Shown here: positions 1 through 64,000 of the stretch, one piece after another
Layout of the letters: each line of letters starts with the position of its first letter
How positions within the stretch are numbered: position 1 is the stretch's first letter
Assembly: GCF_053078305.1 (NCBI RefSeq)
Contig: NZ_CP166879.1
Length of the DNA stretch: 64,000 nt
Direction: 5' to 3' (one strand)
The notes under the pieces: model-generated
Seen by the model: the letters and a program-made list of their open reading frames with translations, nothing else
Database searches by the model: none
Told to the model about the DNA's origin: nothing
Translations under genes and position numbers: made by a program

Positions 1-9640: not shown

Positions 9641-12025
9641 TTAGAATGAAAGCCCTTCACCATCAGCCACAATCCTGTACCCCATCGCCTTATAACCCCG
9701 CTGGCGTTTATCCCACATTCTGAGCAGCACTGGATACGCGGTATCCACAAAATCAATGATCCTGACATCGCTTTTACCGGTATGCTCTCTGTGTAGACGT
9801 CCCGCATACTGCTGTAACGTCCCTTTCCATGACACAGGCATGGCAAGAATCAGCGTATCCAGCGGAGGGTGGTCAAATCCCTCACCAATAAGTCTGCCTG
9901 TTGACAACAAAATACGGGGAGAATCAGGAGGAAGAGCATTCAGCCCGGAAATCATCATAGTACGCTTTTTTTTCGATAATCGACTATGGAGAACAAAAGG
10001 CGACAATTTCAGTGTGTTCATCACTGAGGCTATATCATCCAGATGATCTGTACGTTCAGTCAGTACCAGAACTTTACGCCCCTGCCCAAAAGCTTTCATG
10101 GCTTCTTCAGCTATCGCCACCGTTCTGTCATGATCCAGAGCAATTTCTCTGAAAATATCCTGGATTCTCGCATCCGATGGTAAATGACCAGATGTAAAAC
10201 GGGAACGGGTCAGCACCTCCAGATTATGTGGGCTTTCCTTCGGGCGGGACGCTGTATGGCGAATGGCACCACAGTACATAAAAATAATGGGGTGCAGACC
10301 ATCCCGTCGGATTGGTGTTGCCGTCAGGCCAAGCAGATATCTGGCATTCGTTTCCTTCAGAATCGCAGAAAATGAAACCGCGCCAATATGATGGCACTCA
10401 TCCACAATGATTTGCCCATAATTCCTGACCAGAGGTTCAACTTCTCCGTGTCTGGATATGGACTGCACCACCGCAATATCAATATTGCCACAGGGTTTAT
10501 GTTTCCCTCCCCCGATAATACCAATACTGTCACCGGCCTGCAGAAACACCGCGAGACGCTCCTGCCACTGCTTCAGCAATTCAGTCCGGTGTACCAGTAT
10601 CAGTGTATTCACTTTCCGTCTGGCAATCACTGCCGCTGCGGTAACTGTCTTACCAAAAGCCGTTGGCGCACAAAGCACACCAGTGTCATAACGGAGTAAT
10701 GCCGAAACGGCCTCTTCCTGCTCCGCTCTGAGGTTTCCCATAAAAACGGCATTACATTCCGTCCCGGCAAATCGTTTATCGATTAATTCTGCAGCAATAT
10801 TGTTGTCCCTAAGGAAAGATAATACGCTGTCCAGACATCCCCGGGGCAACGCAATGTGTTGCGGGTAATTCTCCGCACAACCTATAACACGGGGCTTATT
10901 CCAGACTGACATACGCATTGCCTGAGCCTTATAAAACTCAGGGTTCGGAAATGCTGCCAGCCGAATAAGTCGGTTAATCAGCACCTGAGGTAATTGCGCT
11001 TTTTCGAAATAGATCTGATTTGCCAGCGTGATTTTCAGCGGTTCAGCAACAGCAAGATTCAGTCTGTTTCCTGATGATTTTTTCCCTTCCCATGGCGTAC
11101 CCAGGTCTTCTTCGTTGATAAAGTTCACATCCAGAGGATGGATACTTCCTGTAGCCCGTAATATCGTCGGTTCAATATCCTGCACATTCATCGGGAGCAC
11201 CGACGCAAGAAAAGCCCACTGATCAGGATGAGGCTGGAAATTCATATCAACAAAAACACTTCCCCCCGATGCACGCGGTCTTTTTTGCAGAGGTAACGCG
11301 ATAAGATTACCAAATCCTCCTTTTGGCATCGTATCCTGATTAGGAAATAATCGGTCATAAGAACTCAATTGCAGCTGTCGGGTCCGGCTGCACGTATAGC
11401 TAATAACAGCAGTCCCCAGACGGCGAGCTTCGCGGGCCGAAACTCGTGAAGCAAAAAATATCCAGACATGCGCTCCCTGACGTGAGCGGGATATTTCCAG
11501 CACAGCGGGTACACCCAGCTCATCACAGGCTCGCATGAACGCGGATGCATCCTTCTGCCATTCAGCTTCATCAAAATCAACAGCCAGAAAATAACAGGAA
11601 TCATCTTCCAGCAACGGATATAACCCGGCAGTATGCGTGCCTGCCAGATGCTGGTAGATGACAAGATCAGATACAGGAATCAACTGACGGTGAACGCAGT
11701 CCCCACATTTTATCCGGGGCTTACCGCATATTCCCAACTGCCATTCGTTAGCGCAGGCCGGCGAGTACCCTGATTTGCCGCTGGTTTTACTTTCCCATCT
11801 AAGTGCCCATACATCATCACGCCCACGAAACAACCGACGAAATAATGCAACCTTCTCGTCGGTGGATAATACAGAAACGCGCTGCACAGGAGTCTGCGGT
11901 TTACGTCTCCATTCAATCCCATGAGCTTCAAGTAATGAGACCAGACGGGCATTTTCTGCCCTCAATGCAGCTAATTCATCGCTGTCAGATTTATGAACCA
12001 TATTCGTTACCTGTATCCGATCCAC
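9641..12025 (-). CDS. Superfamily-2 DEAD/DEAH (ResIII-like) helicase with N-terminal Cys/His-rich, possibly primase-polymerase-like domain
   Basis: 794 aa; helicase motifs AFGKTV (Walker A), IIVDECHH (DExH), LGLTATP, GEGFD, QQYAGRLHR; N-terminal C-x-C...C-x2-C-x-H cluster and VDFD...GAHVWIFF pattern; stop lies 18 bp from the PRTase stop (convergent). Confidence 0.7.
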   Translation of the reverse strand: MDRIQVTNMVHKSDSDELAALRAENARLVSLLEAHGIEWRRKPQTPVQRVSVLSTDEKVALFRRLFRGRDDVWALRWESKTSGKSGYSPACANEWQLGICGKPRIKCGDCVHRQLIPVSDLVIYQHLAGTHTAGLYPLLEDDSCYFLAVDFDEAEWQKDASAFMRACDELGVPAVLEISRSRQGAHVWIFFASRVSAREARRLGTAVISYTCSRTRQLQLSSYDRLFPNQDTMPKGGFGNLIALPLQKRPRASGGSVFVDMNFQPHPDQWAFLASVLPMNVQDIEPTILRATGSIHPLDVNFINEEDLGTPWEGKKSSGNRLNLAVAEPLKITLANQIYFEKAQLPQVLINRLIRLAAFPNPEFYKAQAMRMSVWNKPRVIGCAENYPQHIALPRGCLDSVLSFLRDNNIAAELIDKRFAGTECNAVFMGNLRAEQEEAVSALLRYDTGVLCAPTAFGKTVTAAAVIARRKVNTLILVHRTELLKQWQERLAVFLQAGDSIGIIGGGKHKPCGNIDIAVVQSISRHGEVEPLVRNYGQIIVDECHHIGAVSFSAILKETNARYLLGLTATPIRRDGLHPIIFMYCGAIRHTASRPKESPHNLEVLTRSRFTSGHLPSDARIQDIFREIALDHDRTVAIAEEAMKAFGQGRKVLVLTERTDHLDDIASVMNTLKLSPFVLHSRLSKKKRTMMISGLNALPPDSPRILLSTGRLIGEGFDHPPLDTLILAMPVSWKGTLQQYAGRLHREHTGKSDVRIIDFVDTAYPVLLRMWDKRQRGYKAMGYRIVADGEGLSF

Positions 12026-12151
12026 TGAGGCACCACGGCAAAAATTCGGGTCCCCTACACTGATGACAAAGCCGCCCTCTGCTGCCTATTAACTCAAGCA
12101 CCTCCCAACAACTTACAGAAACTTAATTCTAATACCTAATACAGCTGTAAT

Positions 12152-12715
12152 TCAGTTGTGTCGTGGTCGGCCGCGGTTACTTTTTTCGGGAAGCCTGCTA
12201 CGGCCCAGAATAATACCGTGTTCTTTCTGATCTTGTTTAGCCAGGTAGCTGAGGGCGTAACGTAAGTCGTCTACCGCAGATTTATCACTATAGTGAATCA
12301 CGTGATCGATACGCACCGGGTATTTGTCTTTAGCCCGGCACAGATGAAAATAACCCTCCCCTTCCGTGATCCGCCTCCAGATATCCCCCAGTTGCCTGGA
12401 TGTCTGATAAGAGTTCTTGTGACGTTGTCCATCCAGATAGCCGATAAAATGAATATGAAGCCCTTTGTCTGGTGTATATTCCATTACCCAGTAATATCCC
12501 GCCAGCATCGTTTGGGTTTCACTAAGTAAACGGTATATTTCAATACACATACTGTGCTTACAGGAATGCCCGAAACTGGGCGTGTCTTTCCTGTAGGCAA
12601 AATCAATTCTGAAAGGTAACAGTTTAGAAAAACGTTGAAACAGACCTTCCATGTGTTCATTCACGTCTTTCAGAATCGTGAAATTCATTTCGTAATTGGG
12701 GTTAGCATTATACAT
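12152..12715 (-). CDS. YagK/YfjJ-family (inovirus Gp2-like) cryptic-prophage protein
   Basis: 187 aa; position downstream of a yfjI-like gene and alpA matches the CP4-57/CP4-6 arrangement; family call is from memory, not a search. Confidence 0.5.
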   Translation of the reverse strand: MYNANPNYEMNFTILKDVNEHMEGLFQRFSKLLPFRIDFAYRKDTPSFGHSCKHSMCIEIYRLLSETQTMLAGYYWVMEYTPDKGLHIHFIGYLDGQRHKNSYQTSRQLGDIWRRITEGEGYFHLCRAKDKYPVRIDHVIHYSDKSAVDDLRYALSYLAKQDQKEHGIILGRSRLPEKSNRGRPRHN

Positions 12716-13677
12716 TTTATAGTCCTTACTTTATAAAACTCACAGGAAGAGGAAATTACGTAAATGCTGAGGATACAGAAACGTCGTACCACGGCATTAA
12801 TAAACTGGGTAACCAGTATGCAGACAACCTGATAAAACTGTTTCGTATTACCTCATTACAGTAATGGGAGTAATACTTCAGAATACAGTGAGACTCTCTT
12901 AAACTGAGGACCAGTACGAATTACAATGGTAAAAACACACCTCATAGAATTAAGTTTAAGAAAGTACCATTCAATCACTTACAGGAAGTAATCTGATCTT
13001 CACAAAAGTCAGCTATCGAATAGCCACAGGCAACATCGCTATTAGTATTGCCGTACCATTAAGTAAAAACAGAGACTCTGCAGAGAGAGCCTACAGATAT
13101 TTAACCTCACAATAAGAAGATTATTTCATACAGAAAAGATTATATTTACCCATACTTATAAACTGTAACGGAGATATAACGTACGAACTAAAGACAATAT
13201 ACTCTAATAGTGTTCCGGTACGTAACTAGTGTTAAATACAAACCAGACATACATTTAGTGGATTAACTTTCTCAATATTACGCTATGAGTGTAGTAACAT
13301 AATTTACACATAACTAAACCCCATACACCACCACACTGTAGTATATGGGGATAGACGCATTACGCACATACAGAATACTCAGCATAAAGAGGAGTGACAT
13401 TACGATAAAAAGAGACAACATAACTCCCATTAATAATACTAATTAACCTAAATTATTTATTGAATACGAAAACAATGAGGGGGTCTCCTCATCCAAGACT
13501 AAAGCCAGCAATATCCTGAACAACACTCTATCCAATAGTAAACAATGGTTATACCAGTTATATTTGCTGACTGATCTGTACCAGAGTTCTGTAATACAAC
13601 AACGCTGACATGGTAAAAGCATTAGTCTCCTCCGCAAGTAGCAGAGGAGACTATATGTTACTCAACGATTAAGTCGT

Positions 13678-15132
13678 TCAGAGGTCAAAGTTAGGTGCGA
13701 CATACCACGTTTTGTCGTCAATAAACTGTACAACTCTGTTTTGCTCATACAGTAAATCCAGTAACCAGTTGAGTTTATCTTTTTTACGGAAACGGTTCGG
13801 ACCACGCTGTAAAATGTCATTTTTTCTCATACAGCGTATCCCCTTCTCAATGCAACAGCTTTTTATCCAGTTGAAAAGTTCAAGCTCCTCTGGAATGAGT
13901 CGCATAGGTACGGTCAGTGCAGAGTTTTCAAACGTTAACGGACTGGATAACCGAATATACTCATCGCCGTACCATATTGCTAATTCTCTCGCCATTTCAG
14001 CAGTGTAGGGGGAAATGTCACCTTCCTCACCGCTAAAATGGTGAATAAGCCCTGCCAGTCTTGCCATATACTCTGCATTTTTAGCAGCATATTCTCTGAA
14101 GTCTCTTAAAGGCCCCAGAACCGACATCTTCGATTCCACATTGTTGTAATAGTCCGTCCAGATTCTGGCTGCCTGAGGAGAAAAGTGAAGGCAACGCCGC
14201 TCTCCCCTCATAGCCAGGCTTTCATCAATGAGTTCATTTATCCTCTGTTCAAACAAATCCTGATACTGTGATGAATAATTATCTCCGGTTATTATTATCC
14301 TTGTCCCCTGCGTTGATGTTGGTTGACACATCAAAAACCTTGCATGATGTCCTGACGTTTTCACAAGTTCTTTTTTTCGTGTACAAAAACCTTTGTGGTA
14401 AACATCAGGCTGAACCATCACCGATATCGTCAGTCTTGGCTCCTTCAAAAAAATTCCGGGAGATGATTTCCTGTCGATGAAAAGAGAACCACCATCCCAC
14501 AAAGAGTTAAGTATTCCCAGTTTACTCATTGCCCGGCTGTCAAAAATTATCCCACCTTCACTGGATACAAGAGCAAAAGAGCGGTTGCTATCAGAATAAT
14601 ATTTTAACATTCCCTCTATCGTTGTATCATTAAAAATTGTTCGATGTATCTGTGGTGGAACAGGACACTTATTCAGATGTGTTTTAAGCTCTGATTCTGT
14701 TGTCTTATAATCTTTACCGGTACGAATCTCTTTATGAAGTTTTGACTCCAGTGCTTTTTGTTTTTGCGCCCATATTTCCTTTTCTGTACTGTAACTCTCA
14801 ACCAGTTTCGCGTATTCTTCCGCCAGGGCTTCATCCCTGAGATAAAATGCTTTCATAAACACTTTATCCACGGTCGTTTTCCTTTCACCAGAATCAGCCA
14901 GAATCATAGAGTAAATATTAGAGGACCCACGTAAATTTCCTGGTCTGCACACATCAACCTGATTCTGACAGGCAATTGACATCGCTGTTAATGCTGCAGT
15001 TATCGCCATAGCTATAGGTGTCTGTGTATTCTTTTGAGTTTCAATTATTGCATTTCTCGCCAGCGGTGGCATTGCATATATCGGACAAGGATTTTCTGGT
15101 GCAAGTAAGCACATAAATGCCTCTCTTTTCAT
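13678..15132 (-). CDS. YfjI-like (DUF3987-type) protein of P4-like integrative elements
   Basis: 484 aa, directly downstream of alpA-like gene; size and context match CP4-57 yfjI. Confidence 0.5.
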   Translation of the reverse strand: MKREAFMCLLAPENPCPIYAMPPLARNAIIETQKNTQTPIAMAITAALTAMSIACQNQVDVCRPGNLRGSSNIYSMILADSGERKTTVDKVFMKAFYLRDEALAEEYAKLVESYSTEKEIWAQKQKALESKLHKEIRTGKDYKTTESELKTHLNKCPVPPQIHRTIFNDTTIEGMLKYYSDSNRSFALVSSEGGIIFDSRAMSKLGILNSLWDGGSLFIDRKSSPGIFLKEPRLTISVMVQPDVYHKGFCTRKKELVKTSGHHARFLMCQPTSTQGTRIIITGDNYSSQYQDLFEQRINELIDESLAMRGERRCLHFSPQAARIWTDYYNNVESKMSVLGPLRDFREYAAKNAEYMARLAGLIHHFSGEEGDISPYTAEMARELAIWYGDEYIRLSSPLTFENSALTVPMRLIPEELELFNWIKSCCIEKGIRCMRKNDILQRGPNRFRKKDKLNWLLDLLYEQNRVVQFIDDKTWYVAPNFDL

Positions 15133-15362
15133 TAATGGGTTAGTAAAGTAGCAGCAACTCCCGCTATAATAGCGAAATAGCTGCTGTTCAGACCTAATGT
15201 TCTGAGAAATACAGAATATCTGTAGATCTGATGTTTAATAAACCGATAAGGTTAATTCAGTTCATACTGTGTTATTTACCACGAAATATCATTCATGTTT
15301 CTCATTCTTAACACCTCCTAAAATTATTTCACTAACACCTTCCCCCCGGTCTTTTTCCTTTC

Positions 15363-15590
15363 TCAGGAATCAGCCAGAACCATAGTGTAAATATTAACGG
15401 GCCCACGTAAATTTCCGGGGTTGCACACGTCAATCTGATTCTGACAGGCAATTGACATCGCTGTTAATAATGATGTTGTAGTCATAGCCAGAGATGCTTT
15501 TTCATTGTGTTGAGTTTCAATTATTGCATTTCCAGTCATTGATGGTTGCGCATATACTGGATACGGAGTATCCGGTTTGATGTAAGACAT
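15363..15590 (-). pseudogene. Truncated duplicate of the yfjI-like 5' end
   Basis: 75 aa ORF; DNA 15363-15480 is a diverged copy of 14883-15000 (shared ...ctgattctgacaggcaattgacatcgctgttaat...); the protein repeats the NAIIETQ...AMSIACQNQ.DVC.PGNLRG block. Confidence 0.5.
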
Positions 15591-15695
15591 AAATATTTCC
15601 TTTTTTCGTAATAACTTTCGGTTATAGCAGCTATTTCCGCTACAATAGCAACAATAGCTGCTATACAGACTGGATATACTGAAAATACAGACAGT

Positions 15696-15923
15696 TCATC
15701 TGGTCTGTATCCAGCAGAGAAGGTCACTTAACAACCATCCGCAAGATTTCTTTCCGATAGACTTACGTGGTGGAAATGTTCCCTCCCGTTCAAGTTTCCA
15801 CGCTTGTGTACGAGAAATTGACGTGATCTCATATCGTTCCTTTTCACGTACCAGTCTGTCGCATTCAATCCCATAAGCTTTCAAAATGACCAGACGCTGT
15901 TCATCTGTTAATGGAAGCCACAT
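15696..15923 (-). CDS. alpA: AlpA-family prophage transcriptional regulator
   Basis: C-terminal ...ITSISRTQAWKLEREGTFPPRKSIGKKSCGWLLSDLLCWIQ is AlpA-like; likely ATG at 15923-15921 (MWLPLTDEQ) preceded by AGGAGGG; the track ORF begins upstream at a TTG (15944). Confidence 0.75.
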   Translation of the reverse strand: MWLPLTDEQRLVILKAYGIECDRLVREKERYEITSISRTQAWKLEREGTFPPRKSIGKKSCGWLLSDLLCWIQTR

Positions 15924-16614
15924 ACTACCCTCCTGATATATCAATACTTTTTATTTCCGGCATGAGCATGAAATGACTAAGTTTCCCGGATAAACAATGA
16001 GTGAAAGTCACTATCATTCATCCAGTCAACACCTTGCAAATAAAATGTAATACCATGATTTTTATAGGTCAAAATACTGAATTACAATATTAAAATGGCT
16101 TTTAATAGAAAAAATAAAGACATATAGAGCCAAATAAAAACAAGCCGCGACCAATAAAAACAAAAAATTAATATTAAAAATCCATTATGACGATTTTTGT
16201 TGACTAAAATTAGGTTTGGATATATAAATAAATCCATGTAAAATTCAAACAAGGCATGGAGGAGTCGCAGGAAGGTGAAATATTTCCATCTAATTTGTGA
16301 TAATCATCACAAAAATAAGCTACAACAAGCGGAGGAAAAGACAATCTGTTGCTGAACAGACAGAAGCAGGCTACGAATGATCGGAAAATGAAGCAAATAC
16401 GCTTATACAGAAGACGCAGAGGTAACTGACGGAGACAATCACAATCAGGAGAAAATTATCGTAAATAATGTATAAAATCTCAGGATATAAACAAATGTAC
16501 ACAAGCTATCCACGTAATCAGCGGCTGGCTCAGGATTAACGTTTCATTTCAGTGGACAACATCGATTCTGTCTGACAGCGGACCAATATGTAGCAAGCAG
16601 AAACTTCTGACATC

Positions 16615-18252
16615 ATGGTAACTCGGACAATGCAACAAAAGTATCAGTATGATCGTGTTTTATCCGGCGAACTCCACCCATTCCCTGGCATATACGAGGC
16701 GGTTTCCGAACAAATCCTTTTGCTCATTTTTAAAGCACGTCAACTATATCAGGATCCAGAATATCGCCCCTGGTTTGAAGAACAGCACAGAGTACTCTCT
16801 GCATTACGTGCCAATACAGAGCTCCTGAGAATCTTTAGAGAACAAAGAAGCGCTGAAGAACCAAAGCTTACTATTGAAGAGTCTACCTCCCCCCAACCCA
16901 CTCCTTCTGCTCTTACAGATGCGCTTAATGTGATGTGCCATATATACAATGGTTTTGATGAAGGAAATATCAGTCTGAAAACCTGGGGGGCGATGCAAGA
17001 GGTACAGACAACATCAACCTTTATCAGCCCAGGACCGAGAACCTGGAAAACACCTGAACTGGCAAAGTTTGTAGGAGATGATTTATTTAATATTCTGACT
17101 GAATGTAAGGCCTGGAGTTCACCAATTCCAGCAGAAACCCGACAGGGGTATTGCCATCAGGATCTGTCTGTTGCACACTCCTGCACCTCAGAGTTACTGG
17201 CACACCTGAATCAATATCATGAAATTGATGAATCAGCAATACTTGCCAGAGTTATTGGTATAACAGTTAACGGATTCTACAAGAAAAATAATACAGACCT
17301 TCCAGAATGGCTATCCCCCTTTAAAGAGGAACATAAAATATTCAGAGATTGTCCGGAGCAAAATACCGGGGATGTAATCAGACGGAAAGAACAACTGTTG
17401 AAAACAGGACGTACAGAATTCGTGAATAATTTGTGTCGGGTCGCCAACTGGTATGAAATTGAGTCAATATACGATGAATACGTCCGTCTTTATGCCAATG
17501 AAATCATTGACTGGTTCAACAAAACCATGAAGTATTTTAAACCAACAGATTTTATCCGATATACATGGAAATTCGCAACAGTTACTCCGGATAAAGATAC
17601 AGAAACCGGGCATACAACTGCATGGGAAAAGGATTATTGCCAGATAACCATACAACGTGATGAACTTCTGAGGTTGATTCACACCAATACCCTTCAGGAT
17701 GCAGTAATTTATCTTTGTCATTGTCTGCAGAAGGAATACAAGAAATCATCCCAAAATGAGATAGAGTTCCCAGGAATAAAACCTCCGACATCAGAGAGTA
17801 AAATTAATATAACAAATAATATTAAATTTCATTCTCTCCTGGAGCTCAGTAAAGATAATGAGAAGCGTCTGGAAACATTTCAAAAATGGTATGAAAAAAA
17901 TAAAGTTTTGTTAGAAAGTCATAAACAAAAACGAACAGAGAAGATTGACGTTGCCGTACGACTTGTAGGGCTGAAAGCCTATGATCTGCATGAAGGGATT
18001 CCGGATAGTCCAAAACGAAAAGTTAAAGATGGCATAAATGAAGACATCAAAGCCGATACCAGTTTACGCCTGTCAAAGACAAATATAAGTGATACGTCGC
18101 TAAACCGTTATCGCCGCACTGTTAAGGAGATTATCAATAACGAAATTGACGCATTCCTGTTGGAACAGAAGAAAAAAAATAAAAGATTTCCCTACAGTGA
18201 AGATAGAGATGTGATTCGACCTTTATGGGGAAAATGCCTGACCGGGCAGTAG
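16615..18252 (+). CDS. Hypothetical protein (545 aa), AT-rich, no recognisable motif
   Basis: Long ATG-initiated ORF in a low-GC region between alpA and thrW; product unknown. Confidence 0.45.
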   Translation: MVTRTMQQKYQYDRVLSGELHPFPGIYEAVSEQILLLIFKARQLYQDPEYRPWFEEQHRVLSALRANTELLRIFREQRSAEEPKLTIEESTSPQPTPSALTDALNVMCHIYNGFDEGNISLKTWGAMQEVQTTSTFISPGPRTWKTPELAKFVGDDLFNILTECKAWSSPIPAETRQGYCHQDLSVAHSCTSELLAHLNQYHEIDESAILARVIGITVNGFYKKNNTDLPEWLSPFKEEHKIFRDCPEQNTGDVIRRKEQLLKTGRTEFVNNLCRVANWYEIESIYDEYVRLYANEIIDWFNKTMKYFKPTDFIRYTWKFATVTPDKDTETGHTTAWEKDYCQITIQRDELLRLIHTNTLQDAVIYLCHCLQKEYKKSSQNEIEFPGIKPPTSESKINITNNIKFHSLLELSKDNEKRLETFQKWYEKNKVLLESHKQKRTEKIDVAVRLVGLKAYDLHEGIPDSPKRKVKDGINEDIKADTSLRLSKTNISDTSLNRYRRTVKEIINNEIDAFLLEQKKKNKRFPYSEDRDVIRPLWGKCLTGQ

Positions 18253-18338
18253 ATCACAGATGGGATAACATCCCGGTTATCCCCTGTTTGTTCTGCTTCA
18301 GGTTGCCAGAGCTCCAGGAACACGAGGCAATCGGCAAA

Positions 18339-18935
18339 TTATGCGGCTTTTCCATTAACAGATTCGACCACAAGAACAACACCGTGTTTGTTTCGATCAG
18401 GATGTTCACTCCAGATTTCTGATTCAGGAATACTTTCCCCATCATAGCAGATCCGATCACCATCAAACGGATAATACCGTGCGGAATCTGTATCTAAGAT
18501 AAACACCTTAAGATTCGTTGAACGACGCGCTATATGCTGCCAGAGGGCTTTACCTCCTTCATATTGCTCGTTATCACTTAATAGTATAACGCCTGCTTTT
18601 GTGGCTATTGTTTCATAAACAAACGTAGCAAGGCTAACATCACGTACAGCGCCATCGACAACAATCCCTTCAATCTGAGCAACGTCCTGTTCTTCCCAGA
18701 ATTTCCGGACAACCCCCCCTTCAAGCTGTGAACGACGCTGAAGCTCCAGAGTGGCAACAACCTTATAGCGAATATCACCATCAATAACAGAAGGTGCAGC
18801 TTCGATTACCGCAGCGAACGGAGTCTTTGGATCCCAGATGATCTGGTAAAGCACACCCTGAATAGTTACTCCATCCAGTATCGAAAAACGACGAGCTACA
18901 GTAGCAGGGGAGTAAGACATTGGAATGACAGCCAT
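18339..18935 (-). CDS. Hypothetical protein (198 aa) next to the tRNA attachment site; not integrase-like
   Basis: ORF convergent with the 545-aa gene; occupies the position usually held by an integrase but is too short and shows no tyrosine-recombinase pattern. Confidence 0.4.
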   Translation of the reverse strand: MAVIPMSYSPATVARRFSILDGVTIQGVLYQIIWDPKTPFAAVIEAAPSVIDGDIRYKVVATLELQRRSQLEGGVVRKFWEEQDVAQIEGIVVDGAVRDVSLATFVYETIATKAGVILLSDNEQYEGGKALWQHIARRSTNLKVFILDTDSARYYPFDGDRICYDGESIPESEIWSEHPDRNKHGVVLVVESVNGKAA

Positions 18936-19245
18936 TTTATGGCCTAAAATTTGAAAACATCAGTATCAATACTGACCTCATCAGTCTGAGCATATATTGA
19001 TAAAGTTTTTATGTTTACACTCAATAAATACCTTGCTAAACAACTAATAGCGATGTCTACATTGCCATTCGACATGCTTACAATTTTTGTCAACAAGAAA
19101 GTGAATTTATATCAACGGTAAGAAGTAAACACGAGGACACCAAAACCAAATGTATACACTTTTGTGCTTTGTGTCCCCTGTGTGTACCCAAATGACAAAC
19201 TGCAAGAAAATCTAGGCACACACTTATCTAACTTATTGATTTAAA

Positions 19246-19321
19246 TGGTGCCGATAATAGGAGTCGAACCTACGACCTTCGCATTACGAATGCGCTGCTC
19301 TACCAACTGAGCTATATCGGC
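19246..19321 (-). tRNA. thrW: tRNA-Thr (anticodon CGT)
   Basis: Reverse complement reads GCCGATATAGCTCAGTTGGTAGAGCAGCGCATTCGTAATGCGAAGGTCGTAGGTTCGACTCCTATTATCGGCACCA, 76 nt with cloverleaf-compatible stems and CCA end. Confidence 0.9.
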
Positions 19322-19435
19322 CCTGAAAGGACATGTTCACGAACGTGAATCACGGTGGACAAGGTTAAAACTAACCGGGCGATGCGTCAATGGCCTTGTG
19401 AATCAAATGGCTACTTTTGCATCACCCGGTTTTAT

Positions 19436-32228: not shown

Positions 32229-32419
32229 TATCCGGCATCGGTGCACAACCGCCGGATGCGGCGTGAACGCCTTATCCGGCCTACCGATCCGGCACAGGTT
32301 TGTAGGCATGATAAGACGCGCCAGCGTCGCATCAGGCATCCGCGCACAATTGCCGGATGCGGCACAAGTTTGTAGGCATGATAAGACGCGCTAGCGTCGC
32401 ATCAGGCATCCGCGCACAA
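32229..32419. repeat. REP/BIME cluster
   Basis: Three REP-like units (gccggatgcggcgtgaacgccttatccggcctac and tgtaggcatgataagacgcg...cgtcgcatcaggcatc, the latter twice). Confidence 0.8.
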
Positions 32420-32917
32420 TTATGAAATGATACGCTCCCCGGCACTAAAATCCGTTATGTTACCCGCCCAATCAATGGGATATAACCCTCGCGCCACATC
32501 GCGATGGAACGTTGAGAATGGCCAATCACTCACTTGCTTTACCCAGCCATGTTTCACTGGATTTATATAAATATAATCAACATGATGCCGATAATCTTTT
32601 GTATTACGGATGGCATGCTCCCAAAAACGCGGTTGCCAGATATTTTTCAATCCGCAAGCATGGGTGAACTGCTTTTTAATCTCTCTCCAGCGCGAGGAAA
32701 AATCATCATCGCCTTCAGGTAATGTCCATATGCAATGCATATGCTCTGGCAAAACGACCCAAGCGTTGATTTCAAAAGGTCTGTCTCGCTTAACTTTAAT
32801 AATAGCGTTACGGAGCATCTGGAACTGAGCGGTCAGAAGGTGGCTTCGACGATTTCGTAGGTTAACCGTGAAAAACCAGCTTCCCCCTTTGATGTAATAA
32901 CGACGATATTCAGACAT
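32420..32917 (-). CDS. rayT: REP-associated tyrosine transposase
   Basis: 165 aa ORF flanked on both sides by REP clusters. Confidence 0.85.
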   Translation of the reverse strand: MSEYRRYYIKGGSWFFTVNLRNRRSHLLTAQFQMLRNAIIKVKRDRPFEINAWVVLPEHMHCIWTLPEGDDDFSSRWREIKKQFTHACGLKNIWQPRFWEHAIRNTKDYRHHVDYIYINPVKHGWVKQVSDWPFSTFHRDVARGLYPIDWAGNITDFSAGERIIS

Positions 32918-33004
32918 GGCGACTCCTTTTTCTCAACGGTAAGAAGAAAAGGAAAGGTCGGCAATGAGGTGATGGAATAACAGGAAAGCGGCTCGCAAAA
33001 ACGC

Positions 33005-33096
33005 ACAGATTTGTAGGCATGATAAGACGCGCCAGCGTCGCATCAGGCATCTGCGTACAACTGCCGGATGCGGCGTGAATGCCTTATCCGTCCTAC
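33005..33096. repeat. REP/BIME cluster
   Basis: tgtaggcatgataagacgcgccagcgtcgcatcaggcat...gccggatgcggcgtgaatgccttatccg. Confidence 0.8.
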
Positions 33097-33842
33097 AAAA
33101 TCGTCTCCTCCGTCAAAATCCGGCGCGCGCCTAAAAAATGATCCTGCCAGAAAGGTTCAGCTAACCGACTTACCCGAATGGTTTCCCCGGTGCGCGGTGA
33201 CTCAATAAACTGACCGTCGCCCAGATACACCCCCATATGGTCGGCAATCTCGCGGCTGTGGATATGGAAAAACAGCAAATCTCCCCGGCGCAGGTCGTTA
33301 TTCGCCACAATCGTTGCCCGATGGTAGTGATACATCTCATTAGCCGTACGCGGGAGCTTCGCCTCGAGGATCTTGTTGTAGGCATAAAAAACCAACCCGC
33401 TACAGTCGAAGCCTTTATCGGGCCGCGTGCCGCCCCAGACGTAAGGCTTGCCAAGCTGCTGCTCCAGGCGGTGAATCGCCACTTCGGTGATGTTATGCAG
33501 GTGATCGCTGCTTAAAAAGTGGTTGTTTTCCGCCAGCGCCTGCCAGCGTCTGTCACTCGCCTTGAGCGGCGCAGGAAACCATTCTGGATGCTGTTTTATC
33601 TGCTCCCGGTTGTGCTGGCGTAGCGCCCTTCTGCTTTCGGCATTGCCTTCCACAATATAGCTGGCCTGTTTTTTCAGATGGGTTTGGTACTGTTTTAATA
33701 AACGCGCACGGTTTTGCATCCGCTGGCGAGCGGCGTAGCTGAAAGAGATATGTGATGTGGTGGCGCTGGCAAATGAAGAAAACGGCAAACAAATCAACAG
33801 TAATCCCGACAATACAAAGGATGGAATCGACGGCAAGGACAT
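33093..33842 (-). CDS. yafL: NlpC/P60-family peptidase YafL
   Basis: Start taken at MSLPSIPSFVLSGLLLICLPF (signal peptide), 249 aa; contains CSGLVFY (NlpC/P60 Cys region). Confidence 0.85.
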   Translation of the reverse strand: MSLPSIPSFVLSGLLLICLPFSSFASATTSHISFSYAARQRMQNRARLLKQYQTHLKKQASYIVEGNAESRRALRQHNREQIKQHPEWFPAPLKASDRRWQALAENNHFLSSDHLHNITEVAIHRLEQQLGKPYVWGGTRPDKGFDCSGLVFYAYNKILEAKLPRTANEMYHYHRATIVANNDLRRGDLLFFHIHSREIADHMGVYLGDGQFIESPRTGETIRVSRLAEPFWQDHFLGARRILTEETIL

Positions 33843-34019
33843 ACTCAATAATGGCTGGTCATGCTTTAATGTTGCAGTGTATCCCGGATCGTTTCTGAAC
33901 AAACTTAATAAACCATTATTATAAAATTAACATATATATTTCAGTGAATTATGTAAATACATCAGTTTATTGAATTGCTCATAAATTGCCGCTGTTGCTC
34001 AATTGAGCTACAATTCAAG

Positions 34020-34035
34020 CTGAATATATATACAG
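34020..34035. promoter_or_regulatory. LexA (SOS) box upstream of dinJ
   Basis: ctgaatatatatacag, CTG-N10-CAG. Confidence 0.65.
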
Positions 34036-34051
34036 CACAGGAGATACCCCA

Positions 34052-34312
34052 ATGGCTGCAAATGCATTTGTTCGCGCCCGAATCGATGAAGATCTGAAGA
34101 ATCAGGCGGCGGACGTACTGGCCGGGATGGGGCTGACCATCTCTGACCTGGTTCGCATAACCCTCACAAAGGTCGCGCGTGAAAAGGCATTGCCGTTTGA
34201 TTTACGCGAGCCTAATCAATTAACCATTCAATCAATCAAAAACAGCGAAGCTGGCGTTGGTGTTCATAAGGCCAAAGACGCCGATGATTTATTTGATAAA
34301 TTAGGAATTTAA
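34052..34312 (+). CDS. dinJ: Antitoxin DinJ
   Basis: 86 aa, MAANAFVRARIDEDLKNQAADVLAGMGLTISDLVR... Confidence 0.95.
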   Translation: MAANAFVRARIDEDLKNQAADVLAGMGLTISDLVRITLTKVAREKALPFDLREPNQLTIQSIKNSEAGVGVHKAKDADDLFDKLGI

Positions 34313-34314
34313 AT

Positions 34315-34593
34315 ATGATTCAAAGGGATATTGAATACTCGGGACAATTTTCAAAGGATGTAAAACTTGCACAAAAGCGTCATAAGGATATGAATAAATT
34401 GAAATATCTTATGACGCTTCTTATCAATAATACTTTACCGCTTCCAGCTGTTTATAAAGACCACCCGCTGCAAGGTTCATGGAAAGGTTATCGCGATGCT
34501 CATGTCGAACCGGACTGGCTCCTGATTTACAAACTTACCGATAAACTTTTACGATTTGAGAGAACTGGAACTCACGCGGCGCTCTTTGGGTAA
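34315..34593 (+). CDS. yafQ: Toxin YafQ (RelE-fold mRNA interferase)
   Basis: 92 aa ORF immediately downstream of dinJ. Confidence 0.95.
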   Translation: MIQRDIEYSGQFSKDVKLAQKRHKDMNKLKYLMTLLINNTLPLPAVYKDHPLQGSWKGYRDAHVEPDWLLIYKLTDKLLRFERTGTHAALFG

Positions 34594-34748
34594 AGCCCGC
34601 TGCCGATGAAATTTGTAAACCCTGCGCCGACAGGCTTGCGTAAAACTCTTTTGGTGATAATGTGAGCCTTCCAAATCCAGACTATTCCGATTTGGGATCC
34701 ATTTTGCCGTCTTGGCGTGTGTAACCGTTTTATCAAGGAATAAGCAGT

Positions 34749-35489
34749 ATGCGTAAAATCGCATTAATTCTTGCGATGTTGTTGATCCCGTGCGTTTCGT
34801 TTGCCGGTTTGCTGGGCAGCAGTAGCTCGACCACGCCAGTGAGCAAAGAGTATAAGCAGCAGTTGATGGGATCCCCTGTCTACATCCAGATCTTCAAGGA
34901 AGAACGTACGCTCGATCTCTACGTCAAAATGGGTGAGCAATATCAACTGCTCGACAGCTATAAAATCTGTAAATATTCCGGCGGCTTAGGGCCAAAACAG
35001 CGTCAGGGCGATTTCAAAAGCCCGGAAGGGTTTTATAGCGTCCAGCGTAATCAGTTAAAACCAGACAGCCGTTACTACAAAGCGATTAATATTGGTTTCC
35101 CCAATGCCTATGACCGTGCGCATGGTTATGAAGGGAAATACCTGATGATCCACGGCGATTGTGTTTCCATCGGCTGCTACGCAATGACCAATCAGGGTAT
35201 TGATGAGATCTTCCAGTTCGTTACTGGTGCGCTGGTGTTTGGTCAGCCGAGCGTGCAAGTGAGTATTTACCCGTTCCGCATGACCGACGCTAATATGAAG
35301 CGCCACAAATATTCCAACTTTAAGGACTTCTGGGAGCAACTGAAGCCAGGCTACGACTACTTTGAGCAAACCCGTAAGCCACCGACCGTTTCTGTGGTCA
35401 ATGGCCGTTACGTGGTCAGCAAGCCGTTAAGCCACGAAGTTGTGCAACCACAACTGGCATCAAACTACACGCTCCCCGAGGCAAAATAA
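34749..35489 (+). CDS. yafK: L,D-transpeptidase-family periplasmic protein YafK
   Basis: 246 aa ORF with signal peptide. Confidence 0.9.
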
Positions 35490-36227
35490 GCGCCATTCGC
35501 CTGGCATAATCTTTTGCCAGGTTTCATTGCCCGTCAGCGGCTGTGTCGCAATCACCGTGACCACATCATTCGGTGTGGTCTGCGAGCTGAAGTCGATTTC
35601 TACATCCTGATCCAGCAACGTTGCCACGCCAAACGGCGCGCGGCGGGTGATCCAGTGTAAATTAGTCGAGCAATACGCCATTACATAGCGACCGTCCGAA
35701 AGCAGCATGTTGAAAACGCCCTTCGCCCGCAGTTCATCCGCCAGTGAGGCGATATATTTAAACACTGCCGCCATGTTGCCCGGCGTGCGCGGGTAACGCT
35801 GCGTTAATTTATGCAGGAGCCAGCAAAAGGCTTTTTCGCTGTCGGTTTCACCGACCGGGCGGAAGTTGCCGGTTTCCAGTGATTTGTAGCCCGTCAGTTG
35901 CCCGTTATGGGCATAAGTCCAGTTACGCCCCCATAACTCGCGGGTAAACGGGTGAGTATTTTCCAGCGCCACCTCGCCCCGATTAGCCTGGCGAATATGA
36001 GCCACCACCGAACAGGATTTTATCGGGTAGTCCTGGACCAGTTTGGCGATAGGTGAGTTAAAGCTGGGTTGCGGATCTTTAAATGTGCGACAGCCTTTAC
36101 CTTCGTAAAAGGTAATGCCCCAGCCATCTTTATGTGGCCCGGTTCCACCACCACGCTGCACCAGACCGGTGAAACTAAAGCAGATATCGGTAGGGACGTT
36201 GGCGCTCATCCCGAGCAATTCGCACAT
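35460..36227 (-). CDS. yafJ: Class II glutamine amidotransferase-like protein YafJ
   Basis: Start taken at [13 protein letters not shown] (255 aa); the track ORF starts 5 codons upstream. Confidence 0.85.
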
Positions 36228-36291
36228 GGGTAACCTCCACAACAGCGGGAGCGCATGGCCCCCGGCGAAGATTGATTTAAGAATTTTCAGG

Positions 36292-36428
36292 TCGGATGCG
36301 GCGTGAACGCATTATTCGGCCTACGGTTCGCGTACAGATTTGTAGGCATGATAAGACGCGTCAGCGTCGCATCAGGCATCGGTGCACAATTGCCGGATGC
36401 GGCGTAAACGTCTTATCCGGCCTACGCC
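36292..36428. repeat. REP/BIME cluster
   Basis: Same REP consensus units as at 32229-32419. Confidence 0.8.
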
Positions 36429-36432
36429 AGAC

Positions 36433-37011
36433 TTACTTAACCATCTCTTTTTCAATCAACTGGATCAGGATATGGATCACTTTAATGTGAATCTCCTGAA
36501 TGCGGTCGGCATAACCAAAGTGCGGTACGCGAATTTCGATATCCGCCGTGCCAGCCATTTTGCCGCCGTCTTTACCGGTCAGGGTGATCACTTTCATTCC
36601 CTTCTCACGCGCCGCTGCGATCGCTTTGATCACGTTTGCAGAGTTACCGGAGGTGGAGATCCCCAGCAGTACATCGCCTTCGCGACCTACCGCTTCAACG
36701 TAACGGGAGAAAATATCATTGAAACCGAAATCGTTACCGACGCAGGAAATATGACTAACGTCAGAAATAGCAATCGCCGGGTAGCCCGGACGGTTTTCAC
36801 GGTAGCGACCGGTCAACTCTTCGGCAAAGTGCATAGCGTCGCAATGGGAACCGCCGTTGCCGCAGGAAAGCACTTTGCCACCGGCTTTAAAGCTGTCTGC
36901 TAACAGGACCGCCGCGCGCTGAATGGCGTGAATATTGGCGTCATCTTTTAAAAAGTTAGCCAGCGTTTCCGCCGCTTCGTTCAGTTCGTTACGAATAAGA
37001 TCCTGGTACAT
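36433..37011 (-). CDS. gmhA: Phosphoheptose isomerase
   Basis: Start taken at [20 protein letters not shown] (192 aa); the track ORF extends 54 codons upstream. Confidence 0.95.
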
Positions 37012-37250
37012 GAGGATATCCTTCAGCATAAATGTAATAGACAAAATGCAGTGTACCGGATACCGCCAAAAGCGAGAAGTACGGGCAGGTGCTATGACCA
37101 GGACTTTTTGACCTGAAGTGCGGATAAAAACAGCAACAATGTGAGCTTTGTTGTAATTATATTGTAAACACATTGCTAAATGTTTTTACATCCACTACAA
37201 CCATATCATCACAAGTGGTCAGACCTCCTACAAGTAAGGGGCTTTTCGTT

Positions 37251-39695
37251 ATGATGATTTTGAGTATTCTCGCTACGGTTGTCCTGCTCGGCGCGTTGTT
37301 CTATCACCGCGTGAGCTTATTTATCAGCAGTCTGATTTTGCTCGCCTGGACAGCCGCCCTCGGCGTTGCTGGTCTGTGGTCGGCGTGGGTACTGGTGCCT
37401 CTGGCCATTATCCTCGTGCCATTTAACTTTGCGCCTATGCGTAAGTCGATGATTTCCGCGCCGGTATTTCGCGGTTTCCGTAAGGTGATGCCGCCGATGT
37501 CGCGCACTGAGAAAGAAGCGATTGATGCGGGCACCACCTGGTGGGAGGGCGACTTGTTCCAGGGCAAGCCGGACTGGAAAAAGCTGCATAACTATCCGCA
37601 GCCGCGCCTGACGGCTGAAGAGCAAGCGTTTCTCGACGGCCCGGTAGAAGAAGCCTGCCGGATGGCGAATGATTTCCAGATCACCCATGAGCTGGCTGAT
37701 TTGCCGCCGGAGTTGTGGGCGTACCTTAAAGAGCATCGCTTCTTCGCGATGATCATCAAAAAAGAGTACGGCGGGCTGGAGTTCTCGGCTTATGCCCAGT
37801 CTCGTGTGCTGCAAAAACTCTCCGGCGTGAGCGGGATCCTGGCGATTACCGTCGGCGTGCCGAACTCATTAGGCCCGGGCGAGCTGCTGCAACATTACGG
37901 CACTGACGAGCAGAAAGATCACTATCTGCCGCGTCTGGCGCGTGGTCAGGAAATCCCTTGCTTTGCACTAACCAGCCCGGAAGCGGGTTCCGATGCGGGC
38001 GCGATTCCGGATACCGGGATTGTCTGCATGGGTGAATGGCAGGGCCAGCAGGTGCTGGGCATGCGACTGACCTGGAACAAACGCTACATTACGCTGGCAC
38101 CGATTGCGACCGTGCTGGGTCTGGCATTTAAACTCTCCGACCCGGAAAAATTGCTGGGTGGCGCAGAAGATTTAGGTATTACCTGTGCGCTGATCCCGAC
38201 CACCACGCCGGGCGTGGAAATTGGTCGTCGCCACTTCCCGCTGAACGTACCGTTCCAGAACGGACCGACGCGCGGTAAAGATGTCTTCGTGCCGATCGAT
38301 TACATCATCGGCGGGCCGAAAATGGCCGGGCAAGGCTGGCGGATGCTGGTGGAGTGCCTCTCGGTAGGCCGCGGCATCACACTGCCTTCCAACTCAACCG
38401 GCGGCGTGAAATCGGTAGCGCTGGCAACCGGCGCGTATGCTCACATTCGCCGTCAGTTCAAAATCTCTATCGGTAAGATGGAAGGGATTGAAGAGCCGCT
38501 GGCGCGTATTGCCGGGAACGCTTATGTAATGGATGCTGCGGCATCGCTGATTACCTACGGCATTATGCTCGGCGAAAAACCTGCCGTGCTGTCGGCTATC
38601 GTTAAGTATCACTGTACCCACCGCGGGCAGCAGTCGATTATTGATGCGATGGATATTACCGGCGGTAAAGGCATTATGCTCGGGCAAAGCAACTTCCTGG
38701 CGCGTGCTTACCAGGGCGCACCGATTGCCATCACCGTTGAAGGGGCTAACATTCTGACCCGCAGCATGATGATCTTCGGACAAGGAGCGATTCGTTGCCA
38801 TCCGTACGTGCTGGAAGAGATGGAAGCGGCGAAGAACAATGACGTCAACGCGTTCGATAAACTGTTGTTCAAACATATCGGTCACGTCGGTAGCAACAAA
38901 GTTCGCAGCTTCTGGCTGGGCCTGACGCGCGGTTTAACCAGCAGCACGCCAACCGGCGATGCCACTAAACGCTACTATCAGCATCTTAACCGCCTGAGCG
39001 CCAACCTCGCCCTGCTTTCTGATGTCTCGATGGCAGTGCTGGGCGGCAGCCTGAAACGTCGTGAGCGTATCTCGGCACGTCTGGGGGATATTTTAAGCCA
39101 GCTTTACCTCGCCTCTGCCGTTCTGAAGCGTTATGACGACGAAGGCCGTAATGAAGCCGATCTGCCGCTGGTGCACTGGGGCGTACAGGATGCGCTGTAT
39201 CAGGCAGAACAGGCGATGGACGATTTACTGCAAAACTTCCCGAACCGCGTGGTTGCCGGGCTGCTGAATGTGGTGATCTTCCCGACCGGACGTCATTATC
39301 TGGCACCGTCTGACAAGCTGGATCATAAAGTGGCGAAGATTTTACAAGTGCCGAACGCCACTCGTTCACGTATTGGTCGCGGTCAGTACCTGACGCCAAG
39401 CGAGCATAACCCGGTTGGTTTACTGGAAGAGGCGTTGGTGGATGTGATTGCCGCCGACCCGATTCATCAGCGGATCTGTAAAGAGCTGGGTAAAAATCTG
39501 CCATTTACCCGTCTGGATGAACTGGCGCACAACGCGCTGGCGAAGGGGCTGATTGATAAAGATGAAGCCGCTATTCTGGTGAAAGCGGAAGAAAGCCGTC
39601 TGCGCAGTATTAACGTTGATGATTTTGATCCGGAAGAGCTGGCGACGAAGCCGGTAAAGTTGCCGGAGAAAGTGCGGAAAGTTGAAGCCGCGTAA
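37251..39695 (+). CDS. fadE: Acyl-CoA dehydrogenase FadE
   Basis: Start taken at [19 protein letters not shown] (814 aa). Confidence 0.95.
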
Positions 39696-39702
39696 TTGAA
39701 TA

Positions 39703-39728
39703 ACGGAGCCGAAAGGCTCCGTTTCTTT
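39703..39728. terminator. Bidirectional rho-independent terminator between fadE and ivy
   Basis: ggagcc/gaaa/ggctcc hairpin followed by gtttcttt. Confidence 0.65.
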
Positions 39729-39737
39729 ATCCGCTAA

Positions 39738-40211
39738 TTATTTAAAATTAAAGCCATCCGGATGGTTTTCCAGGCTGCCGGTCAACGCCGCGAACAGCAC
39801 CGTTTTACCATCAATCGAAAGCGCATCGTTCACATTCAACCAGGTGAGTTTCTCTTGCGACGTTTTCTCATCAATAGTCGAGAACAGCCCCGTCATCTGA
39901 TTAGATTTCTCGGACCACATCACAGCGATACGTTGCGAGCCACAGTCATGCGGTTTGCACGCGCTCATCACCTGATACGTCTCTTCTCCCAATGTCACGG
40001 TTTGTGCAGGGGTATAAGTACCGCCTTTCATCACCCAGGCAGGCAGCTTATGCCCTTGCACCATCTGATTAAATGCAGCTTTGGTGGTTTCGCCCTTTGC
40101 AAGGCTGCTAATGGTTAAATCATCCTGCGCCATTGCACTGGTGGCGATGACCAGTGCGGCGACTGTCGTTATTGCCTTAAACATCATTCCTCCCGAGCTT
40201 ATCCTGCCCAT
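39738..40211 (-). CDS. ivy: Inhibitor of vertebrate lysozyme
   Basis: 157 aa ORF with signal peptide, MGRISSGGMMFKAITTVAALVIATSAMAQ... Confidence 0.9.
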   Translation of the reverse strand: MGRISSGGMMFKAITTVAALVIATSAMAQDDLTISSLAKGETTKAAFNQMVQGHKLPAWVMKGGTYTPAQTVTLGEETYQVMSACKPHDCGSQRIAVMWSEKSNQMTGLFSTIDEKTSQEKLTWLNVNDALSIDGKTVLFAALTGSLENHPDGFNFK

Positions 40212-40364
40212 GTAATTAACCTCCTAAAGCCTGGCGATAACACGATAATTTGCAAATCAGATATTTCCAATATCAGCATTTGTTATCAATTTATTCTGCG
40301 CTAAGGCAACTGCCTGATAAGGTGTTAAAGTTATAAAACCCTTCGCATAAAGGAGTTGTACACC

Positions 40365-41135
40365 GTGCCTGGTTTGAAGATTACGCTTTTGCAGCAACCA
40401 CTGGTGTGGATGGATGGTCCTGCCAACCTGCGTCATTTTGATCGTCAACTGGAAGGTATTACCGGGCGCGATGTGATCGTTCTACCGGAGATGTTTACCA
40501 GCGGCTTTGCCATGGAAGCGGCAGCTTCGTCGCTAGCGCAAGATGACGTAGTGAACTGGATGACAGCTAAAGCGCAGCAGTGCAATGCGCTGATTGCAGG
40601 CAGTGTTGCATTACAAACGGAGTCTGGTTCGGTTAACCGCTTTTTGCTGGTTGAGCCGGGCGGCACGGTACATTTTTATGACAAGCGTCATCTGTTCCGA
40701 ATGGCAGATGAGCATCTGCATTATAAAGCGGGCAATGCGCGAGTGATTGTGGAATGGCGCGGCTGGCGTATTTTGCCGCTGGTGTGCTACGACTTACGTT
40801 TTCCGGTGTGGTCGCGCAATCTCAACGATTACGACCTCGCCCTGTACGTCGCCAACTGGCCTGCTCCGCGCTCTCTGCACTGGCAGGCATTGCTGACGGC
40901 CCGCGCGATTGAGAATCAGGCGTATGTGGCGGGATGTAATCGCGTCGGCAGCGATGGCAACGGCTGCCATTATCGCGGTGACAGCCGGGTGATTAATCCA
41001 CAGGGCGAGATTATCGCTACTGCCGACGCGCATCAGGCAACGCGCATTGATGCGGAGCTGTCGATGATGGCATTGCGGGAATATAGAGAAAAGTTTCCGG
41101 CATGGCAGGATGCGGATGAGTTTAGGTTACGGTGA
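40365..41135 (+). CDS. yafV: Nitrilase-family omega-amidase YafV
   Basis: GTG start at VPGLKITLLQQPLVWMDG (256 aa); carbon-nitrogen hydrolase fold. Confidence 0.88.
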   Translation: MPGLKITLLQQPLVWMDGPANLRHFDRQLEGITGRDVIVLPEMFTSGFAMEAAASSLAQDDVVNWMTAKAQQCNALIAGSVALQTESGSVNRFLLVEPGGTVHFYDKRHLFRMADEHLHYKAGNARVIVEWRGWRILPLVCYDLRFPVWSRNLNDYDLALYVANWPAPRSLHWQALLTARAIENQAYVAGCNRVGSDGNGCHYRGDSRVINPQGEIIATADAHQATRIDAELSMMALREYREKFPAWQDADEFRLR

Positions 41136-41244
41136 GTAGGTGCTGTGTTTAGGGCGGGGAATTCAGAAAGGGATGTTTAGTATGCTGAGCGAGAGTTAAA
41201 TAATAAAAAGCTGGGAAGATTTAATAATCATCCCGGTTTTTATT

Positions 41245-41508
41245 TTATGATTTTTTATTAATTTCACTTATCCATATTTTAAATTCCTTTACTAAATAAG
41301 GATTTTCATTCTTTGATAATATTTCTTGTAGATATCGACAAGTCTCTTTATTTCCCATATCAAGTACGTATAAAGCAATCGAATCAACGATATCATTCTC
41401 AAAAGAATCAATAGCAGCACAATATATGTTTATTAAATCTCGCAAACCATCATTAACATCTACTTCCAGCTTATTTAAAGCTTCATTATATTGATGTCGG
41501 ATACTCAT
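41245..41508 (-). CDS. Hypothetical small protein (87 aa)
   Basis: AT-rich ORF at the edge of the acquired T6SS-distal block. Confidence 0.35.
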   Translation of the reverse strand: MSIRHQYNEALNKLEVDVNDGLRDLINIYCAAIDSFENDIVDSIALYVLDMGNKETCRYLQEILSKNENPYLVKEFKIWISEINKKS

Positions 41509-41556
41509 AAAACCTCACATTAGTTATATAGGAGCCGCCCCGAAAACAGGGCAAGA

Positions 41557-42693
41557 TTACGAAAGCCCGCACCCCGCAAGGACTGACGCGAGGTAGTTTC
41601 TGTCCATGGCTGCTTTTCTCATCTTACGTCTTAGCCCTGCCTTGAATACCTTATCATTCGTCAAAATATTAATAGTGATATGCCTTATCCCTGAAAATAA
41701 TTCTGCTGCATTTCCTCTTCTTATTCTGCAGTCGTCTTCATTCATTATCACGTCCAGGCGCCAGTGCAGCTTATTTTCCACGTGCCAGTGATTCCGGATC
41801 GCTGTGGCGAACTTCTCTGCAGTTAAATCAGCAGAGCTGATATAATATCTGACCGTCATTTCGGGCTCTTTCTTTTGTTCTGCTATTATTGACCGAAAGG
41901 AGACTGCCATGCATAATTTTTTTAGTCCTTTCCATTCAAACGTGAAATCAATAAGTTCATCAGGGACATCGCAAACAATATGAAGACGGGTTTCTTCTCT
42001 GCCGTGACTCTTTTCACTTATTTCGTAACTGTCATGCTTTGGATTATTTAATTCTTTCAGCGGGAATTTTTCCTCAAAGGCTTTATTTAGTCGCCCCTGA
42101 TTTCCCTTTACAGCGAATAAATAATCACCTCCCTGTTTTTGTATCTTTTCTGCAATATCTTTCTGGCAACCCATCGCATCAGTTGTGATGATTTTTCCTT
42201 TAATATCCATCATGTTAAGAAGTTCAGGAATAGCTGTAATCTCATTGGATTTCTCATCCGTCTTGATCTGCCCGAGGACCAGACTGTGCATAGTTGAGAA
42301 CGCACTAATGACATGAATCGCTCCCCTGCAGCGACTCTTGTCATAAGAGTGCCGGAGCGTTGTTCCATCAATTGCAATAACGTCTTTATCATTTGAGGAA
42401 TGGCGGTCACGCATTCAGTTAATAAAGCACTCGTGAAATTTTGTAGGACTGATACAGGATACAACTCTGGCAATGGTATCGTGAACAGGAATACCATTTT
42501 CAAAATCACCATATTGCTTCAAAAAATCGAGATATGTTTCACCAAAATCCTCTATATCTTCCCAACCCTCTGCACCAGAAATGACGGCACAAATAGTCAA
42601 CAGTAGAATATCTGACAATTTATGTTCCACTTTCCAGGCTTGTCTGTAATCGGGGATAATAGAAATATGTTCCATCAACTTTTTAAGTTCCAT
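41557..42693 (-). pseudogene. ISAs1-family (H-repeat-associated) transposase with in-frame TGA
   Basis: ORFs 42415..42693 (92 aa) and 41557..42414 (285 aa) are in the same frame, separated only by TGA at 42417-42415 (...[16 protein letters not shown]...). Confidence 0.7.
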
Positions 42694-43031
42694 TTTGTTC
42701 TCCTTATTTATGCAAGGAGTATTTGATCATGTATAAGCAATAAAAAACAGCTTCAGGTAATGAGGAATATCTCAATTTTTAAACATAAAATGCTAATTAT
42801 TTAGTACAAAAAGTGTACTTCTGATGATCTTTCCCTGACCTGTAACCGCTTTGATTCCAAACGAATATCTTTTAATGACATAATAAATTTATATTCATTC
42901 AGTCTTCAGGTAAACAAAATAGACACTATAAATAATAGTTATCATGAAAATTCATAAACACCATCTATTCTATGAGATGATTATCAGTAATTATGGAAAC
43001 ATCAGCAACATGCTTATGAGATGGTATACAT

Positions 43032-43526
43032 TCACTGAGATATTTCCGTTTCTGTGATTAATACCGGATAAGCATTTAATTGCAAAAGCTGCATCAGATT
43101 ATCGCAGACAACAGGCACCAATAATAATCCATCAGCCTGCTTATTTAATAGTTCCATTCGGTCTGCTGATGCAACATTCACAACCAAACCGAGGGCATTT
43201 AGCGATTTAAACTTCTCCAGGTGTTCACTCATCCATCGCAGAGAAAAAGGATCATCGCCAATTATAAAAACAGGTCCCCAGCCAGTTAATAACTGACGTT
43301 TCGTTACAGTACCGGGATGAAGTTGAGTACATATTACAGGAAATACCCCCTGTCGTGATGGCTCCGATGACGAATGTAATTCAGAAACATTTCCTGTTGT
43401 CAACGAAAGATTAATACCCATGAGTAATCGCGAAACGCTCTCACTTTCCTGGTTAGTTCGCCAAACAAGGGTTGCACTAGTCTGAAAAGAAAAAAATATT
43501 ATTATATATAAACATAGTTTTAACAT
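43032..43526 (-). CDS. Hypothetical secreted protein (164 aa)
   Basis: ORF with N-terminal hydrophobic signal-like segment. Confidence 0.35.
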   Translation of the reverse strand: MLKLCLYIIIFFSFQTSATLVWRTNQESESVSRLLMGINLSLTTGNVSELHSSSEPSRQGVFPVICTQLHPGTVTKRQLLTGWGPVFIIGDDPFSLRWMSEHLEKFKSLNALGLVVNVASADRMELLNKQADGLLLVPVVCDNLMQLLQLNAYPVLITETEISQ

Positions 43527-43564
43527 AATACAATCAGTCCATTTAATTCATGCTATAAAACAAC

Positions 43565-44116
43565 TCATTGATTAATTGGCAAGGTACCATCCCGGTTAAA
43601 ATCATCAAATATTTTATCAATTTCCTTTGCGGTTTCTATATATATAATCTCCTTTGTCCTTGCATTAAATATAGCCCAAGCCTCGGGGTTGGACGTCCCA
43701 CCAAATCTTACAAAAAAATTTGACTTCATGTTTTTATATAAATTAATTTCTGGAAAAGGATCTTCTCCAATATTAGAAATATTAGGGGGTGTAAATTTAT
43801 GTCTTTCAGAAAACTCTTTTGGTAAGATAGTTTCACTGCCATTTATGGTATTTATCCAGAAACTACTACCATTATATTCCAGCATTAAGCGCAGTTTTAA
43901 CGGTATTTTATCTTGTTCTTTAACGACAACTAATACCTTTTTAACAACCTGCTGTGCCGACGGTCCTATTGTATTCCAAAGAGATAGTAAACCACTTTTA
44001 CTATACACAACTTCCTGAATAAAATAAATATTCGTTTTATCACCTTCGATAACATCTTCCATTAATCCCTCCAGACACAACCAAATTACATGGCAAGAGT
44101 ATAATTCTAATGCCAC
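43565..44116 (-). CDS. Hypothetical protein (183 aa), possible orphan immunity protein
   Basis: ORF only; location in the effector/immunity tail. Confidence 0.35.
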   Translation of the reverse strand: MALELYSCHVIWLCLEGLMEDVIEGDKTNIYFIQEVVYSKSGLLSLWNTIGPSAQQVVKKVLVVVKEQDKIPLKLRLMLEYNGSSFWINTINGSETILPKEFSERHKFTPPNISNIGEDPFPEINLYKNMKSNFFVRFGGTSNPEAWAIFNARTKEIIYIETAKEIDKIFDDFNRDGTLPINQ

Positions 44117-44486
44117 TCACCAGATTGAATACTTGACTTAATATTATCACTTGATCAAACAATCATAATGAATTTCATCTTTATTGTCTTTTTAAAAGTG
44201 ATAGCTAAGCTCGTTTTATTCATTAAACCAGATGATGCAATACTTTGGATCAAATAAATATTCCCACTAAGATGAATGTTCATTTTGCTTTCATAAGCCA
44301 TACGCTTGCCCTGCTGCAAGGACTAATCGAAAGTGGAACATTATTTCACGCAGTCATTTACATACGATGGCAAACCGTTTTTATTTGATTGCATCTCCCT
44401 AATCAAATACATATTTATTTCTCTACTACTAACTAGTTCAGCCAGTTATCACATCACATTTGAGCATTATAATTCCCCAAAAACAT

Positions 44487-44900
44487 TCATCTATTAATGG
44501 CGAATGAAATAGATAATGAATTAAAATAATCATCTAGTAAAAATTGTTTGATACCGGGATCATAAGCCCGCATAACAGAGTGTTTTGTTTCCAATAATGG
44601 GATAATAGTATTCACTCGAGGAACTACAGCACCTAAAAATATAATATCATTATTTTTTTGGACTAATAAAACAGGAAGAGTATCAAGATCTACCTCTGAA
44701 ACCATATCAGAATGCCGTTCAATATCCATCCAGATAAAGAAATCGTTTGGATATTTTTCCGATAATGCAATTAATGGATTTTTCCAGTCATTACAATTAT
44801 TGCACCAATCCGCACACAAACAAACAACTAGTTTATTATCATTATTAGCGGAAATAAACTCCCCAATCTGCTGGATATTATCCTCAGGGTAATATATCAT
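44487..44900 (-). CDS. Thioredoxin-like protein with C-x2-C-x-C motif
   Basis: 137 aa; CADWCNNCNDWK motif. Confidence 0.45.
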   Translation of the reverse strand: MIYYPEDNIQQIGEFISANNDNKLVVCLCADWCNNCNDWKNPLIALSEKYPNDFFIWMDIERHSDMVSEVDLDTLPVLLVQKNNDIIFLGAVVPRVNTIIPLLETKHSVMRAYDPGIKQFLLDDYFNSLSISFAINR

Positions 44901-44911
44901 TTCTTTTCCTT

Positions 44912-46147
44912 TTAATAATTAAGCAAATTATCCTTTGGTGAGGTATTCTTGTCCAAATGGAAAAGATGCCATGAAGCAATCCAGCGAACGAGTTGGCTTC
45001 CGTCAGAAAAATTAGTATTACACCAAGATGCAGTCACTGATTTCCCCAGGAACAGTCTTTCCTCATTACGATACTGTTGACACATCGATGTAACTTTATG
45101 AATATCAGGCATTCCTATGCCGGTTCCAAACACATTTAACCGAGAGGTAATCTCAGGCAACTTTTCATCCTTTGCCGGTAATAAATATTCCTTATCATCT
45201 ATATCAATGCCAGTTATCAGACTTACAGCAACAAACGCAATACGAGAAAGCTCTTCTTTTTCCATTAATGAAAGTAATAGAGGTAGAGTTTTTGTATTTG
45301 CATAATGGGCATAAAAAATGATTTGTAAATACTCAGGTAAACCAGAAATAAATGCAAAAGGGTAAGTCAGTTCAGAACAACATTGCCCAAGAAGTCGAAC
45401 TAACATCTCAGTTTGCTGGTTTTTCCTGATACCTTCAATGCCTCTAAGAGGCGGCAGGGTTAAATAATCATCAATCAACAGACATAATGGATTAATCATC
45501 ATTGACTTATCTGATGAAAGCCAACATGCAGCACTAACTGCTGAAAATCTGACTGATAATTCATTGCTACCAAAATATACCGTTAACGCAGGAAGATAGC
45601 TCTGTAATCCAAGTTTGCGAATATAATCCAGCACAGCTACCTTTTCTTGTATATTTCCGTTATCTAGTTTTTTTATCAAAAAATCTTCTGATAAGTGTAA
45701 TTTGCTCTGAGAACAAATATTTAATGCTATCTGAACCTCGGAAGGTATAGAGGAAAGTAAGAATTCATTAACAGTACCATAAACATGTTCTTTAGCTGAA
45801 TGTGATAACGCAGAGACATACCCATTCAACGTTGTATCTGCATATTTAGATACATACGACCAGGTTGCTTTCATCCAGGCAGGATTCTGACACTGATTCG
45901 CCAGAAAACCGCAAACAAACGCTTCTCCCTGAGAGTGCCAGCGTCTCAGTGCCGCATAGCTCTCCTCCCATCCATCATCACCAGCAACATGTAATCCCTC
46001 CAGATTAGCATCAATATATTGATTAAATTGCCTGAGATCGGCGCTTTTAACTAATGGCGAAAATCTGCTTTCTTCTTTCTGAAGCCAGTAAAATGCCGCA
46101 TTCGCGGCATGCTGACGAATAATCGGTTGTATTACCTGATGATTCAT
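44912..46147 (-). CDS. Hypothetical protein (about 411 aa from an internal start; track ORF extends to 46246)
   Basis: Long ORF downstream of the GHH effector; start at MNHQVIQP would abut the upstream stop. Confidence 0.4.
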   Translation of the reverse strand: MNHQVIQPIIRQHAANAAFYWLQKEESRFSPLVKSADLRQFNQYIDANLEGLHVAGDDGWEESYAALRRWHSQGEAFVCGFLANQCQNPAWMKATWSYVSKYADTTLNGYVSALSHSAKEHVYGTVNEFLLSSIPSEVQIALNICSQSKLHLSEDFLIKKLDNGNIQEKVAVLDYIRKLGLQSYLPALTVYFGSNELSVRFSAVSAACWLSSDKSMMINPLCLLIDDYLTLPPLRGIEGIRKNQQTEMLVRLLGQCCSELTYPFAFISGLPEYLQIIFYAHYANTKTLPLLLSLMEKEELSRIAFVAVSLITGIDIDDKEYLLPAKDEKLPEITSRLNVFGTGIGMPDIHKVTSMCQQYRNEERLFLGKSVTASWCNTNFSDGSQLVRWIASWHLFHLDKNTSPKDNLLNY

Positions 46148-46148
46148 A

Positions 46149-47177
46149 CTAGTCTTCTGCCTCATCATCAGTCTCATCATCTGACTGCCATTCAACAGAA
46201 TTAATGAGTAAATGCCATTCCTGTCCGTCGTGCCATGCTGCACCATACATTCCGGCCATTAGCATCACACCATCACCCACTGATAAATGCCCTACCGCTA
46301 CAGCTATTTCAGAAGGAAGATCCACAGGAATTAATGTATCACCATCCAGACACCATAGACCGTAATCAGATGTACACCACACTTTTCCGGCATGCCAGAC
46401 TATATCTTCGAAGGGAAGACTATAACCACCCGCAGAGACTTTTTCCCATTTATTCCCACGGCCTTTAAATAATATACCAGATTGACCACCAATGTAGACA
46501 TAACCATCCCCTGCACAACACACTGTTTCTAGATAGATGTTTGAGGGAAAATTAATTTGCTCCCATTCTGCTCCAGAAAAATGCCAGACATTTCCCTTAC
46601 CGCCGACTACATACAAATCATCATAGGAAAAACCATCTATATCTCTTAGTTTAAATTCATCGCCAAATCTACCTTTTTCTTTTGAGTAATCAAAAACCGG
46701 GAGATTCAAACAGAGTGACTGCCAGTCATTAACTCCGTCTCTGTATCCCACAGAGTTATTGTACCCAACAATATACAGTCTTCCTGAAATATTTTTAATT
46801 TTCGTTATTATATTTCTTAGAGGACCGTCAATTCCGAAAGGAATTTTTTTCTCTCTGCTATCATATTTACAACTACGGGAATAAACATATCCCTCATCAT
46901 CAACACAAACAACTTCGTCATAGCTATTATATGATGCACTACCTATATATAACTGCCCCATGTTTTTAAGTGGCTGAAGTGATATACAATCGTCTGGGCT
47001 ACCATCTAAATAGATCCCGACTTCACCTTTAGTTACTGTATTTTCATCAATAACACTTGCTTTTCGACTCTCTTTAATATTACGAACAGAAAAATGGAAA
47101 AAATCCTTATTTCTTACAGTACAATCCTTAATATACCATTTTTTAAAAATTGCAATGTTCTTATCAGTAATTTTCAT
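46149..47177 (-). CDS. Candidate immunity protein with repeated G/W-rich beta-propeller-like units
   Basis: Directly downstream of the GHH-nuclease effector; repeated ...G.....W... units; start taken at MKITDKNIAIFKKW. Confidence 0.4.
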   Translation of the reverse strand: MKITDKNIAIFKKWYIKDCTVRNKDFFHFSVRNIKESRKASVIDENTVTKGEVGIYLDGSPDDCISLQPLKNMGQLYIGSASYNSYDEVVCVDDEGYVYSRSCKYDSREKKIPFGIDGPLRNIITKIKNISGRLYIVGYNNSVGYRDGVNDWQSLCLNLPVFDYSKEKGRFGDEFKLRDIDGFSYDDLYVVGGKGNVWHFSGAEWEQINFPSNIYLETVCCAGDGYVYIGGQSGILFKGRGNKWEKVSAGGYSLPFEDIVWHAGKVWCTSDYGLWCLDGDTLIPVDLPSEIAVAVGHLSVGDGVMLMAGMYGAAWHDGQEWHLLINSVEWQSDDETDDEAED

Positions 47178-47184
47178 ATAAATA

Positions 47185-48828
47185 TTACCTCTTATTACCT
47201 GTAGGTGTTTCAGTATTCTGAGAATCAACTTCATCTTCAGTAAATGCTTTTCCAGCTACCGCTGGCATATCATCATCGCAATTCTTATAATAATTATCCA
47301 GTTGTTTTCTAAGGCAGGCTCTGCTGCATCTTGATTCCGGGAATGTTCGTTCAAATCCATCCAGGGCAATTTCTTTGGCATCTTCGTAATCAATTTTATC
47401 TTTATCGCTGAACCAGCCACTTTTCTTATAAGCTTTGATATCTTTGATCATCTCATCATGCATTTTGCCATGCGTTCCGTTTCCATTATTTGTGCCCTCT
47501 ACACAAACTGTCGGTGCCCCGCCTTTCGAATAACCACTGCAATGTCCTTTAGCCATTTCATCAGGAATAAGATGGTGGCCTGTCTGTCCGGGACAGCACC
47601 CTTTTCCAGTTTCGATACTCTTTTTGGCTCCGGTCTTATTATAATCAACGAGAAGGCATCGTCTTGCACGCGTACAGGGATTTATTCTCGCCAGCGCCCC
47701 CATTCCTGTTGCCATCATTTGAGATGGCGTCATATTTTTTAGCGTATTTTCCAGTTCAGCTTTGGCCTGTTTGACTAAAGATAAAATATCTTTTATCTCA
47801 TCTAATTTTTTATACGCTTCAATACCTAACTTGGCTGTATCATAAGCTGTACCAATTGCATCACAGACGTTCCATATTGTTGCAATTGTCTCGGTTACAA
47901 CTGCTCCAACGCCAGCAGCCGTAGCACCTATCGTACCCACGGCCCACCTTCCAGCCGCGTGTGCTGCTAGTTTTTCTGCTTTATGCAGAGCAGCAGTTTG
48001 TGCTTTATCAATAATTTCTTGTTTTAGTTGCTCAAGCATTGGCTCTATTAGTGAAGCCACTTTTTTATTAAAATCCTCCGTCAGTTCTTTCAATAATTTG
48101 TTATACTCCTCCAGGCCAAAACGTGGCTTAATCCACAAACCAGTACAATGAGAAAAAATCCATTCATTCTCCGGAGTTTTTAGTTTAGCGTATGTATTTC
48201 TGACTTTATCATCCAGCGTTTCCAGTTTCCCACCAATTTCTTTACCCATTAATTTCATGAAGTTTTTATTTTTTACATGATTCCTTCTGTTTTCCTCTTT
48301 CTTTTTTTCATCTTCATCATCATTTTTGTTATCTTCATCCGGTTTACATGCCTTCCTTATCCGATCTTCTTCCTTTTTACACTGTACAGGCATATCAAGA
48401 GTATCCTTATATGTGCCTGTAATAGTATTTCCTGGCTCCGAACCATGATTGTGCGTCATTAAATCTTCATGGCGTGCCACACACTTCCCTTCGAATTTTA
48501 CATTTGGCGACCATGATTTAAAGTAGGCTTTTCCTTTAATGACGCCGGTAATTACACCTTTGGGTTGGGATTGTGTAGCGGGTTCATCTCCGGTACTGGT
48601 TGAAAAAAAGGAAATATCTTCTTTAGCCACCATCGAATTGCATATGAATACGGTTATGGTTCCGTCCTTCATCGTTGAGGCATATGCAGTATTTGGATAA
48701 GGTACCACTATCGGGCCAGCCGGAGGAGAAGGCGGTGTCCAGCACGGATCGGGAAACACCGCTTTTGACACGCCGTCCGATGCCTTGGAGCTTGCCTCCC
48801 GGCTATTGATATAAACTTGAGTTTCCAT
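47185..48828 (-). CDS. T6SS effector: N-terminal DUF4150 (PAAR-like) domain, C-terminal HNH/EndoVII-fold GHH nuclease toxin domain
   Basis: 547 aa; N-terminal ...DPCWTPPSPPAGPIVVPYPNTAYAS...; Lys/Glu/Asp-rich linker; C-terminal CCPGQTGHHLIPDE. Confidence 0.7.
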   Translation of the reverse strand: METQVYINSREASSKASDGVSKAVFPDPCWTPPSPPAGPIVVPYPNTAYASTMKDGTITVFICNSMVAKEDISFFSTSTGDEPATQSQPKGVITGVIKGKAYFKSWSPNVKFEGKCVARHEDLMTHNHGSEPGNTITGTYKDTLDMPVQCKKEEDRIRKACKPDEDNKNDDEDEKKKEENRRNHVKNKNFMKLMGKEIGGKLETLDDKVRNTYAKLKTPENEWIFSHCTGLWIKPRFGLEEYNKLLKELTEDFNKKVASLIEPMLEQLKQEIIDKAQTAALHKAEKLAAHAAGRWAVGTIGATAAGVGAVVTETIATIWNVCDAIGTAYDTAKLGIEAYKKLDEIKDILSLVKQAKAELENTLKNMTPSQMMATGMGALARINPCTRARRCLLVDYNKTGAKKSIETGKGCCPGQTGHHLIPDEMAKGHCSGYSKGGAPTVCVEGTNNGNGTHGKMHDEMIKDIKAYKKSGWFSDKDKIDYEDAKEIALDGFERTFPESRCSRACLRKQLDNYYKNCDDDMPAVAGKAFTEDEVDSQNTETPTGNKR

Positions 48829-48995
48829 ATTAGATATTCATCTTTCTTATCGTAATTTCCCGTGGATACGGCAATCAGTATATTTATGAATTATTTATTA
48901 CCGGCATAGTTATAAATAAAATACTTAAATCAATACACAACACAAAACAACAAACCAATCTTTATGTACTTTCTTAATGAAGAAAGAAATGACTA

Positions 48996-49445
48996 TCACC
49001 TTTCTATTATGGGGAAGGTTAATCCCTTTGAAAATTTATTTCCAACATCAGACTCTTTGGTATAAATATTAGTAATCACACTTAATTTTGCACTAATTTT
49101 TATTTTTTCATTGTCTTTTCTAAAACTTTCAATCTCACTGCTTAATATAACCCAATCAAACATAACACTTTCCCCTGAATGTATTACAGTTAAGTGAGAC
49201 AATAATTCCTTGCTTGTAAGATTCGGACGGAGGTAAAATCCGTCACTCCCATTAAAATTCATTAATTTTATTGCTGGACCTGTTTTTCTTAAATACTCAA
49301 AGGGGACATAAATATCACGGCCACTATCATTCCGAAAATTAATATCAATCAACAAGTTATTTTTTTTAGTATACAAGCATTCAGAAGTTTTCGAGTTATC
49401 ACACTCAACCCAAATGGCAAAATCGTTTACACTAAGATCACTCAT
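48996..49445 (-). CDS. Candidate immunity protein for the upstream metallopeptidase effector
   Basis: 149 aa ORF immediately downstream of the effector. Confidence 0.4.
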   Translation of the reverse strand: MSDLSVNDFAIWVECDNSKTSECLYTKKNNLLIDINFRNDSGRDIYVPFEYLRKTGPAIKLMNFNGSDGFYLRPNLTSKELLSHLTVIHSGESVMFDWVILSSEIESFRKDNEKIKISAKLSVITNIYTKESDVGNKFSKGLTFPIIER

Positions 49446-49505
49446 TGTATTCCCCTAATTTCCATTCGATTTCGTATTATTAGTACAACAAATCACTCGT
49501 CGTAA

Positions 49506-50699
49506 CTACAGCATAACTTCACATTTCGTTGTTATATTGCGTTTAGAATTTTTCATTATATCATTAGCTTCTATAGCAATAGGCCAGCAATGTCTTTCCA
49601 GAACAATCGTGTTGTCCACTGCCGACATTATTGTTGATGAAGGGTCATTAGTAATTCCACCATCATATGGGACATTTATCTTATTATCCATTGTTCCATC
49701 TGGTTTATAGTATGCAACTGTTTCTCCACCTGCTGGATCATAAGCATATTCATCAGGTAAACCAAAGCAATGCCCGAACTCATGGGCATATATCCAATCA
49801 CGAGTTGAACCAGATACATTCATCTCGAATCCAGTAACACCTTCTCTTGGAAATTTTTTGTGAATATTCATTAAATAATGTTCGTTTGATTTTACCCATA
49901 AAATCTTAAATCGAACAGGTAGCTCAATATCTCCACAAATAGCATCTTTTAGTTTCAATTTGAATTTATTATTCCAGTATTTACTTACCCCTTTGAGCAT
50001 TTTCGCTTTTGCATTTTTTATGTTTTTTTTACTCACACCTGCACCACCCACAGTTTTAAATCTTACCGTCACTATAACTTTTCTATCTTTTATTATATTA
50101 ATATTTAATTTAAATCTTCTTTCAATGAGATAATTATGAGAAAGCCCATTAGAATCAAAGGCATCCGCATAACGCTTTGTAATGTTAACACTAACTTCTT
50201 TTTCGTAATTATCTTGCCAGCATAGCATTTTCAAGACGTTATCCCATATTCTATTCCCAACAGATATAGGCTCTGATAAATAATAGAATAAATCTGTATT
50301 TCCTGGCTGAGAACCGTGGTTGTGTGACATTAAATCTTCATGACGTGCAACGCATTTCCCTTCAAACTTTACATTTGGCGACCATGTCCTGAAGTAAGCT
50401 TTTCCTTTAATTACCCCGGTTATTACGCCTTTTGGCTGTGACTGCGTGGCTGGCTCATCTCCTGTACTGGTTGAAAAACAGGAAACATCTTCCTTTGCCA
50501 CCATCGAGTTACAAACAAATACGGTCGTTGTACCGTCTTTCAACGTTGAGGCATAGGCTGTGTTAGGATAAGGAACCACGATGGGACCCGCAGGAGGAGA
50601 TGGTGGCGTCCAGCAAGGATCAGGAAATGCAGCTTTAGATACACCATCAGATGCCTTTGAACAAGCCTCCCGGTTGTTGATATAAACACGCGTATCCAT
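49506..50699 (-). CDS. T6SS effector: N-terminal DUF4150 (PAAR-like) domain, C-terminal HExxH zinc-metallopeptidase-like toxin domain
   Basis: Start taken at MDTRVYINNRE; first about 130 aa nearly identical to the 47185..48828 effector; C-terminal YAHEFGHCFGLPDEY. Confidence 0.7.
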   Translation of the reverse strand: MDTRVYINNREACSKASDGVSKAAFPDPCWTPPSPPAGPIVVPYPNTAYASTLKDGTTTVFVCNSMVAKEDVSCFSTSTGDEPATQSQPKGVITGVIKGKAYFRTWSPNVKFEGKCVARHEDLMSHNHGSQPGNTDLFYYLSEPISVGNRIWDNVLKMLCWQDNYEKEVSVNITKRYADAFDSNGLSHNYLIERRFKLNINIIKDRKVIVTVRFKTVGGAGVSKKNIKNAKAKMLKGVSKYWNNKFKLKLKDAICGDIELPVRFKILWVKSNEHYLMNIHKKFPREGVTGFEMNVSGSTRDWIYAHEFGHCFGLPDEYAYDPAGGETVAYYKPDGTMDNKINVPYDGGITNDPSSTIMSAVDNTIVLERHCWPIAIEANDIMKNSKRNITTKCEVML

Positions 50700-50703
50700 A
50701 TTT

Positions 50704-51717
50704 TTATCCTCTGTAATACTCTGCAACCAGCGCAACCCGAAGTCCACTGTCACCACTGAAATGAACCAGTGCTCTTTCTCCCGTATCAGGGAATCGACAC
50801 ATCATTTCATTCAGATAGGCCAGTGTCAGTGGCCCGGATGCCGCCCCGGTTTCTCCCAGATTGCTGGCAAGCTGGTAATGAGGGTATTGTTTTTTTTTCT
50901 TTTCCAGACACCGGGTGATTGCCAGAGCAGTTTCACGGAAATACCATGACTCACCAGTGACACCACTAATATGAAAGTCTGTTTCTGCTAATAAAACCCC
51001 TGCATCCTGAATTGCTTTCCGGATTGCAACAGATAATCCTTTAGCCATATTAGCTTTATCATTTTGTAGGATATGAGCATCTTCGTTGCTGACACCGACA
51101 CCGGTAATACAAATGCCCTGAATACAACTATCTGGTTTACAAAACACAATAGCCCCGGCACCTTCCCCCGGAATAAAACCATCCCTGTTGCTGGTGCATA
51201 ATACGCGTTCATGAGTAAGAAGATAATTTATTCTTGCTGGTGAAAAATAACTATCCACACCGACCACAAGAGCATATGAAGCAAGTCCGGAGTATAGAAT
51301 ACGCTGAGCTTCTGTAATCGCAGAACCAATCCCTGTCTTCCCTCCCTGTATACATATAGAAGATTCATGCCAGGTTGTTTTTACTCTACTAAAAAGAAAC
51401 TCATTTCCTGATGAGCCATAACATTGCTCTGCACATTCTGATAAAAGAAAAATCAGACATGTATTTTCTTTTGTCATTCCAGGTGTTTTTAAAATACACT
51501 CAGCCACTACATTTTCAAACATCCAGAGTAGCCGCTCATCACCCCAGGTATCATTCTTATATAATTGAGCACCAATAAGTGGTTTTCCATTTAAGTCATA
51601 AAAAGTTGTTTCAGCAAAATGATCCAGACCCGAGCGAATGGCCGCTGATGCAGAAGGAACTGAATATCCTATACTGCAACACATTCCGGCTGCCGCAATA
51701 AATAATGGTGATGCCAT
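50704..51717 (-). CDS. Beta-ketoacyl synthase-like (thiolase-fold) protein with degenerate active site
   Basis: 337 aa; N-terminal PLFIAAAGMCCSIGYS and RDGFIPGEGAGAIVF resemble KAS I/II blocks; positions aligned by eye to the catalytic Cys and His are Gly/Lys and Glu. Confidence 0.5.
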   Translation of the reverse strand: MASPLFIAAAGMCCSIGYSVPSASAAIRSGLDHFAETTFYDLNGKPLIGAQLYKNDTWGDERLLWMFENVVAECILKTPGMTKENTCLIFLLSECAEQCYGSSGNEFLFSRVKTTWHESSICIQGGKTGIGSAITEAQRILYSGLASYALVVGVDSYFSPARINYLLTHERVLCTSNRDGFIPGEGAGAIVFCKPDSCIQGICITGVGVSNEDAHILQNDKANMAKGLSVAIRKAIQDAGVLLAETDFHISGVTGESWYFRETALAITRCLEKKKKQYPHYQLASNLGETGAASGPLTLAYLNEMMCRFPDTGERALVHFSGDSGLRVALVAEYYRG

Positions 51718-51722
51718 AATAA

Positions 51723-52865
51723 CTATGCTCCTGTTTCTGTTACAGGTTTATTCGTTAATTCTGGATTATTGTTTTTTTCTCCGCATCCACCGCAGGTTTC
51801 CCCTCCCCCCGCAGCTCGTTGCTGCCACCAGGTTTTACCCACAGGCCCTATAGCAACAGTGTGAATTTCCTGAATCCGTCGCTTAAGAGGTATACTTGTA
51901 CGCCAGACTACACTAAAACGCTCCTCATTGGGTTCAAAATAAAGCGTATCAACAACCGGCATTAATTCATGAGCTTCATAATCCATCGTTAAAATTCTAA
52001 CGGGCATTTGGTTTATATGAGGTAGCTGAAATTCAATGACTGAGCGTTCTTTATGCATATTTATCAACATAACTTTTTCACCACCCTGCGGATATGCGGT
52101 CTGTTGATCAGGTGGTGCGCTCTGAAAATAACGCTCATCAAAATCCTCCGGAAGAAAGGGGGAGACTTCTGCACGCCATCGTTCGTCATATGTTCCGGCA
52201 TACTGTAAACGTAACGGATGGTTTCTTGGCCGGGCGGAAAATGCTCCCGGCTCCGGATGTGATTCTGGACGTGTCACGCTATCTTGTGGTAGTTCAACCA
52301 ATGGCAGACGTGAGTTAATGAATACGGTTTCATCCCGATGATTGCCATAACCGATTCCAACAATATTGCTGGAAAATATTTCCCGATTCTCATTTCCCTG
52401 TACATCTTTCCAGACATACTCTCCACCAAAGGCATTACCATAATGTAATGAGACTGACTGTATGAACTCTGTATCAGATATAATCCAGTCTGACGTCTTT
52501 TTCTGCCAGTAGCGCGGACCAAATACCTTTAGACTCTTATCGACTTGACCTACAATTGCTCTTGATTCTGTCTGATAATTATTCCCCTCGCTTACAAAAT
52601 AAGTTGTTGCGTTAAATAAAACATCACATTTCTCTTTATACCTGACATAATCGGCCTCATATAATACAGCAGAGAATCCAGGTTCACCCACATATATGTC
52701 ACTTTCTACCAATGGCTGAGGTGGTAATAGTGGGCGAGGGCGTCGATTGTTTACGGGGATCTGATAAGTTGCTTTAATTACAACTACAAGATAATCTTTC
52801 CCATTTTTATCTGTTGCAGTGAAAACATCAGCTATCGTGTGTTTTGCAGCATTAAAAATTTCCAT
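51723..52865 (-). CDS. Putative DUF2169-family T6SS adaptor
   Basis: 380 aa ORF between vgrG and the DUF4150 effectors, the canonical position of DUF2169 adaptors; assignment is positional. Confidence 0.45.
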   Translation of the reverse strand: MEIFNAAKHTIADVFTATDKNGKDYLVVVIKATYQIPVNNRRPRPLLPPQPLVESDIYVGEPGFSAVLYEADYVRYKEKCDVLFNATTYFVSEGNNYQTESRAIVGQVDKSLKVFGPRYWQKKTSDWIISDTEFIQSVSLHYGNAFGGEYVWKDVQGNENREIFSSNIVGIGYGNHRDETVFINSRLPLVELPQDSVTRPESHPEPGAFSARPRNHPLRLQYAGTYDERWRAEVSPFLPEDFDERYFQSAPPDQQTAYPQGGEKVMLINMHKERSVIEFQLPHINQMPVRILTMDYEAHELMPVVDTLYFEPNEERFSVVWRTSIPLKRRIQEIHTVAIGPVGKTWWQQRAAGGGETCGGCGEKNNNPELTNKPVTETGA

Positions 52866-52877
52866 TTTAATATAACC

Positions 52878-53420
52878 TCAGTTTACCTGCACAGACCCAC
52901 CTTTTAACCTGTGTGTTGCCTGCGCCTGACTGTCAATATAAAGCGCGCGTATCTGAAGCAGTCCATCCGCCGATAAAACAATTTTTGACTCGCCGCACTG
53001 GAGCACTAATTCTTGTTTCGCTGTCAAAACAACTCGCTCTGTATTTAGTTCGTCTTCAGTACATTTTTTCGTCTCTGAATGATATCTTTCTGTTAAATTC
53101 TCCGGAAGTATTCCGGTCACTACCGGATGAGAATAATTGCCAGAGAGAAACTGCACAGTGCATAATCGTCCGTTATACTCCGTAGTTACAGTTCCCAGAC
53201 CCAAAGCTGCAACAGGTTTATCTTCATGAGGACACTGAATCAATATTTCTCCAGAGTCTTTGACACTGACAATTCTGCCGACAACCAACACAGGGATATC
53301 ACTGACATGCGCCTGGGATTTACTAGCCTGATGAGATAAAATATTTTCCAGCAAATGTGTTGTACTGGTCAGTTCCTCTTCTGGCTGTGGGACGTATATA
53401 TCATGCAGTTCCTTTATCAT
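52878..53420 (-). CDS. Hypothetical protein (180 aa) translationally coupled to vgrG
   Basis: Start overlaps the vgrG stop at 53420. Confidence 0.4.
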   Translation of the reverse strand: MIKELHDIYVPQPEEELTSTTHLLENILSHQASKSQAHVSDIPVLVVGRIVSVKDSGEILIQCPHEDKPVAALGLGTVTTEYNGRLCTVQFLSGNYSHPVVTGILPENLTERYHSETKKCTEDELNTERVVLTAKQELVLQCGESKIVLSADGLLQIRALYIDSQAQATHRLKGGSVQVN

Positions 53421-55408
53421 TAGTTCTCCAGAATTTTCTTCCCTTTCATATTCATATCACCATCAGCTTTATAAAACTGATCACCTGTTGTTCCCAACGA
53501 CAATTCATGTCCATTTATAGTGATGTAGCCATCTTTATCCATGCGCAAAGTACTCTTACCACATACAAACTCGATGGAATCGCCTACTGTCACTGTAAGA
53601 GTTTCCCCTACAGTAACAGACTGAGATTTATCCACAGCCTCGGTATCATTCCCTGTTACCTTACTATCCTGATCATTACCTACGCTCTTGCTACGATTGT
53701 TCGTGACAGTCAGAGATTGATCATTTCCTACGCTTACATTTTGATCGTGAGTTACAGTGACGGTCTGATCATGTCCCCCGGCATTCTCCTTACCCACCGT
53801 CACCGTCTGGCCCAGCCCAACGGTAATACTCTGGTTGTTACCGATGGTTTCGGTATGGTCCACTTTCACATCAGTAGTGCGGTTGTTCAGCACTTCCGTA
53901 TCCATGTTCTTCTGTGCATGGATATAGACCTGTTCACCGCCCGTGGCGTCTTCAAACCGCAGCTCGTTAAATCCGCTTCCTTTATAGGTCTTCGACCGTA
54001 TCGTCATCTGCGTCTTCGTCCCCGGCAGACTCCCCGGCGAACGGTTGTCCTCATGGTAGGTCCGCCCCATGATTATCGGCTGGTCCGGGTCGCCGTTCAG
54101 GAAGTCTACAATCACTTCCTGGCCGATGCGCGGTATCGCCAGGTTACCGAACCCCGGCCCCGCCCACGCCTGCGACACCCTCACCCAGCATGAACTCGCC
54201 TCCGTCATCCCGTGATAACGGTCCCAGTGAAACTTCACCCGTACCCGGCCATGTTCATCGCAGAAGATTTCCTCTCCCGCAGGCCCGGTGACAATGGCAC
54301 TCTGCGGGCCGTCCACCTTCGGTTTGCTTTGCACCCGTGGACGCCACGTCCGGTCCGCCGGTATCACCTCTAACTGATTGCCCAGCGTGGTTCCTCTCCC
54401 CTGGCTGCCGTGCAGCGCCTGCGGCTGGCTTCCTGACAGTATGCTCTGTACCACCTGCCATTCACGGTTCAGCATCTTCTGCGGATGCCCCGTCAGCGTA
54501 AACCGCGTTCCCGGCCACAGCCGCGGCGAATTACTCTGCCCTGTGGCCTTTTCCGCATCACTGCGCAGGCTGTCCATCTGGTACAACGTGAAATCCTTGC
54601 CGTGCTGTTCATCCTTGAACCTTCCCGGATAATCAAATATTTCATACTGCGCCAGCTGTCCGTTCAGGTTCTCACCCTGCTGCTCATACATCCCCGGCCA
54701 GTCCGGCACCTTAAACGTGTAATCCTGGCTCTGCACCGACGACGGGCGGACATGCGCCTCATAACGGAACATACTGACACACTCTGTCTCCGCTCCTGCC
54801 GATGTGTCCGGGTTAAACGGAAGCTCTCCCGCCTGTGACAGCCCCGCCACATCGTCGCACAGCGTCAGCTTCTGCTCCGGACTGTCCGCCGCAAACCGCT
54901 CAAAGAAGAAAATCCCCTCCTCCGCCCACAGCCGCGCCAGAAACGCCAGGTCGCTTTCCCCGTACTGCACACAGAACTCCCGCGCCGGATGGTCCTCATA
55001 AAACAGCGGCGTCCACTCCGTGACGCCGTTCTCGTTCAGTAACGTGGCCGATATCGTCCGGATATCCTGCTGCTGGAAGATACGGAAGTTCTGCCGCAGC
55101 CCACACCGCCATAACGGCGGCTGGATACACAGGTGATAACGCATCTGCCAGCCGTTATTCTCCTGCATCCCAAACCCCGCCACCACGCCGGTGACATAAC
55201 GCAGCGGGATGACGCCCTGCCAGATGGTCAGCGTCGCCTTCTTCTCCAGCAGCATCTCCGCCGTCTGCATAAAAGAGTCGCTGGCAACATCCACACTCAT
55301 CACAAACGGATATGACCCGCCCTGGATTAACCGGAAGCTCACCACTGCAAAGGTGTCCGGCTCCTGGCCGTCAACCTCCAGCGTAAAGCGCAGACCTTTT
55401 AAGGACAT
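53420..55408 (-). CDS. vgrG: T6SS spike protein VgrG (paralog 2)
   Basis: 662 aa, MSLKGLRFTLEVDGQEPDTFAVVSFRL...; gp27/gp5-like body and C-terminal beta-helix repeats (TVGxxQSxTV). Confidence 0.9.
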   Translation of the reverse strand: MSLKGLRFTLEVDGQEPDTFAVVSFRLIQGGSYPFVMSVDVASDSFMQTAEMLLEKKATLTIWQGVIPLRYVTGVVAGFGMQENNGWQMRYHLCIQPPLWRCGLRQNFRIFQQQDIRTISATLLNENGVTEWTPLFYEDHPAREFCVQYGESDLAFLARLWAEEGIFFFERFAADSPEQKLTLCDDVAGLSQAGELPFNPDTSAGAETECVSMFRYEAHVRPSSVQSQDYTFKVPDWPGMYEQQGENLNGQLAQYEIFDYPGRFKDEQHGKDFTLYQMDSLRSDAEKATGQSNSPRLWPGTRFTLTGHPQKMLNREWQVVQSILSGSQPQALHGSQGRGTTLGNQLEVIPADRTWRPRVQSKPKVDGPQSAIVTGPAGEEIFCDEHGRVRVKFHWDRYHGMTEASSCWVRVSQAWAGPGFGNLAIPRIGQEVIVDFLNGDPDQPIIMGRTYHEDNRSPGSLPGTKTQMTIRSKTYKGSGFNELRFEDATGGEQVYIHAQKNMDTEVLNNRTTDVKVDHTETIGNNQSITVGLGQTVTVGKENAGGHDQTVTVTHDQNVSVGNDQSLTVTNNRSKSVGNDQDSKVTGNDTEAVDKSQSVTVGETLTVTVGDSIEFVCGKSTLRMDKDGYITINGHELSLGTTGDQFYKADGDMNMKGKKILEN

Positions 55409-55425
55409 AATGACCTCCCTGAAAA
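53910..55425. repeat. About 1.5 kb direct repeat (vgrG 5' region plus leader), copy 2; partner at 61392-62899
   Basis: Near-identical DNA across the two vgrG 5' regions; antisense track ORFs 54485..54838 and 61959..62312 are almost identical as a result. Confidence 0.8.
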
Positions 55426-55450
55426 AATCATAAGTTTATTTTTGTATCAG

Positions 55451-55717
55451 TTAGTTATGACGTACAATAAAATGACTGGCTATCAACGTTGCTCCGCAGG
55501 TTGTTTTATCACCATCATGTGCAGCCTGTTTTCCATTAACAGAAAAACCCTGTCCAGATGCTATAATATTCGTCGTTCCATGCCCCTCTATCGGGCAGAT
55601 TACTTGGTCACCATCACAAGCTACAGGCTGACCTTCATGCAAAAAATCCGCACTGGCACTAATAACAATGCCTCCATGAGATGTTTTATCACCGAGAGTG
55701 ATTAATGATTTCATCAC
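55451..55717 (-). CDS. PAAR-domain protein
   Basis: 88 aa; ...GQPVACDGDQVICPIEGHGTT... Confidence 0.75.
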   Translation of the reverse strand: MMKSLITLGDKTSHGGIVISASADFLHEGQPVACDGDQVICPIEGHGTTNIIASGQGFSVNGKQAAHDGDKTTCGATLIASHFIVRHN

Positions 55718-55769
55718 CTTACCCTTTAATATAATGTATTATGTACGATTTTATTTTTCTGTGCATTTT

Positions 55770-56600
55770 TTAAGGTGTTAATTGCCCAGAGTTATCACCC
55801 TCATAAGATTCTTTTGGTACTGAATGTAACTGCACTTTCCCATATCGACAAACAATCCACCAGATAAAAGATGATATAATGGAGAACGGAAATATAAAAA
55901 CCACATAAAGAGGCCATAGATATACTTTCATCGTTCTTTCACCTTCATCACAAGGCCAGGAACAAAATGGCCATGGCTTATAATGCTCTATGATCTCGGC
56001 AGGCGTCAGGTAAATTTTTTTTTGGCGGAAGTCGTCCCAGTCATACTTTTCAGGTATTCGTAGGTTATCCGAACCTTTATGTATAAAATCTTTTATATAC
56101 TCAACAATAGGCATAAAATTATAATGTCCGTCAAATTCAATTTTATGCTCAACTTTCTGACCAAATCGATCATGCGAATAGAGTAATAAATAAGTTGTTT
56201 TAAGACCTCCGAGGAAATCCAAATCATTTATATTACAAATATATTCTTCATCATTCAAATAAAAATATATTCTTTTTGTTTTTCTATTTAAAACGATATC
56301 AGAATTTCGTTTTATGTTATGTATAAAGCCACGAGTCAAAAACATAAAAAACATTGGGAGTAACATCATCAGCAAGCTATCTATAAGCTTCCTAAAGATG
56401 CTAACTGAATCGGTTGTAGAAAACATATGATATATAATTATTATTGCTGCAACAGACCATGTGAATGAAAAAAAAAGCGTCATAACTCCATATGTCACGC
56501 TATCATTTACAGTAGCTGTTCTTAACGTAAGGCAATGTCGACTTAATGAAATAAACTGCAATCTCATGTCATAACAATTTACTGTTTTTTTGTTCATCAC
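55770..56600 (-). CDS. Putative membrane immunity protein for the upstream effector
   Basis: 276 aa with hydrophobic helices (VMTLFFSFTWSVAAIIIIYHMF, LLMMLLPMFFMFLT); directly downstream of the large effector. Confidence 0.4.
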   Translation of the reverse strand: MMNKKTVNCYDMRLQFISLSRHCLTLRTATVNDSVTYGVMTLFFSFTWSVAAIIIIYHMFSTTDSVSIFRKLIDSLLMMLLPMFFMFLTRGFIHNIKRNSDIVLNRKTKRIYFYLNDEEYICNINDLDFLGGLKTTYLLLYSHDRFGQKVEHKIEFDGHYNFMPIVEYIKDFIHKGSDNLRIPEKYDWDDFRQKKIYLTPAEIIEHYKPWPFCSWPCDEGERTMKVYLWPLYVVFIFPFSIISSFIWWIVCRYGKVQLHSVPKESYEGDNSGQLTP

Positions 56601-56621
56601 ATTCTCGCCATTCTTAATTAT

Positions 56622-59576
56622 TCAAAATGATGGTGGCATACTTTTATTAACCACACCCATATATTGATTAAAATCAAATTCCAGTTTATACTCACAAAGA
56701 ATAGATACATCGTTCATAAAGCCCGTGTTTGGCCTGTATCTAAAACTAAGAGCAACGTCTTCAACATGATGTTTATCCACCTGCTTGCTAAAACGAAGTA
56801 AAACCCCCCCGTTTTCTGGAAACATTCTTTCAATAGTAAAGCCACTAGTTATTTCTCTGATATCACTAACATCAGGTACAAAATCTGGAAGATAAAGAAC
56901 AAACTGTGCCGGCCCGATATAGCAAGTAGAAATGGTATCTCCAACTAATTTCCATTGAGTATAAACATCTGGATGTGTGAGATAACTTGCGAGAGTAGAG
57001 TCAACTAATATAGGTTTATAGCGAACCTTAAAATAATCAACAATAGCTTCATTAATATTTTGAAATTGTTTCATATCTTCGTCAGTGCTGTTTTCATCCC
57101 TGATAAACGCACCAAAAATAGTATGATTCACCCAACGTTCAAATGAGGTATGATTATCTTCATCAGCTTCCAGTCCTAACCATATACCAACAAGAATTAG
57201 CACTAATCCGACGACAACTATCCATCCCACAATAGGTATAGCTCCTGCTGAAAGCGCCCCAGTAACAGCACTGGGTAAAAAACTCGCAGTGACAGAAGGA
57301 AATGCAACCATTAAAGACCCCATTGCACCTGCAATTGCTGATTCAAAACGTAAACCTTTACCATCCGTATCTGATACCCACCATTTAGACAAATCAGAAA
57401 ATAAAGAAAAACCGATTGCAGCAATCCCCAAATACTTACCGAACGCTGCTGACGCAATTTTTTTTAAAATCCATCTTTTGTAATATTCACCAGCCCATAC
57501 AACTCCTTTATCAATCGAATTTCTTTTCATGAAATTTTCAACAGATACTAACAAAGCATTACACCCAGCCAAAGCGCCTGAAAGTGCAGCAATGAAATTT
57601 AATACTTTTCCACATGATATTTTATCATCTGTTATTTCTTTTTTTAGATCAACATATGCAGAAAATAAATAAATCATACCAAATAGTAATAAGCCAGCGG
57701 ATGCGGCAGTTACGCTGACAGAAGTAGATAATTTACCAGAAACTAATTTTTCGGTTGCTCTTGCACTCTGTAAATCTTGCTCCACTACTACAATCAAATC
57801 TCTTTTCCCTCGCCCACTAAAATAAGTAATTTTAGCTTTATCCAGTTCTACCATACCGCTTTCAACCAAAATCTTAAACTGACTGGTAACAGGATTACGT
57901 TCAAATAAATCATTGGTAATAGTATATCGTGCCCTTAATATACCCAATAATTGTCTAATATCCCCACCATCTGCAGCGGCATTTATCTTAGCCAATGCAG
58001 AACCTTTTAATTCAGGGCGACCTTTTATATTTTTACTTTTTAACAAATAAGCAACAATATTAGTCGTAAGAAGGTCAGTTCCAGCGGTAGCTCGCATAAA
58101 AACATCTTTCTTTGATATTTCCTGAATCACGTTATCAGCAGCCCCAAGCCATCCACCTACAGAATTTGCATCTTTTCCAAAAGGGCTATAGGCCAATAAT
58201 GCCTTATAGACAGGACTGTTTGTATCATTAAGCCAAACGTTTAATAATGCTGTTCGAGTATCTTTATCCTCGCGTCCTGGAATAGGATTACCAACACCAT
58301 TAATCATCATAGCAATAGACATTTCCAAACTATATGCTGAAATTTTTACATTTCGGTCATAAAGCATTAATGCACTGGCTACTGATAGACGGTTATTTTG
58401 ACAAGTTTCCTCTGCACTGCTTAGCCAAGCACAATGATCGATTGTAGCTAACTCTGCCTGTCGCAGCACGATTTCTGCATTCTCTTGAATGATTTTCTTT
58501 TCTTCTAAAAAAGCTAAGAATTTCTCCTGATTTATACGTTTAGCAAACCTAGCACCGCTAGCTGAACGAGCTTCATCTATTAACTCATAGAAATGACAGA
58601 CATCGCGATCGCCATCAACTAATGAAGTATCCCCTTTACTTGCACTGAGACTAATTAACGTATTGAATATGAGCTGGCATATAATATCTTCTTCATAAAA
58701 TCTCTTACTTTTAATGTGTAGTTTACTAACATCTAATCGCATAGCTTTAGGTAATATGTAATCCTCTGATTCAGATTTTATATCATTTATCTGATGTCTA
58801 TATAATTCTGCTATTGCAGATACATCAATAGCAATCCCTTCGGCATCTAGCAGGGCAATTACAGCTGGAACTTTAGGTTGATAATTTGGAAAATATGATT
58901 TTAATGATTTCAATTCATTGACATTCGAAACAAAAGGCTCTTCCTCGCTCCATCGCATATCCATTTTTTTTTCTTCAGGTTTATACTCCTCTACCCACTG
59001 TTCCAGAGCATCTATCGGAAGAATATTTTTTTGTATAGAATAATCATGGTTGCAATTAACTAACTCTGCTACATCCACAGCCTGCATAAACCGTTGGCGA
59101 GATGCCAGGTTAGATAAGAGATCATTTACCCTTGTTTGAGTCCACAGATGGGAACTATAACCAATCCATACCTCTGTTGCATCTGTTTCAATCCAGACGT
59201 TTGGCATCTGCTTACCACTTGCATAGGCATCACGCGAGTTATATTGCTCAAGATATTGAATTTGCAACTCCTGAAACAATCCATTCCCTTGATGTTCGTG
59301 TATAATTAACTTTGTATATTTTGGTGATGACAGATAAGTATAAACATATCCTACACGAAGAGCACGCAGTGTATATTTAGAGCAATTCAGCGTAGCAACA
59401 CAGGTAAACCCTTCTTCAAGATTATATTCACAACCTTCCCATGAAAATTTTTGTGAATCATCAAGACATTTAGGAATAATGCCATAGCGTATCGGAAGTA
59501 GAGGAATACGTCCTATCTCTTGTGTGCATGGTTTTGCGGATATAATATTTTCATTCGCCATAAATACACTCTCCAA
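56622..59576 (-). CDS. Large putative T6SS membrane-targeting (pore-forming, VasX-like architecture) effector
   Basis: 984 aa; C-terminal third has several long hydrophobic helices (e.g. GWIVVVGLVLILVGIWLGL); sits between an adaptor-like gene and a membrane immunity candidate. Confidence 0.45.
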   Translation of the reverse strand: MESVFMANENIISAKPCTQEIGRIPLLPIRYGIIPKCLDDSQKFSWEGCEYNLEEGFTCVATLNCSKYTLRALRVGYVYTYLSSPKYTKLIIHEHQGNGLFQELQIQYLEQYNSRDAYASGKQMPNVWIETDATEVWIGYSSHLWTQTRVNDLLSNLASRQRFMQAVDVAELVNCNHDYSIQKNILPIDALEQWVEEYKPEEKKMDMRWSEEEPFVSNVNELKSLKSYFPNYQPKVPAVIALLDAEGIAIDVSAIAELYRHQINDIKSESEDYILPKAMRLDVSKLHIKSKRFYEEDIICQLIFNTLISLSASKGDTSLVDGDRDVCHFYELIDEARSASGARFAKRINQEKFLAFLEEKKIIQENAEIVLRQAELATIDHCAWLSSAEETCQNNRLSVASALMLYDRNVKISAYSLEMSIAMMINGVGNPIPGREDKDTRTALLNVWLNDTNSPVYKALLAYSPFGKDANSVGGWLGAADNVIQEISKKDVFMRATAGTDLLTTNIVAYLLKSKNIKGRPELKGSALAKINAAADGGDIRQLLGILRARYTITNDLFERNPVTSQFKILVESGMVELDKAKITYFSGRGKRDLIVVVEQDLQSARATEKLVSGKLSTSVSVTAASAGLLLFGMIYLFSAYVDLKKEITDDKISCGKVLNFIAALSGALAGCNALLVSVENFMKRNSIDKGVVWAGEYYKRWILKKIASAAFGKYLGIAAIGFSLFSDLSKWWVSDTDGKGLRFESAIAGAMGSLMVAFPSVTASFLPSAVTGALSAGAIPIVGWIVVVGLVLILVGIWLGLEADEDNHTSFERWVNHTIFGAFIRDENSTDEDMKQFQNINEAIVDYFKVRYKPILVDSTLASYLTHPDVYTQWKLVGDTISTCYIGPAQFVLYLPDFVPDVSDIREITSGFTIERMFPENGGVLLRFSKQVDKHHVEDVALSFRYRPNTGFMNDVSILCEYKLEFDFNQYMGVVNKSMPPSF

Positions 59577-60765
59577 TCACCACCCCAACTTGCTTTTTTA
59601 TCATAGGCGAGGGGGAATTTAATTCTAATACTTCCCATGCTTGTTCCGGTGAGCTTTGACAAACCAGTAGAAAATGCTCTCGGATGTGGTACAAAGAGAG
59701 GTTGTCTTTCATAGAGGGAATAAAATTTAATACTACATCCACTGCATCACCAAAATTCTTCCCTTGGTGTTTTTGTAATGTTAGCCAATCTCTCACTAGT
59801 AACTCATTAAAATAATTGCTATTAAGAAAACTTTTTTTGGAGGTTCTTATTTTCATTATTGCATCAAGACGATTTTCTGGTGAAATAGTAACTTCAGCTA
59901 GGATTGAGCAATATAATTCTATCTGCTCATCAGATTCAGATGAATCATCCAAAAAAACACTAACTATTGTTGTTATCATGTTGTATTTATAAATACCCAG
60001 CAACCTAAATATATCATGTATTTTTTGACATTGTTCCGTTCGTCGAGTTAAAGTTTTTTTTGCATGATTTATTAACTCTTCCAATGACAACTGAAATCTA
60101 TATTCTTCCAGAATTGAAATATATTTAAGTTCTCTGTGTGTTAGTTTGAAAAACGACAAATCCTTTAAACTAGGCTTATCCACAACTTGATTATATAAGT
60201 ACCAAGAAACCTTGTTATATAAATTTTCGCACCAGATAATTGAGTTTATACTACCAAGTAAACGCTGTCTTTTACTTGCGATCAGACATCCAATAATAAG
60301 ACTTAAATTATTCGGATACCAGTTTAAATGTATGACATTTGACTTGTGAGTATAGAGTGTTGAGAATTTCGAAAGATGCCAGCAAATTTCCTTTAATGAT
60401 GAAGAACTTATAATTATCAATCCACCGTTACACTTCGCCCATTGTGAAACAAAATGCCTTACAATATCATGACTATGGCTTACATTTATTAATAGCGGTC
60501 CTTTCTCTCGTTTGTAATCATATTTGGTATCTTCCCATAACCATTGATAATAAATAAATGGCTCTATTTCTTTTAGCTGTGTCAGTAATCCGAGATTTGG
60601 TGGTATTGTATTATCATCAGGTTGTATTACCTTCCTAGTACAGCGCTCAATGTTTATAGGATGTAATAATAAGTAAATAGCATCATCATCATTTTGGATT
60701 GATTGAAGGTCAAAATCATCCGTACTTACTTTTATATTATGTCGGGCCAAAAGCGTGGCAAACAT
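59551..60765 (-). CDS. Putative T6SS adaptor/chaperone (DUF4123-like by position)
   Basis: 404 aa ORF; start overlaps the vgrG stop; vgrG-adaptor-effector-immunity order. Confidence 0.4.
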   Translation of the reverse strand: MFATLLARHNIKVSTDDFDLQSIQNDDDAIYLLLHPINIERCTRKVIQPDDNTIPPNLGLLTQLKEIEPFIYYQWLWEDTKYDYKREKGPLLINVSHSHDIVRHFVSQWAKCNGGLIIISSSSLKEICWHLSKFSTLYTHKSNVIHLNWYPNNLSLIIGCLIASKRQRLLGSINSIIWCENLYNKVSWYLYNQVVDKPSLKDLSFFKLTHRELKYISILEEYRFQLSLEELINHAKKTLTRRTEQCQKIHDIFRLLGIYKYNMITTIVSVFLDDSSESDEQIELYCSILAEVTISPENRLDAIMKIRTSKKSFLNSNYFNELLVRDWLTLQKHQGKNFGDAVDVVLNFIPSMKDNLSLYHIREHFLLVCQSSPEQAWEVLELNSPSPMIKKQVGVVIGECIYGE

Positions 60766-62882
60766 TATGATTTACCTTTATCACATGGACAATCTTCTAG
60801 TGGACAACTTCCATCCGGTTTCATAGCACACAAATCATCAAAAGGTTTACCTTCATCGGGATCAACAACAGATTGACTGATTGCAGGAGAGTCGCCAGTA
60901 CTGGCAGAGACATTACCTTTCAGGTAAATATTTCCTGCTTCAATAGTTACCCCCCCACCGTCAATGGTTATTTTCCCTCCAGGACCACGTAACACCATCC
61001 TCTGTCCAGCATCCAGCAATATTTCCGCACTCTGCTGTTTTATTCTTTCCCCCGCATCAAGAAATGATTCTCCTTTCACCTGATGATCATAACTTCCGCC
61101 AGTTTGCTGACTGTAATTTGCCGCAATTTGTTCCTTGCGGTGATTACCGACGGTTTCGATATGATCTTTACCAATCTCCACTTTATGATCTCGGGTGATA
61201 ACCAGATAGTCGTCCTGCGTGATTGCTGTACGGCGATCATGACCAATAAGCCAAGTTTCGTCATGCCCAGTAGTATGTTTTTTATCATTTGTAATTTTAA
61301 TAACTTCATCGTGACCAACCACTTCACTACGATCATTGCCTATAGTGGTTGCTTCATTGTGATTGATAACATTGATTTGATCTCTTTCGGCATGGATATA
61401 CACCTGCTCTTTGCCGGTCGCATCGTCAAATCGCAACTCGTTAAATCCGCTCCCCTTATAGGTCTTCGACCGTATCGTCATCTGCGTCTTCGTCCCCGGC
61501 AGACTCCCCGGCGAACGGTTGTCCTCATGGTATGTCCGGCCCATGATTATCGGCTGGTCCGGGTCTCCGTTCAGGAAGTCAACAATCACCTCCTGACCCA
61601 CCCGCGGTATCGCCAGGTTACCAAACCCCGGCCCCGCCCACGCCTGCGACACCCTTACCCAGCATGAACTCGCCTCCGTTGCCGGGTTATACCTGTCCCA
61701 GTGGAACTTCACCCGTACCCGGCCATGCTCGTCGCAGAAAATCTCTTCTCCCGCAGGCCCGGTGACAATGGCGCTCTGTGGCCCGTCCACCTTCGGTTTG
61801 CTTTGCACCCGTGGACGCCACGTCCGGTCCGCCGGTATCACCTCTAACTGATTTCCCAGCGTGGTTCCCTTTCCCTGGCTGCCGTGCAGCGCCTGCGGCT
61901 GGCTTCCTGACAGTATGCTCTGTACCACCTGCCATTCACGGTTCAGCATCTTCTGCGGATGCCTCGTCAGCGTAAACCGCGTTCCCGGCCACAGCCTCGG
62001 CGAATTACTCTGCCCTGTGGCCTTTTCCGCATCACTGCGCAGGCTGTCCATCTGGTACAGCGTGAAATCCTTGCCGTGCTGCTCGTCCTTGAACCTTCCC
62101 GGATAATCAAATATCTCATACTGCTCCAGCTGTCCGTTCAGGTTCTCACCCTGCTGCTCATACATCCCCGGCCAGTCCGGCACCTTAAACGTGTAATCCT
62201 GGCTCTGTACCGACGACGGGCGGACATACGCCTCATAACGGAACATACTGACACACTCTGTCTCCGCTCCTGCCGATGTGTCCGGGTTAAACGGAAGCTC
62301 TCCCGCCTGTGACAGCCCCGCCACATCGTCGCACAGCGTCAGCTTCTGCTCCGGACTGTCCGCCGCAAACCGCTCAAAGAAGAAAATTCCCTCCTCCGCC
62401 CACAGCCGCGCCAGAAACGCCAGGTCCGACTCCCCGTACTGCACACAGAACTCCCGCGCCGGATGGTCCTCATAAAACAGCGGCGTCCACTCCGTGACGC
62501 CGTTCTCGTTCAGTAACGTGGCCGATATCGTCCGGATATCCTGCTGCTGGAAGATACGGAAGTTCTGCCGCAGCCCGCACCGCCATAACGGCGGCTCAAT
62601 ACGCAGGTGATAACGCATCTGCCAGCCATTGTTCTCCTGCATGCCAAAACCCGCCACCACGCCGGTGACATAACGCAGCGGGATGACGCCCTGCCAGATG
62701 GCCAGCGTCGCCTTCTTCTCCAGCAGCATCTCCGCCGTCTGCATAAAAGAGTCGCTGGCAACATCCACACTCATCACAAACGGATATGACTGGCTCTGGA
62801 TTAACCGGAAGCTCACCACTGCAAAGGTGTCCGGCTCCTGGCCGTCAACCTCCAGCGTAAAGCGAAGACCTTTTAAGGACAT
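60765..62882 (-). CDS. vgrG: T6SS spike protein VgrG (paralog 1) with distinct C-terminal extension
   Basis: 705 aa; first about 497 aa nearly identical to the 53420..55408 paralog, then a different Cys-rich C-terminus. Confidence 0.9.
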   Translation of the reverse strand: MSLKGLRFTLEVDGQEPDTFAVVSFRLIQSQSYPFVMSVDVASDSFMQTAEMLLEKKATLAIWQGVIPLRYVTGVVAGFGMQENNGWQMRYHLRIEPPLWRCGLRQNFRIFQQQDIRTISATLLNENGVTEWTPLFYEDHPAREFCVQYGESDLAFLARLWAEEGIFFFERFAADSPEQKLTLCDDVAGLSQAGELPFNPDTSAGAETECVSMFRYEAYVRPSSVQSQDYTFKVPDWPGMYEQQGENLNGQLEQYEIFDYPGRFKDEQHGKDFTLYQMDSLRSDAEKATGQSNSPRLWPGTRFTLTRHPQKMLNREWQVVQSILSGSQPQALHGSQGKGTTLGNQLEVIPADRTWRPRVQSKPKVDGPQSAIVTGPAGEEIFCDEHGRVRVKFHWDRYNPATEASSCWVRVSQAWAGPGFGNLAIPRVGQEVIVDFLNGDPDQPIIMGRTYHEDNRSPGSLPGTKTQMTIRSKTYKGSGFNELRFDDATGKEQVYIHAERDQINVINHNEATTIGNDRSEVVGHDEVIKITNDKKHTTGHDETWLIGHDRRTAITQDDYLVITRDHKVEIGKDHIETVGNHRKEQIAANYSQQTGGSYDHQVKGESFLDAGERIKQQSAEILLDAGQRMVLRGPGGKITIDGGGVTIEAGNIYLKGNVSASTGDSPAISQSVVDPDEGKPFDDLCAMKPDGSCPLEDCPCDKGKS

Positions 62883-63062
62883 AATGACCTCCCTGATTTA
62901 TTCACGGACCAAATGATTCTCACCATGCAGCAAAGGGTGCCAGTGCAGCGTTACACTCATCTTTACATTTTCAGGTACGCTACCGCCCGGGTTTCCGGCA
63001 TCCGCCATCTCCCTCATGAAAGCGTAACTCCTTACTGACACTCATTTTTTACACGTACAAAA

Positions 63063-63095
63063 ACAACATCCTGCACGAAGGCAGGATGTTGTTGA
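63063..63095 (-). terminator. Hairpin (attenuator/terminator) downstream of hcp
   Basis: caacatcctgc/acgaagg/caggatgttgttg, followed on the transcribed strand by a T-rich run. Confidence 0.45.
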
Positions 63096-63102
63096 CTCAG
63101 AT

Positions 63103-63621
63103 TTATGCTTCCAGCGGTGCACGCCAGTCATCGGCACCAGAAGTACCGGATTTGATGTGCTCCCACTCAACCTTACGGTATGCCAGTGATACTGCGAGCA
63201 ATTGCGTAAACTCACGCTGTGCAGGGTCCTGGCAGTGCGGCATGTGCAGGTTCATGTCCACAATCGTCGCGTCAGTAAGACGTGTGGTGAAGTAGTGCTC
63301 CTGCTTGCCTTCAACTGAAGTACGCCACCAGTGCAGCTCCACTTTCGGCAGCATTTCACCGGAGGCCAGCGCGTTGTACAGCAGCGGAACGGCTTTGTTC
63401 AGCGCCACGGTGAAAATGAACGGTTTGTGCGCGCGCTGCCCGGAAGGTTGACCAGACTGTGGATCGGTTGGAACAGTAACGTTATGCAGAAACTCCTGCA
63501 CCAGCATTTCATCTTCGTGTCCCTGCACGTAGATATTGCCGACAGAATCTGCGGTGAAAGCACCGGCAGTGATGTTCCCCTGGGTCTGACCTGTAATTGA
63601 AATGTAACATGGGGTTGGCAT
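63103..63621 (-). CDS. hcp: T6SS tube protein Hcp
   Basis: 172 aa, MPTPCYISITGQTQGNITAGAFTADS... Confidence 0.9.
   Translation of the reverse strand: MPTPCYISITGQTQGNITAGAFTADSVGNIYVQGHEDEMLVQEFLHNVTVPTDPQSGQPSGQRAHKPFIFTVALNKAVPLLYNALASGEMLPKVELHWWRTSVEGKQEHYFTTRLTDATIVDMNLHMPHCQDPAQREFTQLLAVSLAYRKVEWEHIKSGTSGADDWRAPLEA

Positions 63622-64000: not shown

Follow-up and report, generated by a model that had tools for sequence, protein, structure and literature searches.

The locus raises the question why two neighbouring vgrG genes of an E. coli T6SS region share the first 1.5 kb of their DNA, and what this sharing means for the genes that lie between them. The original prediction had described the two vgrG 5' regions as a direct repeat of about 1.5 kb (53910-55425 and 61392-62899) in the window, that is, the whole stretch of 64,000 nucleotides that was analysed. 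Indeed, self-blastn of the window aligned 53916-55422 with 61390-62896 in a single ungapped match of 1507 bp with 72 mismatches (95.2% identity, E = 0); the predicted coordinates were correct to within 2-6 bp, and neither an identity well below 90% nor a much shorter shared segment was found. Both copies lie on the minus strand in the same orientation, with a spacing of 7474 bp. Within 50 bp or less beyond either end the in-register identity is down to 22-40%, and homology to other E. coli loci always starts at the 5' edge of the repeat (window 55422 or 55417). A separate repeat scan of the window picked up just the initial 300 nt of the 1507-bp repeat. Each copy consists of a 14-nt leader, TCAGGGAGGTCATT, which includes the ribosome-binding site (about 15 bp had been predicted), followed by vgrG codons 1 to about 497:

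61390..62896, minus strand: repeat copy A, 14-nt leader and vgrG-A codons 1 to about 497; 59.0% GC
55423..61389, minus strand: unique segment between the copies, 5967 bp, with the vgrG-A C-terminus, adaptor, toxin, immunity candidate and PAAR gene; 35.9% GC
53916..55422, minus strand: repeat copy B, 14-nt leader and vgrG-B codons 1 to about 497; 59.5% GC

The repeats, with 59% GC, contrast with the cargo between them, with 36%. The longest runs of exact identity between the copies measure 159, 146, 91, 88, 82, 77, 71 and 69 bp. Efficient RecA-dependent recombination in E. coli requires a minimum of about 25-30 bp of uninterrupted identity. By their orientation and by identity runs well above this minimum, copies A and B qualify as a direct repeat able to recombine.

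Gene content of the T6SS-1 variable region

The locus corresponds to the E. coli T6SS-1 variable region, flanked by tssB/hcp and yafV-ivy-fadE. In related or identical loci elsewhere, tssB, C, E, F, G, tagH, tssJ, K, L and H are found directly upstream, which here would be past the window end. The genes at the head of the region are:

63103..63621, minus strand: hcp, 172 aa, upstream of vgrG-A with a 220-bp spacer
60765..62882, minus strand: vgrG-A, 705 aa, with gp27-like, gp5 OB and gp5 beta-helix domains and its own C-terminus from about residue 498
53420..55408, minus strand: vgrG-B, 662 aa, the N-terminal 497 residues as in vgrG-A except for 15 substitutions, with a different C-terminal beta-helix

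Both vgrG open reading frames are intact, and both products matched PF05954 (Phage_GPD, 247-249 bits), PF04717 (Phage_base_V, 53-55 bits) and PF22178 (Gp5_trimer_C, 106-113 bits), all above the cut-offs. By these domains and by the hcp/T6SS setting, both products are VgrG/TssI spike proteins. In the shared block 62 codons differ, 47 of them synonymously and 15 nonsynonymously. The predicted divergence of the C-termini begins at about codon 497, within the gp5 beta-helix, beyond which the two genes are unrelated at the DNA level. The adaptor, membrane effector, immunity and PAAR genes that had been proposed to lie between the copies correspond to the following features of module A:

59551..60765, minus strand: putative DUF4123 adaptor, 404 aa; PF13503 at 22.6 bits, below the Pfam cut-off of 25.8
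56622..59561, minus strand: VasX-like toxin, 979 aa; VasX_N at 71.2 bits (cut-off 27), hydrophobic segments at residues 615-793
55770..56600, minus strand: candidate immunity protein, 276 aa, three TM-like segments, no Pfam family
55451..55714, minus strand: PAAR protein, 87 aa; stop codon 42 nt upstream of the vgrG-B ATG

The DUF4123 match of the 404-aa protein is graded "faint" or "weak" in precomputed hits; the gene is positioned directly downstream of vgrG-A, which would suit an adaptor of the VasW-VasX type. The 979-aa protein, named "toxin VasX" by NCBI and with a start that runs out to a TTG at 59576 in the open-reading-frame list, is assigned to the VasX family by its domain match, and pore formation is putative. 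The gene for the 276-aa protein is retained at loci where the VasX-like toxin is lost or broken, and stands as an orphan in strains ET350 and L029; this retention without the toxin is suggestive of a role as immunity protein. The 42-nt gap between the PAAR gene and vgrG-B argues for a putative co-transcription of both. A scan for promoter and terminator consensus sequences between the modules revealed no enrichment (32 promoter-like matches versus 23.8 expected, 5 terminator-like versus 8.2 expected), and terminator-like hairpins in the vicinity of the repeat are confined to its coding sequence.

Behind vgrG-B, module B comprises:

52878..53420, minus strand: DUF6484 protein, 180 aa, TvpC-like accessory; PF20093 at 30.3 bits (cut-off 27.6)
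51723..52865, minus strand: DUF2169 protein, 380 aa, TvpA-type chaperone of PAAR-like proteins; PF09937 at 253.8 bits
50704..51717, minus strand: 337-aa protein with a weak ketoacyl-synthase-like match (19.7 bits, cut-off 20.8)
49506..50699, minus strand: DUF4150 (Tox-PAAR-like) protein; PF13665 at 96.6 bits, weak metallopeptidase-like C-terminus

The DUF4150 protein has 397 aa in the ETEC6335 annotation, and the open-reading-frame list stretches its start to 50756. With DUF6484, DUF2169 and DUF4150 PAAR-like proteins encoded downstream of vgrG-B, module B can be classified as a class II Tvp-like accessory cluster, in which the 337-aa protein occupies the slot of the PRK06147-like accessory gene. 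The gene order (vgrG, DUF6484, DUF2169, PRK06147-like, DUF4150 PAAR-like effector) is shared with the class II Tvp cluster PA0095-PA0099 of P. aeruginosa (PMC13373197), a likeness that concerns the vgrG-B cargo and not the repeat, and in which the PRK06147-like member is a below-threshold match.

We consider it very probable that the repeat represents the conserved 5' block of two vgrG alleles and serves as a homology arm for module recombination. The tandem position of the alleles would follow from the stacking of two effector modules behind hcp, and each C-terminus is thought to load its own downstream accessory, toxin and immunity genes: vgrG-A would pair with DUF4123, the VasX-like membrane toxin, the 3-TM protein and PAAR, and vgrG-B with the DUF6484/DUF2169/DUF4150 module. 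The shared block spans the ribosome-binding site, the gp27-like domain, the gp5 OB fold and the initial turns of the beta-helix, and purifying selection on this structural part of the spike presumably keeps all alleles of the species at about 95% identity in it. Since it is conserved in all alleles, the block would provide RecA-type homologous recombination with a portable homology arm, crossovers within it adding, swapping or deleting entire modules and non-reciprocal exchange converting patches between copies.

Origin of the two vgrG alleles

The identity between copies A and B (95.5%) is close to the median of 95.6% (range 93.0-99.9%) over 17 E. coli T6SS-1 vgrG 5' alleles. The original prediction had called the shared DNA near-identical; the long shared block stands, but 95% is the ordinary divergence between alleles in E. 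coli and the wording was too strong. Among the 17 alleles, 44% of informative site pairs failed the four-gamete test, and a PHI-like permutation test gave p <= 0.0005. The copies thus appear to be drawn from a species-wide allele pool rather than from a recent duplication, because their identity equals the between-allele median.

A recent tandem duplication with later 3' divergence, or concerted evolution, with ongoing gene conversion inside the genome as the main cause of the similarity, would be suggested by the collinear, ungapped alignment of the copies and by the conversion patches detected between them in two strains (L012 and L031, see below). However, tandem pairs in other genomes are 95.4-96.7% identical and hence no closer than copies from different genomes, the opposite of what within-genome homogenization would leave; the 3' parts and cargo are unrelated (36-44% GC versus 59%); the A-type 5' block recurs with 99.9% identity in a vgrG of ET350 that carries a third kind of C-terminus; and the 72 copy-specific differences are stable over more than 10 assemblies. 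Recent duplication or strong concerted evolution was therefore discarded as highly improbable, since the identity of A and B is that found between alleles species-wide.

Could the tandem be an artefact of assembly, for instance through a false join or the erroneous expansion of a repeat? Short-read assemblers can be misled by 1.5-kb repeats that include exact runs of up to 159 bp. One draft contig stops 217 bp into copy B, several drafts break within the repeat, and among the VgrG entries of this cluster in databases many are labelled "partial". The repeat is indeed an assembly hazard, as predicted, because draft assemblies break inside it, and short-read assemblies as well as gene-presence typing of vgrG and effectors can mislead at this locus. 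Nevertheless, more than 10 independent NCBI assemblies have the same tandem at 99.9-100% identity, among them the finished chromosomes CP057673.1 and CP057861.1, with the copies differing at their 72 fixed sites and both reading frames intact. An artefact can practically be dismissed, because the structure recurs in so many independent assemblies. These carriers were located by exact-protein look-ups, since the RefSeq complete set could not serve for counting: the 5967-bp insert is essentially absent from its 5,426 E. coli genomes, and solely the last 1298 bp are present, in ET350.

Natural recombinants of the locus

The predicted deletion of about 7.5 kb between the copies has a natural counterpart. 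In E. coli ETEC6335 and A16 the locus is shorter by exactly 7474 bp, the unit of the 5967-bp unique segment plus one repeat copy that is absent from single-vgrG strains, and holds a single chimeric vgrG, A-type and then B-type. In the ETEC6335 gene, all 59 diagnostic sites from 1 to 59 have the A state, and all 13 from 60 to 72 the B state. Against a 17-kb query, ETEC6335 aligned in two pieces with a total span of 9527 bp, which is 17001 minus 7474, and its flanks match the window at 1104/1104 bp and at 99.915% over 12.9 kb. The switch pattern is the same in A16 (otter, Mexico), whose protein is identical to that of ETEC6335, and ES5 has the same A-to-B switch point. In a second single-vgrG form, L028 (GCA_014105095.1), site 1 has the A state and sites 2-72 the B state; its flanks match the window at 1104/1104 bp and at 99.967% over 9 kb. 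Both junctions, as placed by comparison, fall into long exact runs:

53982..54058 of copy B (61456-61532 of copy A), minus strand: crossover interval of the ETEC6335/A16/ES5 chimera, repeat positions 1365-1441, 77-bp exact run
55322..55390 of copy B (62796-62864 of copy A), minus strand: junction interval of the L028 form, repeat positions 33-101, 69-bp exact run

It seems unlikely that the single-vgrG loci (ETEC6335- and L028-type) are ancestral and that the window arose by insertion of module A, with an inter-repeat deletion never having occurred. Stacking by insertion is the model put forward for V. cholerae (PMC5361080), and the L028 pattern, with A at site 1 and B after it, would suit an ancestor that received hcp-proximal DNA together with module A; the L028-type locus could thus predate this insertion instead of being a second deletion. 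The ETEC6335 chimera, however, with its 59 A-type and 13 B-type sites, is better read as the derived state, because in three further settings, namely the window type, ET350/L029 and L028, the B C-terminus comes with the B-type 5' region; to turn the chimera into the window, a donor already holding the A-B tandem would be required, and the near-identical flanks suit a single recent step. Lateral replacement of the region may be an alternative source of the ETEC6335 form, since ETEC6335 and one tandem strain are 0.43% apart in the upstream T6SS core, more than in the flanks of the vgrG region. A Chi-driven RecBCD hot spot was ruled out as a cause, as the region is devoid of Chi sites: none was found at 40-64 kb, and all 7 of the window lie at 21-38 kb.

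In addition to deletion, conversion between the copies is indicated. Over 13 kb, L012 differs from the window by 13 substitutions and a 1-bp deletion, and 10 of the 13 substitutions are A-state bases within copy B, in patches at repeat positions 254-470 and 900-933. In L031 (CP057861.1), a B-type patch lies inside copy A (sites 25-39, positions 837-1169). The two tandems evidently carry gene-conversion patches, one per direction. Single-vgrG forms with different junctions and two-way conversion patches occur among very close strains, which would be compatible with a high rate.

Displacement is seen in ET350 (L022) and the draft strain L029, where the 3-TM gene, PAAR and vgrG-B are retained behind a different vgrG module, the vgrG-A C-terminus, DUF4123 and VasX being replaced by a DUF2169/Tox-PAAR module. 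The displacing module of ET350 contains the vgrG with the A-type 5' region mentioned above, so that this block occurs with three different C-termini, and up to three vgrG genes are found at the locus. Both strains would match the orphan-immunity displacement of the Kirchberger model, while the window itself has both modules intact.

We infer these recombination events from genome comparison of natural isolates; the RecA-type mechanism, the direction of each event and the specification of cargo by the C-termini are likewise deduced. A strain that has lost the toxin/immunity pair should become sensitive to its own relatives. It is doubtful, though conceivable, that the tandem repeat acts as a built-in and fairly frequent switch by which subclones drop or amplify the VasX toxin/immunity module in a manner resembling phase variation; if so, clonal populations would be mixed in weaponry and susceptibility, with amplification via reciprocal exchange.

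Comparison with known module-shuffling systems

Unterweger is said to have described in 2014 the exchange of T6SS effector-immunity modules in V. cholerae. In this species, the 5' region of vgrG is conserved and the 3' ends and cargo vary, recombination in the conserved part brings in modules, and displaced immunity genes persist as orphans; a cluster normally has a single vgrG, and it is immunity genes that make up the arrays (Kirchberger 2017, PMC5361080). Similarly, the 3-TM gene and PAAR persist as displaced orphans in ET350 and L029, and module A resembles V. cholerae aux-2 in its VasX-family toxin with a putative VasW-like DUF4123 partner. In contrast to V. cholerae, the present locus stacks whole modules, each with its own vgrG, and therefore the conserved block becomes a direct repeat within one locus, from which deletion products are seen.

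In agrobacteria, a recombination hot spot lies inside the COG3501 region of vgrG, with a conserved, largely species-typical N-terminal coding part, and a crossover swaps the C-terminal part together with all downstream genes, including DUF4123- versus DUF2169-type adaptors (Wu et al. 2021, PMC8546570). Deletion within a locus, or conversion in patches between neighbouring copies, was not found described in that study (PMC8546570). The joining of the A-type 5' block to three C-termini in E. coli is alike, but agrobacterial vgrG loci are mostly dispersed and not adjacent. In the open-access literature, neither this E. coli VasX module nor its tandem arrangement was found in any paper.

The Rhs elements and CdiA-CT orphan arrays of E. 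coli likewise combine a GC-rich conserved core with AT-rich variable toxin tips and immunity genes, and their repeated cores are substrates of homologous recombination that rearranges or deletes the intervening DNA. They belong to other protein families and carry conserved part and toxin on one polypeptide, whereas in the present locus the spike is the conserved part, and the toxins are mostly cargo proteins in their own right.

Module shuffling via the conserved vgrG 5' region is already known in Vibrio and Agrobacterium, so current understanding of the principle is unchanged. The locus constitutes a clean natural case of T6SS arsenal rebuilding, and it allows a base-by-base comparison of the parent-type arrangement with its products. 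The conserved vgrG half would also act as a homology arm, so that modules could be stacked, swapped or dropped in one step.

The vgrG repeat and its locus

Self-comparison of the window revealed one long direct repeat, 53916-55422 (copy B) against 61390-62896 (copy A), which spans 1507 bp without gaps; the copies lie 7474 bp apart and differ at 72 positions (95.2% identity). The original prediction, that the 5' regions of two vgrG genes have about 1.5 kb of DNA in common, was right to 2-6 bp in its coordinates, and the leader that it included is present as well: the repeat runs from 14 nt 5' of each ATG (TCAGGGAGGTCATT, which contains a ribosome-binding site) to about codon 497. A repeat-finding scan picked up only the first 300 nt, and an in-register comparison reached background identity (22-40%) no more than 50 bp outside both repeat ends. 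Exact-protein look-ups and annotated genomes place the locus in the variable region of the E. coli T6SS-1 cluster, bounded by tssB/hcp and yafV-ivy-fadE. Its genes are listed in minus-strand order.

Gene order of the locus (all listed genes up to the end of module B on the minus strand)
hcp, first gene, before module A
vgrG-A, 60765-62882, 705 aa, first gene of module A; its 5' part is copy A
404-aa DUF4123-like protein, second gene of module A; score below the Pfam cut-off
979-aa VasX_N toxin, third gene of module A; hydrophobic segments at residues 615-793
276-aa protein, fourth gene of module A; three TM-like segments
PAAR, last gene of module A
vgrG-B, 53420-55408, 662 aa, first gene of module B; its 5' part is copy B
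DUF6484 protein, second gene of module B
DUF2169 protein, third gene of module B
337-aa protein, fourth gene of module B
DUF4150 toxin, fifth gene of module B
149-aa protein, last gene of module B
Downstream of module B: DUF4150-GHH2 nuclease toxin, further genes, IS remnant, yafV

Both VgrG proteins contain gp27-like, gp5 OB and gp5 beta-helix domains and match over roughly their first 497 residues, where 15 substitutions separate them; beyond this point only the weak similarity typical of beta-helix repeats remains, in line with the predicted divergence of the C-termini. Since 47 of the 62 codons that differ between the copies do so synonymously, the comparison indicates purifying selection on the 5' block. 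The copies have 59.0% and 59.5% GC, and where each repeat ends on its 3' side the GC content falls abruptly, to 42-44% for the vgrG C-termini and to 33-37% for the cargo genes (unique insert between the copies, 35.9%; rest of the window, 50%), and this step suggests that the conserved and variable parts of the locus have different histories. A terminator-like hairpin (CGGCGTC...GACGCCG with a T-rich tail) lies within the coding part of both copies (62481-62502 and 55007-55028, minus strand) and is probably a chance match, because the region has fewer terminator-like sites than shuffled sequence.

A second direct repeat (48425-48831 against 50296-50702; 407 bp, 80.8% identity, 1871 bp apart) corresponds to the Tox-PAAR-like (DUF4150) domains at the N-termini of two toxins whose C-termini differ (weakly metallopeptidase-like in one, a GHH2 nuclease in the other), a layout of conserved head and variable toxin tail as in vgrG, one level down. 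At this position in related strains, the DUF4150 gene is truncated (157 aa) and GHH2 is encoded by a separate ORF behind it. Between the variable region and yafV lies a DDE_Tnp_1 transposase ORF (41557-42414, 285 aa), whose E. coli ETEC6335 counterpart has been annotated as a pseudogene of an ISAs1-family transposase, with a stop codon inside it. The short repeats of the self-comparison are explained by ordinary E. coli elements, namely clusters of REP/BIME-type extragenic palindromes (GCCGGATGCGGCGTGAACGCCTTATCCGGCCTAC and variants) at 32230-32430, 33000-33100 and 36290-36430. Elsewhere, a pair of segments of about 380 bp (14843-15215 and 15319-15691; 75.6% identity, 476 bp apart) overlaps the end of an ORF at 13678-15132, and the sole tRNA gene of the window is tRNA-Thr (CGT) at 19246-19321, minus strand.

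The tandem and its allele pool

The tandem could have been an assembly artefact, which is ruled out by its occurrence at 99.9-100% identity in more than 10 independent NCBI assemblies, among them the chromosomes CP057673.1 and CP057861.1; vgrG-A is intact in all tandem assemblies checked. The repeat is nevertheless the assembly hazard that had been predicted: one contig of a related locus (L015) stops 217 bp inside copy B, and many proteins in the VgrG clusters are "partial", cut at contig ends. No RefSeq complete genome carries the tandem, and the 5967-bp unique insert (55423-61389) is absent from all 5,426 RefSeq complete E. coli genomes searched, except for a 1.3-kb piece in strain ET350. 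The VasX module is rare and under-represented in the complete-genome set; its carriers include the GenBank chromosomes CP057673.1 and CP057861.1 as well as dozens of draft assemblies. We found no open-access paper on the E. coli VasX module of this locus or on its tandem.

The copies do not stem from a recent duplication. When 17 vgrG alleles from the E. coli T6SS-1 loci studied were compared over their 5' blocks, A and B were 95.5% identical, about the median of all pairs (95.6%, range 93.0-99.9%), and the tandem pairs of other genomes (95.4-96.7%) are no closer. The four-gamete test was failed by 44% of informative site pairs, and incompatibility between neighbouring sites was below that of permuted site order (PHI-like test, p <= 0.0005). 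Together, these allele comparisons argue that the 5' block is a recombining allele pool common to the whole species. Homology of module B with all other E. coli T6SS-1 loci begins exactly at the 5' edge of the repeat (window 55422 or 55417), whether hcp or a PAAR gene lies upstream.

Natural recombinants

Recombination between the copies had been predicted to delete about 7.5 kb, and natural strains with a locus shorter by exactly 7474 bp exist. In ETEC6335 (pig, Netherlands) two pieces of the 17-kb query span 9527 bp, that is, 17001 minus 7474, with 1104/1104 bp identical to the window upstream of the repeat and 99.915% identity over 12.9 kb downstream. Its single vgrG, which has two private changes, is A-type at diagnostic sites 1-59 and B-type at sites 60-72 of the 72 mismatches, so the crossover falls in a 77-bp stretch where the copies are exactly identical (repeat positions 1365-1441). 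The pattern recurs in strain A16 (otter, Mexico), whose protein is the same (WP_175087234.1), and ES5 switches at the identical point. In a large collection the chimeric VgrG was found on 21 contigs, VgrG-A on 16 and VgrG-B on 57. Because three further contexts (the window type, ET350 and the related locus L029, and L028) join a B-type 5' block to the B C-terminus, the A/B chimera would be the derived state, which makes deletion the simplest reading of the ETEC6335-type locus.

In a second single-vgrG form (L028, GCA_014105095.1, and five similar places), hcp is directly followed by a vgrG that is A-type at site 1 but B-type from site 2 to site 72; its junction lies in a 69-bp exact run (repeat positions 33-101), and the flanks match the window at 1104/1104 bp and at 99.967% over 9 kb. 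This form may represent a further deletion that happened independently, or a locus into which module A had yet to insert.

Gene-conversion patches are seen in two tandem strains, one in each direction. Over 13 kb, 13 substitutions and a 1-bp deletion separate L012 (GCA_958333685.1) from the window, and 10 of these substitutions are A-state bases within copy B (repeat positions 254-470 and 900-933), as would result from gene conversion of A into B. In copy A of L031 (CP057861.1), sites 25-39 (positions 837-1169) form a B-type patch that changes two residues, which points to conversion of B into A.

L012 also has a TTA-to-TAA stop at vgrG-B codon 27 (equivalent to window 55329), and its 1-bp deletion lies in the 276-aa gene (equivalent to 56476). 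In several tandem strains (L013, L031, L033, L034 and L036) the VasX-like toxin gene (cf. 56622-59561) is broken up into three ORFs (216, 550 and 229 aa), the first found on 28 contigs, and the downstream 275/276-aa gene is intact; judged from these reading frames, the toxin appears to be inactivated and the presumed immunity gene kept.

Mechanism and comparison with known systems

The junctions of the natural recombinants sit in runs of exact identity, and RecA-type homologous recombination between vgrG 5' blocks would account for them. Such runs reach 159 bp between the copies, far longer than efficient recombination in E. coli requires. No Chi site was found in the repeat region, and a scan gave no convincing promoter or terminator between the modules. 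Published work on VgrG C-termini makes it plausible that the divergent ends select the cargo, and the 276-aa protein is a candidate immunity protein. The interpretation originally given to the repeat was supported in every part.

Module displacement is seen in ET350 and L029, with three and two vgrG genes in tandem, respectively. Both retain the three-TM gene, PAAR and vgrG-B and have a vgrG(660 aa)-DUF2169-Tox-PAAR module in place of the vgrG-A C-terminus, DUF4123 and VasX; in ET350 the 5' block of the replacing vgrG is 99.9% identical to copy A. The 5' block thus occurs thrice in the single T6SS-1 locus of ET350 (NZ_CP100966.1, locus 1025-15301), where the vgrG products of 652, 660 and 662 aa each have their own module. 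The genes of module B are arranged as in the class II Tvp accessory clusters known from P. aeruginosa (PA0095-0099; PMC13373197). The vgrG repeat is a well-documented case of a principle already known: the displacement in ET350 and L029 fits the V. cholerae model of "sequential displacement" that leaves orphan immunity genes (PMC5361080), as well as the recombination hot spot inside vgrG of agrobacteria (PMC8546570).

Follow-up and report, generated by a model that had tools for sequence, protein, structure and literature searches.

The region described here is very probably a self-contained type VI secretion (T6SS) cargo cassette of the Tke5/VasX (BTH_I2691) kind, a reading based on the homology or fold of its five parts, a gene order found again in other genera, and an operon that is intact, tightly coupled and adjacent to a T6SS core. 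Along the minus strand of the window (the whole 64-kb stretch of Escherichia coli DNA that was analysed), hcp and a first vgrG (vgrG1) are followed by genes for proteins of 404, 979, 275 and 87 aa, the last a PAAR protein, and then by a second vgrG (vgrG2; Table 1). The gene set of vgrG, adaptor, membrane effector, membrane immunity protein and PAAR protein reported in a preliminary description is real, every ORF described is present, and each role is backed by homology; the interval then given (56622-60765) holds the adaptor and toxin genes but leaves the rest of the cassette outside. The full cassette spans ~55409-61402 together with the conserved 5' part of vgrG1. The hcp and vgrG genes upstream, and the tssB/C/E/F/G genes that lie just upstream of hcp in divergent orientation in other E. 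coli genomes that have this locus, form a context that would support export of the toxin by a T6SS.

Maximal ORFs were called for the effector (984 aa, 56622-59576, from an upstream TTG), the immunity candidate (276 aa, 55770-56600) and the PAAR protein (55451-55717). The likely start of the effector is the ATG at 59561, which has a GGAG 9 nt upstream and gives the same 979-aa form as the NCBI annotation, and the likely starts of the 275-aa and 87-aa proteins are the ATGs at 56597 and 55714. All five genes are intact in this strain and their junctions overlap or are closely spaced: the vgrG1 stop overlaps the start of the 404-aa gene, the end of that gene overlaps the effector ATG by 11 nt, and the remaining gaps are 24, 55 and 42 nt. 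The GC content of the cassette is 36%, against 47% for the window, and its ORFs are evidently not chance occurrences, because they are very long for DNA of 33-37% GC and each has homologues, arranged alike, in other genera. The two vgrG genes share 89-99% nucleotide identity up to about nt 1480 and 21-45% thereafter, their 5' parts forming a 1.5-kb direct repeat that flanks the cassette.

Table 1. Features of the cassette and its flanks in the 64-kb window, in order along the minus strand.
Feature	Coordinates	Strand	Evidence or remark
hcp, 172 aa, opens the hcp-vgrG island	63103..63621	-	Pfam T6SS_HCP, 113 bits
vgrG1, 705 aa	60765-62882	-	ORF
vgrG1 conserved 5' part, codons 1 to about 493, GC 59%	61403..62882	-	TIGR03361, 592 bits
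vgrG1 cassette-specific 3' part, residues about 494-705, GC 42%	60765..61402	-	diverged from vgrG2
VgrG1 four-cysteine C-terminal tail DEGKPFDDLCAMKPDGSCPLEDCPCDKGKS	60768..60857	-	pattern C-x8-C-x5-C-x-C
tap-like adaptor, 404 aa, probable DUF4123/Tap3 family	59551..60765	-	Tap3 match
effector, 979 aa, probable Tke5/VasX (BTH_I2691) family	56622..59561	-	Pfam, NCBIfam, Tke5 homology
effector MIX (VasX_N) α/β domain, residues about 17-240	58842..59513	-	Pfam; AF2 pLDDT above 90
effector hydrophobic block, residues 611-802, five membrane-helix-like segments	57156..57731	-	hydropathy, AF2
effector C-terminal β-rich (Ig-like) region, residues about 865-979	56625..56969	-	AF2
immunity candidate, 275 aa, putative divergent DUF6708/Tki5-type inner-membrane protein	55770..56597	-	hhalign, BLASTP, AF2
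PAAR protein, 87 aa, closes the cassette, counterpart of P. putida tsp5	55451..55714	-	Pfam PAAR_motif
vgrG2, 662 aa, opens the next cassette	53420..55408	-	conserved 5' 1.5 kb is the downstream cassette boundary

Both sequence and predicted structure support assignment of the effector to the Tke5/VasX (BTH_I2691) toxin family, with membrane depolarisation as its predicted activity. It scores 71.2 bits (cut-off 27) with Pfam VasX_N over residues 22-171 and 171.4 bits (cut-off 150) with NCBIfam NF041559 / BTH_I2691_fam, and phmmer aligns its residues 3-899 with residues 3-925 of Tke5 (PDB 9r8g_A, E 8.1e-125), listing no PDB chain beyond Tke5 and weak antibody matches. Tke5 was also the sole significant Foldseek match (E 7e-42) of the AF2 model (pLDDT 75.7), and the effector thus shows near full-length homology and a shared fold with solved members of the family. 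Within the MIX domain, the motifs 20-PLLPIR, 68-LRVGYVYTY and 133-IGYSSHLWT match PILPVR, LRPGYVYVF and IGYSPHLWT of Tke5.

The presumed pore-forming region, residues 611-802, aligns with the 608-813 region of Tke5. Kyte-Doolittle segments at 611-640, 652-675, 702-722, 741-770 and 775-797 are accompanied by long AF2 helices at 615-645, 650-684, 705-729, 735-761 and 774-801, and have counterparts in Tke5 at 622-644, 663-685, 695-717, 744-766 and 781-803; AF2 confidence is low at residues 548-619 and in parts of the block. The hydrophobic helices that had been thought to dominate the C-terminal third are present, but they lie inside the 979 residues, ahead of a hydrophilic, β-rich domain of about 175 aa, so that the C-terminal third is not hydrophobic throughout. 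At its end the AF2 model places seven strands (869-961) and one helix over residues 869-974 (pLDDT 80-90), with weak secondary Foldseek matches to Ig domains over about 90 residues. Such a β-rich Ig-like region occurs in most, not all, VasX/BTH_I2691 members, and its Tke5 equivalent (864-996) is membrane-binding but not required for toxicity. The helical region of Tke5 alone kills by ion conduction; an ion-conducting pore, inner-membrane depolarisation and periplasmic toxicity are known only for Tke5, VasX and Ptx2.

The 404-aa protein, earlier taken for the adaptor, matches Tap3 (PDB 9r8g_B, E 1.9e-10, residues 31-203) in an alignment that starts at residue 31 in both proteins and covers the position of the Tap3 31-50 loop. 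With Pfam DUF4123 the window protein scores 22.6 bits, just below the cut-off of 25.8, so its DUF4123 assignment rests on the PDB comparison; all three adaptor orthologues match this family (best E 2.6e-8). Similarity to the adaptor of the Pseudomonas-like locus L007 (BLASTP E 2e-14) covers the N-lobe only, and in the PDB search and BLASTP residues 204-404 align to neither Tap3 nor the L007 adaptor. These comparisons support membership of the DUF4123/Tap3 family, apparently with a longer C-terminal lobe. An adaptor gene also lies between the vgrG and effector genes in four further loci (L002, L004, L007 and L008).

Beside the main finding, we observed that VgrG1 ends in a conserved four-cysteine tail (Table 1). 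The same pattern is present in six of six VgrGs upstream of Tke5-like cassettes, and was not found in vgrG2 or in an E. coli VgrG preceding a different DUF4123 cassette; the 3' part of vgrG1 also has conserved counterparts in L002 and Hafnia, in the VgrGs ahead of their homologous cassettes. A helix-turn-helix has been shown to serve VgrG-adaptor docking in P. aeruginosa VgrG6/VgrG14, and we infer that the tail is a candidate adaptor docking site. A broader and rather doubtful suggestion is that the Tke5 clade, the E. coli cassette included, may dock its adaptor not by the helix-turn-helix but via an undescribed four-cysteine VgrG knuckle that possibly binds a metal, and that neutralisation of the toxin by the DUF6708 immunity protein may take place entirely inside the bilayer.

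For the multi-helix membrane protein in the immunity position, the evidence points to a putative immunity protein of a divergent DUF6708/Tki5 type. It aligns by hhalign (probability 100%, E 2.9e-42, 272 columns) with DUF6708 proteins downstream of distant effector homologues, a set that includes the protein adjoining a close Tke5 orthologue, and the Tki5 orthologue beside that toxin gives 25% identity over 292 aa by BLASTP (E 2e-13). The motifs NIVFNRxT, HYAPWP and WPxW/Y..FP are common to the 275-aa protein and its DUF6708 relatives. The window protein is below the Pfam DUF6708 threshold (E 7.5, 6.7 bits; closest relatives 25.7-26.0 bits, cut-off 27), and its assignment to the family therefore rests on the profile comparison; direct searches of curated families and solved structures gave no match. 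An integral membrane protein is predicted: hydropathy gives three segments, and the AF2 model (pLDDT 86, pTM 0.80) has three membrane helices at 28-61, 64-97 and 228-252 and a soluble β domain that a charge count places in the cytoplasm. With this PH-like domain predicted to be cytoplasmic, only a short loop and a conserved ~23-residue tail would be exposed to the periplasm, a topology that would fit in-membrane neutralisation as proposed for Tki5, and would disagree with the model for Pti2, in which contact is made by a β-sheet in the periplasm. In published experiments Tki5 neutralised Tke5 in the membrane, and S. rhizophila Tsi3a, annotated DUF6708, is the proposed (predicted) immunity protein of a BTH_I2691 toxin. 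The 87-aa protein, already described as a PAAR protein, scores 78.5 bits with Pfam PAAR_motif (cut-off 27), and a PAAR gene ends the cassette in L002, Hafnia, Caballeronia and P. putida.

The order vgrG-DUF4123-VasX_N-DUF6708-like-PAAR is repeated in L002, Hafnia and Caballeronia, and L007 has the same order without a called PAAR gene. None of the 5,426 complete RefSeq E. coli genomes searched contains the effector cassette, and one retains an orphan immunity gene. In the sequence collection, 124 blocks list a protein identical to the 979-aa effector, the three E. coli genomes shown have the same intact arrangement, and NCBI names the identical protein, found in many E. coli assemblies, 'toxin VasX [Escherichia coli]'. 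Toxin copies that are split or truncated occur in several E. coli assemblies, indicating that the cassette decays in some lineages.

How the large protein acts could be read in other ways. Pore-forming colicins (A, E1, Ia) are alike in outline, with buried hydrophobic helices, insertion from the periplasmic side, depolarisation of the inner membrane and an integral-membrane immunity protein; the literature terms VasX 'colicin-like' and reports a short colicin-similar stretch in VasX and Tke5. It is nevertheless very unlikely that the effector's hydrophobic region is a homologue of the ten-helix colicin channel domain and acts as that domain does: sequence and structure comparisons, Foldseek included, found no colicin family or fold in the effector, and the colicin-like label of the preliminary description is not supported. 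Delivery differs too, colicins entering via an outer-membrane receptor and Tol/Ton rather than by T6SS. We give even less credence to an enzymatic toxin, either a Tle-type phospholipase or another hydrolase, whose helices would merely anchor it in the membrane. Tle lipases are frequent in E. coli vgrG-DUF4123-effector cassettes and the adaptor weakly matches Tla1, the Tle1 chaperone (27.5 bits, cut-off 200), but the effector has full-length homology to a toxin that kills through its helical region, a motif scan found no GxSxG, HxKxxxxD or HExxH in it (one chance 'HIK' aside), and no enzymatic family, lipases included, was found by Pfam or NCBIfam in the whole protein or in three sub-regions. 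The earlier argument against a Tle-type effector, made from the missing GxSxG and PLD motifs, accordingly holds, and a search for an enzymatic toxin domain returned none.

Doubt could also be directed at the 275-aa protein, which might be an accessory factor, for instance one handling the hydrophobic helices of the toxin in the producing cell, given its lack of a direct family or structure match and a soluble domain predicted to lie in the cytoplasm, where the toxin is loaded. We regard this as highly improbable in view of its homology to the protein beside the close Tke5 orthologue, the survival of an orphan copy with only about 34 toxin codons in E. coli ET350, the three tandem paralogues in Hafnia and the 12 further homologous immunity genes that are similarly multiplied in S. 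rhizophila; orphan retention and multiplication are typical of immunity genes and argue against an accessory factor. It also appears unlikely that this strain has the whole cassette only as a remnant, silent or decaying, that recombination between the vgrG repeats brought along and that lacks a current function. Its rarity among complete E. coli genomes, low GC content, damaged alleles elsewhere and flanking direct repeat would suit a remnant, whereas the five intact, tightly joined genes and the recurrence of the exact toxin, in the same intact arrangement in the three genomes shown, would not.

Among known systems, the VasW/VasX/TsiV2 arrangement first invoked is indeed similar, but the vgrG3-tap3-tke5-tki5-tsp5 module of the P. 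putida KT2440 K3-T6SS (Tke5; PDB 9R8G) is closer, with an identical five-gene order that includes the terminal PAAR. The MIX motifs, five hydrophobic segments and β-rich C-terminal domain are at matching positions, the adaptor N-lobe and immunity protein are homologous, and the VgrG carries the same four-cysteine tail. Overall sequence identity, however, reaches only about 30-35%; the adaptor has 404 aa here and 318 aa in P. putida, with a C-terminal lobe (about 200 aa) that does not align, the last ~80 toxin residues are unaligned to Tke5 by sequence, and the E. coli immunity protein is too divergent for a Pfam DUF6708 match. Unlike that of P. putida, the E. coli cassette, known here from sequence, belongs to an hcp-vgrG island in which another vgrG cassette comes next.

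[quoted passage not shown] VasX is much more distant, however (published identity with Tke5, 21%), and in the published listing of the satellite cluster the immunity gene is not followed by a PAAR gene. P. aeruginosa PA14 vgrG6-tap6-ptx2-pti2 (Ptx2; PDB 9QPV) is at 16% identity and of a different MIX clade. S. rhizophila vgrG3-tap3-tse3-tsi3a, likened by description, combines a BTH_I2691 MIX toxin (MIX domain reported as clade III) with a Tap adaptor and DUF6708 immunity.

By analogy with Tke5/Tap3/Tki5, VasX/VasW/TsiV2 and Ptx2/Tap6/Pti2, from which each functional step is drawn, the adaptor would link the toxin to VgrG1 at its cassette-specific C-terminus, and the spike would be capped by the cassette's own PAAR protein. 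On firing, the toxin would be delivered to the periplasm of a neighbouring Gram-negative cell, where its Ig-like C-terminal domain may touch the inner membrane and the buried helices (residues 611-802) may unfold and insert, making a narrow ion-conducting pore that would collapse the membrane potential. Sister cells would be protected by binding of the DUF6708-type inner-membrane protein to the toxin at or in the membrane. On this reading the region is an uncharacterised, otherwise ordinary E. coli version of a known T6SS module.

The gene cassette set out in the preliminary description was confirmed, with its open reading frames located on the minus strand; the interval assigned to it there covers the adaptor and toxin genes, but the remaining cassette genes lie outside that range. 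For the toxin the most probable start is the ATG at 59561, which is preceded by a GGAG and yields a protein of 979 aa beginning MANENII, the form annotated by NCBI; for the immunity and PAAR genes it is in each case an ATG one codon downstream of the GTG that opens the ORF. Junctions are tight throughout: vgrG1 and the adaptor gene overlap at stop and start, the adaptor gene runs 11 nt into the toxin gene, and the other intergenic gaps in the region measure 24, 55 and 42 nt. A scan for promoters and terminators was uninformative: promoter-like sites numbered 30 where 22.6 ± 5.4 would be expected, and terminator-like sites were fewer than expected.

Open reading frames of the cassette and its flanks (before adjustment of starts)
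Feature	Coordinates	Strand	Product
hcp	63103-63621	-	172 aa
vgrG1	60765-62882	-	705 aa
Adaptor-position ORF	59551-60765	-	404 aa
Large (toxin) ORF	56622-59576	-	984 aa
Immunity-position ORF	55770-56600	-	276 aa
PAAR ORF	55451-55717	-	88 aa
vgrG2	53420-55408	-	662 aa

The toxin belongs to the VasX/BTH_I2691 family, scoring 71 bits against Pfam VasX_N (cut-off 27) and 171 bits against NCBIfam BTH_I2691_fam (cut-off 150), and many E. coli assemblies at NCBI carry it under the name 'toxin VasX'. In a search of all PDB sequences, residues 3-899 aligned with Pseudomonas putida Tke5 (9R8G chain A, E 8e-125). In an AlphaFold2 model built with 37 homologues as input (pLDDT 75.7), residues 18-240 fold into an N-terminal α/β domain, a large region of helices includes long ones at 615-645, 650-684, 705-729, 735-761 and 774-801, and residues 869-961 make up a seven-strand β domain. 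The MIX motif segments PLLPIR, LRVGYVYTY and IGYSSHLWT and the five hydrophobic segments occupy the positions described for Tke5. The long hydrophobic helices previously said to dominate the C-terminal third are real, but these five segments are confined to residues 611-802 of 979 and are followed by a hydrophilic, β-rich domain.

Two other identities were considered for this protein, an enzymatic toxin and a relative of the colicins. A motif search found none of GxSxG, HxKxxxxD or HExxH in the toxin, which bears out the earlier report that lipase and PLD motifs are missing, and with all three absent we rejected a lipase, a PLD or a metalloprotease. The 'colicin-like' label applied previously describes a similar mode of working, and no relationship was detected: Pfam searches of toxin sub-regions at E values up to 10 matched neither a colicin nor an enzymatic family in any of them, and the sole significant Foldseek match of the model in the PDB was Tke5 (E 7e-42). 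We accordingly rejected a colicin relative and treat the protein as a Tke5-like member of the VasX/BTH_I2691 family.

The genes on either side of the toxin, both annotated as 'hypothetical protein' in public E. coli genomes, can be placed in the same system. Residues 31-203 of the 404-aa protein match the DUF4123 adaptor Tap3 (9R8G chain B, E 1.9e-10), which upholds its proposed role as an adaptor. The alignment begins at residue 31 in both proteins and takes in the site of the 31-50 loop of Tap3, the source of most contacts with Tke5. The Pfam DUF4123 score falls slightly below threshold, with the family matched by three of three orthologues; compared with Tap3, the C-terminal half of the E. 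coli adaptor is about 100 residues longer and does not align. At the far end of the cassette, the predicted PAAR protein was verified by its match to Pfam PAAR_motif (78.5 bits).

The 275-aa immunity candidate had no direct match in Pfam, NCBIfam or PDB sequence searches, and its model gave only weak PH/PTB/FERM-F3-like matches in a Foldseek search of the PDB (best E 0.08, probability 0.92). Its homology was obtained solely by profile-profile comparison with the neighbours of distant toxin homologues. The toxin homologue of an enterobacterial locus, L002, is immediately followed by a single homologue of the 275-aa protein and that of Hafnia paralvei by three in tandem, and Pfam DUF6708 proteins follow more distant toxin homologues, including those of Caballeronia and of a Pseudomonas-like locus whose toxin is, judged by eye over an N-terminal stretch alone, about 80% identical to Tke5. 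A profile of the E. coli and Hafnia proteins matched that of the DUF6708 neighbours with a probability of 100% (E 2.9e-42, 272 columns), and pairwise BLASTP of the 275-aa protein against a Tki5 orthologue gave E 2e-13. DUF6708 is the annotation of the predicted immunity protein of a Stenotrophomonas rhizophila BTH_I2691 toxin, and Tki5 (PP_2611) has been shown experimentally to bind Tke5 and neutralise it in the membrane.

The AlphaFold2 model of the 275-aa protein (55770-56597, minus strand; pLDDT 86, pTM 0.80) contains membrane helices at residues 28-61, 64-97 and 228-252, in keeping with the multi-helix membrane protein proposed previously, and residues 101-226 form a six-strand sheet with helices that is weakly PH/PTB-like. 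Family charge counts (positive-inside rule) suggest that this β domain lies on the cytoplasmic side, which would leave in the periplasm almost only the conserved C-terminal tail VPxEAYEGDxSxRxTP. In Hafnia paralvei the three tandem paralogues (284, 284 and 296 aa; loci L004/L005, 10904-13696) sit between the toxin and PAAR genes and share 30-36% identity with the E. coli protein, an array that resembles the run of 12 further homologous immunity genes reported in S. rhizophila.

The C-terminus of VgrG1 carries a four-cysteine tail, …PFDDLCAMKPDGSCPLEDCPCDKGKS (60768-60857, minus strand). The pattern C-x8-C-x5-C-x-C closes six of the six VgrGs located upstream of Tke5-like cassettes (besides the window, it is found at the enterobacterial L002, Hafnia L004, Pseudomonas-like L007, Caballeronia L008, L009 and L011), and it was not found in the two VgrGs compared, vgrG2 and an E. 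coli VgrG heading a different DUF4123 cassette. The tail may be an adaptor docking site in the Tke5-like clade, perhaps metal-bound. Published work on P. aeruginosa places a helix-turn-helix at the corresponding position, and the paper on the Tke5 structure makes no mention of cysteine or zinc. As a lead to the loading of this toxin clade on the spike, the tail would be cheap to test.

Reasoning from characterised homologues, from which we infer every functional step, the adaptor would bind the MIX domain of the toxin and join it to the VgrG1 C-terminus, with the PAAR protein predicted to cap the VgrG1 spike. Once in the periplasm of a neighbour, the toxin would touch the inner membrane with its Ig-like C-terminal domain, and its buried hydrophobic helices would insert as a narrow cation-selective pore, leaving the cell depolarised; the DUF6708-type protein would block pore action in kin cells. 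For Tke5, the pore currents come as small, ohmic and cation-selective steps of about 33 pS.

Among described systems the P. putida Tke5 module, published for the K3 cluster in the order vgrG3-tap3-tke5-tki5-tsp5, comes closest. The overall interpretation of adaptor, membrane toxin, membrane immunity protein and PAAR is supported, and the suggested resemblance to VasW/VasX/TsiV2 named the right family but not the nearest system: that set is more distant than the Tke5 module, and the Vibrio cholerae cluster as published, in which TsiV2 is VCA0021, has no terminal PAAR gene, unlike the E. coli cassette. The E. coli toxin is tied to VasX through Pfam, NCBIfam and published comparisons of Tke5 with VasX. 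No experimental work on an E. coli member of the toxin family came up in literature searches; the UMN026 chaperone-effector-immunity paper concerns a different cassette, whose immunity protein is a lipoprotein.

The order vgrG-DUF4123-VasX_N-DUF6708-like-PAAR was found again in L002, Hafnia and Caballeronia, and in the Pseudomonas-like locus without a called PAAR gene. The L002 and Hafnia VgrGs keep the cassette-specific VgrG1 C-terminus, the Hafnia protein despite an overall identity of only 45%. Within the window, vgrG1 and vgrG2 are 89-99% identical over about 1,480 nt and divergent beyond, from which we delimit a mobile unit of about 6 kb (approximately 55409-61402). The GC content of this unit is 36%, compared with 59-60% in the conserved vgrG part and 47% in the window. 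The 36% GC cassette is bracketed by a direct repeat of about 1.5 kb (53929-55408 and 61403-62882, minus strand); such vgrG repeats would permit swap or deletion of the whole cassette through homologous recombination.

Searches of 5,426 complete RefSeq E. coli genomes by megablast and distant blastn found neither the adaptor nor the toxin gene, and because these genomes lack the cassette its relatives were traced by protein-based look-ups. One 979-aa allele, in the 90%-identity cluster (P0021) shared with the window toxin, is listed in 124 sequence-collection blocks, and in three of the three genomes shown it has the matching arrangement adjoining tssB/C/E/F/G (e.g. CP057673.1). Megablast of the cassette matched a single complete genome, at the PAAR-immunity end only: 12001-13321 of ET350 (NZ_CP100966) corresponds to 55400-56725 of the window at 99.8% identity. 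Behind an unrelated vgrG cassette, ET350 retains the PAAR gene, the gene for the 275-aa immunity protein and a toxin stub of the last ~34 codons. In this copy, the sole cassette trace among the 5,426 genomes, the immunity gene is an orphan. Split or shortened toxin ORFs are seen in several E. coli assemblies (e.g. 216 + 780 aa on neighbouring locus tags; 885 aa), which suggests frameshifts and decay in some lineages, though some may be contig-end artefacts.

Behind vgrG2 lies a further cassette (49506-53420, minus strand) encoding DUF6484 (180 aa), DUF2169 (380 aa), a 337-aa protein and a 416-aa Tox-PAAR-like protein, part of which weakly resembles M6 metalloproteases. The 337-aa protein is 3-oxoacyl-ACP synthase-like (NCBIfam PRK06147, 213 bits, below cut-off), and a ketosynthase-like protein is odd in an effector-loading position. 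At 44912-49445 (minus strand) follow a 149-aa ORF, a 547-aa Tox-PAAR-like protein whose nuclease domain is of the Tox-GHH2 (HNH/EndoVII) type, and ORFs of 361 and 444 aa without a family; together they probably make up a further effector and its candidate immunity genes. Bases 1-20000 share 99.8% identity with E. coli STEC17-190, and the E. coli DNA that they match has cdiA/cdiB contact-dependent inhibition genes and a TOTE conflict system in its annotation. The stretch from there to the T6SS island contains fadE, ivy, a CN-hydrolase gene and an IS transposase (37173-42414). The window therefore carries several competition and defence systems.

The E. coli cassette is an uncharacterised addition to a well-described toxin family, and since that family has solved structures and electrophysiology, the function of the cassette should be predictable with confidence. 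A horizontally moving pore-toxin cassette of E. coli is now placed firmly in its family, with little else that is new, and the two 'hypothetical' genes beside the toxin can be named, one as a Tap adaptor, the other as a Tki5/DUF6708-type immunity protein. Orphan immunity genes such as that of ET350 could mark past exposure to the toxin in E. coli populations.

Follow-up and report, generated by a model that had tools for sequence, protein, structure and literature searches.

The hcp–vgrG junction of the window

We analyzed a 64,000-nt stretch of DNA (assembly GCF_053078305.1, contig NZ_CP166879.1), referred to throughout as the window, in which the gene for Hcp, the tube protein of a type VI secretion system (T6SS), is followed on the same strand by the first of its vgrG genes. 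The two genes are separated by a 220-nt intergenic spacer (Table 1), the stop codon of hcp occupying positions 63103–63105 on the minus strand. In identical Escherichia coli DNA, RefSeq names the hcp product 'Hcp family type VI secretion system effector'. Judging by the orientation of the open reading frames (ORFs), the first vgrG begins a co-directional array that runs to ∼41.5 kb and is made up of vgrG, chaperone, effector and immunity genes, and Pfam matches and ORFs place a DUF4123 chaperone-like gene, a VasX_N toxin and more cargo 3′ of vgrG on the same strand. The cargo has a GC content of 33–42%, and the array as a whole is ∼20 kb long and AT-rich. In E. coli PS10-3, which carries identical DNA, the locus adjoins fadE-ivy-yafV, and hcp-vgrG is divergent from tssB-tssC-tssE-...-tssM.

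Farther along the array, a short ORF (∼55500–55715, minus strand) that reads MKSLITLGDKTSHGGIV... lies between a putative immunity gene and the second vgrG (53420–55408), and its sequence looks like that of a PAAR-type spike tip protein.

Table 1. Features at the hcp–vgrG junction, in the order in which they would be transcribed
Feature	Position in window	Strand	Basis
hcp (T6SS tube protein), 172 aa	63103–63621	−	Pfam T6SS_HCP, E = 1.5e-32; ORF list
Hairpin, putative terminator and 3′ stabilizer	63062–63093	−	Fold energy, window scan, covariation, EHEC orthologue
U-rich tract UUGUUUUUGU	63057–63066	−	Sequence; conserved in 25 homologues
Conserved non-coding block, ∼100 nt	62941–63040	−	nhmmer profile, spacer alignment
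Predicted ops element GGCGGTAGCGTA	62976–62987	−, non-template strand	11/12 match to consensus GGCGGTAGCGTG
First vgrG, 705 aa	60765–62882	−	Pfam Phage_GPD, Gp5_trimer_C, Phage_base_V

A 13-bp hairpin follows the hcp stop codon

Past the end of hcp, the minus-strand RNA reads UAA-AUCUGAGUC-[AACAACAUCCUGC]-CUUCGU-[GCAGGAUGUUGUU]-UUUGUACG (stem arms in brackets), which folds into a perfect 13-bp stem with six G–C pairs and a 6-nt loop, starting about 9–10 nt past the stop codon. The 5′ arm spans positions 63093–63081, the loop 63080–63075 and the 3′ arm 63074–63062. Its fold energy is −20.3 kcal/mol (z = −4.37), and none of 200 dinucleotide shuffles folded equally well. This is the longest perfect hairpin of the entire window, at 13 bp versus 10 bp for the next two, and dinucleotide shuffling of the window, repeated 100 times, never produced a perfect stem of at least 13 bp. 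Apart from it, perfect hairpins with stems of at least 10 bp occur in the window only at 4741–4767 and 8059–8081. A sequence-only reading of the window had proposed a stable stem–loop between hcp and the first vgrG, and both the structure and the gene identities (by Pfam) are borne out; the site it gave is also correct, though its coordinates of 63063–63095 are off by 1–2 nt.

The same reading placed a T-rich run after the stem. Such a run is present, with eight T in 10 nt in its DNA form (TTGTTTTTGT, 63066–63057), but it lies partly within the stem: the first five nucleotides of the U-rich tract form the A–U-rich stem base, and the rest lies 3′ of the stem. The tract comes after an 8-bp GC-rich stem core, while the full 13-bp stem is followed by only four T in the first 8 nt. 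This is why a simple rule-based terminator scan did not list the hairpin. The scan returned two overlapping terminator-like matches within the vgrG coding region (62479–62502, minus strand), which are probably due to chance, since the three rule-based matches in the region fall below the shuffle mean of 5.6. A permissive Rfam search of positions 62000–64000 gave only a chance match to mir-338 (E = 0.91), and therefore no known RNA family applies.

The stem is maintained by compensatory changes across the Enterobacteriaceae

Within E. coli, 549 genomes carry the spacer allele of the window at ≥95% identity, in one copy per genome or two at most. A second allele, found by blastn in about 2,190 genomes including O157:H7, is 76–77% identical to it over 128 nt of the spacer, and its annotated context is again hcp-vgrG with a divergent tssB. 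Compared with the window, the O157 hairpin shows two fully compensatory pair changes (A–U to G–C and U–A to G–C) and a different loop, and it is 32 nt long with 14 pairs versus the 13-bp stem of the window. The sequence that follows the hairpin, TTTTTGTA, is identical in the two alleles.

We then scanned one genome per species with the Hcp protein, which gave 80 loci with Hcp at 81–100% identity. Downstream of hcp, Escherichia whittamii and E. albertii carry a recognizably homologous hairpin of the form (A)ACAGCAU...AUGCUGU(U)UUUUGUA, as do Citrobacter, Pseudocitrobacter, Yokenella, Buttiauxella, Atlantibacter, Lelliottia, Trabulsiella, Phytobacter, Superficieibacter and Enterobacter. It lies at an offset from the hcp stop codon of 5–19 nt, with start positions of +6 to +19 among the homologues. 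We aligned 25 homologous 3′ ends of hcp, drawn from many genera of the Enterobacteriaceae; compensatory changes on both sides of the stem were found at 8 of the 13 pairs, and 94.2% of the cells were paired. The observed covariation and pairing were reached by none of 500 shuffles, and sliding the 3′ partner out of register lowered pairing to 33–61%. G–U wobbles outnumbered A–C mismatches by 25 to 4 across the homologues, which indicates that the structure has been selected in the RNA of the hcp strand rather than in DNA or in an antisense RNA. The tract CTGTTTTTGTA is likewise conserved, with 6–9 T in 12 nt in all 25 homologues.

A terminator-like hairpin starting no more than 30 nt past the hcp stop codon was found at 56 of the 80 gammaproteobacterial loci, versus 23 of 400 shuffles, and at 38 of the 53 loci in which vgrG is the next gene. 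The 56 loci include hairpins that are not homologous to that of the window, in Dickeya, Providencia, Proteus, Gilliamella, Aeromonas and Photobacterium.

A conserved block carrying a predicted ops element lies downstream of the hairpin

The spacer is not conserved at the hairpin alone. In a whole-spacer alignment, the ∼100-nt block that follows the hairpin is better conserved than the hairpin itself, and an nhmmer profile of the block finds it directly 3′ of the hairpin in 19 species loci (L006–L014, L016–L021, L023, L032, L033 and L038) with E values of 1e-14 to 1e-28, in addition to the window and five E. coli loci (L001–L005). Its core in nearly all aligned species is GGCGGTAGCGTG, the consensus of the ops element, and most homologues match this consensus at 12 of 12 positions. 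The window differs from it by an A instead of a G at position 12, with the core GGTAGnnT intact, and contains no other ops match in its 64 kb. On this sequence evidence we identify GGCGGTAGCGTA as a predicted ops element, the site at which RNA polymerase pauses and RfaH is recruited. The element lies in an untranslated spacer ahead of a ∼20-kb co-directional array. Among the 80 Hcp loci, 17 have GGCGGTAGnnTn at ∼75 nt past the hairpin, and in one further locus it sits at +332. The rest of the block is conserved too (GUGUCAGUAAGGAGUUACG... and GGGAGAUGGCGGAUGCCGGAAAC), and an upstream GGCGGAU half-repeat may recall the JUMPStart layout.

Conservation of the block is at the level of sequence, and other explanations for it were tried and set aside. 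No conserved reading frame was found in the alignment of the block. A small spacer ORF (a 47-aa ORF with a GTG start at 62898–63041, with peptides of the type 'MADAGNxGGSVPE') was rejected: the alleles of the window and E. whittamii and of O157 contain indels of 4 and 8 nt, the ATG is lost in Buttiauxella brennerae, Buttiauxella A111 has a 2-nt deletion, and in the 3′ part the nucleotides are conserved while the frames differ. Nor was a conserved RNA structure demonstrated, as the long outer helix proposed by RNAalifold shows almost no compensatory changes and several breaks. With regard to promoters, no sigma-70-like promoter was found on the minus strand of 62883–63102, and no conserved sigma-70 promoter was found at any column of a 16-species spacer alignment. 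A candidate sigma-54 promoter at CTGGCACCCTTTGCTGC, judged by reading, has the wrong GG-to-GC spacing, and its GG is not conserved in O157.

The block stays with the 3′ end of hcp even where the next gene is not vgrG. In two Lelliottia loci (L021 and L023) and in Citrobacter werkmanii (L032), 2–2.6 kb of small effector- or immunity-like ORFs intervene between the ops block and vgrG, and the module therefore belongs to the 3′ end of hcp rather than to vgrG. Spread of the spacer together with orphan vgrG genes was considered and rejected: the partial match in ST1193 (H24) is an IS26 rearrangement and no orphan vgrG, the spacer is present in one copy per genome or two at most, and the block remains with hcp where another gene follows.

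Insertion sequences have remodeled the hcp–vgrG junction in some strains. In E. coli CFSAN061771 (L003), an IS3 element occupies the expected place of vgrG, just 3′ of the conserved block. In ST1193 strain MDBZ1340 (L005), the IS26 rearrangement removed hcp and the hairpin and left vgrG and its leader, the match to the window ending at 63052, just short of the hairpin.

Experiments on orthologous and analogous stem–loops

The spacer between hcp3 and vgrG3 of enterohemorrhagic E. coli (EHEC) EDL933 has been dissected experimentally under the name h3R (Vazquez-Lopez et al., Microbiol Spectr 2026, PMC13141884). It was divided into a terminator (region I), a predicted promoter (region II) and the 5′ UTR of vgrG3 (region III), with the region I hairpin starting at +8 of the hcp3 3′ UTR and comprising 32 nt and 14 pairs (PMC13141884). 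The two spacers share their flanking genes, their locus and alignable sequence that includes the hairpin: each belongs to an hcp-vgrG pair on the fadE-ivy-yafV side, each has its stem–loop just past the hcp stop codon, each has a 32-nt hairpin that runs into TTTTTGTA, and they are ∼76% identical overall. By sequence comparison, then, region I and the hairpin of the window are orthologous, and the conserved block corresponds to part of regions II and III. Unlike EHEC h3R, the window carries the other E. coli allele, with its 13-bp rather than 14-bp stem and its own loop.

In EHEC, region I both insulates the downstream gene and stabilizes the upstream message. Deletion of region I increased read-through RNA into vgrG3 and doubled a downstream mCherry reporter, while hcp3 mRNA fell to 6% and Hcp3 or GFP was halved (PMC13141884). 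In the wild type, RT-PCR gave separate hcp3 and vgrG3 amplicons and no hcp3–vgrG3 co-transcript, and the authors prefer two separate operons with an internal promoter (PMC13141884). A Tac promoter placed upstream of hcp3 yielded Hcp3 without VgrG3 or PAAR, and replacing h3R with a Lac or AraBAD promoter still gave no VgrG3 (PMC13141884). The paper makes no mention of RfaH or ops (PMC13141884).

A stem–loop also follows hcp in the T6SS4 of Yersinia pseudotuberculosis, in which, as a further likeness, the hcp transcript lies far above those of the downstream genes (PLoS Pathog 2025, PMC12503267). Mutation of the stem–loop after hcp4 cut only hcp4 mRNA and left downstream transcripts unchanged, and the authors take it for a loop that protects the 3′ end, not for a terminator (PMC12503267). 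It belongs to another T6SS, in which tssE comes next, and shares no sequence homology with the window. A Vibrio cholerae paper considered as a further comparison (PMC3166118) offers no more than the prediction of a single terminator closing the hcp-1/vgrG-1 operon, and was uninformative.

The order hcp–terminator–ops recurs in a second T6SS family

An ops element following hcp has been studied in the Sci1 T6SS of enteroaggregative E. coli (EAEC), in a preprint that quotes the ops consensus used above and locates ops1 between hcp and clpV/tssH (bioRxiv 10.1101/2025.02.08.637259). Mutation of ops1 or of rfaH abolished expression downstream of ops1 and not upstream of it; a side remark in the preprint notes ops elements in the EDL933 cluster, and a terminator is nowhere mentioned (bioRxiv 10.1101/2025.02.08.637259). 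When we inspected the hcp–tssH spacer of EAEC 042 (L086:39170–39343), we found a canonical terminator directly past the hcp stop codon, GACGGACAGG-GCAU-CCUGUCCGUC followed by AUUUUUAUUUUUU, and after it a second hairpin and then GGGCGGTAGCGTGCCTGA. Both this spacer and that of the window are thus untranslated post-hcp spacers with ops, and the likeness extends beyond the element itself, the extended sequences being nearly identical (GGGCGGTAGCGTGCCTGA versus GGGCGGTAGCGTACCTGA in the window). In contrast, the T6SS family and gene order differ, and the spacers are unrelated except for ops. Two unrelated T6SS families thus present hcp, terminator and ops in the same order. The RfaH dependence demonstrated in EAEC Sci1 would, by analogy, hold for the window as well; the window itself contains no rfaH. 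In another E. coli strain, CFT073, the T6SS loci show RfaH ChIP peaks, and the ops sites sit in 5′ leaders (mBio 2022, PMC9765446).

A model for transcription past hcp

Stem–loops that follow a much-needed gene and set the ratio of upstream to downstream product within one transcription unit have precedents that resemble the layout seen here. The intercistronic stem–loop of the puf operon and the malE-malF REP are classical attenuating terminators or decay barriers, and in the hly operon the hlyA-hlyB terminator is suppressed by RfaH recruited at an ops element that lies upstream of the terminator. The difference from hly is one of order: in the window, ops lies downstream of the hairpin, and RfaH therefore cannot suppress the hairpin and can only protect what has already passed it.

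Far more of the Hcp tube subunit is required than of the VgrG spike. With modest confidence, we favor a model in which the hairpin acts as a Rho-independent terminator of the hcp transcript that also protects the 3′ end of the message, and in which the polymerases that escape it load RfaH at ops. Transcription would begin in the divergent tssB–hcp promoter region and cross hcp, and the RNA would fold 9 nt past the stop codon, the 13-bp stem running into the U-tract and most polymerases being released. Release would leave a short hcp mRNA whose 3′ end is shielded from exonucleases. Termination by the window allele is probably incomplete, and read-through polymerases, presumably the only traffic to reach ops, would enter the untranslated spacer with no ribosome following. 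About 75 nt on, these polymerases would pause at ops and load RfaH, and the RfaH-loaded polymerases could then resist Rho and H-NS across the ∼20-kb AT-rich vgrG–effector array. Points that count against the model are the four U in the 8 nt past the full stem, for which the rule-based scan passed over the hairpin, the A at position 12 of the ops sequence, the two-operon interpretation of the EHEC locus (PMC13141884) and the unchanged downstream transcripts of the Yersinia mutant (PMC12503267).

This model retains what the sequence-only reading had suggested, a partial terminator that yields more hcp than spike and effector transcript, and the suggestion is supported by the anatomy of the hairpin, its covariation and the experiments on the EHEC orthologue. 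It goes further in one respect: the behavior of that orthologue supports, by analogy, a role for the hairpin in stabilizing hcp mRNA, such that the excess of hcp would reflect stability as well as termination. Stabilization would be the second contribution to the excess, and possibly the larger one. The hairpin would in this way help to explain how hundreds of Hcp subunits per VgrG spike are obtained from one locus.

The strongest competing explanation, though we regard it as unlikely, is that the hairpin is an essentially complete terminator and that the vgrG–effector genes form a separate operon transcribed from a spacer promoter, which would probably be weak or depend on an activator. The 5′ leader of that operon would then contain ops, an arrangement typical of classical RfaH operons. 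The separate hcp3 and vgrG3 amplicons in EHEC, with none spanning the junction, favor this explanation and weigh against read-through as the source of vgrG transcripts, as do the production of Hcp3 without VgrG3 or PAAR from the Tac promoter, the software-predicted promoter in region II (PMC13141884) and the 5′-leader position of ops in CFT073 (PMC9765446). However, our searches found no sigma-70-like promoter on the minus strand of the spacer and none conserved in the 16-species alignment, a result that tends to favor read-through over a separate vgrG promoter. In addition, end-point RT-PCR across a hairpin of −20 to −25 kcal/mol can fail technically. VgrG3 was also absent when a Lac or AraBAD promoter replaced h3R (PMC13141884), and its absence is therefore not simply a promoter problem. 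Finally, the Sci1 layout of hcp, terminator and ops is a mid-operon one, in which essential downstream genes need ops1.

It is improbable, in our estimation, that the hairpin is only an mRNA decay barrier, whereby an endonuclease cuts a polycistronic RNA, the hcp segment is shielded from 3′ exonucleases and the hcp excess arises from segmental stability alone. This explanation would fit the Yersinia mutant, in which only hcp4 mRNA was lowered (PMC12503267), and the fact that the drop in hcp3 mRNA was the largest effect of deleting region I (PMC13141884). A decay barrier has no need of a U-tract, whereas CTGTTTTTGTA belongs to the best-conserved portions of the element, and the same deletion raised read-through RNA and the downstream reporter (PMC13141884). 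A perfect palindrome with IS26 and IS3 rearrangements nearby in some strains could also be a DNA-level element (serving a protein as its operator, for example, or marking a recombination or mobile-element end) or a chance palindrome, but we consider this very improbable indeed, as the inner stem and the loop vary in sequence with pairing kept, the reverse of what an operator would show, the strong G–U over A–C asymmetry points to RNA, the hairpin always lies 5–19 nt past the hcp stop codon, Rfam gives no repeat-family match and the spacer occurs once per genome or twice at most.

Under the favored model of termination followed by RfaH loading, the hairpin and ops could together constitute a more general device. 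We propose, tentatively and with less assurance than we attach to the model itself, that they form a conserved two-part gate placed 3′ of hcp and shared by no fewer than two unrelated T6SS families of enterobacteria. An 'hcp only' default would be set by the terminator, and RfaH loading on escaping polymerases would decide whether the spike, the effectors and, in Sci1, the structural genes are expressed. If true, such a gate would join two accounts that have stood apart, h3R without RfaH and ops1 without a terminator. The production of Hcp3 without VgrG3 or PAAR in EHEC, despite strong swapped-in promoters, could likewise be explained by such a gate, which predicts that the missing activating input is RfaH supply or ops integrity. 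On this view, RfaH may license the expression of T6SS spikes and toxins in E. coli and related bacteria once a default stop has been passed, an idea that bears on the silence of the EHEC T6SS in the laboratory. The hairpin itself is ordinary and already known, its orthologue having been characterized in EHEC; the post-hcp terminator–ops module is a modest synthesis, and we found no description of it as one unit in the papers we consulted.

A hairpin upstream of hcp

The 5′ UTR of hcp contains a further, 9-bp hairpin, AACCCGUCG-GGGAUUAA-CGACGGGUU, at 63664–63689 on the minus strand, ∼45–70 nt upstream of the hcp start, with a fold z of only −2.4. Many Hcp loci have a counterpart in which, by eye, the stem sequences differ, the pairing is seemingly kept and the loop reads (G/A)GGAUUA. 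The GGA of the loop together with the AAGGAG Shine–Dalgarno sequence resembles a two-site CsrA target, and the hairpin is also reminiscent of a loop that has been put forward as 5′ protection for Yersinia hcp4 (PMC12503267).
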